Assembly (NCBI GenBank): GCA_002269645.1
Contig: NIVC01000158.1
Coordinates: 124,001-188,000, forward strand
Length of the DNA stretch: 64,000 nucleotides
DNA from: Macrostomum lignano
Lineage: Eukaryota
Direction: 5' to 3'
The position numbers and the translations under genes are program-made. Numbering within the stretch: position 1 is the stretch's first letter; each line of letters begins with the position of its first letter. Below the pieces are notes generated by a model, which saw only the letters and a program-made list of their open reading frames with translations, had not been told where the DNA came from and did not search any database. Below are positions 1 through 64,000 of this stretch, in pieces.

Positions 1-56
1 TGAAATTTGTACTATTAAATTCCAATTCGCAGTAATAAACAAATAGGTGAACTTAC

Positions 57-105
57 CAATATTTGGATGGTCCAACGTCTTCATTATTTTTACCTCGCGA
101 AACAC
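57..105 (-). CDS. par-1: MARK/Par-1 kinase exon 3 (VFREVKIMKTLDHPNI); gene continues off the left edge
   Basis: 49-nt exon between a TTTTACAG acceptor (106) and a GTAAGT donor (56). Matches MARK LFREVRIMKxLNHPNI. Not present in the ORF track. Confidence 0.9.
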
Positions 106-636
106 CTGTAAAAGACGGTGCGAGGATGGATTTCTATTTCTCAATAAAAATTTACCGCAATACACTACACATTAACGATGGAGAAGAAGTCGCGACTTGA
201 AATAACCCATCCCCAAAAAAGAAAATGATAAAAAGTACAAATAGAAAAAGATCGTCGCCTAAATTTGTATTGCGGACGGGTAGCTAAGAGTAGCTCACAC
301 ACTGACTGCAGATTCAGAGCGGAGACGCGTGACTCACTCTATAAGTCAAAGTGAAAACTGACTGGGTCGGAGTAAAGAGAGAGAGAGAGCGAGAAAGTTT
401 CTCCGTCTGAACAGACCAGTTTGCGGCGGGAATTCTCTGGCACAATTGTGGGACTAATACATTGAATATCATGTGTACATGCGCGCGCAGGTGTTGCGGT
501 AGCTGGCTAGCTAGCAACTATGGATACCTGGCTGGGGCTGGGGGGACGGATAGGTGAATTGTGAAGTGTTGCAACCTATTTGCTTGTGTGGAATTTGGAT
601 CTGTCGGCCTATATATATATATGATAATTATTTAGT

Positions 637-1049
637 CTCTGTCTGTCTGCCTGTCTGTCGGTCTGTCTGTCTGTCTTAGTGTCTGTCTGTCCGTACTAGT
701 GTCTGTCTGTCTATCTGTCTGTCTGTCTGCCTGTATGTCTGCTCATGTCTGTCTTAGTGTCTGTCTGACTGTCTGTCTGTCCGTACTAGTGTCTGTCTGT
801 CTGCCTGCCTGTCTGTCGGTCTGTCTGTCTGTCTTAGTGTCTGTCTGTCCGTACTAGTGTCTGTCTGTCTATCTGTCTGTCTGTCTGCCTGTATGTCTGC
901 TCATGTCTGTCTTAGTGTCTGTCTGACTGTCTGTCTGTCCGTACTAGTGTCTGTCTGTCTATCTGTCTGTCTGTCTGTCTGTCTGTCTTAGTGTCTGTCT
1001 TAGTGTCTGTCTGACTGTCTGTCTGTCCGTACTAGTGTCTGTCTGTCTA

Positions 1050-1092
<43 letters not shown>

Positions 1093-1140
1093 TAGTGTCT
1101 GTCTTAGTGTCTGTCTTAGTGTCTGTCTGTCTGTCTGTCT
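637..1140. repeat. Composite (TCTG)n microsatellite with TTAGTG/ACTAGT interruptions
   Basis: Directly visible. It is the reverse complement of the CAGA/CACTAAG arrays at 34152 and 44500. Confidence 0.95.
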
Positions 1141-2457
1141 CCGCAACATAAAGAACACGGAACCAAAGCAGACCAGACGAAGTCCAGCCCCCTGTTACAA
1201 CCATGTTCAGGGCAAACACTTTGCTCAGGGAAGCAAAATGAAAGCTGCAGAGAGAGAGAAACGTAATCGCCCTCGCTTTTGACTAATTCTCTTTCCCGCG
1301 CAGCCAAGCAAATTCTCTGTGAATTTCTCACCCCAGACTGATCGCGCCTGCTCAATCAGATCCTCAGTCGCATAGGTTGAATAGTGAAAATAGGCAAACT
1401 CGCAGAGCTTACTGTACTGTAAATTCTGGCGGAGAGAGCAGGACAGGCATATGAAGGAAAGGAGTGCTAAGCCAAGAGTAGCAACACGGCGTTGCGGAGT
1501 AGGCTGTTCCATTTAGTCGGGACTTTCACTGGAGAAGATATTTTAATTAGCCGCAGTTCAACAGTGCAAAACTGTCTCATTATGCTCAACAAATACTTAT
1601 ACAAACGCTAACAATTGAATCTGAGAAAATTCTTTATTTTTCGTCATTCTAATTGAAATAGTACGCAAGTTAGCGCTTAACAGCCCGCATACTGCTTGTA
1701 CACCTTGGCAGTTTACGGTAAGACAGGCATGGAGAGACAGACAGGGAGAGGTGCATATAAAAATGCGTTGAAAAATAGGCAGTAAAAGGTCAGATAAGCG
1801 AGGCTAAACCACTCCGTTCCTTATCTTGGTAATTTCGTCAAGTCAAGGCCGAGGCAGCTGCAGTATAAAGTAGTCATTTCTGACGGGCATTGTACAAATT
1901 CTTTGCCCAGCCTGTACACAGAGACAATATCAAACAGAACTTGCTTGCTTCGAGCATTTAGTTTGAATTGTTTCCAACAGAAATTTGATCGGCTTTAGAT
2001 AGCATATAGTGTGAGTGAATTTGCTACTCAATGCCTTGAGTCAGTGGTTGCTGAGTGACCGGAGAATCTTCCCCATTCGCCTCTCTTTATAGGCCCCTTA
2101 TCCCGGAGATCTGGGAGGAGATCACGAAAAAAGTGGAGCCTACACAGTAAACCAGCTGGTTAAAGCTTTAAAGACTTCTAAAACATAGCAACCTGGACTG
2201 GAAACGATTAATTTAAATACGTTCGTCAAAAGTGCAGATTAAAGCATATGGGTCAGCTGGGGTCATTTCGGGTTTTTTTAAATTTGCAAAATCTGCTTCA
2301 TTTTACAGAGCTGGGTGTTTTCAAGCGTCAGAATTTCAGCACTTTTTGGCACTCAGGGTTTAAATTCAGGATGCAAAATTGAAAACCAGGATGCCAGCTG
2401 GCAGCAGTCCAAAAAGTTCAAATTAAAATATAAATACCTAATATCTCTAACCCTACC

Positions 2458-3905
2458 ATTTACAGAATCTAGCTCTGACCTCACAGACCCACCATGTTTA
2501 CAGAATCTAGCTCTGACCTCACAGACTCCACCATGTTTACAGAATCTAGCTCTGACCTCAGACTCCACCATGTTTACAGAGTCTAGCCTTGACCTCACAG
2601 ACTCCACCATGTTTACAGAATCTAGCTCTGACCTCACAGACTCCACCATGTTTACAGAATCTAGCTCTGACCTCACAGACTCCACCATGTTTACAGAATC
2701 TAGCTCTGACCTCACAGACTCCACCATGTTTACAGAATCTAGCTCTGACTTCACAGACTCCACCATGTTTACAGAATCTAGCTCTGACCTCACAGACTCC
2801 ACCATGTTTACAGAATCTAGCTCTGACCTCAGACTCCACCATGTTTACAGAGTCTAGCCTTGACCTCACAGACTCCACCATGTTTACAGAATCTAGCTCT
2901 GACCTCACAGACTCCACCATGTTTACAGAATCTAGCTCTGACCTCACAGACTCCACCATGTTTACAGAATCTAGCTCTGACTTCACAGACTCCACCATGT
3001 TTACAGAATCTAGCTCTGACTTCACAGACTCCACCATGTTTACAGAATCTAGCTCTGACCTCACAGACTCCACCATGTTTACAGAATCTAGCTCTGACCT
3101 CACAGACTCCACCATGTTTACAGAATCTAGCTCTGACTTCACAGACTCCACCATGTTTACAGAATCTAGCTCTGACCTCACAGACTCCACCATGTTTACA
3201 GAATCTAGCTCTGACCTCAGACTCCACCATGTTTACAGAGTCTAGCCTTGACCTCACAGACTCCACCATGTTTACAGAATCTAGCTCTGACCTCACAGAC
3301 TCCACCATGTTTACAGAATCTAGCTCTGACCTCACAGACTCCACCATGTTTACAGAATCTAGCTCTGACCTCACAGACTCCACCATGTTTACAGAATCTA
3401 GCTCTGACCTCACAGACTCCACCATGTTTACAGAATCTAGCTCTGACTTCACAGACTCCACCATGTTTACAGAATCTAGCTCTGACCTCAGACTCCACCA
3501 TGTTTACAGAATCTAGCTCTGACCTCACAGACTCCACCATGTTTACAGAATCTAGCTCTGACCTCACAGACTCCACCATGTTTACAGAATCTAGCTCTGA
3601 CCTCACAGACTCCACCATGTTTACAGAATCTAGCTCTGACCTCACAGACTCCACCATGTTTACAGAATCTAGCTCTGACCTCACAGACTCCACCATGTTT
3701 ACAGAATCTAGCTCTGACTTCACAGACTCCACCATGTTTACAGAATCTAGCTCTGACCTCACAGACTCCACCATGTTTACAGAATCTAGCTCTGACCTCA
3801 CAGACTCCACCATGTTTACAGAATCTAGCTCTGACCTCACAGACTCCACCATGTTTACAGAATATAGCTCTGACTTCACAGACTCCACCATGTTTACAGA
3901 ATACA
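2458..3905. repeat. 39-bp minisatellite (TTTACAGAATCTAGCTCTGACCTCACAGACTCCACCATG), about 37 units
   Basis: Tandem units with 37-bp deletion variants spaced 271, 388 and 271 bp apart. Confidence 0.97.
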
Positions 3906-4227
3906 ACAACTTGGCAATTCATAGAGTCTTGAAGTTTCAAGAATTGCAATAATTATAAACTTCAGTTCCGAGTATTTTAACTATTGGTTATATTTCACGT
4001 GGTAAAACTTTTGTTATAATGTCTCTTAATTTCCGGGTTTACCCTTTATGTTTGCCTGTCGCTGGTCATTTAATATAGGCGCAATAAAACTAATAAAATT
4101 GAGTTCTTTAGAATTGGATTGAACAAAAAATATCAAAAGTGAAATTTGTCCGAGATTAGCCTGTGCTGCGGGAGACCAAACTTTGTCAACATGTGAAGAT
4201 GCAAGCAAAGATGTTGTGCCCGTATAT

Positions 4228-4425
4228 CAGATGCGGCGCATCTGAAGGCTGCGTACGGCTGTTCAGTCCAAGGACTGGGGGGTCGCCATACAATCAATTA
4301 CCCCAGCTAATGCTGGCACCCATTTTCCAGCTGAGTGAACTGAAGCAATGCAGAGTTAAGTAGTGCCTTGCTTAAGGACACACATTGTTCCGAGTGAGCC
4401 GAGAATCGAACCCCCGACCTTCGAG
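4228..4425 (-). mobile_element. tRNA-derived CORE-SINE, truncated copy
   Basis: Homologous to 61450-61747. B box GGTTCGATTCTC (minus strand, about 4402-4413) and the CORE segment are retained, while the A box is lost. Confidence 0.8.
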
Positions 4426-4651
4426 AAGGCTAGAACCTCCTTTTTTGTTTTAGCGTGAAAACCTTATCTAAATGCAAACTGGATCCTTATTAATTGAAAC
4501 TTAACGTATTTTTACACCTATTAGTTAGGTGAGACTATAATAAACTATTTCTTATAAACGCTTAAAAGGAAAGAACCCACTTCATCCAACCCACCCACCG
4601 TCTAGAAACAGTATGTTAACAGTACAGTGAATATTAAATACTTCAACACCC

Positions 4652-4654
<3 letters not shown>

Positions 4655-4735
<81 letters not shown>
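4655..4735. repeat. (CT)n microsatellite, about 40 units
   Basis: Pure dinucleotide run. Confidence 0.98.
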
Positions 4736-4738
<3 letters not shown>

Positions 4739-5351
4739 ATTTTTCTGTCTTACAAGGCTGGCAAGAATCCGCTGCGGCAAAATGAGTGCACCGCACAGTA
4801 CAGAGTTGCAACCTCCGGCCCAAGCCACCCACAACTGCCTTCCTTTCCTGCCTTCCATCCAATCCTAGCAGTGGCGTAAGAGACTTTTTCTCTCGATTTA
4901 TTACGAGGCCGAGCCCCAACCCGCAGTGCCCCCGCGCGTACGACTAAACTTAAAACTAAGCCAAGTCGGTTTTTCCTTCCAGTATAATAATAAGCAATTC
5001 AATTGGAATTAAGAAGAAGAAACTGCGCTAAGGGTGCGCCTAGAAACGCAGAGAGTCACAGAGAGACAGAGAGAGGGCGGAGGGGGGAGAAGAGCCAAAG
5101 GAAAGAATCAAAGTGTGGCGCGCACACACAGCAACAGCAATGAAGAGGCGAACTTGTAGAGCTGAGAAAGACATACCAACGGGTATGAAATGCTTTTTAA
5201 CTCCTAAGACTAATATAAGTTCTACATTAGAAACATTTTCGCTTTTCACCTTGAAATAGCTAGGCACTTTCGTAAGGATGAAATAGGCTTACTAATTGCT
5301 TCTAGCAGCAAGTGTCCATCAGAAGTCTAAGTCTATCAATCAAACAGATTA

Positions 5352-7190
<1,839 letters not shown>

Positions 7191-7310
7191 TTGACTTGGA
7201 TGGCATTTAAGTCAGGTTAGTTCATGGATGAGGTGAAAAGCTGCAGTGAACTGTGTCTTTATGAATAACTAATACATAAGGTGATCAAAATGTGAACTCG
7301 TTTAACTCAC

Positions 7311-7361
7311 TGTAGGGAAGCCTTCCTGTACAGTCGTCAACATTTTTGTACCAGATGACAT
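7311..7361 (-). CDS. par-1: MARK/Par-1 kinase, first coding exon (MSSGTKMLTTVQEGFPT)
   Basis: ATG at 7361-7359, 17 codons, then a GTGAGT donor (7310-7305), phase 0. Resembles the short first exon of vertebrate MARKs (MSSARTPLPTLNERDTEQ type) and joins the next exon in frame. Confidence 0.7.
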
Positions 7362-10300
7362 TGCAATAGAATTTGCTTTAGAATAGAATGTCCACCCAAT
7401 TTTTTAATGGTGGACTGGTGGGCTACCCAGGAAGCAACATCATCAAATGTTAAATAAACATTTTGTACTTGAATATCAGTTGAATAATATCAACCAGTTT
7501 GCCTATGCTTAAGATCTATATTTTATAGCTAAGCCTCATTGTCATTCTTTCAAGCTCATAGTGTATTGCTAAAGGGTATAGAAATATTGTTATATATTCC
7601 TACTATATTCTGAAAATGATTATTCATTAAAAACTGTTAACTTCTAGTTTTAGCTTTTTAAACTATTTTTACTCGTTAAATAACCACAAATAAAGAATAG
7701 TGCATTCAAAACCTTTGAAAAAATTGACAAAACATATTAGAAACCTAAAAAGGCTTTAGCTAGTTGCAAACAGCAAGGATTTTCTAATATATTTTTAACT
7801 TTTTTATTTTTACCTAGCCATGCATCTAGCTAAGAAAAACATAGCTAAGAAATAAGTTTAGACTATCCACTCCTTCTTTTTTTCTTTTTCTATTGCCTAT
7901 ATTATAATTTATTAAAAAAACATTTATTAGATTTGCATTAATCAAAAGTTAAAACTCTTGGCTATAAGCATATAAAATACTTCAACTGATTATATTTTTA
8001 TGTAACTTATGCCAGAGACCAATTTATATGCTTAATTAGATAAATATAAAAATGTTTTTTTAATTATTTAAAACAATTTTAGGGCTTATATAAAACCAAT
8101 TTAATTTTTATATATTTTTAAAGAATTAGAGCAATACAATGCTAAAATCTTTTAAAAAAGTATATAACAATAACAAGTTCATAATAAAATTATAATGGGT
8201 CACCCCATAGAGGGATAAAAGGGTAACTATCCTTTAAGGGCTAGGATGGTTACCTGGGTACAACAGCCCTTTCTGCTTCTAGCCTATATGTGCAGGGGCC
8301 CCTCTTGATTCTTTTACAAAATTGATAATCATATAACTCATTTTGAATGCATGCCAAATCTAGGAAAAAACATTTGTTATAATACACATTTTTCATAATA
8401 TTTTATGTGAACTAATTTTTGTTTAAACTAGCAGTAAATGTTAGTATAAATAGAAGCATTTTTGGTGGAGGAGAGACCAACCTTGCGCATTGCGGTTCCT
8501 TAAGAAAGAAAGCCAGTATCAAAAAGTAAGAGTTCTGAGTAAATGTTATTGAAGATTGTTTTCTGAGTTATTTATTTGCAGAAGTGAAGTAGCAGAGAAC
8601 ACATACAGTATATACTACTGAGAAGTGCAAGTAGTAAGAGAATACAAAGTAGATCCTAAATCAGTACATGTAAGAATAAATGGAGGCTGTGACCCTCTGA
8701 TCTCAATAACACCTAGGATTGGGAATACATGAAGTGCATATACCAATAGACCAATATACTGCTCAGGCCAAATTATTAGTAGAACGCTACCAGAAAATAG
8801 TAAACACTACTAGAATAACAGGAGAACAATACTAGTAGAGCTAAATAGTATTCTAAGAATAGTCCTCAAATATATACTCAGACAACTACTCAGATATATA
8901 CTCAGACTAATTCCAAGAAACATTTCTCAGACTTATTCTAAGATTAATAAACTCATAATTTATTAATAGAATAGTCTTGGTGGCAGCTACCAACATTAAG
9001 ACATTTAATATAGAAAGAAGTATAACCCCTAGTACAACTTGGTGGTATTGTGGAATTATTTATAAAGATAGAAGGTTAGCCTTTTGACAACATTGGTGGC
9101 AGCTTTAGGATATTCAATAATAGGAATTAGAAAAGTAGCCCTACAAAATATACTACTATTGCCTCTATAGCTTTCTCTTTTTAACTATAGACAAGCTTTT
9201 GCATTTTTTTGTACACATAGTATATTTTTAACATTTTTATTAAAACTCAAAAGTGAATTCTCTGAGTCCCAAATAAAAGGGACCTAATCTTATATTTAAA
9301 GCTGAGTGGATTGTTTGATCAACTGGCCGGGTTTAATGCATATTCTCCTCCTAAATGGCTGCTAACTCAAATCTGGGACTTATATATATCAATGCAGAAT
9401 TTTCCTACGCAACAAATAGGCTATTTTAATGTTGAAATTTTCAAAATTAAGTCTGTTAAAAAAGAAGAAAACTGTTTTCTTAACCTTCTTTGGCCACTTT
9501 TTTTCTGCTCTGAACTGAAAATTTGCATCAATTTTAAGTAATTGTGCCACCATTTTTTCTTATCTTGGCAGTGCATTTTCTTTCCAGTGGGGGATAGGGG
9601 CATTCTAGGTGGCTGCATATGTACACTTGGACCTTTGCTAACTGGCAGACAGTGAAATTCAATGCATAAACTTGCAGCCTCTCACTGTAGCAGGCACTAA
9701 ATGTACATTAAAAAATCCAATGCTTTAAACTGGGAAATTTCAAACACAAACTGCTACTTGAGTTTTAAACTTTGAGAGAAGAGACTTATATTGCTAGAAA
9801 GTTCTTTCAATGCTGATATAAGTTGTTTGCTTTAAGTATGAAAACTAAAAGCACAACATTCAAAAAACAATTTCCATACTTTTAACTTTCTGCTAAGATT
9901 ATACTCATTTTTGCAAGATGCAATACGTAAATTTGGGGGCTTCAACTTCTAACTGCCATTGTATATTGGAGGGTTGATTTAGATTGTGCAATCATTTTGT
10001 TAACTTTAACTGAGACTGATACTGACTGACTGAAAAATCGATTTCACAATTAATTGGTTCAATTGGTTAAATTTTTATTATTGGTGCCTTTCAAACAGGC
10101 AGCACTATGTAGCTCTAACCCTAATCCTAACAGTACTGAATCCTTTTCTTTGCATATATTTAAGCCAGACAATTAGAAAGCATTTTTAATACATTTTAAT
10201 ACTTATATATGCATGCTACTTATCATTACAAATTGATATACATCATTACTATAATACAAATACTAATATATCTCAGTTGAGAAGGGGGTAGGCCTAATCT

Positions 10301-11070
10301 TTTTTTACTTATTGAAAAATCTTTGTCTAGATCTTAGTCATTTTATTAATAGGGTCTAAATAATATTGCAAGGTCCAAATCATGGACTTTTTATAACTGC
10401 CTCCCATAGGAACCTTTAGTATTAATGGCAAACATTCTATTATAATTAATATTAGCAAGCATTAACAAAAGTGATCAATAAATCTATATTACTTGGCAAT
10501 TATAGGCATTACAAATCAAGCATAAAAGAGAGAGATTTTATTTTATACTATTGACATTGGCAAAGTTATAAAAACTATACAATATAGGCCTTAGTAGGCC
10601 TAAGATTAATGTTCTTATAATGGCTTTTGAATGATAGCAAACCCAAGCTTATAATGAGCTAGTTAATTAGCATAATTGAAAGACAAAGAGAAACAATGTG
10701 GCATTTATTTGCTTGCCTATCATTTTTAGACCTACTAGAGCCACTAAGAAGAAAGCATAGGCCCTATTCCCAAAAATGTTTTCTGAACAATGAGTGACAC
10801 AGTCGTGCACACTGTGTACACTTAGCTTGACGTTCAATTACCTAAGCTAGCTACCGCCCCTGATTCTGCCTTTTGACCACTGGACAAGAATTGTGTACAT
10901 TTGGTTTAACTTTCAATCTCAATCTATAATTCTCTCTCCTACCTACTATACCTATGTATGTTGTTAAAGCCAAGTTGTAATCAATTGTTTTCAATCTTAC
11001 CCTCCTTACCTGTGTACGTTGCAAAAACCAATATTTAATCAATCGCTTTCAATCTCAATTTCACAAATCG

Positions 11071-11128
11071 TTCTAATAAAATCCTGACGATGCACCATGG
11101 CGTGCGAAACGCGTTGAAGTTGTTAGAA
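11071..11128 (+). ncRNA. Minimal type I hammerhead ribozyme (Penelope-like pLTR type)
   Basis: CUGACGA 11084-11090; stem II GCAC/GUGC (11092-11095/11102-11105); GAAA 11106-11109; palindromic minimal stem III AACGCGUU; GUU triplet 11113-11115; stem I TTCTAATAA..TC pairing with GA..TTGTTAGAA. Confidence 0.7.
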
Positions 11129-12104
11129 ATTAAAATCATATTCAAATGTTGATATTAAGCTTTCTAATATGTAGATTGCATAGTATCTACAAAAAGGGCT
11201 AATCTCAGTAAAGAGTCTAATAGCCTAATAATAGGTCCAAGCCTAACAGTTTGAATATATAAAATAACATAAAAAAAGAAAAGAAAGAAATAAATATATA
11301 GGTCTATCCTATCTAACTAGGCATAATTATATTATATAACATAGTATAATAGGGCCTAGTCGTATGGAAACAATTTTGAGCGAATTTTTTTTAATTTTGC
11401 TTAAATCAAGCTTCAAATATACAAGAAGCACATACATAGGGCAGGCCCTAAATGGGTCTCCGTCTCCCGAAATATTTCTTCACATATGAAAGAGGGCCTA
11501 TAAAGTGGGTTTCCGGAAATATTAGGCCCTAATTCAGACACGAAAACGGAAAAGAAGATTCCAACTTTACAAGCGATTGGATTAAATGTATGCCCAAATA
11601 TCTGTCTGGAAACCAACGCATGCTTTGCATAGTCCTATTAGTAAAAAAGTATATAAATGTAAATATACTGACCAGCCGAGCCAAGCCAAGCGATTGTAGA
11701 CAGGATGACTACTAGTGCCCTGTGTTTTTTATATATTTTTACTTTTATTCACTATAGAAGCAAAAAACCGACTTTATTTTAAATAACTACGTCTTTAATT
11801 GCAATTTTTTTCTTAAAATTGAACTTGTTGTTTTATTCACTTCAAGTTTTAAAATATTTAACAATTGTATTTTTCTTGGAACTTGCTTTCATAAAAAATA
11901 GTACGCAATATAGACCCCTAAAAAATCAGGTTTCAGAGTCTGCAATTTTATTTAACGCAAAGTAAAGTAAGTATTCTATTGCCTTATAATTTATTAGTGA
12001 GCAGGTATTCTAACATAAAATATATTTAATATTTCTATTTGGCATTTTAACTATACTTTGATTGATACCGAATATAGTTGTTAGGCCTACTTATGACTGT
12101 CTTA

Positions 12105-12541
12105 GGTTCCTAGTCATTTCGTCATCTGCCATTTCGTCATCTGGGTGTCTGGGGTGCTCACCTCGACTATGGTCACTTAGTCATCTTAATTAACATGCAC
12201 TACATGAAGAGAGTCATTTCGTCATCCACCAATCATAGTAAATTATTGTGGCAATTAAATATATTTACCTGGAATCCTAATGATCCCAGTCATTTTGTCA
12301 TCTCGATTAATAAAACCTGTCGATCGATCGGTTCTGCTTGCCGCAGCTTTTAGTTATCTAACCAAAAATAGTGTTAGTTTACACTAACTCAAATCACGCA
12401 CAGATTGATTGGTTGATGACGAAGTATCCAGTATAACTAAATATTTGATCACTTCGTCATATTATTTTTCAAGCTACTTTGCTTCTGGTCACTTTGTCAT
12501 CCGATATGACGAAATGGAATATGACGATCTGACCAGTGACC
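12105..12541. mobile_element. Non-autonomous DNA transposon (MITE, MULE/Merlin-like), 437 bp
   Basis: Perfect 8-bp direct repeat CTGTCTTA at 12097-12104 and 12542-12549. Imperfect ~40-bp TIRs starting with GG (GGTTCCTAGTCATTTCGTCATCTGCCATTTCGTCAT vs reverse complement GGTCACTGGTCAGATCGTCATATTCCATTTCGTCAT). Internal TTCGTCAT repeats in both orientations. Confidence 0.8.
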
Positions 12542-15242
12542 CTGTCTTAGGCCTATGTCAAGTGTTGTTACTTATTTTTTATTAACACAATTAAATATAT
12601 ACATGTACTTCTTTTCTGAGTATAGAAATAGTCATTGTTTCTAGAAATTTTACCATATTGCATAAAAAAGATGACCTTATAAAATGAGTTGGGCCCACCA
12701 AATTTGTCAATCTCAAATTTGTCAACAGGTAGAAAATGTAAGTAATTGATGCCCCACTCCCAAATCTTACATGTATGTTAGAAAATTCTGGTGAGTGGTG
12801 TGCAACAGACCTTAAAAATGGTTGGCATAAAGTATCCTTCATAATAGAATTCTAGTAATAGTAGAGTAGCTTGCTTAATAAATAGGTACAAAATGAATGC
12901 AAGAACAAACATTAACTTGTTTTTATTTACTTTAATTTAATTGCCAATGCATTTCAACCCTTGTAGCCCATTGCCAGGGCAGTAATGAAATTTAAAGTTT
13001 TAATAAACAGTTGAATAAATATACCTATAATAATTTAAATATACAAGATCAATTAATATACATAGTTTTCAATTGAAACAAGTTTTAACATATAGTGCAG
13101 TAGCGTATACTCTAAGCTAAAACACACTGAGTTGGTGGCTGGCACCCCCCAATAGCTAGCTAGTAGTTTGGGCTCAGGTTTTGATCTTTGATACATATAG
13201 CCTCTAAGATGTTTAAAGTGTGCTCATGGTGGTATTGGCAACAATCAATAATCTTAAATAAGATTATTCTTTAGAAGGAAAATTACATTGAAAAAGAGAA
13301 AAATGCCCATAGCCTCTATTAGTAGGCTAACAAGTTCAGAATCAATATTTTCTGACTTTAGAATTCATGCTAGTAGCATTTTTGTAACTATATGATTTTG
13401 TCATACTTGTAATAATAATAATATAGGCATGGTTTTTGCTATATTTGGGATCATAAATCATTGTTTATAAGCTTGTCTGAGCCATCTGAACAATTGAAAT
13501 TAACATCTATATCCGCTCTTTTAATTTAGGAAAATATTCCATATTCCATACTTTTGCAAACATTCCATATCTGTTTCCACATCTGCATCCACTTCCACAT
13601 CTGTATCTGCTTCCAAATTTTAGTAGATGCCCAGAGTGAGCATATGGCGTAGCTATAAGCATACAAAAGACTAAAATTTTATAATCTAAAAAGGGTCTTG
13701 CATTATTGCAACACAATTTAATGGCATTGGGGGTCATTTTTCTGGCATACTGTATAATAGATTTGAGAATGTAGAATTGATAGAAGTCAAATTTATCAAA
13801 TAATAGTTCAAACAAGCTGAGCAAATTTGTCAACAATAAAATAGACTTAAAGTTGTTCCTGGCTTAGTTCAATAACATATCTTTTAATTTAATTAGTCAA
13901 TTAAAAGTAAAATTAGGCTACAATAAAGTTGTTTTATCTAAACTTTATCTTATGCTTTTCAAATGTGCTTTTTAAAACTGTTCAATCATTCTTAAATATG
14001 CATGACTATCTAATTTCTTTTGATTAAATATATTTTTCTATCAAATATCATATGGGCTTTAGTATAAAATCACTAAATAGGTAAACTAATTGGTCATTTG
14101 GCCAAAGAGTGTTATGTTCATTGATTACATGTGGTAAGAGACTATTGAATTAAAGATGAGCTAAGATAAGCTTAGTAGGCATTTGACTTGTCATTGTGTC
14201 ATTTGCATAGTTCTTTACAATGGCTTTTTAAAAAATGCAAAGCAAAATTTTGGGAAGAATGAAACTTTTACAAGCATTTAAAGAAAGCCTTGCATATAAT
14301 TTGCTTTAATTCATCAATGTAAAAAGACTTTATACCAAATTTGTCTAGATTGTTGCTAAAATTGCTTTTGTTGAATTTGTCCACATTATATTTTTGTTGC
14401 CCAATTTTTTTATCTCTGTTGTAAAAATTGAATAAGGCTGAGGACCATTAATTGAATTAGTAAATAAGAAATAAGAATTAAAGTGTTCACTAGGACACCT
14501 GCTATAGAAAGTATATATTTATTTGACTCAATGTCCCGCACTCTACAATGCAATAACCACCCCATAATTCACACTGAGGGGGAATGCCAAGTATACAACT
14601 GATGCCTCATAAGCTAGAAGGTATAAGTAGATACAACTAACCATGGAAATTGCTATTGCTAAATAAAGAAAGCAGAATAAAATAAAAGAATAGCTAGGAC
14701 CCCGATTGTTGATTTAATTGATTGAATCTTTCATAGATATTGTCTAGGTATAAAACTAAAATCTTGGTACTCTAACCCATTATTTGTAATATGATTATTC
14801 TTTACTTGTGTTTTGTTTTGTATTCTATATAACAAACAACTTTGGTTAATGCATTATATTAGAACAAGTTATTAGAGGAGAATTATTTAATTGATTTGTC
14901 TACAAAAAGATAATTCAAAGTTTAAATGCTAAACTAAACTGGTCATATATAAAAATGCAACTTGCATTTTTTCACAATCTTCTCAACTAACTAGAAAGAA
15001 ATCTATCCTTTGAACTTTTAAAAATATGTTTTTATGTCCAACTAATTAACAATTGGTAGCCTACTATACTTAAACTCAGCCTTTTGACATTAACAAACCA
15101 TAAGGTGTAGTCAATTTATTGTCTAAAACATTATGAACAATAATAGTGGCATTATCTAAATTTTAATTCTTGTCTTTTATGCTCATGGATAATATTTGTG
15201 TCTGAAATGTTAATTAAAAGGTGGCCTTTCCTGATTTCAGTC

Positions 15243-15353
15243 ATGGATGAAGTACCCTACCTAGTGGTAGGGACTGAAGTGAGTGCAAAGTACAGAGGTG
15301 CATTCTGTGAAGCCAAAGTGAAGCGAATTGATGAAAAGAAGGTGCAATGCAAG
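15243..15353 (+). CDS. ARID4: ARID4A/B-like protein, coding exon 1 (Tudor domain start)
   Basis: [27 protein letters not shown] matches the ARID4 N-terminus ([22 protein letters not shown]). Preceded by a TTTCAG acceptor at 15240. Donor GTAAAA at 15354, phase 0. Confidence 0.92.
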
Positions 15354-15493
15354 GTAAAACGCTTTTCTTTTGTAGCATTTTCTCATTCTCATTCCGGTTT
15401 TTAAACATTCTATGACATTTTTTCTTCACTTTTTCAACATGCTTACTAGTAGTAGCATAATTAATAAAATCAAATTAATGATCCACCGCTCAG

Positions 15494-16336
15494 GTGTACA
15501 TGAAGTCCACCCTGACCAGCTCTGTGGTCAGTCTAGACCAAATTGTTGCCGGTTCAGTTCGCGTCGGCGGCTCCGTCACCGTCCGGTTGAAAGAGTCCAA
15601 CGAGCCGGCCAGCGCCGAGGTGCAGAAGGTGCTGGACCAGAGCACCTACACCGTAGTGTTTAACGACGGCGACCAGCGTACGCTCAAGCGAACCCAGCTG
15701 GTGCTGAAAGGCGCCAGGCACTTTCAAGAGGACGAATCCTTGGACCGGCTGCCCCTCACTCATCCTGAGCACTTCGGCACTCCGGTTGGCGCCAAGTTGA
15801 GCGCTAAAAAGCGCCGACGCCGTGGTCGCCGCAACGACGACGATGGCGAGGAGGAGGAGGACGACGACGACGATGATGATGACGAAGAAGATGACGACAA
15901 CGACGGCGAGACCTCTTCGTCCGTCGACGCCGCCAAAAACGGTCAAGCGTCGCCGCCTAGGACGCGAAAATCCGCTGTCGGCTCTTCGTCAACGACGTCG
16001 TCGGCTGCGGCGGCGGCGGCGGTTGCTGCTGCTGCGGCGGCAGCGGCGACTCCGACTAATCGAGTCGGCCGGCCGCCGAGCCTCATCGACAAGCTGATCG
16101 GCCGGGTGATGATCGCGCAGCAGGGCGAGCAGCGGCGCCCCTGCCCTGTGCTGGTCTGCCTGCCGTCTGCTAATCCTGATCTGCCGGCCGGCCGGAAGTC
16201 CCTGCTAGTGCGCAGCTTCCGGGATAATAAATTCAGTCTGGCCGTTAAGAAAGATTTGAAACCGTTCACTCGCGAGAGGGCGATTAAATCCGATGATAAA
16301 GCGTTAAAAGCCGCTTTTGAGAAGGCGCTGCAGTGG
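15494..16336 (+). CDS. ARID4: ARID4A/B-like exon 2 (Tudor, acidic tract, RBB1NT/PWWP-like domain)
   Basis: YTVVFNDGDQRTLKRTQLVLKGARHF..ESLDRLPLTHPEHFGTPV and LLVRSFRDNKF are ARID4 motifs. CTCAG acceptor at 15493, GTGAGT donor at 16337, phase 0/0. Confidence 0.95.
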
Positions 16337-16399
16337 GTGAGTACTCTGTTCACTGTTGGGACTCTGGTTTCCGATCTTCTACTGCTTGCTTCGAACTAA

Positions 16400-19300
16400 T
16401 CCCGAATCTTCAGATATTCCTCACTTATCCCAAATCCTTAGATTCATTCCTCACTTATCCCAAATCCTCAGATTCATTACTCACTTATCCCAAATCCTCA
16501 GATTCATTCCTCACTTATCCCAAATCCTCAAATTCATTCCTCACTGATCCCAAATCCTCAGATTCATTCCTCACTGATCCCAAATCCTCAGATTCATTCC
16601 TCACTGATCCCAAATCCTCAGATTCATTCCTCACTTATCCCAAATCCTCAGATTCATTCCTCACTGATCCCAAATCCTCAGATTCATTCCTCACTTATCC
16701 CAAATCCTTAGATTCATTCCTCACTTATCCCAAATCCTCAGATTCATTACTCACTTATCCCAAATCCTCAGATTCATTCCTCACTTATCCCAAATCCTCA
16801 GATTCATTCCTCACTTATCCCAAATCCTCAGATTCATTACTCACTTATCCCAAATCCTCAGATTCATTCCTCACTTATCCCAAATCCTCAGATTCATTCC
16901 TCACTTATCCCAAATCCTCAGATTCATTCCTCACTTATCCCAAATCCTCAGAGTCATTCCTCACTTATCCCAAATCCTCAGATTCATTCCTCACTTATCC
17001 CAAATCCTCAGATTCATTCCTCACTGATCCCAAATCCTCAGATTCATTCCTCACTTATCTCATATCCTCAGATTCATTCCTCACTTATCCCAAATCCTCA
17101 GATTCATTCCTCACTTATCTCATATCCTCAGATTCATTCCTCACTGATCCCAAATCCTCAGATTCATTCCTCACTGATCCCAAATCCTCAGATTCATTCC
17201 TCACTGATCCCAAATCCTCAGATTCATTCCTCACGTATCCCAAATCCTCAGATTCATTCCTCACTTATCCCAAATCCTCAGATTCATTCCTCACTTATCC
17301 CAAATCCTCAGATTCATTCCTCACTTATCCCAAATCCTCAGATTCATTCCTCACTTATCCCAAATCCTCAGATTCATTCCTCACTTATCCCAAATCCTCA
17401 GATTCATTCCTCACTTATCCCAAATCCTCAGATTCATTCCTCACTTATCCCAAATCCTCAGATTCATTCCTCAATTATCCCATATCCTCAGATTCATTCC
17501 TCACTTATCCCAAATCCTCAGATTCATTCCTCACTGATCCCAAATCCTCAGATTCATTCCTCACTTATCCCAAATCCTCAGATGCATTACTCACTTATCC
17601 CAAATCCTCAGATTCATTCCTCACTGATCCCAAATCCTCAGATTCATTCCTCACTTATCCCAAATCCTCAGATTCATTCCTCACTTATCCCAAATCCTCA
17701 GATTCATTCCTCACTTATCCCAAATCCTCAGATTCATTCCTCACTTATCCCAAATCCTCAGATTCATTCCTCACTTATCCCAAATCCTCAGATTCATTCC
17801 TCACTTATCCCAAATCCTCAGATTCATTCCTCACTTATCCCAAATCCTCAGATGCATTACTCACTTATCCCAAATCCTCAGATTCATTCCTCACTTATCC
17901 CAAATCCTCAGATTCATTCCTCACTTATCCCAAATCCTCAGATTCATTCCTCACTTATCCCAAATCCTCAGATTCATTCCTCACTTATCCCAAATCCTCA
18001 GATTCATTCCTCACTTATCCCAAATCCTCAGATTCATTCCTCACTTATCCCAAATCCTCAGATTCATTCCTCACTTATCTCAAATCCTCAGATTCATTCC
18101 TCACTTATCCCAAATCCTCAGATTCATTCCTCACTTATCCCAAATCCTCAGATTCATTCCTCACTTATCCCAAATCCTCAGAGTCATTCCTCACTTATCC
18201 CAAATCCTCAGATTCATTCCTCACTTATCCCAAATCCTCAGATTCATTCCTCACTGATCCCAAATCCTCAGATTCATTCCTCACTTATCTCATATCCTCA
18301 GATTCATTCCTCACTTATCCCAAATCCTCAGATTCATTCCTCACTTATCTCATATCCTCAGATTCATTCCTCACTGATCCCAAATCCTCAGATTCATTCC
18401 TCACTGATCCCAAATCCTCAGATTCATTCCTCACTTATCCCAAATCCTCAGATTCATTCCTCACTTATCCCAAATCCTCAGATTCATTCCTCACTTATCC
18501 CAAATCCTCAGATTCATTCCTCACTTATCCCAAATCCTCAGATTCATTCCTCACTTATCCCAAATCCTCAGATTTATTCCTCACTTATCCCAAATCCTCA
18601 GATGCATTCCTCACTTATCCCAAATCCTCAGATTCATTCCTCACTTATCCCAAATCCTCAGATTCATTCCTCACTTATCCCAAATCCTCAGATTCATTCC
18701 TCACTTATCCCAAATCCTCAGATTCATTCCTCACTTATCCCAAATCCTCAGATTCATTCCTCACTTATCCCAAATCCTCAGATTCATTCCTCACTGATCC
18801 CAAATCCTCAGATGCATTACTCACTTATCCCAAATCCTCGGATTCATTCCTCACTGATCCCAAATCCTCAGATTCATTCCTCACTGATCCCAAATCCTCA
18901 GATTCATTCCTCACTTATCCCAAATCCTCAGATTCATTCCTCACTGATCCCAAATCCTCAGATTCATTTCTCACTTATCCCAAATCCTCAGATTCATTCC
19001 TCACTGATCCCAAATCCTCAGATTCATTCCTCACTTATCCCAAATCCTCAGATGCATTACTCACTTATCCCAAATCCTCAGATTCATTCCTCACTTATCC
19101 CAAATCCTCAGATTCATTCCTCACTTATCCCAAATCCTCAGATTCATTACTCACTTATCCCAAATCCTCAGATTCATTCCTCACTTATCCCAAATCCTCA
19201 GATTTATTCCTCACTTATCCCAAATCCTCAGATTCATTACTCACTGATCCCAAATCCTCAGATTCATTCCTCACTTATCCCAAATCCTCAGATTCATTCC

Positions 19301-22300
19301 TCACTTATCCCAAATCCTCAGCTTCATTCCTCACTTATCCCAAATCCTCAGATTCATTCCTCACTTATCCCAAATCCTCAGATTCATTCCTCACTGATCC
19401 CAAATCCTCAGATTCATTCCTCACTTATCTCATATCCTCAGATTCATTCCTCACTTATCCCAAATCCTCAGATTCATTCCTCACTTATCTCATATCCTCA
19501 GATTCATTCCTCACTGATCCCAAATCCTCAGATTCATTCCTCACTTATCCCAAATCCTCAGATTCATTCCTCACTGATCCCAAATCCTCAGATTCATTCC
19601 TCACTTATCCCAAATCCTCAGATTCATTCCTCACTTATCCCAAATCCTCAGATTCATTCCTCACTTATCCCAAATCCTCAGATGCATTACTCACTTATCC
19701 CAAATCCTCAGATGCATTCCTCACTTATCCCAAATCCTCAGATTCATTCCTCACTTATCCCAAATCCTCAGATTCATTCCTCACTTATCCCAAATCCTCA
19801 GATTCATTCCTCACTTATCCCAAATCCTCAGATTCATTCCTCACTTATCCCAAATCCTCAGATTCATTCCTCACTTATCCCAAATCCTCAGATTCATTCC
19901 TCACTGATCCCAAATCCTCAGATGCATTACTCACTTATCCCAAATCCTCGGATTCATTCCTCACTGATCCCAAATCCTCAGATTCATTCCTCACTGATCC
20001 CAAATCCTCAGATTCATTCCTCACTTATCCCAAATCCTCAGATTCATTCCTCACTGATCCCAAATCCTCAGATTCATTTCTCACTTATCCCAAATCCTCA
20101 GATTCATTCCTCACTGATCCCAAATCCTCAGATTCATTCCTCACTTATCCCAAATCCTCAGATTCATTCCTCACTGATCCCAAATCCTCAGATTCATTCC
20201 TCACTTATCCCAAATCCTCAGATTCATTCCTCACTTATCCCAAATCCTCAGATTCATTACTCACTTATCCCAAATCCTCAGATTCATTCCTCACTTATCC
20301 CAAATCCTCAGATTTATTCCTCACTTATCCCAAATCCTCAGATTCATTACTCACTGATCCCAAATCCTCAGATTCATTCCTCACTTATCCCAAATCCTCA
20401 GCTTCATTCCTCACTTATCCCAAATCCTCAGATTCATTCCTCACTTATCCCAAATCCTCAGAGTCATTCCTCACTTATCCCAAATCCTCAGATTCATTCC
20501 TCACTTATCCCAAATCCTCAGATTCATTCCTCACTTATCCCAAATCCTCAGATTCATTACTCACTTATCCCAAATCCTCAGATTCATTCCTCACTTATCC
20601 CAAATCCTCAGATTCATTCCTCACTTATCCCAAATCCTCAGATTCATTCCTCACTGATCCCAAATCCTCAGATTCATTCCTCACTTATCCCAAATCCTCA
20701 GATTCATTCCTCACTTATCCCAAATCCTCAGATTCATTCCTCACTTATCCCAAATCCTCAGATTCATTCCTCACTTATCCCAAATCCTCAGATTCATTCC
20801 TCACTTATCCCAAATCCTCAGATTCATTCCTCACTTATCCCAAATCCTCAGATTCATTACTCACTTATCCCAAATCCTCAGATTCATTCCTCACTTATCC
20901 CAAATCCTCAGATTCATTCCTCACTTATCCCAAATCCTCAGATTCATTCCTCACTTATCCCAAATCCTCAGATTCATTCCTCACTTATCCCAAATCCTCA
21001 GATGCATTACTCACTTATCCCAAATCCTCAGATTCATTCCTCACTTATCCCAAATCCTCAGATTCATTCCTCACTTATCCCAAATCCTCAGATTCATTCC
21101 TCACTTATCCCAAATCCTCAGATTCATTCCTCACTTATCCCAAATCCTCAGATTCATTCCTCACTTATCCCAAATCCTCAGATTCATTCCTCACTTATCT
21201 CAAATCCTCAGATTCATTCCTCACTTATCCCAAATCCTCAGATTCATTCCTCACTTATCCCAAATCCTCAGATTCATTCCTCACTTATCCCAAATCCTCA
21301 GAGTCATTCCTCACTTATCCCAAATCCTCAGATTCATTCCTCACTTATCCCAAATCCTCAGATTCATTCCTCACTGATCCCAAATCCTCAGATTCATTCC
21401 TCACTTATCTCATATCCTCAGATTCATTCCTCACTTATCCCAAATCCTCAGATTCATTCCTCACTTATCTCATATCCTCAGATTCATTCCTCACTGATCC
21501 CAAATCCTCAGATTCATTCCTCACTGATCCCAAATCCTCAGATTCATTCCTCACTGATCCCAAATCCTCAGATTCATTCCTCACTTATCCCAAATCCTCA
21601 GATTCATTCCTCACTTATCCCAAATCCTCAGATTCATTCCTCACTTATCCCAAATCCTCAGATTCATTCCTCACTTATCCCAAATCCTCAGATGCATTAC
21701 TCACTTATCCCAAATCCTCAGATGCATTCCTCACTTATCCCAAATCCTCAGATTCATTCCTCACTTATCCCAAATCCTCAGATTCATTCCTCACTTATCC
21801 CAAATCCTCAGATTCATTCCTCACTTATCCCAAATCCTCAGATTCATTCCTCACTTATCCCAAATCCTCAGATTCATTCCTCACTTATCCCAAATCCTCA
21901 GATTCATTCCTCACTGATCCCAAATCCTCAGATGCATTACTCACTTATCCCAAATCCTCGGATTCATTCCTCACTGATCCCAAATCCTCAGATTCATTCC
22001 TCACTGATCCCAAATCCTCAGATTCATTCCTCACTTATCCCAAATCCTCAGATTCATTCCTCACTGATCCCAAATCCTCAGATTCATTCTCACTTATCCC
22101 AAATCCTCAGATTCATTCCTCACTGATCCCAAATCCTCAGATTCATTCCTCACTTATCCCAAATCCTCAGATTCATTCCTCACTGATCCCAAATCCTCAG
22201 ATTCATTCCTCACTTATCCCAAATCCTCAGATTCATTCCTCACTTATCCCAAATCCTCAGATTCATTACTCACTTATCCCAAATCCTCAGATTCATTCCT

Positions 22301-22822
22301 CACTTATCGCAAATCCTCAGATTCATTCCTCACTTATCCCAAACCCTCAGATTCATTCCTCACTTATCCCAAATCCTCAGATTCATTCCTCACTTATCCC
22401 AAATCCTCAGATTCATTCCTCACTTATCCCAAATCCTCAGATTCATTCCTCACTTATCGCAAATCCTCAGATTCATTCCTCACTTATCCCAAATCCTCAG
22501 ATTCATTCCTCACTTATCGCAAATCCTCAGATTCATTCCTCACTTATCCCAAATCCTCAGATTCATTCCTCACTTATCCCAAATCCTCAGATTCATTCCT
22601 CACTTATCCCAAATCCTCAGATTCATTCCTCACTTATCCCAAATCCTCAGATTCATTCCTCACTTATCCCAAATCCTCAGATTCATTCCTCACTTATCCC
22701 AAATCCTCAGATTCATTCCTCACTGATCCCAAATCCTCAGATTCATTCCTCACTGATCCCAAATCCTCAGATTCATTCCTCACTTATCCCAAATCCTCAG
22801 ATTCATTCCTCACTTATCTCAA
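16400..22822. repeat. 30-bp minisatellite (CCCAAATCCTCAGATTCATTCCTCACTTAT), about 214 units, ARID4 intron 2
   Basis: Exact 30-nt periodicity with recurring variant units and a single 1-bp deletion near 22090. Confidence 0.99.
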
Positions 22823-22916
22823 ATGCGGCGTGTATTAGTATAGTTTTGTAACAAACTCAAACTACGTTACTGTTAGTAGAAAAAGAGGAGTATTTTTGTC
22901 AAATTATAATATACAG

Positions 22917-23791
22917 TTGGAGACTCGCGAGCTGCCCTACAACTGGTCTTGCTCCGACCTGATTGGCGAAGAGTCCGACTCCTCTGGCGAAGAATCCGAA
23001 GCTAGCAGCGTTGACGATCCCATCGAGCAGGAGGCTCAAGACCACTGGATTGCGCAACTGTACGGCTTTATGGACGATCGCAGCACGCCTATAGGCAAAA
23101 CGCCGGCAGTTGGTAATAAAGATTTGAATCTGTTCCGGCTGTACCACCTGGTGAAGCGATTCGGCGGCTACAATCGGGTTACTAGCCAGCTGAAGTGGCG
23201 CATTGTGCACAGCAAGCTGGGTTTGCCAGCTACCAGTTCCACTACTAAGCTCAAATCCGCTTATCAACGCTACCTGCTACCGTTTGAGGAGTTCGACAAG
23301 AAGCTCGGCTCTTCGTTCACCACCGGCATTGGCGGCGGCCTGCGCGGTCGATCGTCAATGTCGGCATCAGCGTCGGGCTCCGCGGCTGCATCCGCTGGCG
23401 CCTCTGCCGGTTCAGCGTCTGGCGCTGGCGCCGCCTCGTCCGGTATGGCGTCGCAGCACCTGGCTGGCGCGCCGGGCTCCTCCAGCGGCAGCAGCGGCCG
23501 CAACTTCTTGTCCGCCCGCGAGAAGCGCCAGTCCGGCCTGACTCCGGTGAAACGGCCGCGAGTTCAAGCCGCCGCTGCTAAGGCTAATAAGGAGGCCAAA
23601 GCTGCTAAGGAGGCTGGGAAAGACAAGGATGCCGCGTCGGTGTCTGCTGAATCGAACTCTACCGTGGCTTCCTCGTCGACTGCCGCCGCTACCGCCACTG
23701 CCAATCCTGCAGCTGCCGACTGCGCGTCATCCACTTCAACAGCAACTGCCGCCGGCCTACTGGATGACCAGGCTCCGCCTAGTCTGTCCAG
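22917..23791 (+). CDS. ARID4: ARID4A/B-like exon 3 (ARID/BRIGHT domain)
   Basis: LYGFMDDRSTPIGKTPAVGNKDLNLFRLYHLVKRFGGYNRVTSQLKWRIVHSKLGLP..LKSAYQRYLLPFEEF is an ARID domain. TACAG acceptor at 22916. Donor GTAGTG at 23792, phase 2. Confidence 0.93.
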
Positions 23792-23959
23792 GTAGTGCTA
23801 GTAGCTTTTTAATACATTTCTGAACTATATGGTATCTGTTGCATTGGCGACATCTTCGATATTTTAGAATATACCCCCAGCGAATATACTTGAAAATATC
23901 CGCCTCTAAACTACCGTCACATATTCAACAGAATAGGCCTTTATTTATCTTTAAAAAAT

Positions 23960-24570
23960 CTCCGAGAATCGCCCTCAAAGTCCTGAGCATCGTCTTCAAA
24001 TCAGAGAATCAGCCACTTTAAATCTCAGAGCATCAGCCTCAAGATCTTCTTAGAGAATCGCCCTCAAATATTTTCAGAGAGTTGTCATCAAATCTCAGAG
24101 AACGCCCTCAAATCTCTTCAGAGAATTGCCCTCAGATCTCAGAGAATCGCCCTCAAATCTCAGAGCATCAGCCTCAAATCTCCTTAGAAAATCGCCCTCA
24201 AATATTTTCTGAGAATCGCCCTCAGATCTCCTCAGAGAATCGCCCTCAAATCTCCCCAGAGAATCGCCCTGAGATCTCAGAGAATCGCTCTCAAATATCC
24301 TCAGAGAATCGCCTTCAAATCTCCTTAGATAATCGCCCTCAGATCACCTCAGATAATCGCCCTCAGATCACCTCAGATAATCGCCCTCAGATCACCTCAG
24401 AAAATCGCCCACAAATCTCCTCAGATCTCAGAGAATCGCCCTCAGATATTCTCAGCGAATCGTCATCAAATCTCTTCAGAGTATCGCCCTCAAATATTTT
24501 CAGAGAATCGCTTTCAAATCTCGGAGAATCGCTTTCAAATCTCGGAGAATCGCCCTCAAATCTCCTCAGA
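23960..24570. repeat. Degenerate 21-24 bp repeat (GAGAATCGCCCTCAAATCTC) in ARID4 intron 3
   Basis: Recurring AGAATCGCCCTCA core. Confidence 0.88.
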
Positions 24571-24616
24571 GAAACGCATTCATAGCTAAAATTTACCCTG
24601 AATAACCGACCCCCAG

Positions 24617-25157
24617 GTCCAGCAGCGTGTTCGAACGTGTCGAAGCGCCATCAAACGCCTCGGATGTCGCCACCGCTGCCAACGCAGCCAACAAGCTTGC
24701 CGATGCTGTTGAAAGTAAGGACAACGACGATGAAGGCAACTCGTCGGCTGGCAGCGGCGCAGGCGACGCCTACCAAGTAGACGACAAGGTGCGGGTCCGC
24801 TACGGCGAGCCCGGCCGCTACAAAGTCTACGACGGTAGAATTGTAAAGAGATCCTGGCGCGCCAATCGGGTCAGCTATCACGTGCACTATTTCGGCTGGA
24901 ATCAACGCTACGACGAGATTGTGACGCCCGATCGGATTCTCGGTCGCTGCCACCGCGGCCACGCTGTTGGCAGGCTCAACCACGGCCAGCCGCTGTCTTC
25001 GCTGCCGCCGCCGCCACCGCCGCCGCCGCCGCTTGCCGCGTCGGCTTCGAAGGCGAAATCAACGTCGAAATCGCCAGCCAGACTGCGGTCGGAGAGCGAG
25101 TCGCTGAGCAGTCCCAGCCCTGTGCAGGCGGATGTGCAGAAGGCCAGGCGAAGAAAG
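24617..25157 (+). CDS. ARID4: ARID4A/B-like exon 4 (chromo-barrel/Tudor-knot domain)
   Basis: KVRVRYG..YDGRIVK..YHVHYFGWNQRYDEIV is a chromo-barrel. CCCCAG acceptor at 24616 matches phase 2. The donor GTTGGT at 25158 (phase 0) is weaker, so the 3' boundary is less certain. Confidence 0.88.
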
Positions 25158-25930
25158 GTTGGTTTTGCTAGATGTATTGTTTTAATTTACTCAATTATAA
25201 GACTAAAAAGTTGGTGCGTCAAAAAACGGTACAACCGTATCAGAAATTGGAACTTAGCTTTGGATTTCAGACATTTGAGTGTGTGAGAAAATGTGACAAG
25301 AAACTGTTTTTTTTTAGACCCGAAAACTACAATCTAGTGCCCTTCGGGGCGCCGAATAAGCAAGGGAGGAAAATTATTAATGTGAATCCTTTAAAATGAA
25401 AGCACAATGCTCACAATGGCTATAAAGTTTATTTTCTGCTTGGCTTTAGCAAAAAGCGTATTTTTAAATACTTTTTCCCCCGCTAATGGCAATAAATAAT
25501 GAATAATCCCTTTTTCAGCGTGTTTACACAAAGAACAAGAAAAAATATGCATTACAATTTTTTAATTCGATACTCTGTATCTGTAATATCTACAATTGCA
25601 AAAAGTCATAAATTTGTTATGATGTTCTTGCAGAAGGCTTTGCCAACAAGATTTTTCATTAGTTTCAATCTTACTACTTGTCGGCTTGCTTTACTCTGCA
25701 TAGCTGGTCAGAGGCATTCACGGAGCATGTAAATTTTATGCATTATTACTAATGAGCATGTAGAAACAGTTATAACCCTCCTCCGTTTGCAACCGGGCTT
25801 GGGACCGGCTTTGGCGGAGTTAAAACCATCACAAGAGACTGACTATCTGGGGTTTGCAAAGGCTGCTTCAAACCCCCCTCTGGCAGCATTTTTGAAATAT
25901 TGATAACAACAACAACAACAAAATAGGCAG

Positions 25931-26083
25931 CCCTGCATTCAAGGTCACAGGCTAGGCGCGTCAGATGGCGCGCCGCAGAGCTTGAGAGCGCACAAAGTCC
26001 GCCCCGTTGGCAGTGTCGGGCGCCCCAGCGTTGAATCGAAGGCAGTCCACGCATCGACGGGTTGCCTGAACGGGCCCTGCAAG
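25931..26083 (+). CDS. Possible symmetric cassette exon of ARID4-like gene (51 aa)
   Basis: GC-rich open frame PCIQGHRLGASDGAPQSLRAHKVRPVGSVGRPSVESKAVHASTGCLNGPCK between CAG (25930) and GTCAGT (26084), phase 0/0. No recognisable homology. Confidence 0.3.
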
Positions 26084-26635
26084 GTCAGTAGCCCTCGGCA
26101 CGGATCACGTGGCCCACCAGTTGAAGTCGCAGCCGGCGCAGGATGATGGACGGGCGCTGCAGCTGGAAAGTAAAGCAGATTACTGTAGCCGCCTTCACTG
26201 TTTGACCGCGATAGAACATTTGCACCATCACAAAAAAAGAATATCTATGTCCCTCAGCTATTGAACTTAAACTTTCAGCGACTGTGATCGGCCTAAATGA
26301 TTTCTATCTAAACTTGGACACGCCAGTTTGCCCCTATAGCCAAATAAAGCTTCAATCTTGACATGTGATCGCTGTAGTTGATGTCCCGGATGAAATTGAC
26401 CGCGCATTCTATAAACGTAAACCACCGCTTGGGTTGGACAGAATCGTCGTTTTCATCATCAGAGTCGAATTAAGCACAGTAAAGCTTGAGCAAAAGAAGA
26501 CTTTTCTTTAACAACTTGTCAACCACTACGAGTGTGTGTTAATTATTACTACTAGTAGGCTAACATGTACTCGTAGCTACTTAATCGAACGTTCCTCTAT
26601 CGGTCTTCCAAATTGACTTTCCCAACGCCAAGCAG

Positions 26636-27814
26636 GTGTCGCACTCCTACGTTCAACAGCACGGCCCGAATTCGTCGCCGACAAGCTGCTCCTCGGCCGA
26701 CGGTCGGGCATCGGCGGCGGCAGCGGCCGCGGCGAACACAACAGCGGCTCAGACAGCCGCCCCCGACTCTGCCGCCGTCAATCTTGACATTTTATCTTCG
26801 CCGGCGCGCCAGACGTCCAACGCTGGCGACGCCGACGACGACTGGCAGAGCGGTAAAACGTCGGCCGCCGTGATGGACGAAGAAGATGACGTTGAAGACG
26901 ACGACGATGAACGATGCGGAGCCGCCTCCGAGACAGCCTCGGCGACAGTTGCCTCCGCTGCCGCCGCTCGTGCCGACGCCGCGGAAAGCAGCGACGGCGG
27001 CAAAAGCTCCCTAGCCGTCAGCAGCGTCGGCGGGCGTCGTCACCGTAACGATTCCGGCTCTCGCATCGACGAAGCCGATGACGACGGCGACGTTGAGGAT
27101 GAAGTTGAAGAGGAGGACGACGACGACGGCAAGTCCCGGGCGAATGGCGCCAGCGCCGCCGCTGCCGCCGGCCCCGCCAATCGTCGGAGGCCTGGGCGAC
27201 GCGGACGCGCAAAAAATCAACATCAGCAGCAGCAGCGTCCGTCGTCGGCGGTGCCGCCTTCGCCGACGCCGTCGTCAGTTGCTGGCGTCGGGCAGCAGCA
27301 GCAGCCGGACGACGATGAGGAAGCTGACGACGACGGCGAAGACGAGGCAGCTTCGGTCACCACCGATGATCGAGCGGCTTCTGCTGCGCCTGCTGCTGCT
27401 ACTGCACAGTCAACTGTGGCCTCCACCCCGACGCCCGGCTCAGCCGGTGGTCGCCCGGCTCCGGGGTCCAAGCGACGCGCTCGTCGCAGCGTCGGCTCCT
27501 CCTTGTCGAACTCAACCGTCGCCGCATCGGCCGGACAAACGCCCGGTCGCCGTCAGCCGGACAGGCCGAAGTATGTCCGGCCAGCCGATCAGCCGTTTGT
27601 GAGCAAATACGGCAGCTTCATGCCGCCAGACTTGGACGCTCACGATCACGCCACTCGTGTCCGGATGCTGTCCGAAGCGATCGCTCGGGTGCGCGAAGCC
27701 TGGCGCTCGGAGAAGCAGGCGCTATCGGAGCTGGACAAGCGCTACAGGCTGCAGAGGAAGCGGGCCAGGCTCGAGTCCGAGCGAGCGGCGGGTGCCGGCG
27801 GTCAGGCCAATTAG
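26636..27814 (+). CDS. ARID4: ARID4A/B-like terminal exon (low-complexity region plus C-terminal coiled coil)
   Basis: GCAG acceptor at 26635, phase 0, stop TAG at 27812-27814. RVRMLSEAIARVREAWRSEKQALSELDKRYRLQRKRAR resembles the ARID4 C-terminal segment ([36 protein letters not shown]). Predicted protein is about 1180 aa. Confidence 0.88.
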   Translation: MSHSYVQQHGPNSSPTSCSSADGRASAAAAAAANTTAAQTAAPDSAAVNLDILSSPARQTSNAGDADDDWQSGKTSAAVMDEEDDVEDDDDERCGAASETASATVASAAAARADAAESSDGGKSSLAVSSVGGRRHRNDSGSRIDEADDDGDVEDEVEEEDDDDGKSRANGASAAAAAGPANRRRPGRRGRAKNQHQQQQRPSSAVPPSPTPSSVAGVGQQQQPDDDEEADDDGEDEAASVTTDDRAASAAPAAATAQSTVASTPTPGSAGGRPAPGSKRRARRSVGSSLSNSTVAASAGQTPGRRQPDRPKYVRPADQPFVSKYGSFMPPDLDAHDHATRVRMLSEAIARVREAWRSEKQALSELDKRYRLQRKRARLESERAAGAGGQAN

Positions 27815-29139
27815 CGGTAGCAGGAATTGGCCGGGGCATTTTCAATTTCTCGTTATCAGCATGGCAACACAGGGGTAGTTTCGGTCAACTATCACATTTG
27901 CGCCAATAGTCTGTCTGATTTGGTTATAGTGTCTGTTTTAAGTAGTAGCTTCATTGACCGAACTGACTCCGTCTGGAGACTGCATTATAACAAACTAGTG
28001 TGCTCATTTATTGTTGCCTTTTCTATGAAATGAAAGACGTCTCTTTTATATGGCAATTAAAAAAGGCAAGTTTTCGACCGAATAATAATAACTGAACGAT
28101 TCACTTAGTTTTCTACTTTCAACTCAGTAGTAAGCGACAATGTGTAAGCTATTTTATGAAAAGAATGACCAAAGTTGGAGTGACTGGTAGACAGGGCATT
28201 GTGAACGACTCACTAGTGACTCTAGCAACGGTTCAAGCGACTCTAATACGACGAAGAGGCGACTGTTGAGTCACGAGCGCGTCGCGTGAGCTGCAGAATC
28301 AAAGCAAAAAAATTATTTCTTTCCAATTTTACCTGTGCTACCTGCAAGGAATCTGGAATAAATCTGACGCGACGCAAAAGTGATTCTGGGACGCCGTAAT
28401 GTACATTAGTCTGCGCCAAAAAGAATGTACATTGCGTGAGGTATTATTTGTTTATCTGTTGCATTGCTCATATCTGTACACACTGTGGCTAGCGATGAGC
28501 ATGCATCAGCGATGTCCCCTGCTGATTACTTCTGTCTGGCGCTATTTATGCGTTCGCTACTTGTCAAGCTCTGCTTTTCCACTGCCTGTAGATAATTATA
28601 ATCACCGTACTTATTAACTTTGCTTTTCTTATGCGCGCTCTCCACTAAATTGAAAGTTTTCCGTTATTGCTTATTAATTATTAATAAATTGATTGAATTC
28701 TATATTGTGCCTGCTAGCCGTACTAGTGCAGTATTCTCTCCGCTCTCTCAGTTTCGCATCTCCAGCTGCCCCCCCCCCTGGCACGTCGGATGAACTTCCA
28801 TTCAGTTTAGTCAGTTTTTATACGAAATAACAGTTGGTCTACTCCTCTATTGGCCCTCATTAATTGTATATAAGTTCATATATGGAAGCCACTTCTGGTT
28901 TGTTTCGTTTGCATTCTCCGTGTGTGTTTTTTTTTACTTTTAAAATTATTAACTGAATTATAATATAAAAGGTGGCTTAACTAAAAGCTAATTGACAAGC
29001 TTCAAATTACTGATAAAATTTTAACTGAATGTTTATTTATTTAACTATTTATAATATTAGTAGGAAGATTGTACTTTTCTTTTTTGTTCAATTATCAGTA
29101 AGAAAACACGATTAATGATTTAGTTGGATAGCAAACAAA

Positions 29140-29450
29140 TTACAATGACCTCATTATCCCACCTTATGACCCACCTTATGACCTCACAATTCCATTCTAT
29201 GATCATTGTGTTTCATTGTATGATTCTTCTATCCTTTGTCTTCACAGCTCCATCGTATGACCTTACAGCTCTATCATATGATCCCACAGCTTTTCCTTAT
29301 GACCCCACAGCTCCTTATAAACCCACAGCCTTTTGACCCCACAGCTCTGCCTTATGACCCCACACCTCCTTCTTATGACCCCACAGCTCCATTTTATGAC
29401 CTCGCACGTCTATTCTATGATTGCATAGTTTCCATTACCCCATAGTTTGA
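29140..29450. repeat. Degenerate ~20-bp repeat (CTTATGACCCCACAGCTC) upstream of Rab9
   Basis: Recurring TATGACC..ACAGCT. Confidence 0.75.
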
Positions 29451-29512
29451 TTTAGTGTACACAAAGCCAAAACACGCTCTGACCGTTTAGACTGAATTCC
29501 CCATTGCCGCAG

Positions 29513-30175
29513 CCGCGCTCCCAGCTACTCAAAGTGATCCTACTCGGAGACGGCGGCGTTGGCAAGTCGTCGTTAATGACTCGCTACGTGCAGCAGCGCT
29601 TCGATCCGCACCAGCATCACACCATCGGGGTGGAATTCCTAGTTAAAGAGGTCAGCCTGTCTGACGGGTCCCGGTACACCCTGCAGATCTGGGACACCGC
29701 CGGCCAGGAGAGATTCCGATCGCTGCGCACCCCGTTCTACCGCGGCGCCGACGCGTGCATGCTGGTGTACAGCCTGGAGGATTCGAAATCGTTTGCTAAT
29801 TTAAACATCTGGCGTCAGGAGTTCTTTCATTATTCCGGCGTGGAATCAGGCGAATTTCCATTTCTTCTAGTTGGCAATAAGAGCGACTCGGAGCGGGCCG
29901 CGGTGCCAGCTGATCAGGCCGAGGCCTGGGCTACAGAGCTGGATATGCCGCACTTATTAACCTCGGCTAAGAGTGCTCACAATGTTGACCAAGCGTTTGA
30001 GCAGTTGACTAGTCTATGGGCTAAGCGTCAACTGATTGGCTTAGCGCGCGGCGGATCCGCGGATCAGGATAATGATAATGAGGTTCGCGATGTGGGCACC
30101 GTGCGAATTAGGCGAGGCGGCGGCGAAAGTGCCGCTGGCAGTGTTGGCGGCTACCGTCGTCGGTGCTGTAATTGA
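29513..30175 (+). CDS. RAB9: Rab9 small GTPase (single coding block; initiator ATG must come from splicing)
   Basis: LLKVILLGDGGVGKSSLM, HTIGVEFL, WDTAGQERFRSLRTPFYRG (Rab9-type switch II), GNKSD, TSAK and a C-terminal CCN prenylation motif. There is an in-frame TGA at 29480-29482 and no ATG before the P-loop. CAG acceptor at 29512. Confidence 0.95.
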   Translation, partial: PRSQLLKVILLGDGGVGKSSLMTRYVQQRFDPHQHHTIGVEFLVKEVSLSDGSRYTLQIWDTAGQERFRSLRTPFYRGADACMLVYSLEDSKSFANLNIWRQEFFHYSGVESGEFPFLLVGNKSDSERAAVPADQAEAWATELDMPHLLTSAKSAHNVDQAFEQLTSLWAKRQLIGLARGGSADQDNDNEVRDVGTVRIRRGGGESAAGSVGGYRRRCCN

Positions 30176-30224
30176 GACGTTCTCGGCCTTCTAACAGTAG
30201 CTTAACTTTGTTGAAAGTGAAGCT

Positions 30225-30974
30225 AATATAGCTATTTGCAGCCCAGTTGGGCTTAAGCGCATTGAATTGAATCCAAGATAGGTTTGCCAAAGTACTGGAG
30301 CTTTCGTCTATGGTGGCAGGGCTGGCACGGCGGCATTTACTTTGGTCCAACAAGCATCAATTTGGTCCGTAACTTCATTTGCAACTGCTGTGGTGGAGCA
30401 AGATCAGCCCCAGTATTGTGGGCCATATGCTAGGCTGCCGAACGAATGCCATTGGCTTGTGATCGAAGCGCTCAACAGAGATGAACACCCAAAGGACATT
30501 GCAAGGTTGCTGAATGTAAAAAAATAATGGTTTACAGCATCCATCAGCGCGTTGAAACCACTGCCGGCAGAAATAGCCTGCAAATGGGTGGCAATCGCCA
30601 AGGCAAGTTTCTCAAGAACCTCAAGTCCAACTGCTACTCAATGCAGTTGAGACGAACCCTTTGTTTTTCGGTGCAGAAAATGCAGCAGAAGTTGAAGGCA
30701 CAGTTTCAGTTGGTTATCAGATTTTGACTATCAGCAGAGCTCTGGAAAAGCGACTGAAAATTTTTGGTAGAGACGCTGACATTCCAGCGGTACGCAACAA
30801 CCCACAGGTTGTGAGAAGGCAGGAGTTTGCCGAATGGCTCACGAGCGTTTGGACCAAATTAAATGCCGCTGTGCCAGCCTTGCTACCATAGACAAAAGCT
30901 CCAGTACATTGGCAAACCTATCTTGGAGTAAATTCAATACGCGTAGGCCCAAATGGGCTGCAAAAAGCTATATT
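30225..30974 (+). mobile_element. Internally deleted Tc1/IS630-like transposon with ~126-bp TIRs
   Basis: Inverted repeats at 30225-30350 and 30849-30974 with TA-containing ends. The frameshifted internal remnant LVIEALNRDEHPKDIARLLNVKK/VYSIHQRVET..GGNRQGKF/LLLNAVETNP/TISRALEKRL..PAVRNNPQVVRRQEFAEWL is a transposase HTH region. No DDE domain remains. Confidence 0.78.
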
Positions 30975-32175
30975 CATACCGGATTCGCTCATTCAATTCA
31001 ACTTAGAAAAACTTGATCGCCAACACACATTCTTAGTGGCATAAAATGTTTTTTTGTCAGCCAAATTGATAGTTAAGCCAACAAAGCAGTAGATTTGGTC
31101 TTGCCCATAGACAGACATAGACATAAGCAGATGGTAAAGGCAACCAACTGTTAGTAATTTGGCCATAAGACATCAGCACAAAGAAGGACGCCAGCAGCAG
31201 CTTCTTTCATAGAAAGCATGCTTAAACATCAATTTCTATTCAGTAAAGGTGAGAGTTATTACTCGTAATAAAAGTTGTGAAATTTTTGTGAAAAAAAAAG
31301 TTGTGAAAAAAGGTCTACTAATTGTATGCTCTTCAGTTTAATGTCACTTGAATTTAAGGTTGCAGCGGCCCCATGCATGAGCATTCGAGTATGGGGTTAA
31401 GAATGAAAAATGTATCTAATATTACTTTCCAATTTTACCATTATAATGAAAAAACTCTGATTTTGCTACTGAAAAAAGACTGAATCACGTGACAAATTTT
31501 GATTCAGTTTAGTTAGGAGTAATGTACACTGCCAGCGCGCCAGTTAATGTACATTGGCGCGACGATAAGGAGCAATAATAAAATGGACAGCCGGGGAGGG
31601 GGTGTTAGTAGGGCACGCTTAAATCGACAGATAAATTAGCCAAATATGCAATAGTACTACTGTATTGTAAGTAGTTAAATAGAATATTTCGCAGATTGTA
31701 TCTGGATTCTTGTTTATATTTTGCCAAAAAAACGAAATTAATTCACTGCCAAATAAGTTTCAGTAATCTGCGTTCGCACGAAACATATTATTCGAGTGAA
31801 CTGTTTTACGTTTCTCTTTGTTAATTTTCTAGTTTTTTTATATTCAGAAGAGCGCTTTGTTGACTCGTTGCATTTCCCGCTAACGGTTCAAATAGCGCAA
31901 TGGTGCAATCAAATATTTGATTAACTTTATGCGAGCTAGTATTTTATACGGAATGTAAGATTTCAGTATATATTTGTTATTGTATGCATTAAGTTGTATT
32001 ATGATTTCTGTTAAATTTCGGCCAGTTAGTGTTTTGATTTGCTATTTTCACCCAGTTATTTTTATACCTAAACATGTCATTGCATTGGTGCACATTCTAC
32101 ATGTCACATGTGACTATCCTTTGTTTCTCCGTATGTCTTCTTGCCTCTAGTAAGTTTTCCCTCAGCCTCTTTAAC

Positions 32176-33418
32176 TGTCTCTCCCTGTCTCGTCCTCTCT
32201 CTCTACTTGTCTCTCCCTGTCTCGTCCTCTCTCTCTACTTGTCTCTCCCTGTCTCGTCCTCTCTCTCTCTCTCTACTTGTCTCTCCCTGTCTCGTCCTCT
32301 CTCTCTACTTGTCTCTCCCTGTCTCGTCCTCTCTCTCTACTTGTCTCTCCCTGTCTCGTCCTCTCTCTACCTGTCTCGTCCTCTCTCTCTACTTGTCTCT
32401 CCCTGTCTCGTCCTCTCTCTCTCTACTTGTCTCTCCCTGTCTCGTCCTCTCTCTACCTGTCTCGTCCTCTCTCTCTACTTGTCTCTCCCTGTCTCGTCCT
32501 CTCTCTCTACTTGTCTCTCCCTGTCTCGTCCTCTCTCTACCTGTCTCGTCCTCTCTCTACCTGTCTCGTCCTCTCTCTACCTGTCTCGTCCTCTCTCTCT
32601 ACTTGTCTCTCCCTGTCTCGTCCTCTCTCTCTACTTGTCTCTCCCTGTCTCGTCCTCTCTCTACTTGTCTCGTCCTCTCTCTCTACTTGTCTCTCCCTGT
32701 CTCGTCCTCTCTCTACTTGTCTCTCCCTGTCTCGTCCTCTCTCTACTTGTCTCTCCCTGTCTCGTCCTCTCTCTCTACTTGTCTCTCCCTGTCTCGTCCT
32801 CTCTCTCTACTTGTCTCTCCCTGTCTCGTCCTCTCTCTACTTGTCTCGTCCTCTCTCTCTACTTGTCTCTCCCTGTCTCGTCCTCTCTCTACTTGTCTCT
32901 CCCTGTCTCGTCCTCTCTCTCTCTCTACTTGTCTCTCCCTGTCTCGTCCTCTCTCTCTACTTGTCTCTCCCTGTCTCGTCCTCTCTCTGCTTGTCTCGTC
33001 CTCTCTCTCTACTTGTCTCTCCCTGTCTCGTCCTCTCTCTCTACTTGTCTCTCCCTGTCTCGTCCTCTCTCTCTACTTGTCTCTCCCTGTCTCGTCCTCT
33101 CTCTCTACTTGTCTCTCCCTGTCTCGTCCTCTCTCTACTTGTCTCTCCCTGTCTCGTCCTCTCTCTGCTTGTCTCGTCCTCTCTCTCTACTTGTCTCTCC
33201 CTGTCTCGTCCTCTCTCTCTACTTGTCTCTCCCTGTCTCGTCCTCTCTCTCTACTTGTCTCTCCCTGTCTCGTCCTCTCTCTCTACTTGTCTCTCCCTGT
33301 CTCGTCCTCTCTACTTGTCTCTCCCTGTCTCGTCCTCTCTACTTGTCTCTCCCTGTCTCGTCCTCTCTACTTGTCTCTCCCTGTCTCGTCCTCTCTCTAC
33401 TTGTCTCTCCCTGTCTCA
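32176..33418. repeat. Pyrimidine-rich minisatellite (CTACTTGTCTCTCCCTGTCTCGTC(CT)n)
   Basis: Tandem 28-36 bp units with a variable CT tract. Confidence 0.96.
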
Positions 33419-33886
33419 TTCTTGCTGCTCCTGTCCGTGTTGCAGAAGTCTTTCAGTTCCCCTCTCCTAGCCCTTTGCCCTCCACTCTGCCACAATGCTT
33501 GTAAAACTGTCGTCGCTATGCTATAGTTATACAAATATTGTACTTGTTTATTCGTTTCCTATCGGTGTTTGCAATAGATTCTTTGCTACTACTTACATAT
33601 AATCTTTCCTGACCCAGCAGATCTAGTTGTTTCTCTATTACCCTGTTTCTCTATTAATCTATTTGAGCTCATATTAATTTTTCTCTTGTAATTTTGATTT
33701 TTTTATTTACACTAACCAGACTGTCAGATTTCCAATAAATTCTCAACAGAAAGATCTGCTAATATTGATAGATTTTTTCACTTATTTATTAACTGATTGC
33801 TTGCGACTTCTATAGTTTCCTTACTACAAGCTAGCTGCTATTGATGGTGTCTAGATTAGCAATCCGCCCCATCTCAGCTCAACAGC

Positions 33887-34151
33887 ATGATCAGCTCAAT
33901 CGATGAAGCCAAATGTGTTAAACAAGAGAAGGCGTCTGAGACGGAAGAAGAAATTGATGAAGCTTCGTTTCACACGGCCAACTGCCAGCCTCCTGACAGC
34001 TCCTGCGACGACGGCGGCGGATGGAGCCGGCTGAGCCTGCACGAGGATGAGGCTGGCGAGGAGAAGCTCATCTATTCGGATGCTGAGGACAATGAAGAGG
34101 AGCTGGCTGCGGCTTCTGCTCGGAGGAAGCGGACGGCGCTGCGGCCCACGG
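33887..34151 (+). CDS. Uncharacterised RSB-motif nuclear protein, copy 1 exon 1 (acidic)
   Basis: CAG|C ATG at 33887, acidic N-terminus with VKQE. GTGAGA donor at 34152, phase 1. The reading frame is kept in both duplicate copies. Confidence 0.75.
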
Positions 34152-34210
34152 GTGAGACAGACAGACAGACAGACAGGCAGACAGACACTAAGACAGACAG
34201 ACAGATAGGC

Positions 34211-34263
<53 letters not shown>

Positions 34264-34310
34264 GGCAGACAGACACTAAGACAGACAGACAGATAGGCAG
34301 GCAGACACTG

Positions 34311-34347
<37 letters not shown>

Positions 34348-34366
34348 CTAAGACAGACAGACACTA

Positions 34367-34399
<33 letters not shown>

Positions 34400-34555
34400 C
34401 TAAGACAGACAGACAGACAGACAGACAGATAGACAGACAGACAGACAGACAGATAGATAGATGGACGGACGGACGGACAGGCGGACAGACAGACAGATAT
34501 ATAGATGGACGGACAGACAGACAGACAGATAGATGGACGGACAGAAAAACAGGAG
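34152..34555. repeat. Composite (CAGA)n/GGAC/GATA array, copy 1
   Basis: Starts at the GTGAGA donor of exon 1. Confidence 0.95.
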
Positions 34556-34669
34556 CAGAACGGATAGGCATGAACACTTAACTTTCGCTATTCTTACCGA
34601 AGTCTTGCCCTTGCATCACGGCCCTCGCATACCCCAATACAATGACTTAAAATATTCGTCCCTTTGCAG

Positions 34670-34785
34670 AAAACGGCGCACCCCCAGCCGGTGTCGAGCC
34701 GGCGCCAAAAAAGAAGCGCTCCCGCGCCTGGGGCCTGACGAAACCGGCCGTTGTGCCCGTTGTCATCACCGCTAGCGTTATCAAT
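34670..34785 (+). CDS. RSB-motif protein copy 1 exon 2 (NLS PKKKRSR)
   Basis: TTTGCAG acceptor at 34669 (phase 1) and GTAAAT donor at 34786 (phase 0). Encodes ENGAPPAGVEPAPKKKRSRAWGLTKPAVVPVVITASVIN. Confidence 0.72.
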
Positions 34786-34897
34786 GTAAATCGAAAGAAT
34801 AATATACTCCTACTTTCCTACTGTAATCGGCTAGCATAGTAGCAAGTAGGGTGTTTGGACTGATAAAATTATTGCATCTATGTAATTGTATTTCTAG

Positions 34898-35293
34898 GAA
34901 ATGCTGCCGAATCAGACAGAGCCGCCGGCGACTGACTGCAAAGACTCGCCGCCCGTCGTCGATTCCATCGACGTCGACGTCGCCAACAAAGACGAAGGCG
35001 AAGCCGCATCGGAGCTTGAGGACGGCGAAGTGTCGCCTACCAATAACAACAGTAATAGCAATCACAATAACTCTATGACTAGCCAGAAGAAATGGTTGCC
35101 CACTGTACTCGCCGAATCACGTGATCAAACGGACAGACCGAAAGATCAGTTGGGCACTCAGCCTGCCACCGCTTCTGTTGATGCTGAACAGTCGCTAGGC
35201 CGACTGAGTCAATTTCGTAGGACCGTCACTCGGCCGTGCATTTTCTGGTGCCTGGCGAAGCCTGCGGATCTCTCAGAAAAATTGAAGAAGGAT
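34898..35293 (+). CDS. RSB-motif protein copy 1 exon 3 (ELEDGEV and FRRTVTRPCIFW motifs)
   Basis: TTCTAG acceptor at 34897, GTGAGA donor at 35294, phase 0/0, open frame. Confidence 0.78.
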
Positions 35294-35321
35294 GTGAGAA
35301 TGTTTAGTCTCTAATGTGTAC

Positions 35322-36077
35322 ATGATCTCATGAGCTATGACTAACTGGATTCTTGTATGACCTCATCTCATCTCTGACTGACTGGATTCTTGTATGACCT
35401 CATCAGCTATGACTGAATGGATTCTTGTATGACCTCATCAGCTATGATCAACTGGATTCTTGTATGAGCTCATCAGCTATGACTGACTGGATTCTTGTAT
35501 GACCTTATCAGCTATGACAGACTGGATTCTTGTATGACCTCATCAGCTATGATAACTGGATTCTTGTATGAGCTCATCAGCTATGACTGACTGGATTCTT
35601 GTATGACCTCATCATTTATGACTGACTGGATTCTTGTATGACCTCATCATCTATGACTGACTGGATTCTTGTATGACCTCATCAGCTATGATAACTGGAT
35701 TCTTGTATGACCTCATCAGCTATGACTGACTGGATTCTTGTATGACCTCATCAGCTATGATCAACTGGATTCTTGTATGACCTCATCAGCTATGATCAAC
35801 TGGATTCTTGTATGAGCTCATCAGCTATGACTGACTGGATTCTTGTATGACCTTATCAGCTATGACAGACTGGATTCTTGCATGACCTCATCAGCTATGA
35901 TCAACTGGATTCTTGTATGACCTCATCAGCTATGACAGACTGGATTCTTGCATGACCTCATCAGCTATGATCAACTGGATTCTTGTATGACCTTATCAGC
36001 TATGACAGACTGGATTCTTGCATGACCTCATCAGCTATGGTCAACTGGATTCTTGTATGAGCTCATCAGCTATGACT
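35322..36077. repeat. 35-bp minisatellite (TATGACCTCATCAGCTATGACTGACTGGATTCTTG); copy 2 at 47296-48016
   Basis: Fills intron 3. Copy 2 is one unit (35 bp) shorter. Confidence 0.95.
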
Positions 36078-36137
36078 GAGCCCAGATTCTCCATAAGCCG
36101 TACAAATTCAGCCATCCGCCCCATCCTGGCACCGCAG

Positions 36138-36643
36138 CTGGCGGCTCCGCTTGCCCCGCCTCCGCCGCCGGACCCCTACGAGTCGGTCTTCGACGTGGCC
36201 GCCCTGGAAGCCGCCGCTGGCGTCGAGCAGCTCCGACGCGACCGTCGCCGGCTGCACCCGAACTCGCGCCCGTTCCCGCCGGACTTCGAGGCCACCGGCG
36301 GCCGGCTGCCGCTGCCACTCGACCATTCCTCAGGCGTCGACATTGCCGACAATGGTCGGAGACGCCGACAACAGGCTCCGGCAGTGCTGCATCATTTTCC
36401 GCGCTGTATGAAGCCGTTCGAAGCGGATGAGTTGCATCAAGAATTGAGCAGTAGCAATTGCATGCCGAGGGCTGCATCCGATGATGATGAGGCTGCGGTG
36501 AAGCTGAACTGGCTGGACGACAGCAGCCGCTGGCCGGACGCTCTGGACAAGCTGCGCCGACAGCTGGCCGCCCTGTTGAAGGTGCCGTTCGCTCGGACCG
36601 CTGTTGCTAGGCTGGAAAGACCGTCTGACTGCACCGACTGGTG
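36138..36643 (+). CDS. RSB-motif protein copy 1 exon 4
   Basis: GC3-rich open frame. The phase-0 CCGCAG acceptor at 36137 is the best fit but the start is uncertain. GTGAGT donor at 36644, phase 2. Confidence 0.7.
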
Positions 36644-36644
36644 G

Positions 36645-37130
36645 TGAGTTAGAGGGAGAGTTTGATGTGATGTCTGGTAGAGTTAGAGGGAGAGTTTGAT
36701 GTGATGTCTGGTACAGTTAGAGGGAGAGTTTGCTGTGATGTCTGGTAGAGTTAGAGGGAGAGTTTGATGTGATGTCTGGTAGAGTTAGAGGGAGAGTTTG
36801 ATGTGATGTCTGGTAGAGTTAGAGGGAGAGTTTGCTGTGATGTCTGGTAGAGTTAGAGGGAGAGTTTGATGTGATGTCTGGTAGAGTTAGAGGGAGAGTT
36901 TGCTGTGATGTCTGGTACAGTTAGAGGGAGAGTTTGCTGTGATGTCTGGTAGAGTTAGAGGGAGAGTTTGATGTGATGTCTGGTAGAGTTAGAGGGAGAG
37001 TTTGCTGTGATGTCTGGTAGAGTTAGAGGGAGAGTTTGCTGTGATGTCTGGTAGAGTTAGAGGGAGAGTTTGATGTGATGTCTGGTAGAGTTAGAGGGAG
37101 AGTTTGCTGTGATGTCTGGTAGAGTTAGAG
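36645..37130. repeat. 34-bp minisatellite (GAGTTAGAGGGAGAGTTTGATGTGATGTCTGGTA); copy 2 at 48584-49068
   Basis: About 14 units, starting at the exon 4 donor. Confidence 0.95.
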
Positions 37131-37171
37131 CGGGACTTTTATTTCTGGTAGAGTGGCAGGAAGTGTTTCAC

Positions 37172-37485
37172 AGGGGTCCAGTAGAGTGTGTAGGATTTCA
37201 AATCTCACGACTTGGAAGTCGGGGGTTCGATTCCCGGTCCCACTCGAAACAATTTGTGTCCCTGAGCAAGACACTTAACTTTGCATTGCTTCAGTTCAGC
37301 CAGCTGTAAAATGGGTGCCAGCATTAGCTGGGGTAATTCAAGGTGTGTGTGGCGATGGCGACCCCCCCCCCCCCAGTCCTTGGACTGAACAGCCGTACGC
37401 AGCCTTCAGATGCGCCACGCAATAGCTGCGGCTGAGCTGTCGGTTGCACATCTGGCCCAATTGGGGCAGGTGTAATCAATAATTA
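37172..37485 (+). mobile_element. tRNA-derived CORE-SINE
   Basis: B box GGTTCGATTCC 37224-37234, followed by TGTGTCCCTGAGCAAGACACTTAAC..CAGCTGTAAAATGGG (MIR-type CORE). Confidence 0.85.
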
Positions 37486-37589
37486 TTTTTATTGCTGGTA
37501 GATTAGAGCGGACAGTTGAATAGGGCGTTTGGTTTGGCAGTCTCTAAAAGTTGGGTATAGTGTATGGTAGAGTCTCGTGGAGTTGGATT

Positions 37590-37865
37590 GGTTGTCTGGT
37601 TGACTGGCGAGTTGGTTGTCTGGTAGAGTGGCGAGTTGGTTGTCTGGTAGAGTGGCGAGTTGGTTGTCTGGTAGAGTGGCAAGTTGGGTGTCGGGTAGAG
37701 TGGTAGAGTGGCGAGTTGGTTGTCTGGTAGAGTGGCGAGTTGGGTGTCTGGTAGAGTGGCGAGTTGGTTGTCTGGTAGAGTGGCGAGTTGGTTGTCTGGT
37801 AGAGTGGCGAGTTGGTTGTCTGGTAGAGTGGCGAGTTGGTTGTCTGGTAGAGTGGCGAGTTGGTT
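37590..37865. repeat. 24-bp minisatellite (GGCGAGTTGGTTGTCTGGTAGAGT); copy 2 at 49527-49800
   Basis: Tandem units sharing GTCTGGTAGAGT with the 34-bp array. Confidence 0.93.
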
Positions 37866-37911
37866 AGTTACCCGTACTCCTACCGCATGGTGTACTCGCG
37901 CTCCACCGCAG

Positions 37912-38233
37912 GCACCAGTCGGCAACATCAAAGGACAGCGGCGATGCCGGCAGCAGCCCCGCGACCCCACTGGCCGCCCTGGTGTTCGTCGGCGGCCCGC
38001 CCAGGCCGGTGGAATTTCGCAGTCGCCAGCGTCAGAGTCGCGGGCAGCAGCGGAGGCTGCACCTGGCGGCGACGTGGCACGGTGGCCTGCTGGTGGCCGA
38101 AGGCTCGGCCGTCAGCGACTGGGCCGTCCGGCTGCCTGCCTTCGCTGCTGACGGGGACTCGCGTGCTGCTGCTGCTGCTGATCAGGCAGCCCAAGCACTG
38201 TTTATGCTGCTTTTTGTGCGCTCAGAGGAGCAG
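37912..38233 (+). CDS. RSB-motif protein copy 1 exon 5 (downstream exons unresolved)
   Basis: CCGCAG acceptor at 37911 (phase 2) and CAG|GTGAGT donor at 38234 (phase 0). Exons 1-5 join into 535 uninterrupted codons. Confidence 0.72.
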
Positions 38234-38269
38234 GTGAGTGAGCTGGCTGATTGACAGCTCGAATCAATC

Positions 38270-38890
38270 ATTTGGCTGTCTGTCTGTTTTGTGTTACTGA
38301 TGCTGTCTGTCTGTTTTTTGTTACTGAGGCTGTCTGTTTTGTGTTACTGATGCTGTCTGTCTGTTTTGTGTTACTGAGGCTGTCTGTCTGTTTTGTGTTA
38401 CTGAGGCTGTCTGTCTGTTTTGTGTTACTGATGCTGTCTGTCTGTTTTGTGTTACTGAGGCTGTCTGTCTGTTTTTTGTTACTGAGGCTGTCTGTTTTGT
38501 GTTACTGATGCTGTCTGTCTGTTTTTTGTTACTGAGGCTGTCTGTCTGTTTTGTGTTACAGATGCTGTCTGTCTGTTTTGTGTTACTGATGCTGTCTGTC
38601 TGTTTTGTGTTACAGATGCTGTCTGCTTTGTGTTACTGATGCTGTCTGTATGTTTTGTGTTCTGAGGCTGTCTGTCTGTTTTCTGTTACTGATGCTGTCT
38701 GCTTTGTGTTACTGAGGCTGTCTGCTTTGTGTTACAGATGCTGTCTGCTTTGTGTTACTGAGGCTGTCTGTCTGTTTTCTGTTACTGATGCTGTCTGCTT
38801 TGTGTTACTGAGGCTGTCTGCTTTGTGTTACAGATGCTGTCTGCTTTGTGTTACTGAGGCTGTCTGTCTGTTTTCTGTTACTGATGCTGT
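38270..38890. repeat. 27-bp minisatellite (TGCTGTCTGTCTGTTTTGTGTTACTGA); copy 2 at 50200-51412
   Basis: 23- and 27-bp units. Copy 2 is about twice as long. Confidence 0.95.
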
Positions 38891-39282
38891 TCTGTTAATT
38901 AAAATAATTTCATTTTTAGTTAGTGAGTGACCTTTTTAGTTAGTGAGTAATAGTAGATTTCACGCCCCTGGAAATCTAGGCACGACATTCGCTAGGATTT
39001 CCCCGCGGAATTTTTCATAAACTTCTCTCTGTTATCTATCTGTTTGCTAGGTCATTAATTTGTCTCTACCAGCTGACTTTGTGCTTATTTTATAATGCGC
39101 TTTTTCTGCACAGTGCACTCCCTGCCCTATCAGGGGGTCACTTTCACATTTGAGTAAACAAAAACATTTATGTACAGCTGAGAATCTCACTGCACTTTTC
39201 CTGGTCACCTGTGCGGCTGGGCGGCTGGCTTATACTCTCTTACTTAGTTGATTGTGCCAGTCTGCGCCTGTGTCTACTGTCC

Positions 39283-39925
39283 TCTCCCCTTTCTCTCCCT
39301 TCCTCTCTCCCCTTTCTCTCCCTTCCTCTCTCCCCTTTCTCTCCCTTCCTCTCTCCCTTTCTCTCCCTTCCTCTCTCCCCTTTCTCTCCCTTCCTCTCTC
39401 CCCTTTCTCTCCCTTCCTCTCTCCCCTTTCTCTCCCTTCCTCTCTCCCCTTTCTCTCCCTTCCTCTCTCCCCTTTCTCTCCCTTCCTCTCTCCCCTTTCT
39501 CTCCCTTCCTCTCTCCCCTTTCTCTCCCTTCCTCTCTCCCCTTTCTCTCCCTTCCTCTCTCCCTTTCTCTCCCTTCCTCTCTCCCCTTTCTCTCCCTTCC
39601 TCTCTCCCCTTTCTCCCTCCCCTTTCTCTCCCTTCCTCTCTCCCCTTTCTTCCTCCCCTTTCTCTCCCTTCCTCTCTCCCCTTTCTCTCCCTTCCTCTCT
39701 CCCCTTTCTCTCCCTTCCTCTCTCCCCTTTCTCTCCGTTCCTCTCTCCCCTTTCTCTCCGTTCCTCTCTCCCCTTTCTCTCCCTTCCTCTCTCCCCTTTC
39801 TCTCCGTTCCTCTCTCCCCTTTCTTTCCCTTCCTCTCTCCCCTTTCTCTCCCTTCCTCTCTCCCCCTTTCTCTCCCTTCCTCCCTCCCCTTTCTCTCCCT
39901 TCCTCTCTCCCCTTTCTCTCCCTTC
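39283..39925. repeat. 23-bp polypyrimidine minisatellite (CTCTCTCCCCTTTCTCTCCCTTC); copy 2 at 51802-52722
   Basis: Almost pure C/T on the plus strand. Confidence 0.96.
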
Positions 39926-40025
39926 CTTATTTATCCCCGGTACCTTAATCCTCCCATACGCTTCCAGTCTTCAACCTCATCTTAATTTTCTGTTTCATCT
40001 TTTCGTTTAATATACTCGTATTATA

Positions 40026-40075
<50 letters not shown>

Positions 40076-40677
40076 GGCTATTATTCCACAAAAATACCGC
40101 TTAAAAGAGAAATAAATCATTTTTCACTTTCTCCCCCTGCTTCAATTATTTTGCAGAATGAGAGTCGAGTTTAAGCCGGAGAGTATATAAACTGAGGACG
40201 AGCCTGCTGCAATCAATGCATTTCTACCTGTCTATTGACCAGTCAGCCGCCGCTGTGTGCACTCGCGCTTTTCATGTTTAGTTATAATTGCGTCGCATCT
40301 GCTATCCGCGAGCCGGTCCGGCGCCCCAATCACTGGAAATTGGGCAATTATGATTTCATTTTTGTCTTGTTGTTTCGATTGAAAATTTTCTTCTCAATTC
40401 CTCTTCCATTTTTTCCTTTGAGCCTTTTTTCCCTATGGCCAATCTAGAAGCAAAGGGAACTGTGGATTTAATAAGTCTGTTGTTTGTTTGAAAAAATTGG
40501 AGGTTTTCACAAGACCTAAACTTCCCAACGCCTAAAATCAAATTCAGCACCCCAATTCACGTCACCTAAATTTCATAGGACCTAAATTTAACATCGCCTA
40601 AAAGTTTTAAGCTTTCACTTTGATAGCGTCTAGGCTTTCGTTATTTTTAAGCATTAGCGTTAGAATAAAAAAATTAG

Positions 40678-41515
40678 ATGAAGTTTTAGGTCTCGTAAAG
40701 TTTAGGTTTCATTAAGTTTTGTGCTTAGGTCTAATGAAGTTTAGGTCTCATGAAGTTTAGGTCTCATAAAGTTTAAGTCTCATGAAGTTTAGGTCTCATG
40801 AAGTTTTAGGTCTCATGAAGTTTAGGTCTCATGAAGTTTTAGGTCTCATGAAGTTTAGGTCTAATGAAGTTTAGGTCTCATGAAGTTTAGGTCTCATAAA
40901 GTTTTAGGTCTCATGAAGTTTAGGTCTAATAAAGTTTAGGCTTCATGAAGTTTAAGTCTCATGAAGTTTAGGTCTCATGAAGTTTTAGGTCTCATGAAGT
41001 TTAGGTCTAATGAAGTTTAGGTCTCATGAAGTTTAGGTCTCATGAAGTTTAGGTCTCATGAAGTTTAGGTCTCATGAAGTTTTAGGTCTCATGAAGTTTA
41101 GGTCTCATGAAGTTTAGGTCTCATGAAGTTTAGGTCTCATGAAGTTTAGGTCTCATGAAGTTTAGGTCTCATGAAGTTTAGGTCTCATGAAGTTTAGGTC
41201 TCATGAAGTTTTAGGTCTCATGAAGTTTAGGTCTAATAAAGTTTTAGGTCTCATGAAGTTTAGGTCTAATAAAGTTTAGGCTTCATGAAGTTTAGGTCTC
41301 ATGAAGTTTAGGTCTCATGAAGTTTTAGGTCTAATGAAGTTTAGGTCTAATGAAGTTTAGGTCTCATGAAGTTTAGGTCTCATGAAGTTTAGGTCTTATG
41401 AAGTTTAGGTCTTATGAAGTTTAGGTCTTATGAAGTTTAGGTCTCATGAAGTTTAGGTCTCATGAAGTTTAGGCTTCATGAAGTTTAAGTCTCATGAAGT
41501 TTTAAGTCTCATTAA
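40678..41515. repeat. 16-bp minisatellite (TCATGAAGTTTAGGTC); copy 2 at 53425-54030
   Basis: Tandem 16/17-bp units. Confidence 0.95.
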
Positions 41516-42289
41516 ATTGGATTTTTTAACCTTTATGCGATGCGAATTTAAGTCTTATGAAGTTTAGTAGGCGTTGTGAAAGATTGTGCTTTAGACGAAG
41601 TGAATTTTGTGTCCTGTGAAAGCGACAATTTCCCATTTAGGTAAATATTTTTCTAATAATGTCAGTCAAATTTTATCATTTTTATCAAAATGCAATCAAG
41701 TTCTGCTAAATATATATACGATTTACAAGTACAATTCGATGTAGATATATATATGTAAGTTTTCTGTTGATAAATAAAAATTTTCGTTTATACAGTTTTA
41801 GCGCCTGTTGTTTTGTTTGGGTCAACTACATGTAGAATCTGGTGGCCAGCTCACTCGCAGCTGTCAGATACAGCTTTTTAGGCTAGCTGCTGAAGTGCTT
41901 CCCTCGGCTGCGTTGTAAATCACACAAGTCACGTGCTTCGATAGATTCACTCTCTATCTAACCATTAAGAGTGCGCGGGGTTCAGGCTGGCTTTATAAGC
42001 TGCTGCTGCAATTTAGTCTATTATATAAAGAAGCCATACAGCCTATACAGTTTATACATACTTCATATAGAGCGTTTCTATTTTTATATCAGGCCGTAGT
42101 GTTTATTTGAGTTTCGCGGTCCGGGCTCCCATATCACGCGGGGGCCGCGTGACCGCTTTTAAATTGACTGGACTGCTCCCTCTCCTTTGCTTTAATCTGC
42201 AGTTTTGAATTTTGATTTAATAATATTGTGTATGTAGTTAATTCTAACACTTAAGCACTTCTTTAACTGTTTGTGGCGCAAATTCTGGG

Positions 42290-43906
42290 AACCGCCGGCC
42301 GCCCCTTATATGCCCTGGGAACCGCCTCTTATCCGCTTGCAACTCCGCCTCTTATCCGCTCTGTTAACCGCCCCTTATCCGCCTTTAAAACCGCCCCTTA
42401 TCCCCCCTGTTAACCGCCCCTTATCCGCCTTTAAAAACGCCCCTTATCCGCCCTGTTAACCGCCCCGTATCCGCCCTGTTAACCGCCCCTTATCCGCCTT
42501 TAAAACCGCCCCTTATCCCCCCTGTTAACCGCCCCTTATCCGCCTTTAAAACCGCCCCTTATCCGCCCTGTTAACCGCCCCGTATCCGCCCTGTTAACCG
42601 CCCCTTATCCGCCCTGTTAACCGCCCCGTATCCGCCCTGTTAACCGCCCCTTATCCGCCTTTAAAACCGCCCCTTATCCGCCCTGTTAACCGCCCCTTAT
42701 CCGCCTTTAAAACCGCCCCTTATCCGCCCTGTTAACTGCCCTTTATCCGCCTTTAAAACCGCCCCTTATCCGCCCTGTTAACCGCCCCTTATCCGCCTTT
42801 AAAACCGCCCCTTATCCCCCTGTTAACCGCCCTTTATCCGCCTTTAAAACCGCCCCTTATCCGCCCTGTTAACCGCCCCTTATCCGCCTTTAAAACCGCC
42901 CCGTATCAGCCCTGTTAACCGCCCCTTATCCGCCTTTAAAACCGCCCCTTATCCGCCTTTAAAACCGCCCCTTATCCGCCCTGTTAACCGCCCCTTATCC
43001 GCCCTGTTAACCGCCCCTTATCCGCCCTGTTAACCGCCCTTTATCCGCCTTTAAAACCGCCCCTTATCCCCCCTGTTAACCGCCCTTTATCCGCCTTTAA
43101 AACCGCCCCTTATCCGCCCTGTTAACCGCCCTTTATCCGCCTTTAAAACCGCCCCTTATCAGCCCTGTTAACCGCCCCTTATCCGCCCTGTTAACCGCCC
43201 TTTATCCGCCTTTAAAACCGCCCCTTATCCGCCCTGTTAACCGCCCCTTATCCGCCTTTAAAAACCGCCCCTTATCAGCCCTGCTAACCGCCCCTTATCC
43301 GCCTTTAAAACCGCCCCTTATCCGCCTTTAAAACCGCCCCTTATCCACCTTTGAAACCGCCCCTTATCCGCCTTTAAAACCGCCCCTTATCCGCCCTGTT
43401 AACCGCCCCTTATCCGCCCTGTTAACCGCCCCTTATCCGCCCTGTTAACTGCCCTTTATGCGCCTTTAAAACCACCCCTATCCGCCCTGTTAACCGCCCC
43501 TTATCCGCCCTGTTAACTGCCCTTTATGCGCCTTTAAAACCACCCCTTATCCGCCCTGTTAACCGCCCCTTATCCGCCCTGTTAACCGCCCCTTATCCGC
43601 CCTGTTAACCGCCCCTTATCCGCCCTGTTAACTGCCTTTTATCCGGCTTTAAAACCGCCCCTTATCCGCCCTGTTAACCGCCCCTTATCCGCCTTTAAAA
43701 CCGCCCCTTATCAGCCCTGTTAACCGCCCCTTATCCGCCTTTAAAACCGCCTCTTATCCGCCCTGTTAACCGCCCCTTATCCGCCCTGTTAACCGCCCCT
43801 TATCCGCCTTTAAAACCGCCCCTTATCCGCCCTGTTAACCGCCCCTTATCCGCCCTGTTAACCGCCCCTTATCCGCCCTGTTAACTGCCCTTTATGCGCC
43901 TTTAAA
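42290..43906. repeat. 23-bp GC-box minisatellite (TTATCCGCCCTGTTAACCGCCCC / TTATCCGCCTTTAAAACCGCCCC), copy 1
   Basis: Two interspersed unit types, truncated at the duplication junction. Confidence 0.96.
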
Positions 43907-44174
43907 CCTTAACTCTTTCCTGACCCAGCAGGTCTAGTTGTTTTTCTATTAATCTATTTGAGCTCATTAGAATTTTTCTCTTGTAATTTTGATTTTGATT
44001 TTGTAAGACTGTCAGATTTCCAATAAATTTTCAACAGAAAGATCTGCTAATATTGATAGATTTTTTCACTTATTTATTAACTGATTGCTTGCGACTTCTA
44101 TAGTTTCCTTACTACAAGCTAGCTGCTATTGATGGTGTTTAGATTAGCAATCCGCCCCATCTCAGCTCAACAGC

Positions 44175-44439
44175 ATGATCAGCTCAATCGATGAAGCCAA
44201 ATGTGTTAAACAAGAGAAGCCGTCTGAGACAGAAGAAGAAATTGATGAAGCGTCGTTTCACACGGCCAACTGCCAGCCTCCTGACAGCTCTTGCGACGGC
44301 GGCGGCGGATGGAGCCGGCTGAGCCTGCACGAGGATGAGGCTGGCGAGGAGAAGCTCATCTATTCAGATGCTGAGGACAATGAAGAGGAGCTGGCTGCGG
44401 CTTCTGCTCGGAGGAAGCGGACGGCGCTGCGGCCCACGG
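44175..44439 (+). CDS. RSB-motif protein copy 2 exon 1
   Basis: Duplicate of 33887-34151 with 6 substitutions (4 synonymous, plus A>P and D>G). Confidence 0.68.
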
Positions 44440-44499
44440 GTGAGACAGGCGCTAGGACAGGCACTAAGACAGACGCTAGGACAGGCACTAAGACAGACA

Positions 44500-44660
44500 C
44501 TAAGACAGGCAGACAGACAGACAGACAGATAGACAGGCAGACACTAAGATAAACAGGCAGACAGACACACACACAAACAGATACACACACAGACAGACAC
44601 ACACACAGACAGACACACACACAGACAGACAGGCAGACAGACAGAGACAGACAAACAGAC

Positions 44661-44723
<63 letters not shown>

Positions 44724-45469
44724 TAGATAGATGGACGGACGGACGGACAGGCGAACAGACAGACAGATAGATAGATGGACGGACGGACAGGCGGACAGAC
44801 AGACAGATAGATAGATGGACGGACGGACAGGCGGACAGACAGACAGATAGATAGATGGACGGACGGACAGGCGGACAGACAGATAGATAGATGGACGGAC
44901 GGACAGGCGGACAGACAGACAGATAGATAGATGGACGGACGGACGGACAGGCGGACAGACAGACAGATAGATAGATGGACGGACGGACAGGCGGACAGAC
45001 AGACAGATAGATAGATGGACGGACGGACAGGCGGACAGACAGACAGACAGATAGATGGACGGACGGACGGACAGGCGGACAGACAGACAGATAGATAGAT
45101 GGACGGACGGACAGGCGGACAGACAGACAGACAGATAGATGGACGGACGGACAGGCGGACAGACAGACAGACAGATAGATGGACGGACGGACAGGCGGAC
45201 AGACAGACAGACAGATAGATGGACGGACGGACAGGCGGACAGACAGACAGACAGACAGATGGACGGACGGACAGGCGGACAGACAGACAGACAGACAGAC
45301 AGACAGATAGATAGATGGACGGACGGACGGACAGGCGGACAGACAGACAGATAGATAGATGGACGGACGGACGGACAGGCGGACAGACAGACAGATAGAT
45401 AGATGGACGGACGGACGGACAGGCGGACAGACAGACAGATAGATAGATGGACGGACGGACGGACAGGCG

Positions 45470-45503
<34 letters not shown>

Positions 45504-45673
45504 TAGATGGACGGACGGACAGGCGGACAGACAGACAGACAGACAGACAGACAGATAGATAGATGGACGGACGGACGGACAGGCGGACAGACAGACAGAT
45601 AGATAGATGGACGGACGGACGGACAGGCGGACAGACAGACAGATAGATAGATGGACGGACGGACGGACAGGCG

Positions 45674-45735
<62 letters not shown>

Positions 45736-45897
45736 TTGATAGATGGACGGACGGACGGACAGGCGGACAGACAGACAGATAGATAGATGGACGGACGGAC
45801 GGACAGGCGGACAGACAGACAGATAGATAGATGGACGGACGGACGGACAGGCGGACAGACAGACAGATAGATAGATGGACGGACGGACGGACAGGCG

Positions 45898-45931
<34 letters not shown>

Positions 45932-46101
45932 TAGATGGACGGACGGACAGGCGGACAGACAGACAGACAGACAGACAGACAGATAGATAGATGGACGGAC
46001 GGACGGACAGGCGGACAGACAGACAGATAGATAGATGGACGGACGGACGGACAGGCGGACAGACAGACAGATAGATAGATGGACGGACGGACGGACAGGC
46101 G

Positions 46102-46147
<46 letters not shown>

Positions 46148-46397
46148 TAGATAGATGGACGGACGGACGGACAGGCGGACAGACAGACAGATAGATAGAT
46201 GGACGGACGGACGGACAGGCGGACAGACAGACAGATAGATAGATGGACGGACGGACGGACAGGCGGACAGACAGACAGATAGATAGATGGACGGACGGAC
46301 GGACAGGCGGACAGACAGACAGATAGATAGATGGACGGACGGACGGACAGGCGGACAGACAGACAGATAGATAGATGGACGGACGGACGGACAGGCG

Positions 46398-46443
<46 letters not shown>

Positions 46444-46530
46444 TAGATAGATGGACGGACGGACGGACAGGCGGACAGACAGACAGACAGACAGACAGAT
46501 AGATAGATGGACGGACAGACAGACAGGAGC
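44500..46530. repeat. Composite (CAGA)n/GGAC/GATA array, copy 2 (about 5-fold expanded)
   Basis: Orthologous position, expanded through ~36-40 bp GATAGATAGATGGACGGAC..AGGCGGACAGAC units. Confidence 0.95.
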
Positions 46531-46643
46531 AGAACGGATATGCATGAACACTTAACTTTCGCTATTCTTACCGAAGTCTTGCCCTTGCATCACGGCCCTC
46601 GCATACCCCAATACAATGACTTAAAATATTCGTCCCTTTGCAG

Positions 46644-46759
46644 AAAACGGCGCACCCCCAGCCGGTGTCGAGCCGGCGCCAAAAAAGAAGCGCTCCCGCG
46701 CCTGGGGCCTGACGAAACCGGCCGTTGTGCCCGTTGTCATCACCGCTAGCGTTATCAAT
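46644..46759 (+). CDS. RSB-motif protein copy 2 exon 2
   Basis: Appears identical to 34670-34785, including the splice sites. Confidence 0.68.
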
Positions 46760-46871
46760 GTAAATCGAAAGAATAATATACTCCTACTTTCCTACTGTAA
46801 TCGGCTAGCATAGTAGCAAGTAGGGTGTTTGGACTGATAAAATTATTGCATCTATGTAATTGTATTTCTAG

Positions 46872-47267
46872 GAAATGCTGCCGAATCAGACAGAGCCGCC
46901 GGCGACTGACTGCAAAGACTCGCCGCCCGTCGTCGATTCCATCGACGTCGACGTCGCCAACAAAGACGAAGGCGAAGCCGCATCGGAGCTTGAGGACGGC
47001 GAAGTGTCGCCTACCAATAACAACAGTAATAGCAATCACAATAACTCTATGACTAGCCAGAAGAAATGGTTGCCCACTGTACTCGCCGAATCACGTGATC
47101 AAACGGACAGACCGAAAGATCAGTTGGGCACTCAGCCTGCCACCGCTTCTGTTGATGCTGAACAGTCGCTAGGCCGACTGAGTCAATTTCGTAGGACCGT
47201 CACTCGGCCGTGCATTTTCTGGTGCCTGGCGAAGCCTGCGGATCTCTCAGAAAAATTGAAGAAGGAT
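46872..47267 (+). CDS. RSB-motif protein copy 2 exon 3
   Basis: Same translation as 34898-35293, with splice sites intact. Confidence 0.72.
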
Positions 47268-48076
47268 GTGAGAATGTTTAGTCTCTAATGTGTACATGAT
47301 CTCATGAGCTATGACTAACTGGATTCTTGTATGACCTCATCTCATCTCTGACTGACTGGATTCTTGTATGACCTCATCAGCTATGACTGAATGGATTCTT
47401 GTATGACCTCATCAGCTATGATCAACTGGATTCTTGTATGAGCTCATCAGCTATGACTGACTGGATTCTTGTATGACCTTATCAGCTATGACAGACTGGA
47501 TTCTTGTATGACCTCATCAGCTATGATAACTGGATTCTTGTATGAGCTCATCATCTATGACTGACTGGATTCTTGTATGACCTCATCATCTATGACTGAC
47601 TGGATTCTTGTATGACCTCATCAGCTATGATAACTGGATTCTTGTATGACCTCATCAGCTATGACTGACTGGATTCTTGTATGACCTCATCAGCTATGAT
47701 CAACTGGATTCTTGTATGACCTCATCAGCTATGATCAACTGGATTCTTGTATGAGCTCATCAGCTATGACTGACTGGATTCTTGTATGACCTTATCAGCT
47801 ATGACAGACTGGATTCTTGCATGACCTCATCAGCTATGATCAACTGGATTCTTGTATGACCTCATCAGCTATGACAGACTGGATTCTTGCATGACCTCAT
47901 CAGCTATGATCAACTGGATTCTTGTATGACCTTATCAGCTATGACAGACTGGATTCTTGCATGACCTCATCAGCTATGATCAACTGGATTCTTGTATGAG
48001 CTCATCAGCTATGACTGAGCCCAGATTCTCCATAAGCCGTACAAATTCAGCCATCCGCCCCATCCTGGCACCGCAG

Positions 48077-48582
48077 CTGGCGGCTCCGCTTGCCCCGCCT
48101 CCGCCGCCGGACCCCTACGAGTCGGTCTTCGACGTGGCCGCCCTGGAAGCCGCCGCTGGCGTCGAGCAGCTCCGACGCGACCGTCGCCGGCTGCACCCGA
48201 ACTCGCGCCCGTTCCCGCCGGACTTCGAGGCCACCGGCGGCCGGCTGCCGCTGCCACTCGACCATTCCTCAGGCGTCGACATTGCCGACAATGGTCGGAG
48301 ACGCCGACAACAGGCTCCGGCAGTGCTGCATCATTTTCCGCGCTGTATGAAGCCGTTCGAAGCGGATGAGTTGCATCAAGAATTGAGCAGTAGCAATTGC
48401 ATGCCGAGGGCTGCATCCGATGATGATGAGGCTGCGGTGAAGCTGAACTGGCTGGACGACAGCAGCCGCTGGCCGGACGCTCTGGACAAGCTGCGCCGAC
48501 AGCTGGCCGCCCTGTTGAAGGTGCCGTTCGCTCGGACCGCTGTTGCTAGGCTGGAAAGACCGTCTGACTGCACCGACTGGTG
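48077..48582 (+). CDS. RSB-motif protein copy 2 exon 4
   Basis: Same translation as 36138-36643, with splice sites intact. Confidence 0.66.
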
Positions 48583-49109
48583 GTGAGTTAGAGGGAGAGT
48601 TTGATGTGATGTCTGGTAGAGTTAGAGGGAGAGTTTGATGTGATGTCTGGTACAGTTAGAGGGAGAGTTTGCTGTGATGTCTGGTAGAGTTAGAGGGAGA
48701 GTTTGATGTGATGTCTGGTAGAGTTAGAGGGAGAGTTTGATGTGATGTCTGGTAGAGTTAGAGGGAGAGTTTGCTGTGATGTCTGGTAGAGTTAGAGGGA
48801 GAGTTTGATGTGATGTCTGGTAGAGTTAGAGGGAGAGTTTGCTGTGATGTCTGGTACAGTTAGAGGAGAGTTTGCTGTGATGTCTGGTAGAGTTAGAGGG
48901 AGAGTTTGATGTGATGTCTGGTAGAGTTAGAGGGAGAGTTTGCTGTGATGTCTGGTAGAGTTAGAGGGAGAGTTTGCTGTGATGTCTGGTAGAGTTAGAG
49001 GGAGAGTTTGATGTGATGTCTGGTAGAGTTAGAGGGAGAGTTTGCTGTGATGTCTGGTAGAGTTAGAGCGGGACTTTTATTTCTGGTAGAGTGGCAGGAA
49101 GTGTTTCAC

Positions 49110-49420
49110 AGGGGTCCAGTAGAGTGTGTAGGATTTCAAATCTCACGACTTGGAAGTCGGGGGTTCGATTCCCGGTCCCACTCGAAACAATTTGTGTCCC
49201 TGAGCAAGACACTTAACTTTGCATTGCTTCAGTTCAGCCAGCTGTAAAATGGGTGCCAGCATTAGCTGGGGTAATTCAAGGTGTGTGTGGCGATGGCGAC
49301 CCCCCCCCCAGTCCTTGGACTGAACAGCCGTACGCAGCCTTCAGATGCGCCACGCAATAGCTGCGGCTGAGCTGTCGGTTGCACATCTGGCCCAATTGGG
49401 GCAGGTGTAATCAATAATTA
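49110..49420 (+). mobile_element. tRNA-derived CORE-SINE (duplicate of 37172-37485)
   Basis: Same sequence within the second duplication unit, differing in poly-C length. Confidence 0.85.
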
Positions 49421-49846
49421 TTTTTATTGCTGGTAGATTAGAGCGGACAGTTGAATAGGGCGTTTGGTTTGGCAGTCTCTAAAAGTTGGGTATAGTGTAT
49501 GGTAGAGTCTCGTGGAGTTGGATTGGTTGTCTGGTTGACTGGCGAGTTGGTTGTCTGGTAGAGTGGCGAGTTGGTTGTCTGGTAGAGTGGCGAGTTGGTT
49601 GTCTGGTAGAGTGGCAAGTTGGGTGTCGGGTAGAGTGGTAGAGTGGCGAGTTGGTTGTCTGGTAGAGTGGCGAGTTGGTTGTCTGGTAGAGTGGCGAGTT
49701 GGTTGTCTGGTAGAGTGGCGAGTTGGTTGTCTGGTAGAGTGGCGAGTTGGTTGTCTGGTAGAGTGGCGAGTTGGATGTCTGGTAGAGTGGCGAGTTGGTT
49801 AGTTACCCGTACTCCTACCGCACGGTGTACTCGCGCTCCACCGCAG

Positions 49847-50165
49847 GCACCAGTCGGCAACATCAAAGGACAGCGGCGATGCCGGCAGCAGCCCCGCGAC
49901 CCCACTGGCCGCCCTGGTGTTCGTCGGCGGCCCGCCCAGGCCGGTGGAATTTCGCAGTCGCCAGCGTCAGAGTCGCGGGCAGCAGCGGAGGCTGCACCTG
50001 GCGGCGACGCGGCACGGCGGCCTGCTGGTGGCCGAAGGCTCGGCCGTCAGCGACTGGGCCGTCCGGCTGCCCGCCTTCGCTGCTGACGGGGACTCGCGTG
50101 CTGCTGCTGCTGATCAGGCAGCCCAAGCACTGTTTATGCTGATTTTTGTGCGCTCAGAGGAGCAG
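49847..50165 (+). CDS. RSB-motif protein copy 2 exon 5
   Basis: Duplicate of 37912-38233 with W>R, L>I, two synonymous changes and an in-frame Ala deletion. Confidence 0.68.
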
Positions 50166-53100
50166 GTGAGTGAGCTGGCTGATTGACAGCTCGAATCAAT
50201 CATTTGGCTGTCTGTCTGTTTTGTGTTACTGATGCTGTCTGTTTTGTGTTACTGATGCTTTCTGTCTGTTTTGTGTTACTGATGCTGTCTGTCTGTTTTG
50301 TGTTACTGATGCTGTCTGTCTGTTTTGTGTTACTGATGCTGTCTGTCTGTTTTGTGTTACTGAGGCTGTCTGTCTGTTTTGTGTTACTGATGCTTTCTGT
50401 CTGCTTTGTGTTACTGATGCTGTCTGTTTTGTGTTACTGATGCTGTCTGTTTTGTGTTACTGATGCTGTCTGTTTTGTGTTACTGATGCTGTCTGTTTTG
50501 TGTTACTGATGCTGTCTGTCTGTTTTGTGTTACTGATGCTGTCTGTCTGTTTTGTGTTACTGATGCTGTCTGTCTGTTTTGTGTTACAGATGCTGTCTGT
50601 CTGTTTTGTGTTACTGATGCTGTCTGTCTGTTTTGTGTTACTGATGCTGTCTGTCTGTTTTGTGTTACTGATGCTGTCTGTCTGTTTTGTGTTACTGATG
50701 CTGTCTGTCTGTTTTGTGTTACTGAGGCTGTCTGTCTGTTTTGTGTTACTGATGCTTTCTGTCTGCTTTGTGTTACTGATGCTGTCTGTTTTGTGTTACT
50801 GATGCTGTCTGTTTTGTGTTACTGATGCTGTCTGCTTTGTGTTACTGATGCTGTCTGTCTGTTTTGTGTTACTGATGCTGTCTGTCTGTTTTGTGTTACT
50901 GATGCTGTCTGTCTGTTTTGTGTTACTGATGCTGTCTGTCTGTTTTGTGTTACTGATGCTGTCTGTCTGTTTTGTGTTACTGATGCTGTCTGTCTGTTTT
51001 GTGTTACTGATGCTGTCTGTCTGTTTTGTGTTACTGATGCTGTCTGTCTGTTTTGTGTTACTGATGCTGTCTGTTTTGTGTTACTGATGCTGTCTGTCTG
51101 TTTTGTGTTACTGATGCTTTCTGTCTGTTTTGTGTTACTGATGCTGTCTGCTTTGTGTTACTGATGCTGTCTGTCTGTTTTGTGTTACAGATGCTGTCTG
51201 TCTGTTTTGTGTTACTGAGGCTGTCTGTCTGTTTTCTGTTACAGAGGCTGTCTGTCTGTTTTCTGTTACAGAGGCTGTCTGTCTGTTTTGTGTTACTGAT
51301 GCTGTCTGTCTGTTTTCTGTTACTGATGCTGTCTGTCTGTTTTCTGTTACTGAGGCTGTCTCTGTTTTCTGTTACTGAGGCTGTCTGTCTGTTTTCTGTT
51401 ACTGATGCTGTTCTGTTAATTAAAATAATTTCATTTTTAGTTAGTGAGTGACCTTTTTAGTTAGTGAGTAATAGTAGATTTCACGCCCCTGGAAATCTAG
51501 GCCCGACATTCGCTAGGATTTCCCCGCGGAATTTTTCATAAACTTCTCTCTGTTATCTATCTGTTTGCTAGGTCATTAATTTGTCTCTACCAGCTGACTT
51601 TGTGCTTATTTTATAATGCGCTTTTTCTGCACAGTGCACTCCCTGCCCTATCAGGGGGTCACTTTCACATTTGAGTAAACAAAAACATTTATGTACAGCT
51701 GAGAATCTCACTGCACTTTTCCTGGTCACCTGTGCGGCTGGGCGGCTGGCTTATACTCTCTTACTTAGTTGATTGTGCCAGTCTGCGCCTGTGTCTACTG
51801 TCCTCTCCCCTTTCTCTCCCTTCCTCTCTCCCCTTTCTCCCTCCCCCTTTCTCTCCCTTCCTCTCTCCCCTTTCTCTCCCTTCCTCTCTCCCCTTTCTCT
51901 CCCTTCCTCTCTCCCCTTTCTCCCTCCCCCTTTCTCTCCCTTCCTCTCTCCCCTTTCTCTCCCTTCCTCTCTCCCCTTTCTCCCTCCCCCTTTCTCTCCC
52001 TTCCTCTCTCTCCTTTCTCCCTCCCCCTTTCTCTCCCTTCCTCTCTCCCCTTTCTCCCACCCCCTTTCTCTCCCTTCCTCTCTCCCCTTTCTCCCTCCCC
52101 CTTTCTCTCCCTTCCTCTCTCCCCTTTCTCTCCCTTCCTCTCTCCCCTTTCTCTCCCTTCCTCTCTCCCCTTTCTCCCTCCCCCTTTCTCTCCCTTCCTC
52201 TCTCCCCTTTCTCTCCCTTCCTCTCTCCCCTTTCTCCCTCCCCCTTTCTCTCCCTTCCTCTCTCCCCTTTCTCTCCCTTCCTCTCTCCCCTTTCTCCCTC
52301 CCCCTTTCTCTCCCTTCCTCTCTCCCCTTTCTCTCCCTTCCTCTCTCCCCTTTCTCCCTCCCCCTTTCTCTTTCCCCTTCCTCTCCCTTCCTCTCTCCCC
52401 TTCCTCTCTCCCCTTTCTCTCCCTTCCTCCTCCCCTTTCTCCCTCCCCCTTTCTCTCCCTTCCTCTCTCCCCTTTCTCTCCCTTCCTCTCTCCCCTTTCT
52501 CCCTCCCCCTTTCTCTCCCTTCCTCTCTCCCCTTTCTCTCCCTTCCTCTCTCCCCTTTCTCCCTCCCCCTTTCTCTTTCCCCTTCCTCTCCCTTCCTCTC
52601 TCCCCTTCCTCTCTCCCCTTCCTCTCTCCCCTTTCTCTCCCTTCCTCCTCCCCTTTCTCTCCCTTCCTCTCTCCCCTTTCTCCCACCCCCTTTCTCTCCC
52701 TTCCTCTACCCCTTTCTTCCCTTCCTAATTTATCCCCGGTACCTTAATCCTCCCATACGCTTCCAGTCTTCTAAAAATTTTATACCTCAACTTAATTTTC
52801 TGTTTCATATTGTCGGTCAATATACTCGTATATTATTATTATTATTGTTGTTGTTTTTATTATTAATATTATTATTATTATTATTATTATTATTTTTAGA
52901 GGTTATTTTTCCACAAAACTGCTTAAAAGAGAAATAAACCAATTTTCACTTTTTCTCGCTACTGCAATTATATTTCAGAATGGCAGTCGAGTTTAAGCCT
53001 GAGAGTACAAACTGAGGACGAGCCTGCTGCAATCAATGCATTTCTACTCTGTCCATTGACCAGTCAGCCTCCGCTGTGTGCACTCGCGCTTTTCATGTTT

Positions 53101-54804
53101 AGCTATAATTGCGTCGCATCTGCTATCCGCGAGCCGGTCCGGCGCCCCAATCACTGGAAATTGGGCAATTATGATTTCATTTTTGTCTTGTTGTTCCGAT
53201 TGAAAATTTTCTTCTCAATTCTTTTTTCCCTTTTCCTTTGAGCCTTTTTTCCCTATTGCTATTGTAGAAGCAAAGGGAACTCTGGATTTAAAAAGTATGT
53301 TGTTTGTTAGAAAAAAATTTACAGGTTTTTACAATACCTAAAGTTCCCAACGCCTAAAATCAAACTAAGCACCCCAATTCACGTGACCTAAATTTCAAAG
53401 GACCTAAATTTCACATCGCCTAAAAGTTTTAGGTCTCGTAAAGTTTAGGTTTCATTAAGTTTTGTGCTTAGGTCTAATGAAGTTTAGGTCTCATGAAGCT
53501 TAGGTCAAATGAAGTTTAGGTCTTATGAAGTTTTAGGTCTCATGAAGTTTAGGCTTCATGAAGTTTTGTGCTTAGGTCTAATGAAGTTTAGGTCTCATGA
53601 AGCTTAGGTCAAATAAAGTTTAGGTCTTATGAAATTTAGTCTTATGAAGTTTAGGTCTCATGAAGTTTAGGTCTCATGAAGTTTAGGTCTCATGAAGTTT
53701 AGGTCTAATGAAGTTTAGGTCTCATGAAGCTTAGGTCAAATGAAGTTTAGGTCTTATGAAATTTAGTCTTATGAAGTTTAGGTCAAATGAAGTTTAGGTC
53801 TAATGAAGTTTAGGTCTCATGAAGTTTAGGTCTCATGAAGTTTAGGTCTCATGAAGTTTAGGTCTAATGAAGTTTAGGTCTCATGAAGTTTAGGTCTCAT
53901 GAAGTTTAGGTCTCATGAAGTTTAGGTCTTATGAAGTTTAGGTCTTATGAAGTTTAGGTCTCATGAAGTTTAGGTCTCATGAAGTTTAGGCTTCATGAAG
54001 TTTAAGTCTCATGAAGTTTTAAGTCTCATTAAATTGGATTTTTTAACCTTTATGCGATGCGAATTTAAGTCTTATGAAGTTTAGTAGGCGTTGTGAAAGA
54101 TTGTGCTTTAGACGAAGTGAATTTTGTGTCCTGTGAAAGCGACAATTTCCCATTTAGGTAAATATTTTTCTAATAATGTCAGTCAAATTTTATCATTTTT
54201 ATCAAAATGCAATCAAGTTCTGCTAAATATATATACGATTTACAAGTACAATTCGATGTAGATATATATATGTAAGTTTTCTGTTGATAAATAAAAATTT
54301 TCGTTTATACAGTTTTAGCGCCTGTTGTTTTGTTTGGGTCAACTACATGTAGAATCTGGTGGCCAGCTCACTCGCAGCTGTCAGATACAGCTTTTTAGGC
54401 TAGCTGCTGAAGTGCTTCCCTCGGCTGCGTTGTAAATCACACAAGTCACGTGCTTCGATAGATTCACTCTCTATCTAACCATTAAGAGTGCGCGGGGTTC
54501 AGGCTGGCTTTATAAGCTGCTGCTGCAATTTAGTCTATTATATAAAGAAGCCATACAGCCTATACAGTTTATACATACTTCATATAGAGCGTTTCTATTT
54601 TTATATCAGGCCGTAGTGTTTATTTGAGTTTCGCGGTCCGGGCTCCCATATCACGCGGGGCCGCGTGACCGCTTTTAAATTGACTGGACTGCTCCCTCTC
54701 CTTTGCTTTAATCTGCAGTTTTGAATTTTGATTTAATAATATTGTGTATGTAGTTAATTCTAACACTTAAGCACTTCTTTAACTGTTTGTGGCGCAAATT
54801 CTGG

Positions 54805-57800
54805 GAACCGCCGGCCGCCCCTTATATGCCCTGGGAACCGCCTCTTATCCGCTTGCAACTCCGCCTCTTATCCGCTCTGTTAACCGCCCCTTATCCGCCT
54901 TTAAAACCGCCCCTTATCCCCCCTGTTAACCGCCCCTTATCCGCCTTTAAAAACGCCCCTTATCCGCCCTGTTAACCGCCCCGTATCCGCCCTGTTAACC
55001 GCCCCTTATCCGCCTTTAAAACCGCCCCTTATCCCCCCTGTTAACCGCCCCTTATCCGCCTTTAAAACCGCCCCTTATCCGCCCTGTTAACCGCCCCGTA
55101 TCCGCCCTGTTAACCGCCCCTTATCCGCCCTGTTAACCGCCCCGTATCCGCCCTGTTAACCGCCCCTTATCCGCCTTTAAAACCGCCCCTTATCCGCCCT
55201 GTTAACCGCCCCTTATCCGCCTTTAAAACCGCCCCTTATCCGCCCTGTTAACTGCCCTTTATCCGCCTTTAAAACCGCCCCTTATCCGCCCTGTTAACCG
55301 CCCCTTATCCGCCTTTAAAACCGCCCCTTATCCCCCTGTTAACCGCCCTTTATCCGCCTTTAAAACCGCCCCTTATCCGCCCTGTTAACCGCCCCTTATC
55401 CGCCTTTAAAACCGCCCCGTATCAGCCCTGTTAACCGCCCCTTATCCGCCTTTAAAACCGCCCCTTATCCGCCTTTAAAACCGCCCCTTATCCGCCCTGT
55501 TAACCGCCCCTTATCCGCCCTGTTAACCGCCCCTTATCCGCCCTGTTAACCGCCCCTTATCCGCCTTTAAAACCGCCCCTTATCCGCCTTTAAAACCACC
55601 CCTTATCCGCCCTGTTAACCGCCCCTTATCCGCCCTGTTAACCGCCCCTTATCCGCCTTTAAAACCGCCCCTTATCCCCCCTGTTAACCGCCCTTTATCC
55701 GCCTTTAAAACCGCCCCTTATCCGCCCTGTTAACCGCCCTTTATCCGCCTTTAAAACCGCCCCTTATCAGCCCTGTTAACCGCCCCTTATCCGCCCTGTT
55801 AACCGCCCTTTATCCGCCTTTAAAACCGCCCCTTATCCGCCCTGTTAACCGCCCCTTATCCGCCTTTAAAAACCGCCCCTTATCAGCCCTGCTAACCGCC
55901 CCTTATCCGCCTTTAAAACCGCCCCTTATCCGCCTTTAAAACCGCCCCTTATCCACCTTTGAAACCGCCCCTTATCCGCCTTTAAAACCGCCCCTTATCC
56001 GCCCTGTTAACCGCCCCTTATCCGCCCTGTTAACCGCCCCTTATCCGCCCTGTTAACTGCCCTTTATGCGCCTTTAAAACCACCCCTATCCGCCCTGTTA
56101 ACCGCCCCTTATCCGCCCTGTTAACTGCCCTTTATGCGCCTTTAAAACCACCCCTTATCCGCCTTTAAAACCGCCCCTTATCCGCCCTGTTAACCGCCCC
56201 TTATCCGCCCTGTTAACCGCCCCTTATCCGCCCTGTTAACTGCCTTTTATCCGGCTTTAAAACCGCCCCTTATCCGCCCTGTTAACCGCCCCTTATCCGC
56301 CTTTAAAACCGCCCCTTATCAGCCCTGTTAACCGCCCCTTATCCGCCTTTAAAACCGCCCCTTATCCGCCCTGTTAACCGCCCCTTATCCGCCCTGTTAA
56401 CCGCCCCTTATCCGCCTTTAAAACCGCCCCTTATCCGCCCTGTTAACCGCCCCTTATCCGCCCTGTTAACCGCCCCTTATCCGCCCTGTTAACTGCCCTT
56501 TATGCGCCTTTAAAACCGCCCATTATCCGCCTTTCAATCCGCCCTTTATCCGCCCTGTTAACCGCCCTTTATCTGCCTTTATAACCGCCCCTTATCCGCC
56601 CTGTTAACTGCCCTTTATGCGCCTTTATAACCGCCCCTTATCCGCCCTGTTAACTGCCCTTTATGCGCCTTTATAACCGCCCCTTATCCGCCCTGTTAAC
56701 TGCCCTTTATGCGCCTTGAAAACCACCCCTTATCCGCCCTGTTAACCGCCCCTTATCCGCCTTTAAAACCGCCCCTTATCAGCCCTGTTAACCGCCCCTT
56801 ATCCGCCTTTAAAACCGCCCCTTATCCGCCTTTAAAACCGCCCCTTATCCGCCTTTAAAACCGCCCCTTATCCGCCTTTAAAACCGCCCCTTATCCGCCT
56901 TTAAAACCGCCCCTTATCCGCCCTGTTAACTGCCCTTTATCCGCCTTTAAAACCGCCCCTTATCCGCCCCGTTAACCGCCCCTTATCCGCCCTGTTAACC
57001 GCCCCTTATCCGCCTTTTAAACCGCATCTTATCCCCCCTGTTAACCGCCCCTTATCCGCCTTTAAAACCGCCCCTTATCCGCCCTGTTAACTGCCCTTTA
57101 TCCGCCTTTAAACCACCCCTTATCCGCCCTGTTAACCGCCCTTATCCGCCCTGTTAACCGCCCCTTATCCGCCCTGTTAACTGCCCTTTATCCGGCTTTA
57201 AAACCGCCCCTTATCCGCCCTGTTAACCGCCCCTTATCCGCCTTTAAAACCGCCCCTTATCCCCCCTGTTAACCGCCCCTTATCCGCCTTTAAAACCGCC
57301 CCTTATCCGCCCTGTTAACCGCCCCTTATCCGCCTTTAAAACCGCCCTTTATCCGCCTTTAAAACCGCCCCTTATCCGCCTTTAAAACCGCCCCTTATCC
57401 GCCCTGTTAACCGCCCCTTATCCGCCCTGTTAACCGCCCCTTATCCGCCCTGTTAACTGCCCTTTATGCGCCTTTAAAACCGCCCATTATCCGCCTTTCA
57501 ATCCGCCCTTTATCCGCCCTGTTAACCGCCCCTTATCCGCCTTTATAACCGCCCCTTATCCGCCCTGTTAACTGCCCTTTATGCGCCTTTATAACCGCCC
57601 CTTATCCGCCCTGTTAACTGCCCTTTATGCACCTTTATAACCGCCCCTTATCCGCCCTGTTAACTGCCCTTTATGCGCTTTTATAACCGCCCCTTATCCG
57701 CCCTGTTAACTGCCCTTTATGCGCCTTTAAAACCACCCCTTATCCGCCCTGTTAACCGCCCCTTATTTGCCCTGTTAACTGCCCTTTATCCGCCTTTAAA

Positions 57801-57990
57801 ACCGCCTCTTATCCGCCCTGTTAACTGCCCCTTATCCGCCTTTAAAACCGCCCCTTATCCGCCTTTAAAACCGCCTCTTATCCGCCCTGTTAACCGCCCC
57901 TTATCCGCCCTGTTAACTGCCCCTTATCCGCCTTTAAAACCGCGTCTTATCCGCCCTGGAAACCGCGTCTTATCCGCCCTGGAAACCGCC
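54805..57990. repeat. 23-bp GC-box minisatellite, copy 2 (about 3.2 kb)
   Basis: Same variant order as copy 1 at its 5' end, then continues further. Confidence 0.96.
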
Positions 57991-58619
57991 CATACCGGTA
58001 AACGTCCTGTCTTTTTTTTTGCCTTGGTAATCTACATTCTCAGGATCTCTTATACGGTCGTATAAACTGTCCTTACTCATCATCGTACACGGCAATGACA
58101 AGTGCACAAACACTGTGTATAGTGTTGCACAATGAATTGTATTCCAGAATTTTCCGCGTGATTCCAGACTCCAGACATGACAAAAACAAGAGTCATCTGC
58201 TTTTGGATTCACCCACCAGTGTCTACCACTAGTGACGCCCTTTTCTGTACTGTACACTGCATTATAAAAATCTGACGAAATTCTTTTCGGTTCTATTTTT
58301 AGAAATCGGGCAATCCCCGGCTAGGCCTCGGGGCGGGGCGTTTAGAAAGCCACCGTACACCCCTACCCCTGTCTGTTTCAAATGGACTTTTCTATCGCAA
58401 AAAAGCTGACGAAATAAGTATTTTTGTCAAGGTCGCAGTCTATGTTCCTATTATGGCGCTTCGAATAGTTGAGTCAACGAAAAGCAATTGGGGGTTTGTC
58501 TGCGTTTCAAGACTAGTTTTTTAGGCAGCTTTAAAAATGTATGGATTTTTTCGCTTGGCTATTTCATTTGTTTAGTCCATAACAATTAAGGCTTCGCAAA
58601 TCCTCGTGCTGGGATTCCC

Positions 58620-59400
58620 ATAACTTCTAGTTCGGCTTCCCAAATCCTCAGGTTGGACTTCCCAAATCTTCAGATTGGACTTCCCAAATCTTCAGATTGG
58701 ATTTCCCAAATCTTCAAATTAGACTTCTCAGATCTCCGGGTTGGACTTCCCTCAGATCCTAAGGTTGGACTTCCCAAATCCTCAAGTTGGACTTCCCAGA
58801 TCCTCGGTTTGGACTTCCCAAATCCTCAAGTTGGACTTCCCAGATCCCCGGTTGGACTTCCCAAATCCTCAAGTTGGACTTCCCAGATCCCCGGTTGGAC
58901 TTCCCAAATCCTCAAGTTGGACTTCCCAGATCCCCGGTTGGACTTCCCAAATCCTCAAGTTGGACTTCCCAGATCCCCGGTTGGACTTTCCAAATCCTCA
59001 AGTTGGACTTCCCAGATCCTCGGTTTGGACTTCCCAAATCCTCAAGTTGGAGTCGGACTTCCCAGATCCCCGGTTGGACTTCCCAAATCCTCAAGTTGGA
59101 CTTCCCAGATTCTCGGTTTGGACTTCCCTAATCCTCAAGTTGGACTTCCCAGATCCTCGGTTTGGACTTCCCGAATCCTCAAGTTGGAGTCGGACTTCCC
59201 AGATCCCCGGTTGGACTTCCCAAATCCTCAAGTTGGACTTCCCAGATCCCCGGTTGGACTTCCCAGATCCTCAAGTTGGACATCTCAGATCCCCGGGTTG
59301 GACTTCCCAAATCCTCAAGTTGGACTTCCCAAATCCTCAAGTTGGACTTCCCAGATCCTCAGGTTGGACTGCCCAGATCATGGGGTCAGACTTCTCAGAT
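58620..59400. repeat. 21/22-bp dimeric minisatellite (GGACTTCCCAAATCCTCAAGTT + GGACTTCCCAGATCCCCGGTT)
   Basis: Alternating units give a ~43-bp higher-order period. Confidence 0.93.
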
Positions 59401-60259
59401 CCTCAGTTTGTGCATTTCTGTACTGTACTCTTATTCTTCCGTTATTCTGTGATTGAAAAAATACATTTTAGTGCAGTCATGTGCATGCGCCAAAACCTGT
59501 TCACACAGTGCACTGCAACTACAAGTTCGATTTTTGCGGTTAGGAAAAATCTGAATCTAAATCCAGGTGCAGCGGCGCGCAGTTCGGTGCAGCAATTCTC
59601 TTTATGGTGCCGCTTTGGCGACCACTTTCCGCTAGCGCCCTCGCGACGGAGCAAATGAAATTTCGGAAGCTTTCGGCACCGAATTTCGCCTTAATTTAAC
59701 GAATGGGTCAGGAGGGACAGCAGTGGAGGCCGAGCGGCATTGGCTATGCCTTCAGTCGGATGCATGGGTTATGCGGTGCACCTGAATTACACTAAGCTTA
59801 ACTATGCCTCGTGTTGTTGCTAACTAAACTTGCTACATTATTATCAATTCGGATTATTAATGTAACCAAGTCGCCGTGTTTTTCCCTCATTTTTGTGGAT
59901 GAAATTCCATTGCTCGAAAGCGGAAATCTTAGTTGCATTTATTGCTTGATTTTTCAAGGGGGCGTATTTTACGAGCATTTCCGCGTCCTCTAACTGTACC
60001 TAGGTCAACTTTCTTGATTTTGTACGTCCGATTGTGGATTACTAAAATTGTACTCGATAATCCCATTTAATTATTAGATACATACTAAAGTACATTGAGA
60101 GACTTGTGGAAACGTCCACTTTTAATTCGCTTCAGATTGTCCAGGCTACTACAGTTTAAGTGCGTCAATGCTTGAGTGGTGACTGGATTCGGATTGTTTG
60201 GGGGGAGGACATCAAGACAGTCTTTTTTTCTTGCGGTATCGGGCACTCCGGAATTATCG

Positions 60260-60665
60260 CTAGCCGGGACCACGTGACTTGCTACTGGTGGTCACACTTG
60301 CTTTACGTGGCGTGGCCCGCGCCCTCCCGAAGTCCACGTCAGCGCTGCGTCAGCCGACCTTCCCTATTGGTCGAGAAAATAGATCGCTGGGAGAGGGGGA
60401 GGGATGAGAAGTTGGGGGGGGGGGCAGGTCGTTAAAATCGGGGGGGGTTGAGAGAGCTATTTTTAGATTTCATGTACACTAAAGTTTTCCGCAAGCGTAC
60501 AAAGCGGTCCTGATGGAATTTCCTTGAGAAACGGGGGCAAGGAAAGCCCAGTAAGAGAGAGAGGTCTCTGAGTACAGTGTGTGGCGGGGAGCGCCAATCC
60601 TCACGCGGCAAACATCGGAAAACACGAAGCTGTTTCTTAGCGGGCAAGGCCCAGGCTATAAAATC
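60260..60665 (+). promoter_or_regulatory. Putative GADD45 promoter (E-box, CRE/UPRE-like, CCAAT, TATA)
   Basis: CACGTG near 60272, TTACGTGG 60303-60310, CCACGTCA 60334-60341, TGCGTCA 60346-60352, ATTGG 60366-60370, CCAAT 60594-60598 and TATAAAA 60657-60663, about 160 nt upstream of the ATG. Confidence 0.55.
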
Positions 60666-60819
60666 CAATGCGTGCGCTGAGGGCAGGCGATTAAGCTATT
60701 AGTGTCAACAAGCACAATATAAGGACAAAATCCATAAGCAAGCTTTCTTAAGCTAATCGAAGCTTCCACTTACCTTGACAAATCGTTACAGTTCAAAGTC
60801 GAATTTTTTAAGCTTCCCT

Positions 60820-60878
60820 ATGGCCGATCCGCCAGACAAAACCAGCAATTACAATAGCTTCATTCCAGACTCTACTGG
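60820..60878 (+). CDS. GADD45: GADD45-family protein exon 1 (MADPPDKTSNYNSFIPDSTG)
   Basis: ATG at 60820, GTAAGT donor at 60879 (phase 2). Joins the TACAG acceptor at 60958 in frame. An alternative start is the ATG at 60963. Confidence 0.65.
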
Positions 60879-60958
60879 GTAAGTTTGCAAGCTAATTTAT
60901 TAATCATAAAATATTGTTATTTACGGTATGCTTTCAAACTGTCCTTGTTGCACTACAG

Positions 60959-61093
60959 CGCAATGGTACTCGACGACGAGATGTCTCAGCAAGTCACGCT
61001 CAACGTATCCATGCAGCAGTGCTTAGCCCAGGCCAACTCGGAGGGGCGCCTGATTTCTGGGTTTAAAAACGTGTTCACCTTTCTGGAGAACAA
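60959..61093 (+). CDS. GADD45: GADD45-family protein exon 2
   Basis: LNVSMQQCLAQANSEGRLISGFKNVFTFLEN aligns with GADD45 ALEEVLSKALSQRTITVGVYEAAKLLN. GTTAGT donor at 61094, phase 2. Confidence 0.82.
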
Positions 61094-61237
61094 GTTAGTT
61101 GCGTATCCATGCATGTTTGAATATTTAATTTTCACCGAAGCAAATAGAAATCCTAAACTCATTACTATAAGTACTCGTATAACTAATACTTCAGAAACTC
61201 GAAGTTTTAATTGTCCCACATTTTCTTTGGATTACAG

Positions 61238-61358
61238 CAGCAGCGAACTAATCCTGTTCTGCATCCTGCCAGAGAATCTGTGGAACGATTCTCGCCGCAA
61301 GGCAGCCTTCAGACTGGTCGCGTCGTTCTGCGACGAGCGCCGGGTGCGAATGATCAAG
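61238..61358 (+). CDS. GADD45: GADD45-family protein exon 3
   Basis: LILFCILPE..AAFRLVASFCDERRVRMIK aligns with VVLCLLAA..IHFTLIQAFCCENDINILR (L7Ae fold). TACAG acceptor at 61237 (NAGNAG), GTGCGA donor at 61359. Confidence 0.85.
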
Positions 61359-61449
61359 GTGCGAATTTATTGTTTTATAGTTCGTTTAGGGCACTAGAGA
61401 ACCTCTTCAGTAGCATTCAAGTATTTATATTAGTATAATTAATAGTATT

Positions 61450-61747
61450 AATTGATTGCTCTAACCTGCCCTAATTGGGCCAGATGTGCAACCGACAGCT
61501 CAGCCGCAGCTATTGCGCGGCGCATCTGAAGGCTGCGTACGGCTGTTCAGTCCAAGGACTGGGGGTCGCCACACACACCCTCAATTACCCCAGCTAATGC
61601 TGGCACCCATTTTACAGCTGGGTGAGCTGAAGCAATGCAGAGTTAAGTGTCTTGCTCAAGGACACAGATTGTTTCAGTAGGATCGGGAATCAAACCCCCG
61701 ACTTCCAAGTCGTGAGACCGACTCTTTACCCACTGGGCTACAACTCC
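61450..61747 (-). mobile_element. tRNA-derived CORE-SINE, full length, antisense in GADD45 intron 3
   Basis: The minus strand reads GGAGTTGTAGCCCAGTGGGT (A box) ..GGTTTGATTCCC (B box), then CORE TGTGTCCTTGAGCAAGACACTTAAC..CAGCTGTAAAATGGG and a 3' tail shared with the other copies. Confidence 0.87.
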
Positions 61748-61889
61748 TATATATAGTATATTATTATACTATTATGTAAAACCATAAGAGGGCTCACACC
61801 CAAGAGGGTGTACACTCGCGCTCTCTTCATCAGTGTCAGCGCTGATGAAGTTGGAATTCGCTAATCCCCCCCACGAAAACTCTGCTCAG

Positions 61890-62105
61890 GTTGACGACGA
61901 CCAGTTGGTCAGAAAAATCATTGAGAGGACCAGCAGCTCCCAACTGAGCGCCGGCAAGGCGGACCTGTCCTTCGAGTGCGTCCTGGTGCTGCGCCGCTGG
62001 CCAGATCAGCCCTGCTGCGACGCCGAACTGTTGCGTCATCACGCCAGGTTCCCCGGCCACGATTTCGACAACCTGCCTCTGGTCCGGCTGCTGGAGTCGT
62101 CCTGA
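61890..62105 (+). CDS. GADD45: GADD45-family protein terminal exon
   Basis: CTCAG acceptor at 61889, phase 0. DLSFECVLV resembles DLHCVLV and NLPLVRLLESS resembles WVPVINLPER. TGA at 62103-62105. Total about 176 aa. Confidence 0.82.
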   Translation, partial: VDDDQLVRKIIERTSSSQLSAGKADLSFECVLVLRRWPDQPCCDAELLRHHARFPGHDFDNLPLVRLLESS

Positions 62106-63115
62106 TTGCAGGGTTTTTTTGGGGAGCATCGAATTCGATCTGAAGCTACAGGCTGCCCTCGGGCGGTTAGCTCCGAGGACCCGGTAGCCGCAGGCCAGAG
62201 CGCCTTGGCCAGCGCACGCTTCCGCACTACTTATGACGATCAGTAGTGTATTATTAAACAGTTAGATAAATTTATCGCACGCGTTGTTTCTTGGAAATCG
62301 GAATTTGTAAAGTCCTAAATTGATGGTAGATTTCGACTGTATTTTTGACATCTTCGCATGCTTGACTTGGCAGGCGACTTGATCGATTGCAGTCTGGAAA
62401 TTTGAATTGGCATTGAATTTCATATTTTCACTGGCGTAGTAAGGTAACTGTCTCTGTTGTTATCCATATTTTTGTACTTGCAATTTCATCTCCGACAAAG
62501 TTGAACAGCCCAACTGCTATTTTATACATGTTAAATACTAGCTACAATGATCTCATTTAAGACAAGATTTCATTGCTCCATTCTTATTTGCTAAGACTTC
62601 TTCAACTTTTTGCCAGCATTACGCCTACTACCTGCATCTGTTGTTGTAAATTTTTGTAAATTGTTCGCCCAATTACTTGTTATTTTATTTGTTCAGACAC
62701 GAATTTCTGCTAATGCAAATATTCAAATTTGTCAGCTTTGCTTTTCTATAGTTGCAAATTTTGTTTGACAGATTAAATAAAATTTTAATGTTTTTTATTG
62801 TCGTTTTGTTTGGCGGTTTTTTGTAAAAAATGTGAAGCACTGATTTTACGTTTTTATTTACGAAACGCTCATTATTTGCTTTGACTACTACTTATTAGTA
62901 GATTGCAGTAGTTTGATTAGCACATCTTTTGGTCTATTTAACTTTTAGAATGGGCTCTTATGAAGGTAAGTAAATAAAAATTAACAAAAACAATCGTGAT
63001 TTAAAATCCAGGATGAACTCTTTCAAGTGACGCATGCTTGGCAATTGAAGGAAGTGTTAAACAGGCCTTGTCCTTTCTTGAACAGTTTTAAAAAGTACAT
63101 TGACCGTACTTCCCG

Positions 63116-63619
63116 TGCCTCCCAAGTCCTGAAGCTTTACCGACTCAAACCTCCCAAGGCCTGAAGCTTCACCGACTCAAACCTCCCAAGGCCTGAGCTT
63201 CACCGACTCAAACCTCCCAAGGCCTGAGCTTCACCGACTCAAAACCTCCCAAGGCCTGAAGCTTCACCGACTCAAACCTCCCAAGGCCTGAAGCTTCACC
63301 GACTCAAACCTCCCAAGGCCTGAGCTTCACCGACTCAAAACCTCCCAAAGCCTGAAGCTTCACCGACTCAAACCTCCCAAGGCCTGAAGCTTCACCGACT
63401 CAAACCTCCCAAGGCCTGAAGCTTCACCGACTCAAACCTACCAAGGCCTGAGCTTCACCGACTCAAACCTCCCAAGGCCTGAAGCTTCACCGACTCAAAC
63501 CTCCCAAGGCCTGAAGCTTCACCGACTCAAACCTCCCAAGGCCTGAAGCTTCACCGACTCAAACCTCCCAAGGCCTGAAGCTTCACCGACTCAAACCTCC
63601 CAAGGCCTGAAGCTTCACT
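63116..63619. repeat. 32-bp minisatellite (CTCCCAAGGCCTGAAGCTTCACCGACTCAAAC), about 15 units
   Basis: Tandem 31-33 bp units with no spacers. Confidence 0.96.
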
Positions 63620-64000
63620 GCCTCCGTCCTCTAAGAACCAAAAGTTCACTAACCTGAGCTAAGAGTCACAAACTAACCACAGTAAAATATGCTTAACTTG
63701 CAATGCTGGCTGTGAATGTGCGAATAACATAATACATGTCCATAATTTATAACAGTATAATTTTGCAGTTCCAATTTTCTCCCGAATAATAACTGACAGC
63801 TTTCGCAATTTGCATCAGCAGTTTATGCATTAATTATTATTGTTTTTGCGCATAAAAATTTCAAGTACGAGATAAATACGTAAAGTGTAGGTCTGCAGGG
63901 GAGAGGTGTCGTACCTGAGAGTTGTATCTTCAAATTCGATCCGTTTGATTGGCTGTAGGGCGAGCGGCACCCAGAAGCAATTGTTTGCAACGGTTTTATA

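What the first reader, a model, noticed from the sequence alone, without database searches (positions are those of the whole stretch)
29480..29540. Rab9 has no initiator ATG: the start codon may be donated by the spliced leader
Seen in sequence: an in-frame TGA at 29480-29482 is followed by codons with no ATG until the Met in SSLMTRY, which lies after the GDGGVGKS P-loop. A CAG acceptor at 29510-29512 is in phase 0, so AUG|CCG gives MPRSQLLKVILLG, almost the same length as human Rab9 (MAGKSSLFKVILLG). I found no convincing upstream ATG-bearing exon in a compatible phase; the ATGT|GTAAGC candidate near 28140 is phase 1 and fits no acceptor. Established: flatworm spliced leaders end in a conserved AUG that can act as the initiator. 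Inference: Rab9 translation depends on SL trans-splicing. Rab9 lies 1.7 kb after the ARID4 stop on the same strand, so an ARID4-Rab9 operon is also possible.
Basis: partly seen in the sequence, partly recalled or inferred. Interest (0 to 1): 0.7.

Follow-up and report, generated by a model that had tools for sequence, protein, structure and literature searches.

The report
Rab9 start codon from spliced leader
A Rab9 GTPase gene of the flatworm Macrostomum lignano has no start codon of its own and most likely gets its AUG from the spliced leader RNA joined on at base 29513; this is a known flatworm mechanism, so it is a clean example rather than a discovery.

Summary
An in-frame TGA (29480-82) is followed by a Rab9 ORF (29513-30175) whose first in-frame ATG (29576) lies after the P-loop, and a CAG acceptor (29510-12) sits in phase 0.

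The window is Macrostomum lignano (NIVC01000158.1). Its published 35-nt spliced leader (SL) ends in ATG.

The evidence for an SL-donated AUG is indirect but consistent:
- All five Rab9 loci (two copies of this gene, three of an old paralog) lack an in-frame ATG between the upstream stop and a conserved CAG acceptor.
- Homology between the paralogs begins exactly at that acceptor.
- Both paralogs are under purifying selection (dN/dS 0.12).
- GenBank models start at the acceptor and are flagged partial.
- M+PRSQLL gives the usual Rab9 N-terminal length.

This supports ARID4-Rab9 co-transcription. It also means the acceptor is shared between cis- and trans-splicing.

No SL-bearing reads could be examined. 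The mechanism has been known since Cheng et al. 2006, so this is a new member of a known kind. A speculative extra: the 38 nt before the acceptor resemble a decayed SL.

The parts
29480..29482 (+). In-frame TGA that closes the Rab9 reading frame upstream. No ATG lies between it and the acceptor.
29475..29512 (+). 3' end of the outron, ending in the CAG acceptor (29510-29512). This 38-nt stretch also aligns colinearly with the whole 35-nt M. lignano SL. It may be a decayed SL relic; this is speculative.
29513..30175 (+). Single coding exon of Rab9 (PRSQLLKVILLG...RRRCCN, plus stop TGA 30173-30175). With the SL AUG it encodes a 221-aa protein.
29546..29569 (+). P-loop GDGGVGKS. It lies upstream of the first genomic in-frame ATG (29576-29578), so initiation at that ATG would give a non-functional GTPase.
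29525..29527 (+). First codon after the alternative in-phase acceptor (cccAG| at 29523-24). It would give M-LLKVILLG, with only 3 residues before the KVILLGD motif.
24615..25154 (+). Penultimate ARID4 exon. Its phase-0 donor (AAG|GTTGGT at 25155) is joined to 29513 in GenBank model PAA89222.1, and presumably to 26636 in normal ARID4 mRNA.
26636..27814 (+). Terminal ARID4 coding exon (acceptor aagcag|GTG, phase 0; stop TAG 27812-27814). The annotated ARID4-Rab9 fusion model skips it.
27815..29512 (+). ARID4 3'UTR plus intergenic/outron sequence (1,698 nt). Poly(A)-signal candidates are at 28056 (ATTAAA), 28357 and 28683 (AATAAA). Tandem repeats lie at 29158-29183 and 29243-29420.
29029..29097 (+). 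Rival candidate 5' mini-exon: an ATG, then 23 codons (MFIYLTIYNISRKIVLFFFVQLS), then a consensus GTAAGA donor in phase 0. There is no evidence that it is used.
15241..15356 (+). First annotated ARID4 coding exon (acceptor tttcag|TC). ARID4 has its own ATG at 15243-15245. The SL AUG would be out of frame here.

Best explanation
Proposed mechanism. Rab9 mRNA in Macrostomum lignano is made by trans-splicing the 35-nt SL (...UUAUUGCAUG) onto the CAG acceptor at 29510-12. The mature mRNA then reads ...UUGC-AUG|CCG CGC UCC CAG CUA CUC AAA... The SL's terminal AUG is the initiator of a 221-aa Rab9 (MPRSQLLKVILLGDGGVGKS...RRRCCN). The gene itself encodes everything except the start codon.

Source of the pre-mRNA. 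It is at least partly read-through from ARID4, 1.7 kb upstream on the same strand (operon-like). The ARID4 donor at 25154 can use the same acceptor in cis, which gives the chimeric ARID4-Rab9 model now in GenBank.

Shown:
- the sequence layout;
- its conservation in five loci and two ancient paralogs;
- purifying selection on both paralogs;
- annotation starting at the acceptor;
- the annotated cis junction.

Taken from the literature:
- the SL sequence;
- the prevalence of trans-splicing in this species;
- SL-AUG initiation in flatworms.

Inferred:
- that SL is joined at 29513 on this gene;
- that ribosomes start at that AUG.
For: 1. Organism. The window is 100% identical to NIVC01000158.1 of M. 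lignano assembly GCA_002269645.1. The SL ends in ATG, and 30-39% of genes are SL trans-spliced (PMC8629364; PMC5730564). The figure legend of PMC10468722 calls the terminal ATG the translation start codon. SL-AUG initiation in flatworms was established by Cheng et al. 2006, as cited in PMC9851317 and PMC12582326.

2. No genomic start. Only 10 sense codons separate the TGA from the acceptor, and none is ATG. The first ATG comes after the P-loop. The Ras domain starts at residue 7 of the exon.

3. Conservation. The duplicate locus L002 and three loci of paralog Rab9-2 all have CAG|CCGCGCTCCCAG with no in-frame ATG before the upstream stop. Alignment between the paralogs starts exactly at the acceptor, and upstream sequence cannot be aligned. 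No conserved upstream exon was found by blastn or tblastx.

4. Function. Between the paralogs dN/dS = 0.12 with dS = 2.05. The two Rab9-1 copies have 0 differences in 663 coding nt, against 1-2% in the flanks. The gene is therefore expressed and translated.

5. Annotation. GenBank CDSs for Rab9 start at the acceptor (Rab9-2) or 3 nt after it (L002), and all are 'partial'. The annotation pipeline cuts transcripts at sites mapped from SL-containing reads (PMC5730564).

6. N-terminal length. The SL AUG puts 7 residues before KVILLGD. Among 113 Met-starting Rab9-like proteins the minimum is 7 and the mode is 8.

7. The acceptor works. It is used in cis in model PAA89222.1 (...QKARRRK|PRSQLLK).

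8. Same layout in neighbouring genes. The RSB-motif gene (TTTGCAG|TCT, with no ATG) and the 542-aa gene also have the SL AUG in frame.
Against: - No SL-bearing read or cDNA for this gene could be inspected.
- Exact look-ups of MPRSQLL... and related forms found nothing in the protein collection.
- The supplements of the two annotation papers do not list the gene.
- The acceptor context CCGCAG does not fully match the enriched trans-splice motif [T/C]TNCAG, which is met by under half of known sites (PMC8629364).
- In this very locus the GenBank model is not cut at 29513. It runs in from ARID4 exons instead.
- The annotated CDS start in L002 is 3 nt after the acceptor, for reasons I could not explain.
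- 'Partial' status alone is weak evidence. ARID4's model also lacks its Met, although a genomic ATG is present at 15243.
Confidence: 0.8

Rival explanations
1. The Rab9 exon is an alternative terminal exon of ARID4. Under this reading the translated product is an ARID4(N-terminal)-Rab9 fusion protein started at ARID4's own ATG (15243), as in GenBank model PAA89222.1, and no SL AUG is needed.
For: The window's own annotation joins the 25154 donor to the 29513 acceptor in frame. Both are phase 0.
Against: - The duplicate locus annotates Rab9 alone.
- The paralog Rab9-2 lies behind Tim17, not ARID4. It has the same ATG-less acceptor and is annotated alone.
- An in-frame junction has a 1-in-3 chance of arising by accident.
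- A Rab needs a free N-terminal region and a prenylated C-terminus on a small GTPase fold.
- No Rab9-like hit other than this model carries such an N-terminal extension.
- Shared cis/trans acceptors are common in flatworms (PMC12582326).

The fusion is likely a minor read-through isoform or a transcriptional unit that the annotation pipeline did not cut.
Confidence: 0.07
2. A dedicated, unannotated 5' exon in the 1.7-kb spacer supplies the ATG and is cis-spliced to 29513. The best candidate is ATG 29029...29097|GTAAGA, which is phase 0.
For: This is the only ATG-to-GTRAG phase-0 candidate in 27815-29479. It is intact in the duplicate locus.
Against: - The two loci are about 99% identical here, so intactness says nothing.
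- No homologous exon lies upstream of Rab9-2.
- The candidate would add a 23-residue hydrophobic, AT-rich-encoded N-terminus unlike any Rab9.
- The L002 transcript model must begin between the in-frame stop and the CDS start. Otherwise a 5'-partial ORF would not have been called (inference).
Confidence: 0.04
3. SL is trans-spliced at the neighbouring in-phase acceptor 29523-24 (exon start 29525). The SL AUG is still used, but the product begins MLLKVILLG.
For: This AG is also phase 0 and is conserved in all five loci.
Against: - The AG is conserved anyway, because it is the Gln codon of the conserved PRSQ.
- PRSQ is conserved at protein and DNA level between paralogs with saturated dS.
- Three residues before KVILLGD is shorter than in any of 113 Rab9-like proteins.
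- The cis junction and the annotations use 29513.
Confidence: 0.04
4. There is no trans-splicing. Translation starts at a near-cognate codon (TTG 29504) or at the internal Met 29576 on an mRNA with its own promoter, or the locus is an untranslated pseudogene.
For: TTG at 29504 is in frame. No direct proof of SL addition was obtained.
Against: - The TTG is not conserved in the paralog, whose upstream frame reads ...KLYLQ.
- Starting at Met 29576 deletes the P-loop.
- dN/dS of 0.12 and identical coding sequences in the duplicates argue against a pseudogene.
Confidence: 0.03

Closest known systems
Flatworm mRNAs that use the SL 3'-terminal AUG as initiator methionine (Cheng, Cohen, Ndegwa and Davis 2006, J Biol Chem 281:733; 'slORFs' in PMC9851317)
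   Same: The SL ends in AUG. The acceptor is in phase 0 with the main ORF. There is no genomic in-frame AUG ahead of the essential N-terminal domain. The predicted N-terminus matches its orthologues.
   Different: The original work was on Schistosoma mansoni cDNAs and included translation assays. Here the case is a free-living macrostomid, it rests on genome comparison and annotation only, and neither the SL junction nor initiation was observed.
M. lignano SL trans-splicing and operons (Wudarski et al. 2017, PMC5730564; Ustyantsev and Berezikov 2021, PMC8629364)
   Same: The two genes are on the same strand, and the downstream gene begins at a CAG acceptor. An annotated transcriptional unit spans both genes.
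   Different: The raw spacer is 1.7 kb from stop to acceptor. It is about 0.8-1.4 kb from the candidate poly(A) signals and includes about 0.2-0.3 kb of tandem repeat. This is borderline for the published threshold of 1 kb after subtracting repeats. The acceptor CCGCAG departs from YTNCAG at one position.
Shared cis/trans 3' splice acceptors in parasitic flatworms (PMC12582326)
   Same: One acceptor (29513) serves both the presumed SL addition and cis-splicing from an upstream gene's donor.
   Different: Here the cis use crosses a gene boundary and skips ARID4's terminal exon. This produces a chimeric ORF that is probably a by-product.
Relict spliced leaders in dinoflagellate retrogenes (e.g. 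PMC6050394, PMC5585692)
   Same: An SL-like sequence lies directly upstream of the trans-splice junction of a gene with an intronless CDS.
   Different: The similarity here is weak (25 of 35 positions, 4 gaps, empirical P about 0.001-0.007) and concerns a single locus. The search I ran found no report of such relics in flatworms.

Membership tests
SL-AUG-initiated flatworm mRNA (Cheng et al. 2006 type) | The organism's SL ends in AUG immediately before the splice donor. | tested here: met
   The window is M. lignano. The published SL is ...TTATTGCATG followed by GTAAG (PMC8629364). No SL RNA gene lies in the window itself.
SL-AUG-initiated flatworm mRNA (Cheng et al. 2006 type) | The SL is actually trans-spliced to this gene at the proposed acceptor. 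| not testable with these tools
   No RNA reads were available. Indirect support only: CDS models start at or 3 nt after the acceptor and are partial, and the acceptor is used in cis.
SL-AUG-initiated flatworm mRNA (Cheng et al. 2006 type) | The SL AUG is in frame with the conserved ORF. | tested here: met
   The exon starts at 29513 in phase 0. AUG plus the exon gives a 221-aa Rab9.
SL-AUG-initiated flatworm mRNA (Cheng et al. 2006 type) | No genomic in-frame AUG is able to produce a complete protein. | tested here: met
   An in-frame stop lies 11 codons upstream with no ATG after it, in 5 of 5 loci. The first ATG is after the P-loop.
SL-AUG-initiated flatworm mRNA (Cheng et al. 2006 type) | Translation initiates at the SL AUG. 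| not testable with these tools
   This needs ribosome profiling, N-terminal proteomics or a reporter.
M. lignano operon (Ustyantsev and Berezikov 2021 criteria) | Adjacent genes on the same strand with no opposite-strand gene between them. | tested here: met
   The ARID4 stop is at 27814 and the Rab9 acceptor at 29513. No ORF of 80 aa or more lies between them on either strand.
M. lignano operon (Ustyantsev and Berezikov 2021 criteria) | Repeat-adjusted distance of less than 1 kb from the upstream gene's 3' end to the downstream trans-splice site. | tested here: inconclusive
   The ARID4 poly(A) site is unknown. Candidate signals at 28056, 28357 and 28683 give about 1.43, 1.13 or 0.80 kb, minus about 0.2-0.3 kb of tandem repeat.
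M. lignano operon (Ustyantsev and Berezikov 2021 criteria) | A polycistronic precursor spans both genes. | tested here: inconclusive
   GenBank model PAA89222.1 joins ARID4 exon 24615-25154 to Rab9 exon 29513-30175. The reads behind that model were not seen.
Rab9 subfamily GTPase | A Ras-fold GTPase with P-loop and DTAGQE switch II, best matches to Rab9A/B, and C-terminal prenylatable cysteines. | tested here: met
   PDB Rab9A/B E about 4e-57, against Rab7 at about 1e-44. Pfam Ras E 2.8e-51. The top named hits are Rab-9A/9B. The C-terminus is RRRCCN.

The most novel reading that the evidence does not exclude
Rab9-1 may be an old retrocopy, or a cDNA-conversion product, of an SL-bearing Rab9 mRNA.

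- The 38 nt before the acceptor align end-to-end with the 35-nt SL (25 of 35 positions).
- Loss of the T in ...GCATG would give ...GCAG. That turns the hard-wired SL AUG into an AG acceptor at exactly the old SL/exon junction, so the copy is trans-spliced again and receives its AUG back.
- The mirror image is seen in the RSB-motif gene next to Rab9-2. One copy has TTTGCAG|TCT. Two copies have ATTGCATG|TCT, with a genomic ATG exactly where the SL AUG would sit.

If this is general, a one-base toggle between the SL 3' end (TTGCATG) and an acceptor (TTGCAG, which fits the reported YTNCAG motif) could be one route by which flatworm genes gain or lose dependence on the SL AUG.
Probability: 0.2. Interest if true: 0.6.

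Novelty: new member of a known kind. Interest (0 to 1): 0.27.

Why it matters
For this gene, the result explains why every database model of M. lignano Rab9 is 'partial'. It also gives the likely true protein: 221 aa starting MPRSQLL.

It flags GenBank PAA89222.1 as a probable ARID4-Rab9 chimera.

More generally, it shows how ATG-less ORFs beginning at an in-phase AG should be handled when annotating flatworm genomes: add the SL AUG rather than calling them truncated.

The layout is conserved across paralogs whose synonymous sites are saturated. Dependence on the SL AUG can therefore be stable over long periods rather than a transient accident.

The mechanism itself is not new.

Tried and rejected
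1. Exact-sequence look-ups gave no transcript-derived proteins. I tried MPRSQLL..., MLLKVILLG..., MPQPRSQLL... (TTG start), MTRYVQQ... (internal Met) and the stop-to-stop ORF. None is in the 15-billion-protein collection.
2. The supplements of PMC5730564 and PMC5816591 have no occurrence of Mlig008114, RAB9 or ARID4. The Wasik 2015 paper is not held.
3. No SL RNA gene is in the window at up to 3 mismatches.
4. A search for a conserved 5' exon found nothing significant. I compared the Rab9-1 spacer with the three Rab9-2 spacers by blastn (word size 7) and tblastx.
5. Unanchored local alignment of the SL to the 50 nt upstream of the acceptor is not significant (P about 0.03-0.05). Other SL-like hits in the window are at chance level. 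Only the junction-anchored alignment stands out.
6. I first read L001 as a second locus. It is the window itself (100% over 34,930 nt), so the fusion model is the window's own annotation.
7. I could not explain why some GenBank CDS starts are offset from the AG acceptor: +3 for Rab9 in L002 and for the 542-aa gene, +5 for ARID4, and 0 for Rab9-2 and RSB. I therefore did not use the exact offsets as evidence.
8. Acceptor 29491 is rejected. The SL AUG would open a 52-codon out-of-frame ORF.

Full report
OBSERVATION

- TGA at 29480-29482 is in frame with a Rab-type ORF.
- The frame reads *PFRLNSPLPQ|PRSQLLKVILLGDGGVGKSSLMTRY... up to TGA 30173-30175.
- There is no ATG between the TGA and the P-loop (GDGGVGKS, 29546-29569). 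The first in-frame ATG is at 29576-29578.
- CAG at 29510-29512 places an exon start at 29513 in phase 0.
- The ARID4 ORF ends at TAG 27812-27814, which is 1,698 nt upstream on the same strand.

The protein is Rab9.
- The best solved-structure matches are Rab9A/B at E about 4e-57, ahead of Ypt7/Rab7 at about 1e-44 to 1e-47.
- The named database hits are Rab-9A/9B.
- The Pfam Ras domain starts at residue 7 of the exon-encoded peptide.

Starting at the internal Met would therefore remove the nucleotide-binding loop.

SOURCE OF THE WINDOW

The window is Macrostomum lignano, assembly GCA_002269645.1 (Mlig_3_7). Locus L001, fetched for protein P0121, is 100% identical to window 5246-40175. Window base 1 therefore corresponds to NIVC01000158.1:124001.

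Published facts on this species:
- M. lignano has a single 35-nt spliced leader (SL), CGGTCTCTTACTGCGAAGACTCAATTTATTGCATG, followed by GTAAG in the SL RNA gene.
- 30-39% of its genes are trans-spliced and about 15% are placed in operons.
- The enriched trans-acceptor motif is [T/C]TNCAG (PMC8629364; PMC5730564).

The use of the flatworm SL's terminal AUG as initiator was established by Cheng et al. 2006. It is cited as such in PMC9851317 and PMC12582326. PMC10468722 labels the Macrostomum SL's final ATG as the translation start codon.

WHAT THE ANNOTATION SHOWS

Three findings come from the GenBank gene models.

1. The window's own model (PAA89222.1, BOX15_Mlig008114g1, partial, 1009 aa; P0121) is an ARID4-Rab9 chimera.
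   - Its exons are 15246-15356, 15488-16345, 22917-23792 and 24615-25154, then 29513-30175.
   - The junction reads ...QKARRRK|PRSQLLK.
   - The donor is AAG|GTTGGT at 25155, in phase 0.
   - ARID4's normal last exon (acceptor aagcag|GTG at 26636, phase 0, stop at 27814) is skipped.
2. A diverged duplicate of the locus (L002, NIVC01000808.1, about 94-97% identical) annotates Rab9 alone as a 5'-partial CDS (P0001). That CDS starts at CGC, 3 nt after the same acceptor.
3. A second Rab9 gene, Rab9-2 (P0002, P0122-P0126), is 70% identical.
   - It has three copies (L003-L005).
   - It lies 2.0-2.8 kb downstream of a Tim17 gene on the same strand.
   - All its GenBank models are partial and start PRSQLL..., exactly at a TTTACAG| acceptor.

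COMPARATIVE EVIDENCE

- An alignment of the five 5' regions shows that similarity between Rab9-1 and Rab9-2 starts exactly at CAG|CCGCGCTCCCAGCT. Sequence upstream cannot be aligned.
- In all five loci the frame is closed 11-15 codons upstream of the acceptor with no ATG in between.
- No conserved exon-like segment is shared between the 1.7-kb Rab9-1 spacer and the three Rab9-2 spacers (blastn and tblastx).
- The paralogs are old and constrained. Over 176 codons dS = 2.05 (saturated), dN = 0.25 and dN/dS = 0.12.
- The two Rab9-1 copies have no difference in 663 coding nt, against 1-2% in the flanks.

Two functional genes have thus kept an ATG-less first exon behind an in-phase acceptor for a long time. 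That calls for an external start codon.

- Adding the SL AUG at 29513 puts 7 residues before KVILLGD. In 113 Met-starting Rab9-like proteins the minimum is 7 and the mode is 8.
- Acceptor 29525 is also in phase but leaves 3 residues.
- Acceptor 29491 gives a 52-codon out-of-frame ORF.
- The first 12 exon bases (CCG CGC TCC CAG) are identical between the paralogs, while 9 of the next 16 codons differ synonymously. This weakly suggests nucleotide-level constraint next to the junction or the AUG.

MECHANISM

The most likely reading (confidence about 0.8) is as follows.
- SL is trans-spliced at 29513.
- The SL AUG initiates a 221-aa Rab9, MPRSQLLKVILLG...RRRCCN.
- The pre-mRNA is at least sometimes a read-through transcript from ARID4. 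Only then could the ARID4 donor at 25154 reach the Rab9 acceptor in cis.

This is the shared cis/trans acceptor use described for parasitic flatworms (PMC12582326).

Whether the pair meets the published operon criterion (repeat-adjusted distance below 1 kb) depends on the unknown ARID4 poly(A) site. Candidate signals at 28056, 28357 and 28683 give roughly 1.4, 1.1 or 0.8 kb. About 0.2-0.3 kb of that is tandem repeat. I put operon-like co-transcription at about 0.5-0.6.

RIVALS

- The ARID4-Rab9 fusion as the real product is unlikely. The duplicate locus and the paralog are annotated alone, and the paralog is not next to ARID4.
- A dedicated 5' exon cannot be excluded from sequence alone. One phase-0 candidate with a consensus donor exists (ATG 29029 to 29097|GTAAGA), and it is intact in the near-identical duplicate. 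It has no counterpart at Rab9-2. It would add a 23-residue hydrophobic N-terminus unlike any Rab9.
- Near-cognate initiation at TTG 29504, internal initiation at Met 29576, and pseudogene status are contradicted by the lack of conservation of the TTG, by loss of the P-loop, and by the selection signal, respectively.

WEAK POINTS

- No SL-bearing read was seen.
- Exact look-ups for SL-initiated protein forms were negative. The annotation papers' supplements do not list the gene.
- The acceptor context CCGCAG departs from YTNCAG at one position.
- GenBank CDS starts are offset from the AG by +3 (Rab9 in L002, the 542-aa gene), +5 (ARID4) or 0 (Rab9-2, RSB) for reasons I could not determine.
- ARID4's model lacks its Met although ATG 15243 is in the genome. 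'Partial' on its own therefore proves little.

SIDE OBSERVATION WITH SOME NOVELTY

When anchored at the junction, the 38 nt upstream of the Rab9-1 acceptor align colinearly with the entire SL:

CACG--CTCTGACCGTTTAGACTGAATTCCCCATTGCCGCA-G
versus
CGGTCTCTTACTGCGAAGACTCAATTT---ATTGC---ATG

- 25 of 35 SL positions are identical.
- Against 6,000 random AG sites from the window and three other loci, the score is reached by 0.1-0.65% of sites under five scoring schemes, z about 3.
- Unanchored local alignment is not significant.
- The Rab9-1 CDS is intronless, while Rab9-2 has one intron.

A mirror case lies in the RSB-motif gene beside Rab9-2. One copy reads GTTCATTTGCAG|TCT. Two copies read GTTCATTGCATG|TCT, with a genomic ATG exactly where the SL AUG would be and the last 8 SL bases in front of it.

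Together these hint at cDNA-mediated copying of SL-bearing mRNAs. They also hint at a one-base toggle between TTGCATG (hard-wired AUG) and TTGCAG (acceptor with SL-donated AUG). SL relics of this kind are known in dinoflagellates. I found no report of them in flatworms. I rate this reading at about 0.2. The similarity was noticed post hoc, it concerns one locus, and a neutral relic should have decayed given the saturated dS.

VERDICT

The phenomenon is a known one in a species where it is expected, so this is a new member of a known kind with modest interest. Its practical value is for annotation: the true Rab9 N-terminus, and the chimeric status of PAA89222.1.

Noticed in passing
window 15246-30175 (GenBank PAA89222.1 / BOX15_Mlig008114g1): The deposited gene model for this locus is a chimera. 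ARID4 exons up to 25154 are joined in frame to the Rab9 exon at 29513, skipping ARID4's terminal exon 26636-27814. It is probably an uncut transcriptional unit or a minor read-through isoform.
   Followed up: yes
L004:19099-19111 versus L003:14185-14197 and L005:18059-18071 (RSB-motif gene next to Rab9-2): One gene copy starts at acceptor ...GTTCATTTGCAG|TCTTCT with no ATG. Two copies read ...GTTCATTGCATG|TCTTCT. In those two the AG is gone, and an in-frame genomic ATG sits exactly where the SL AUG would be, preceded by the last 8 nt of the SL.
   Followed up: partly
window 29475-29512: The outron end upstream of Rab9 aligns colinearly with the full 35-nt SL when anchored at the junction (25 of 35 positions; empirical P 0.001-0.0065). 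It may be a decayed SL relic of a retrocopy.
   Followed up: partly
window 29513-29524 versus L003-L005: The first 12 exon bases (CCGCGCTCCCAG) are identical between Rab9 paralogs whose synonymous sites are otherwise saturated (dS 2.05). Nine of the next 16 codons differ.
   Followed up: partly
window 16395-22824: A 6.4-kb satellite of 214 copies of a 30-nt unit (ACTTATCCCAAATCCTCAGATTCATTCCTC, 96% matches) fills an ARID4 intron. It accounts for the strongly negative GC skew there.
   Followed up: partly
window 30225-30350 and 30849-30974: 126-nt inverted repeats (90% complementary) flank 498 nt and begin 50 nt after the Rab9 stop. This looks like a small DNA-transposon or MITE insertion in or just after the Rab9 3'UTR. 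It is also present in the duplicate locus.
   Followed up: partly
window 29158-29183 and 29243-29420: Degenerate tandem repeats (12-nt and about 21-nt units, ...TTATGACCCCACAGCTCC...) lie directly upstream of the Rab9 acceptor region. Their copy number differs between the two Rab9-1 loci.
   Followed up: no
window 15236-15270: ARID4's first annotated exon follows acceptor tttcag|TC, with its own ATG 2 nt later (15243). An SL AUG joined here would be out of frame and would open an 8-codon overlapping uORF (MSWMKYPT*). The GenBank protein nevertheless lacks the Met.
   Followed up: partly
window 33861-33895, and window 35372-38895 versus 47309-50858: The downstream 542-aa gene begins 3 nt after acceptor tctcag|CTC (exon start 33878), with the SL AUG in frame (MLNSMISS...). 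Part of this gene region is tandemly duplicated about 12 kb further on at about 97% identity.
   Followed up: no
L002, L001, L003-L005 CDS starts: GenBank 5'-partial CDS starts sit +3, +5 or 0 nt from the AG acceptor, depending on the gene. This quirk of the deposited annotation is unexplained.
   Followed up: partly
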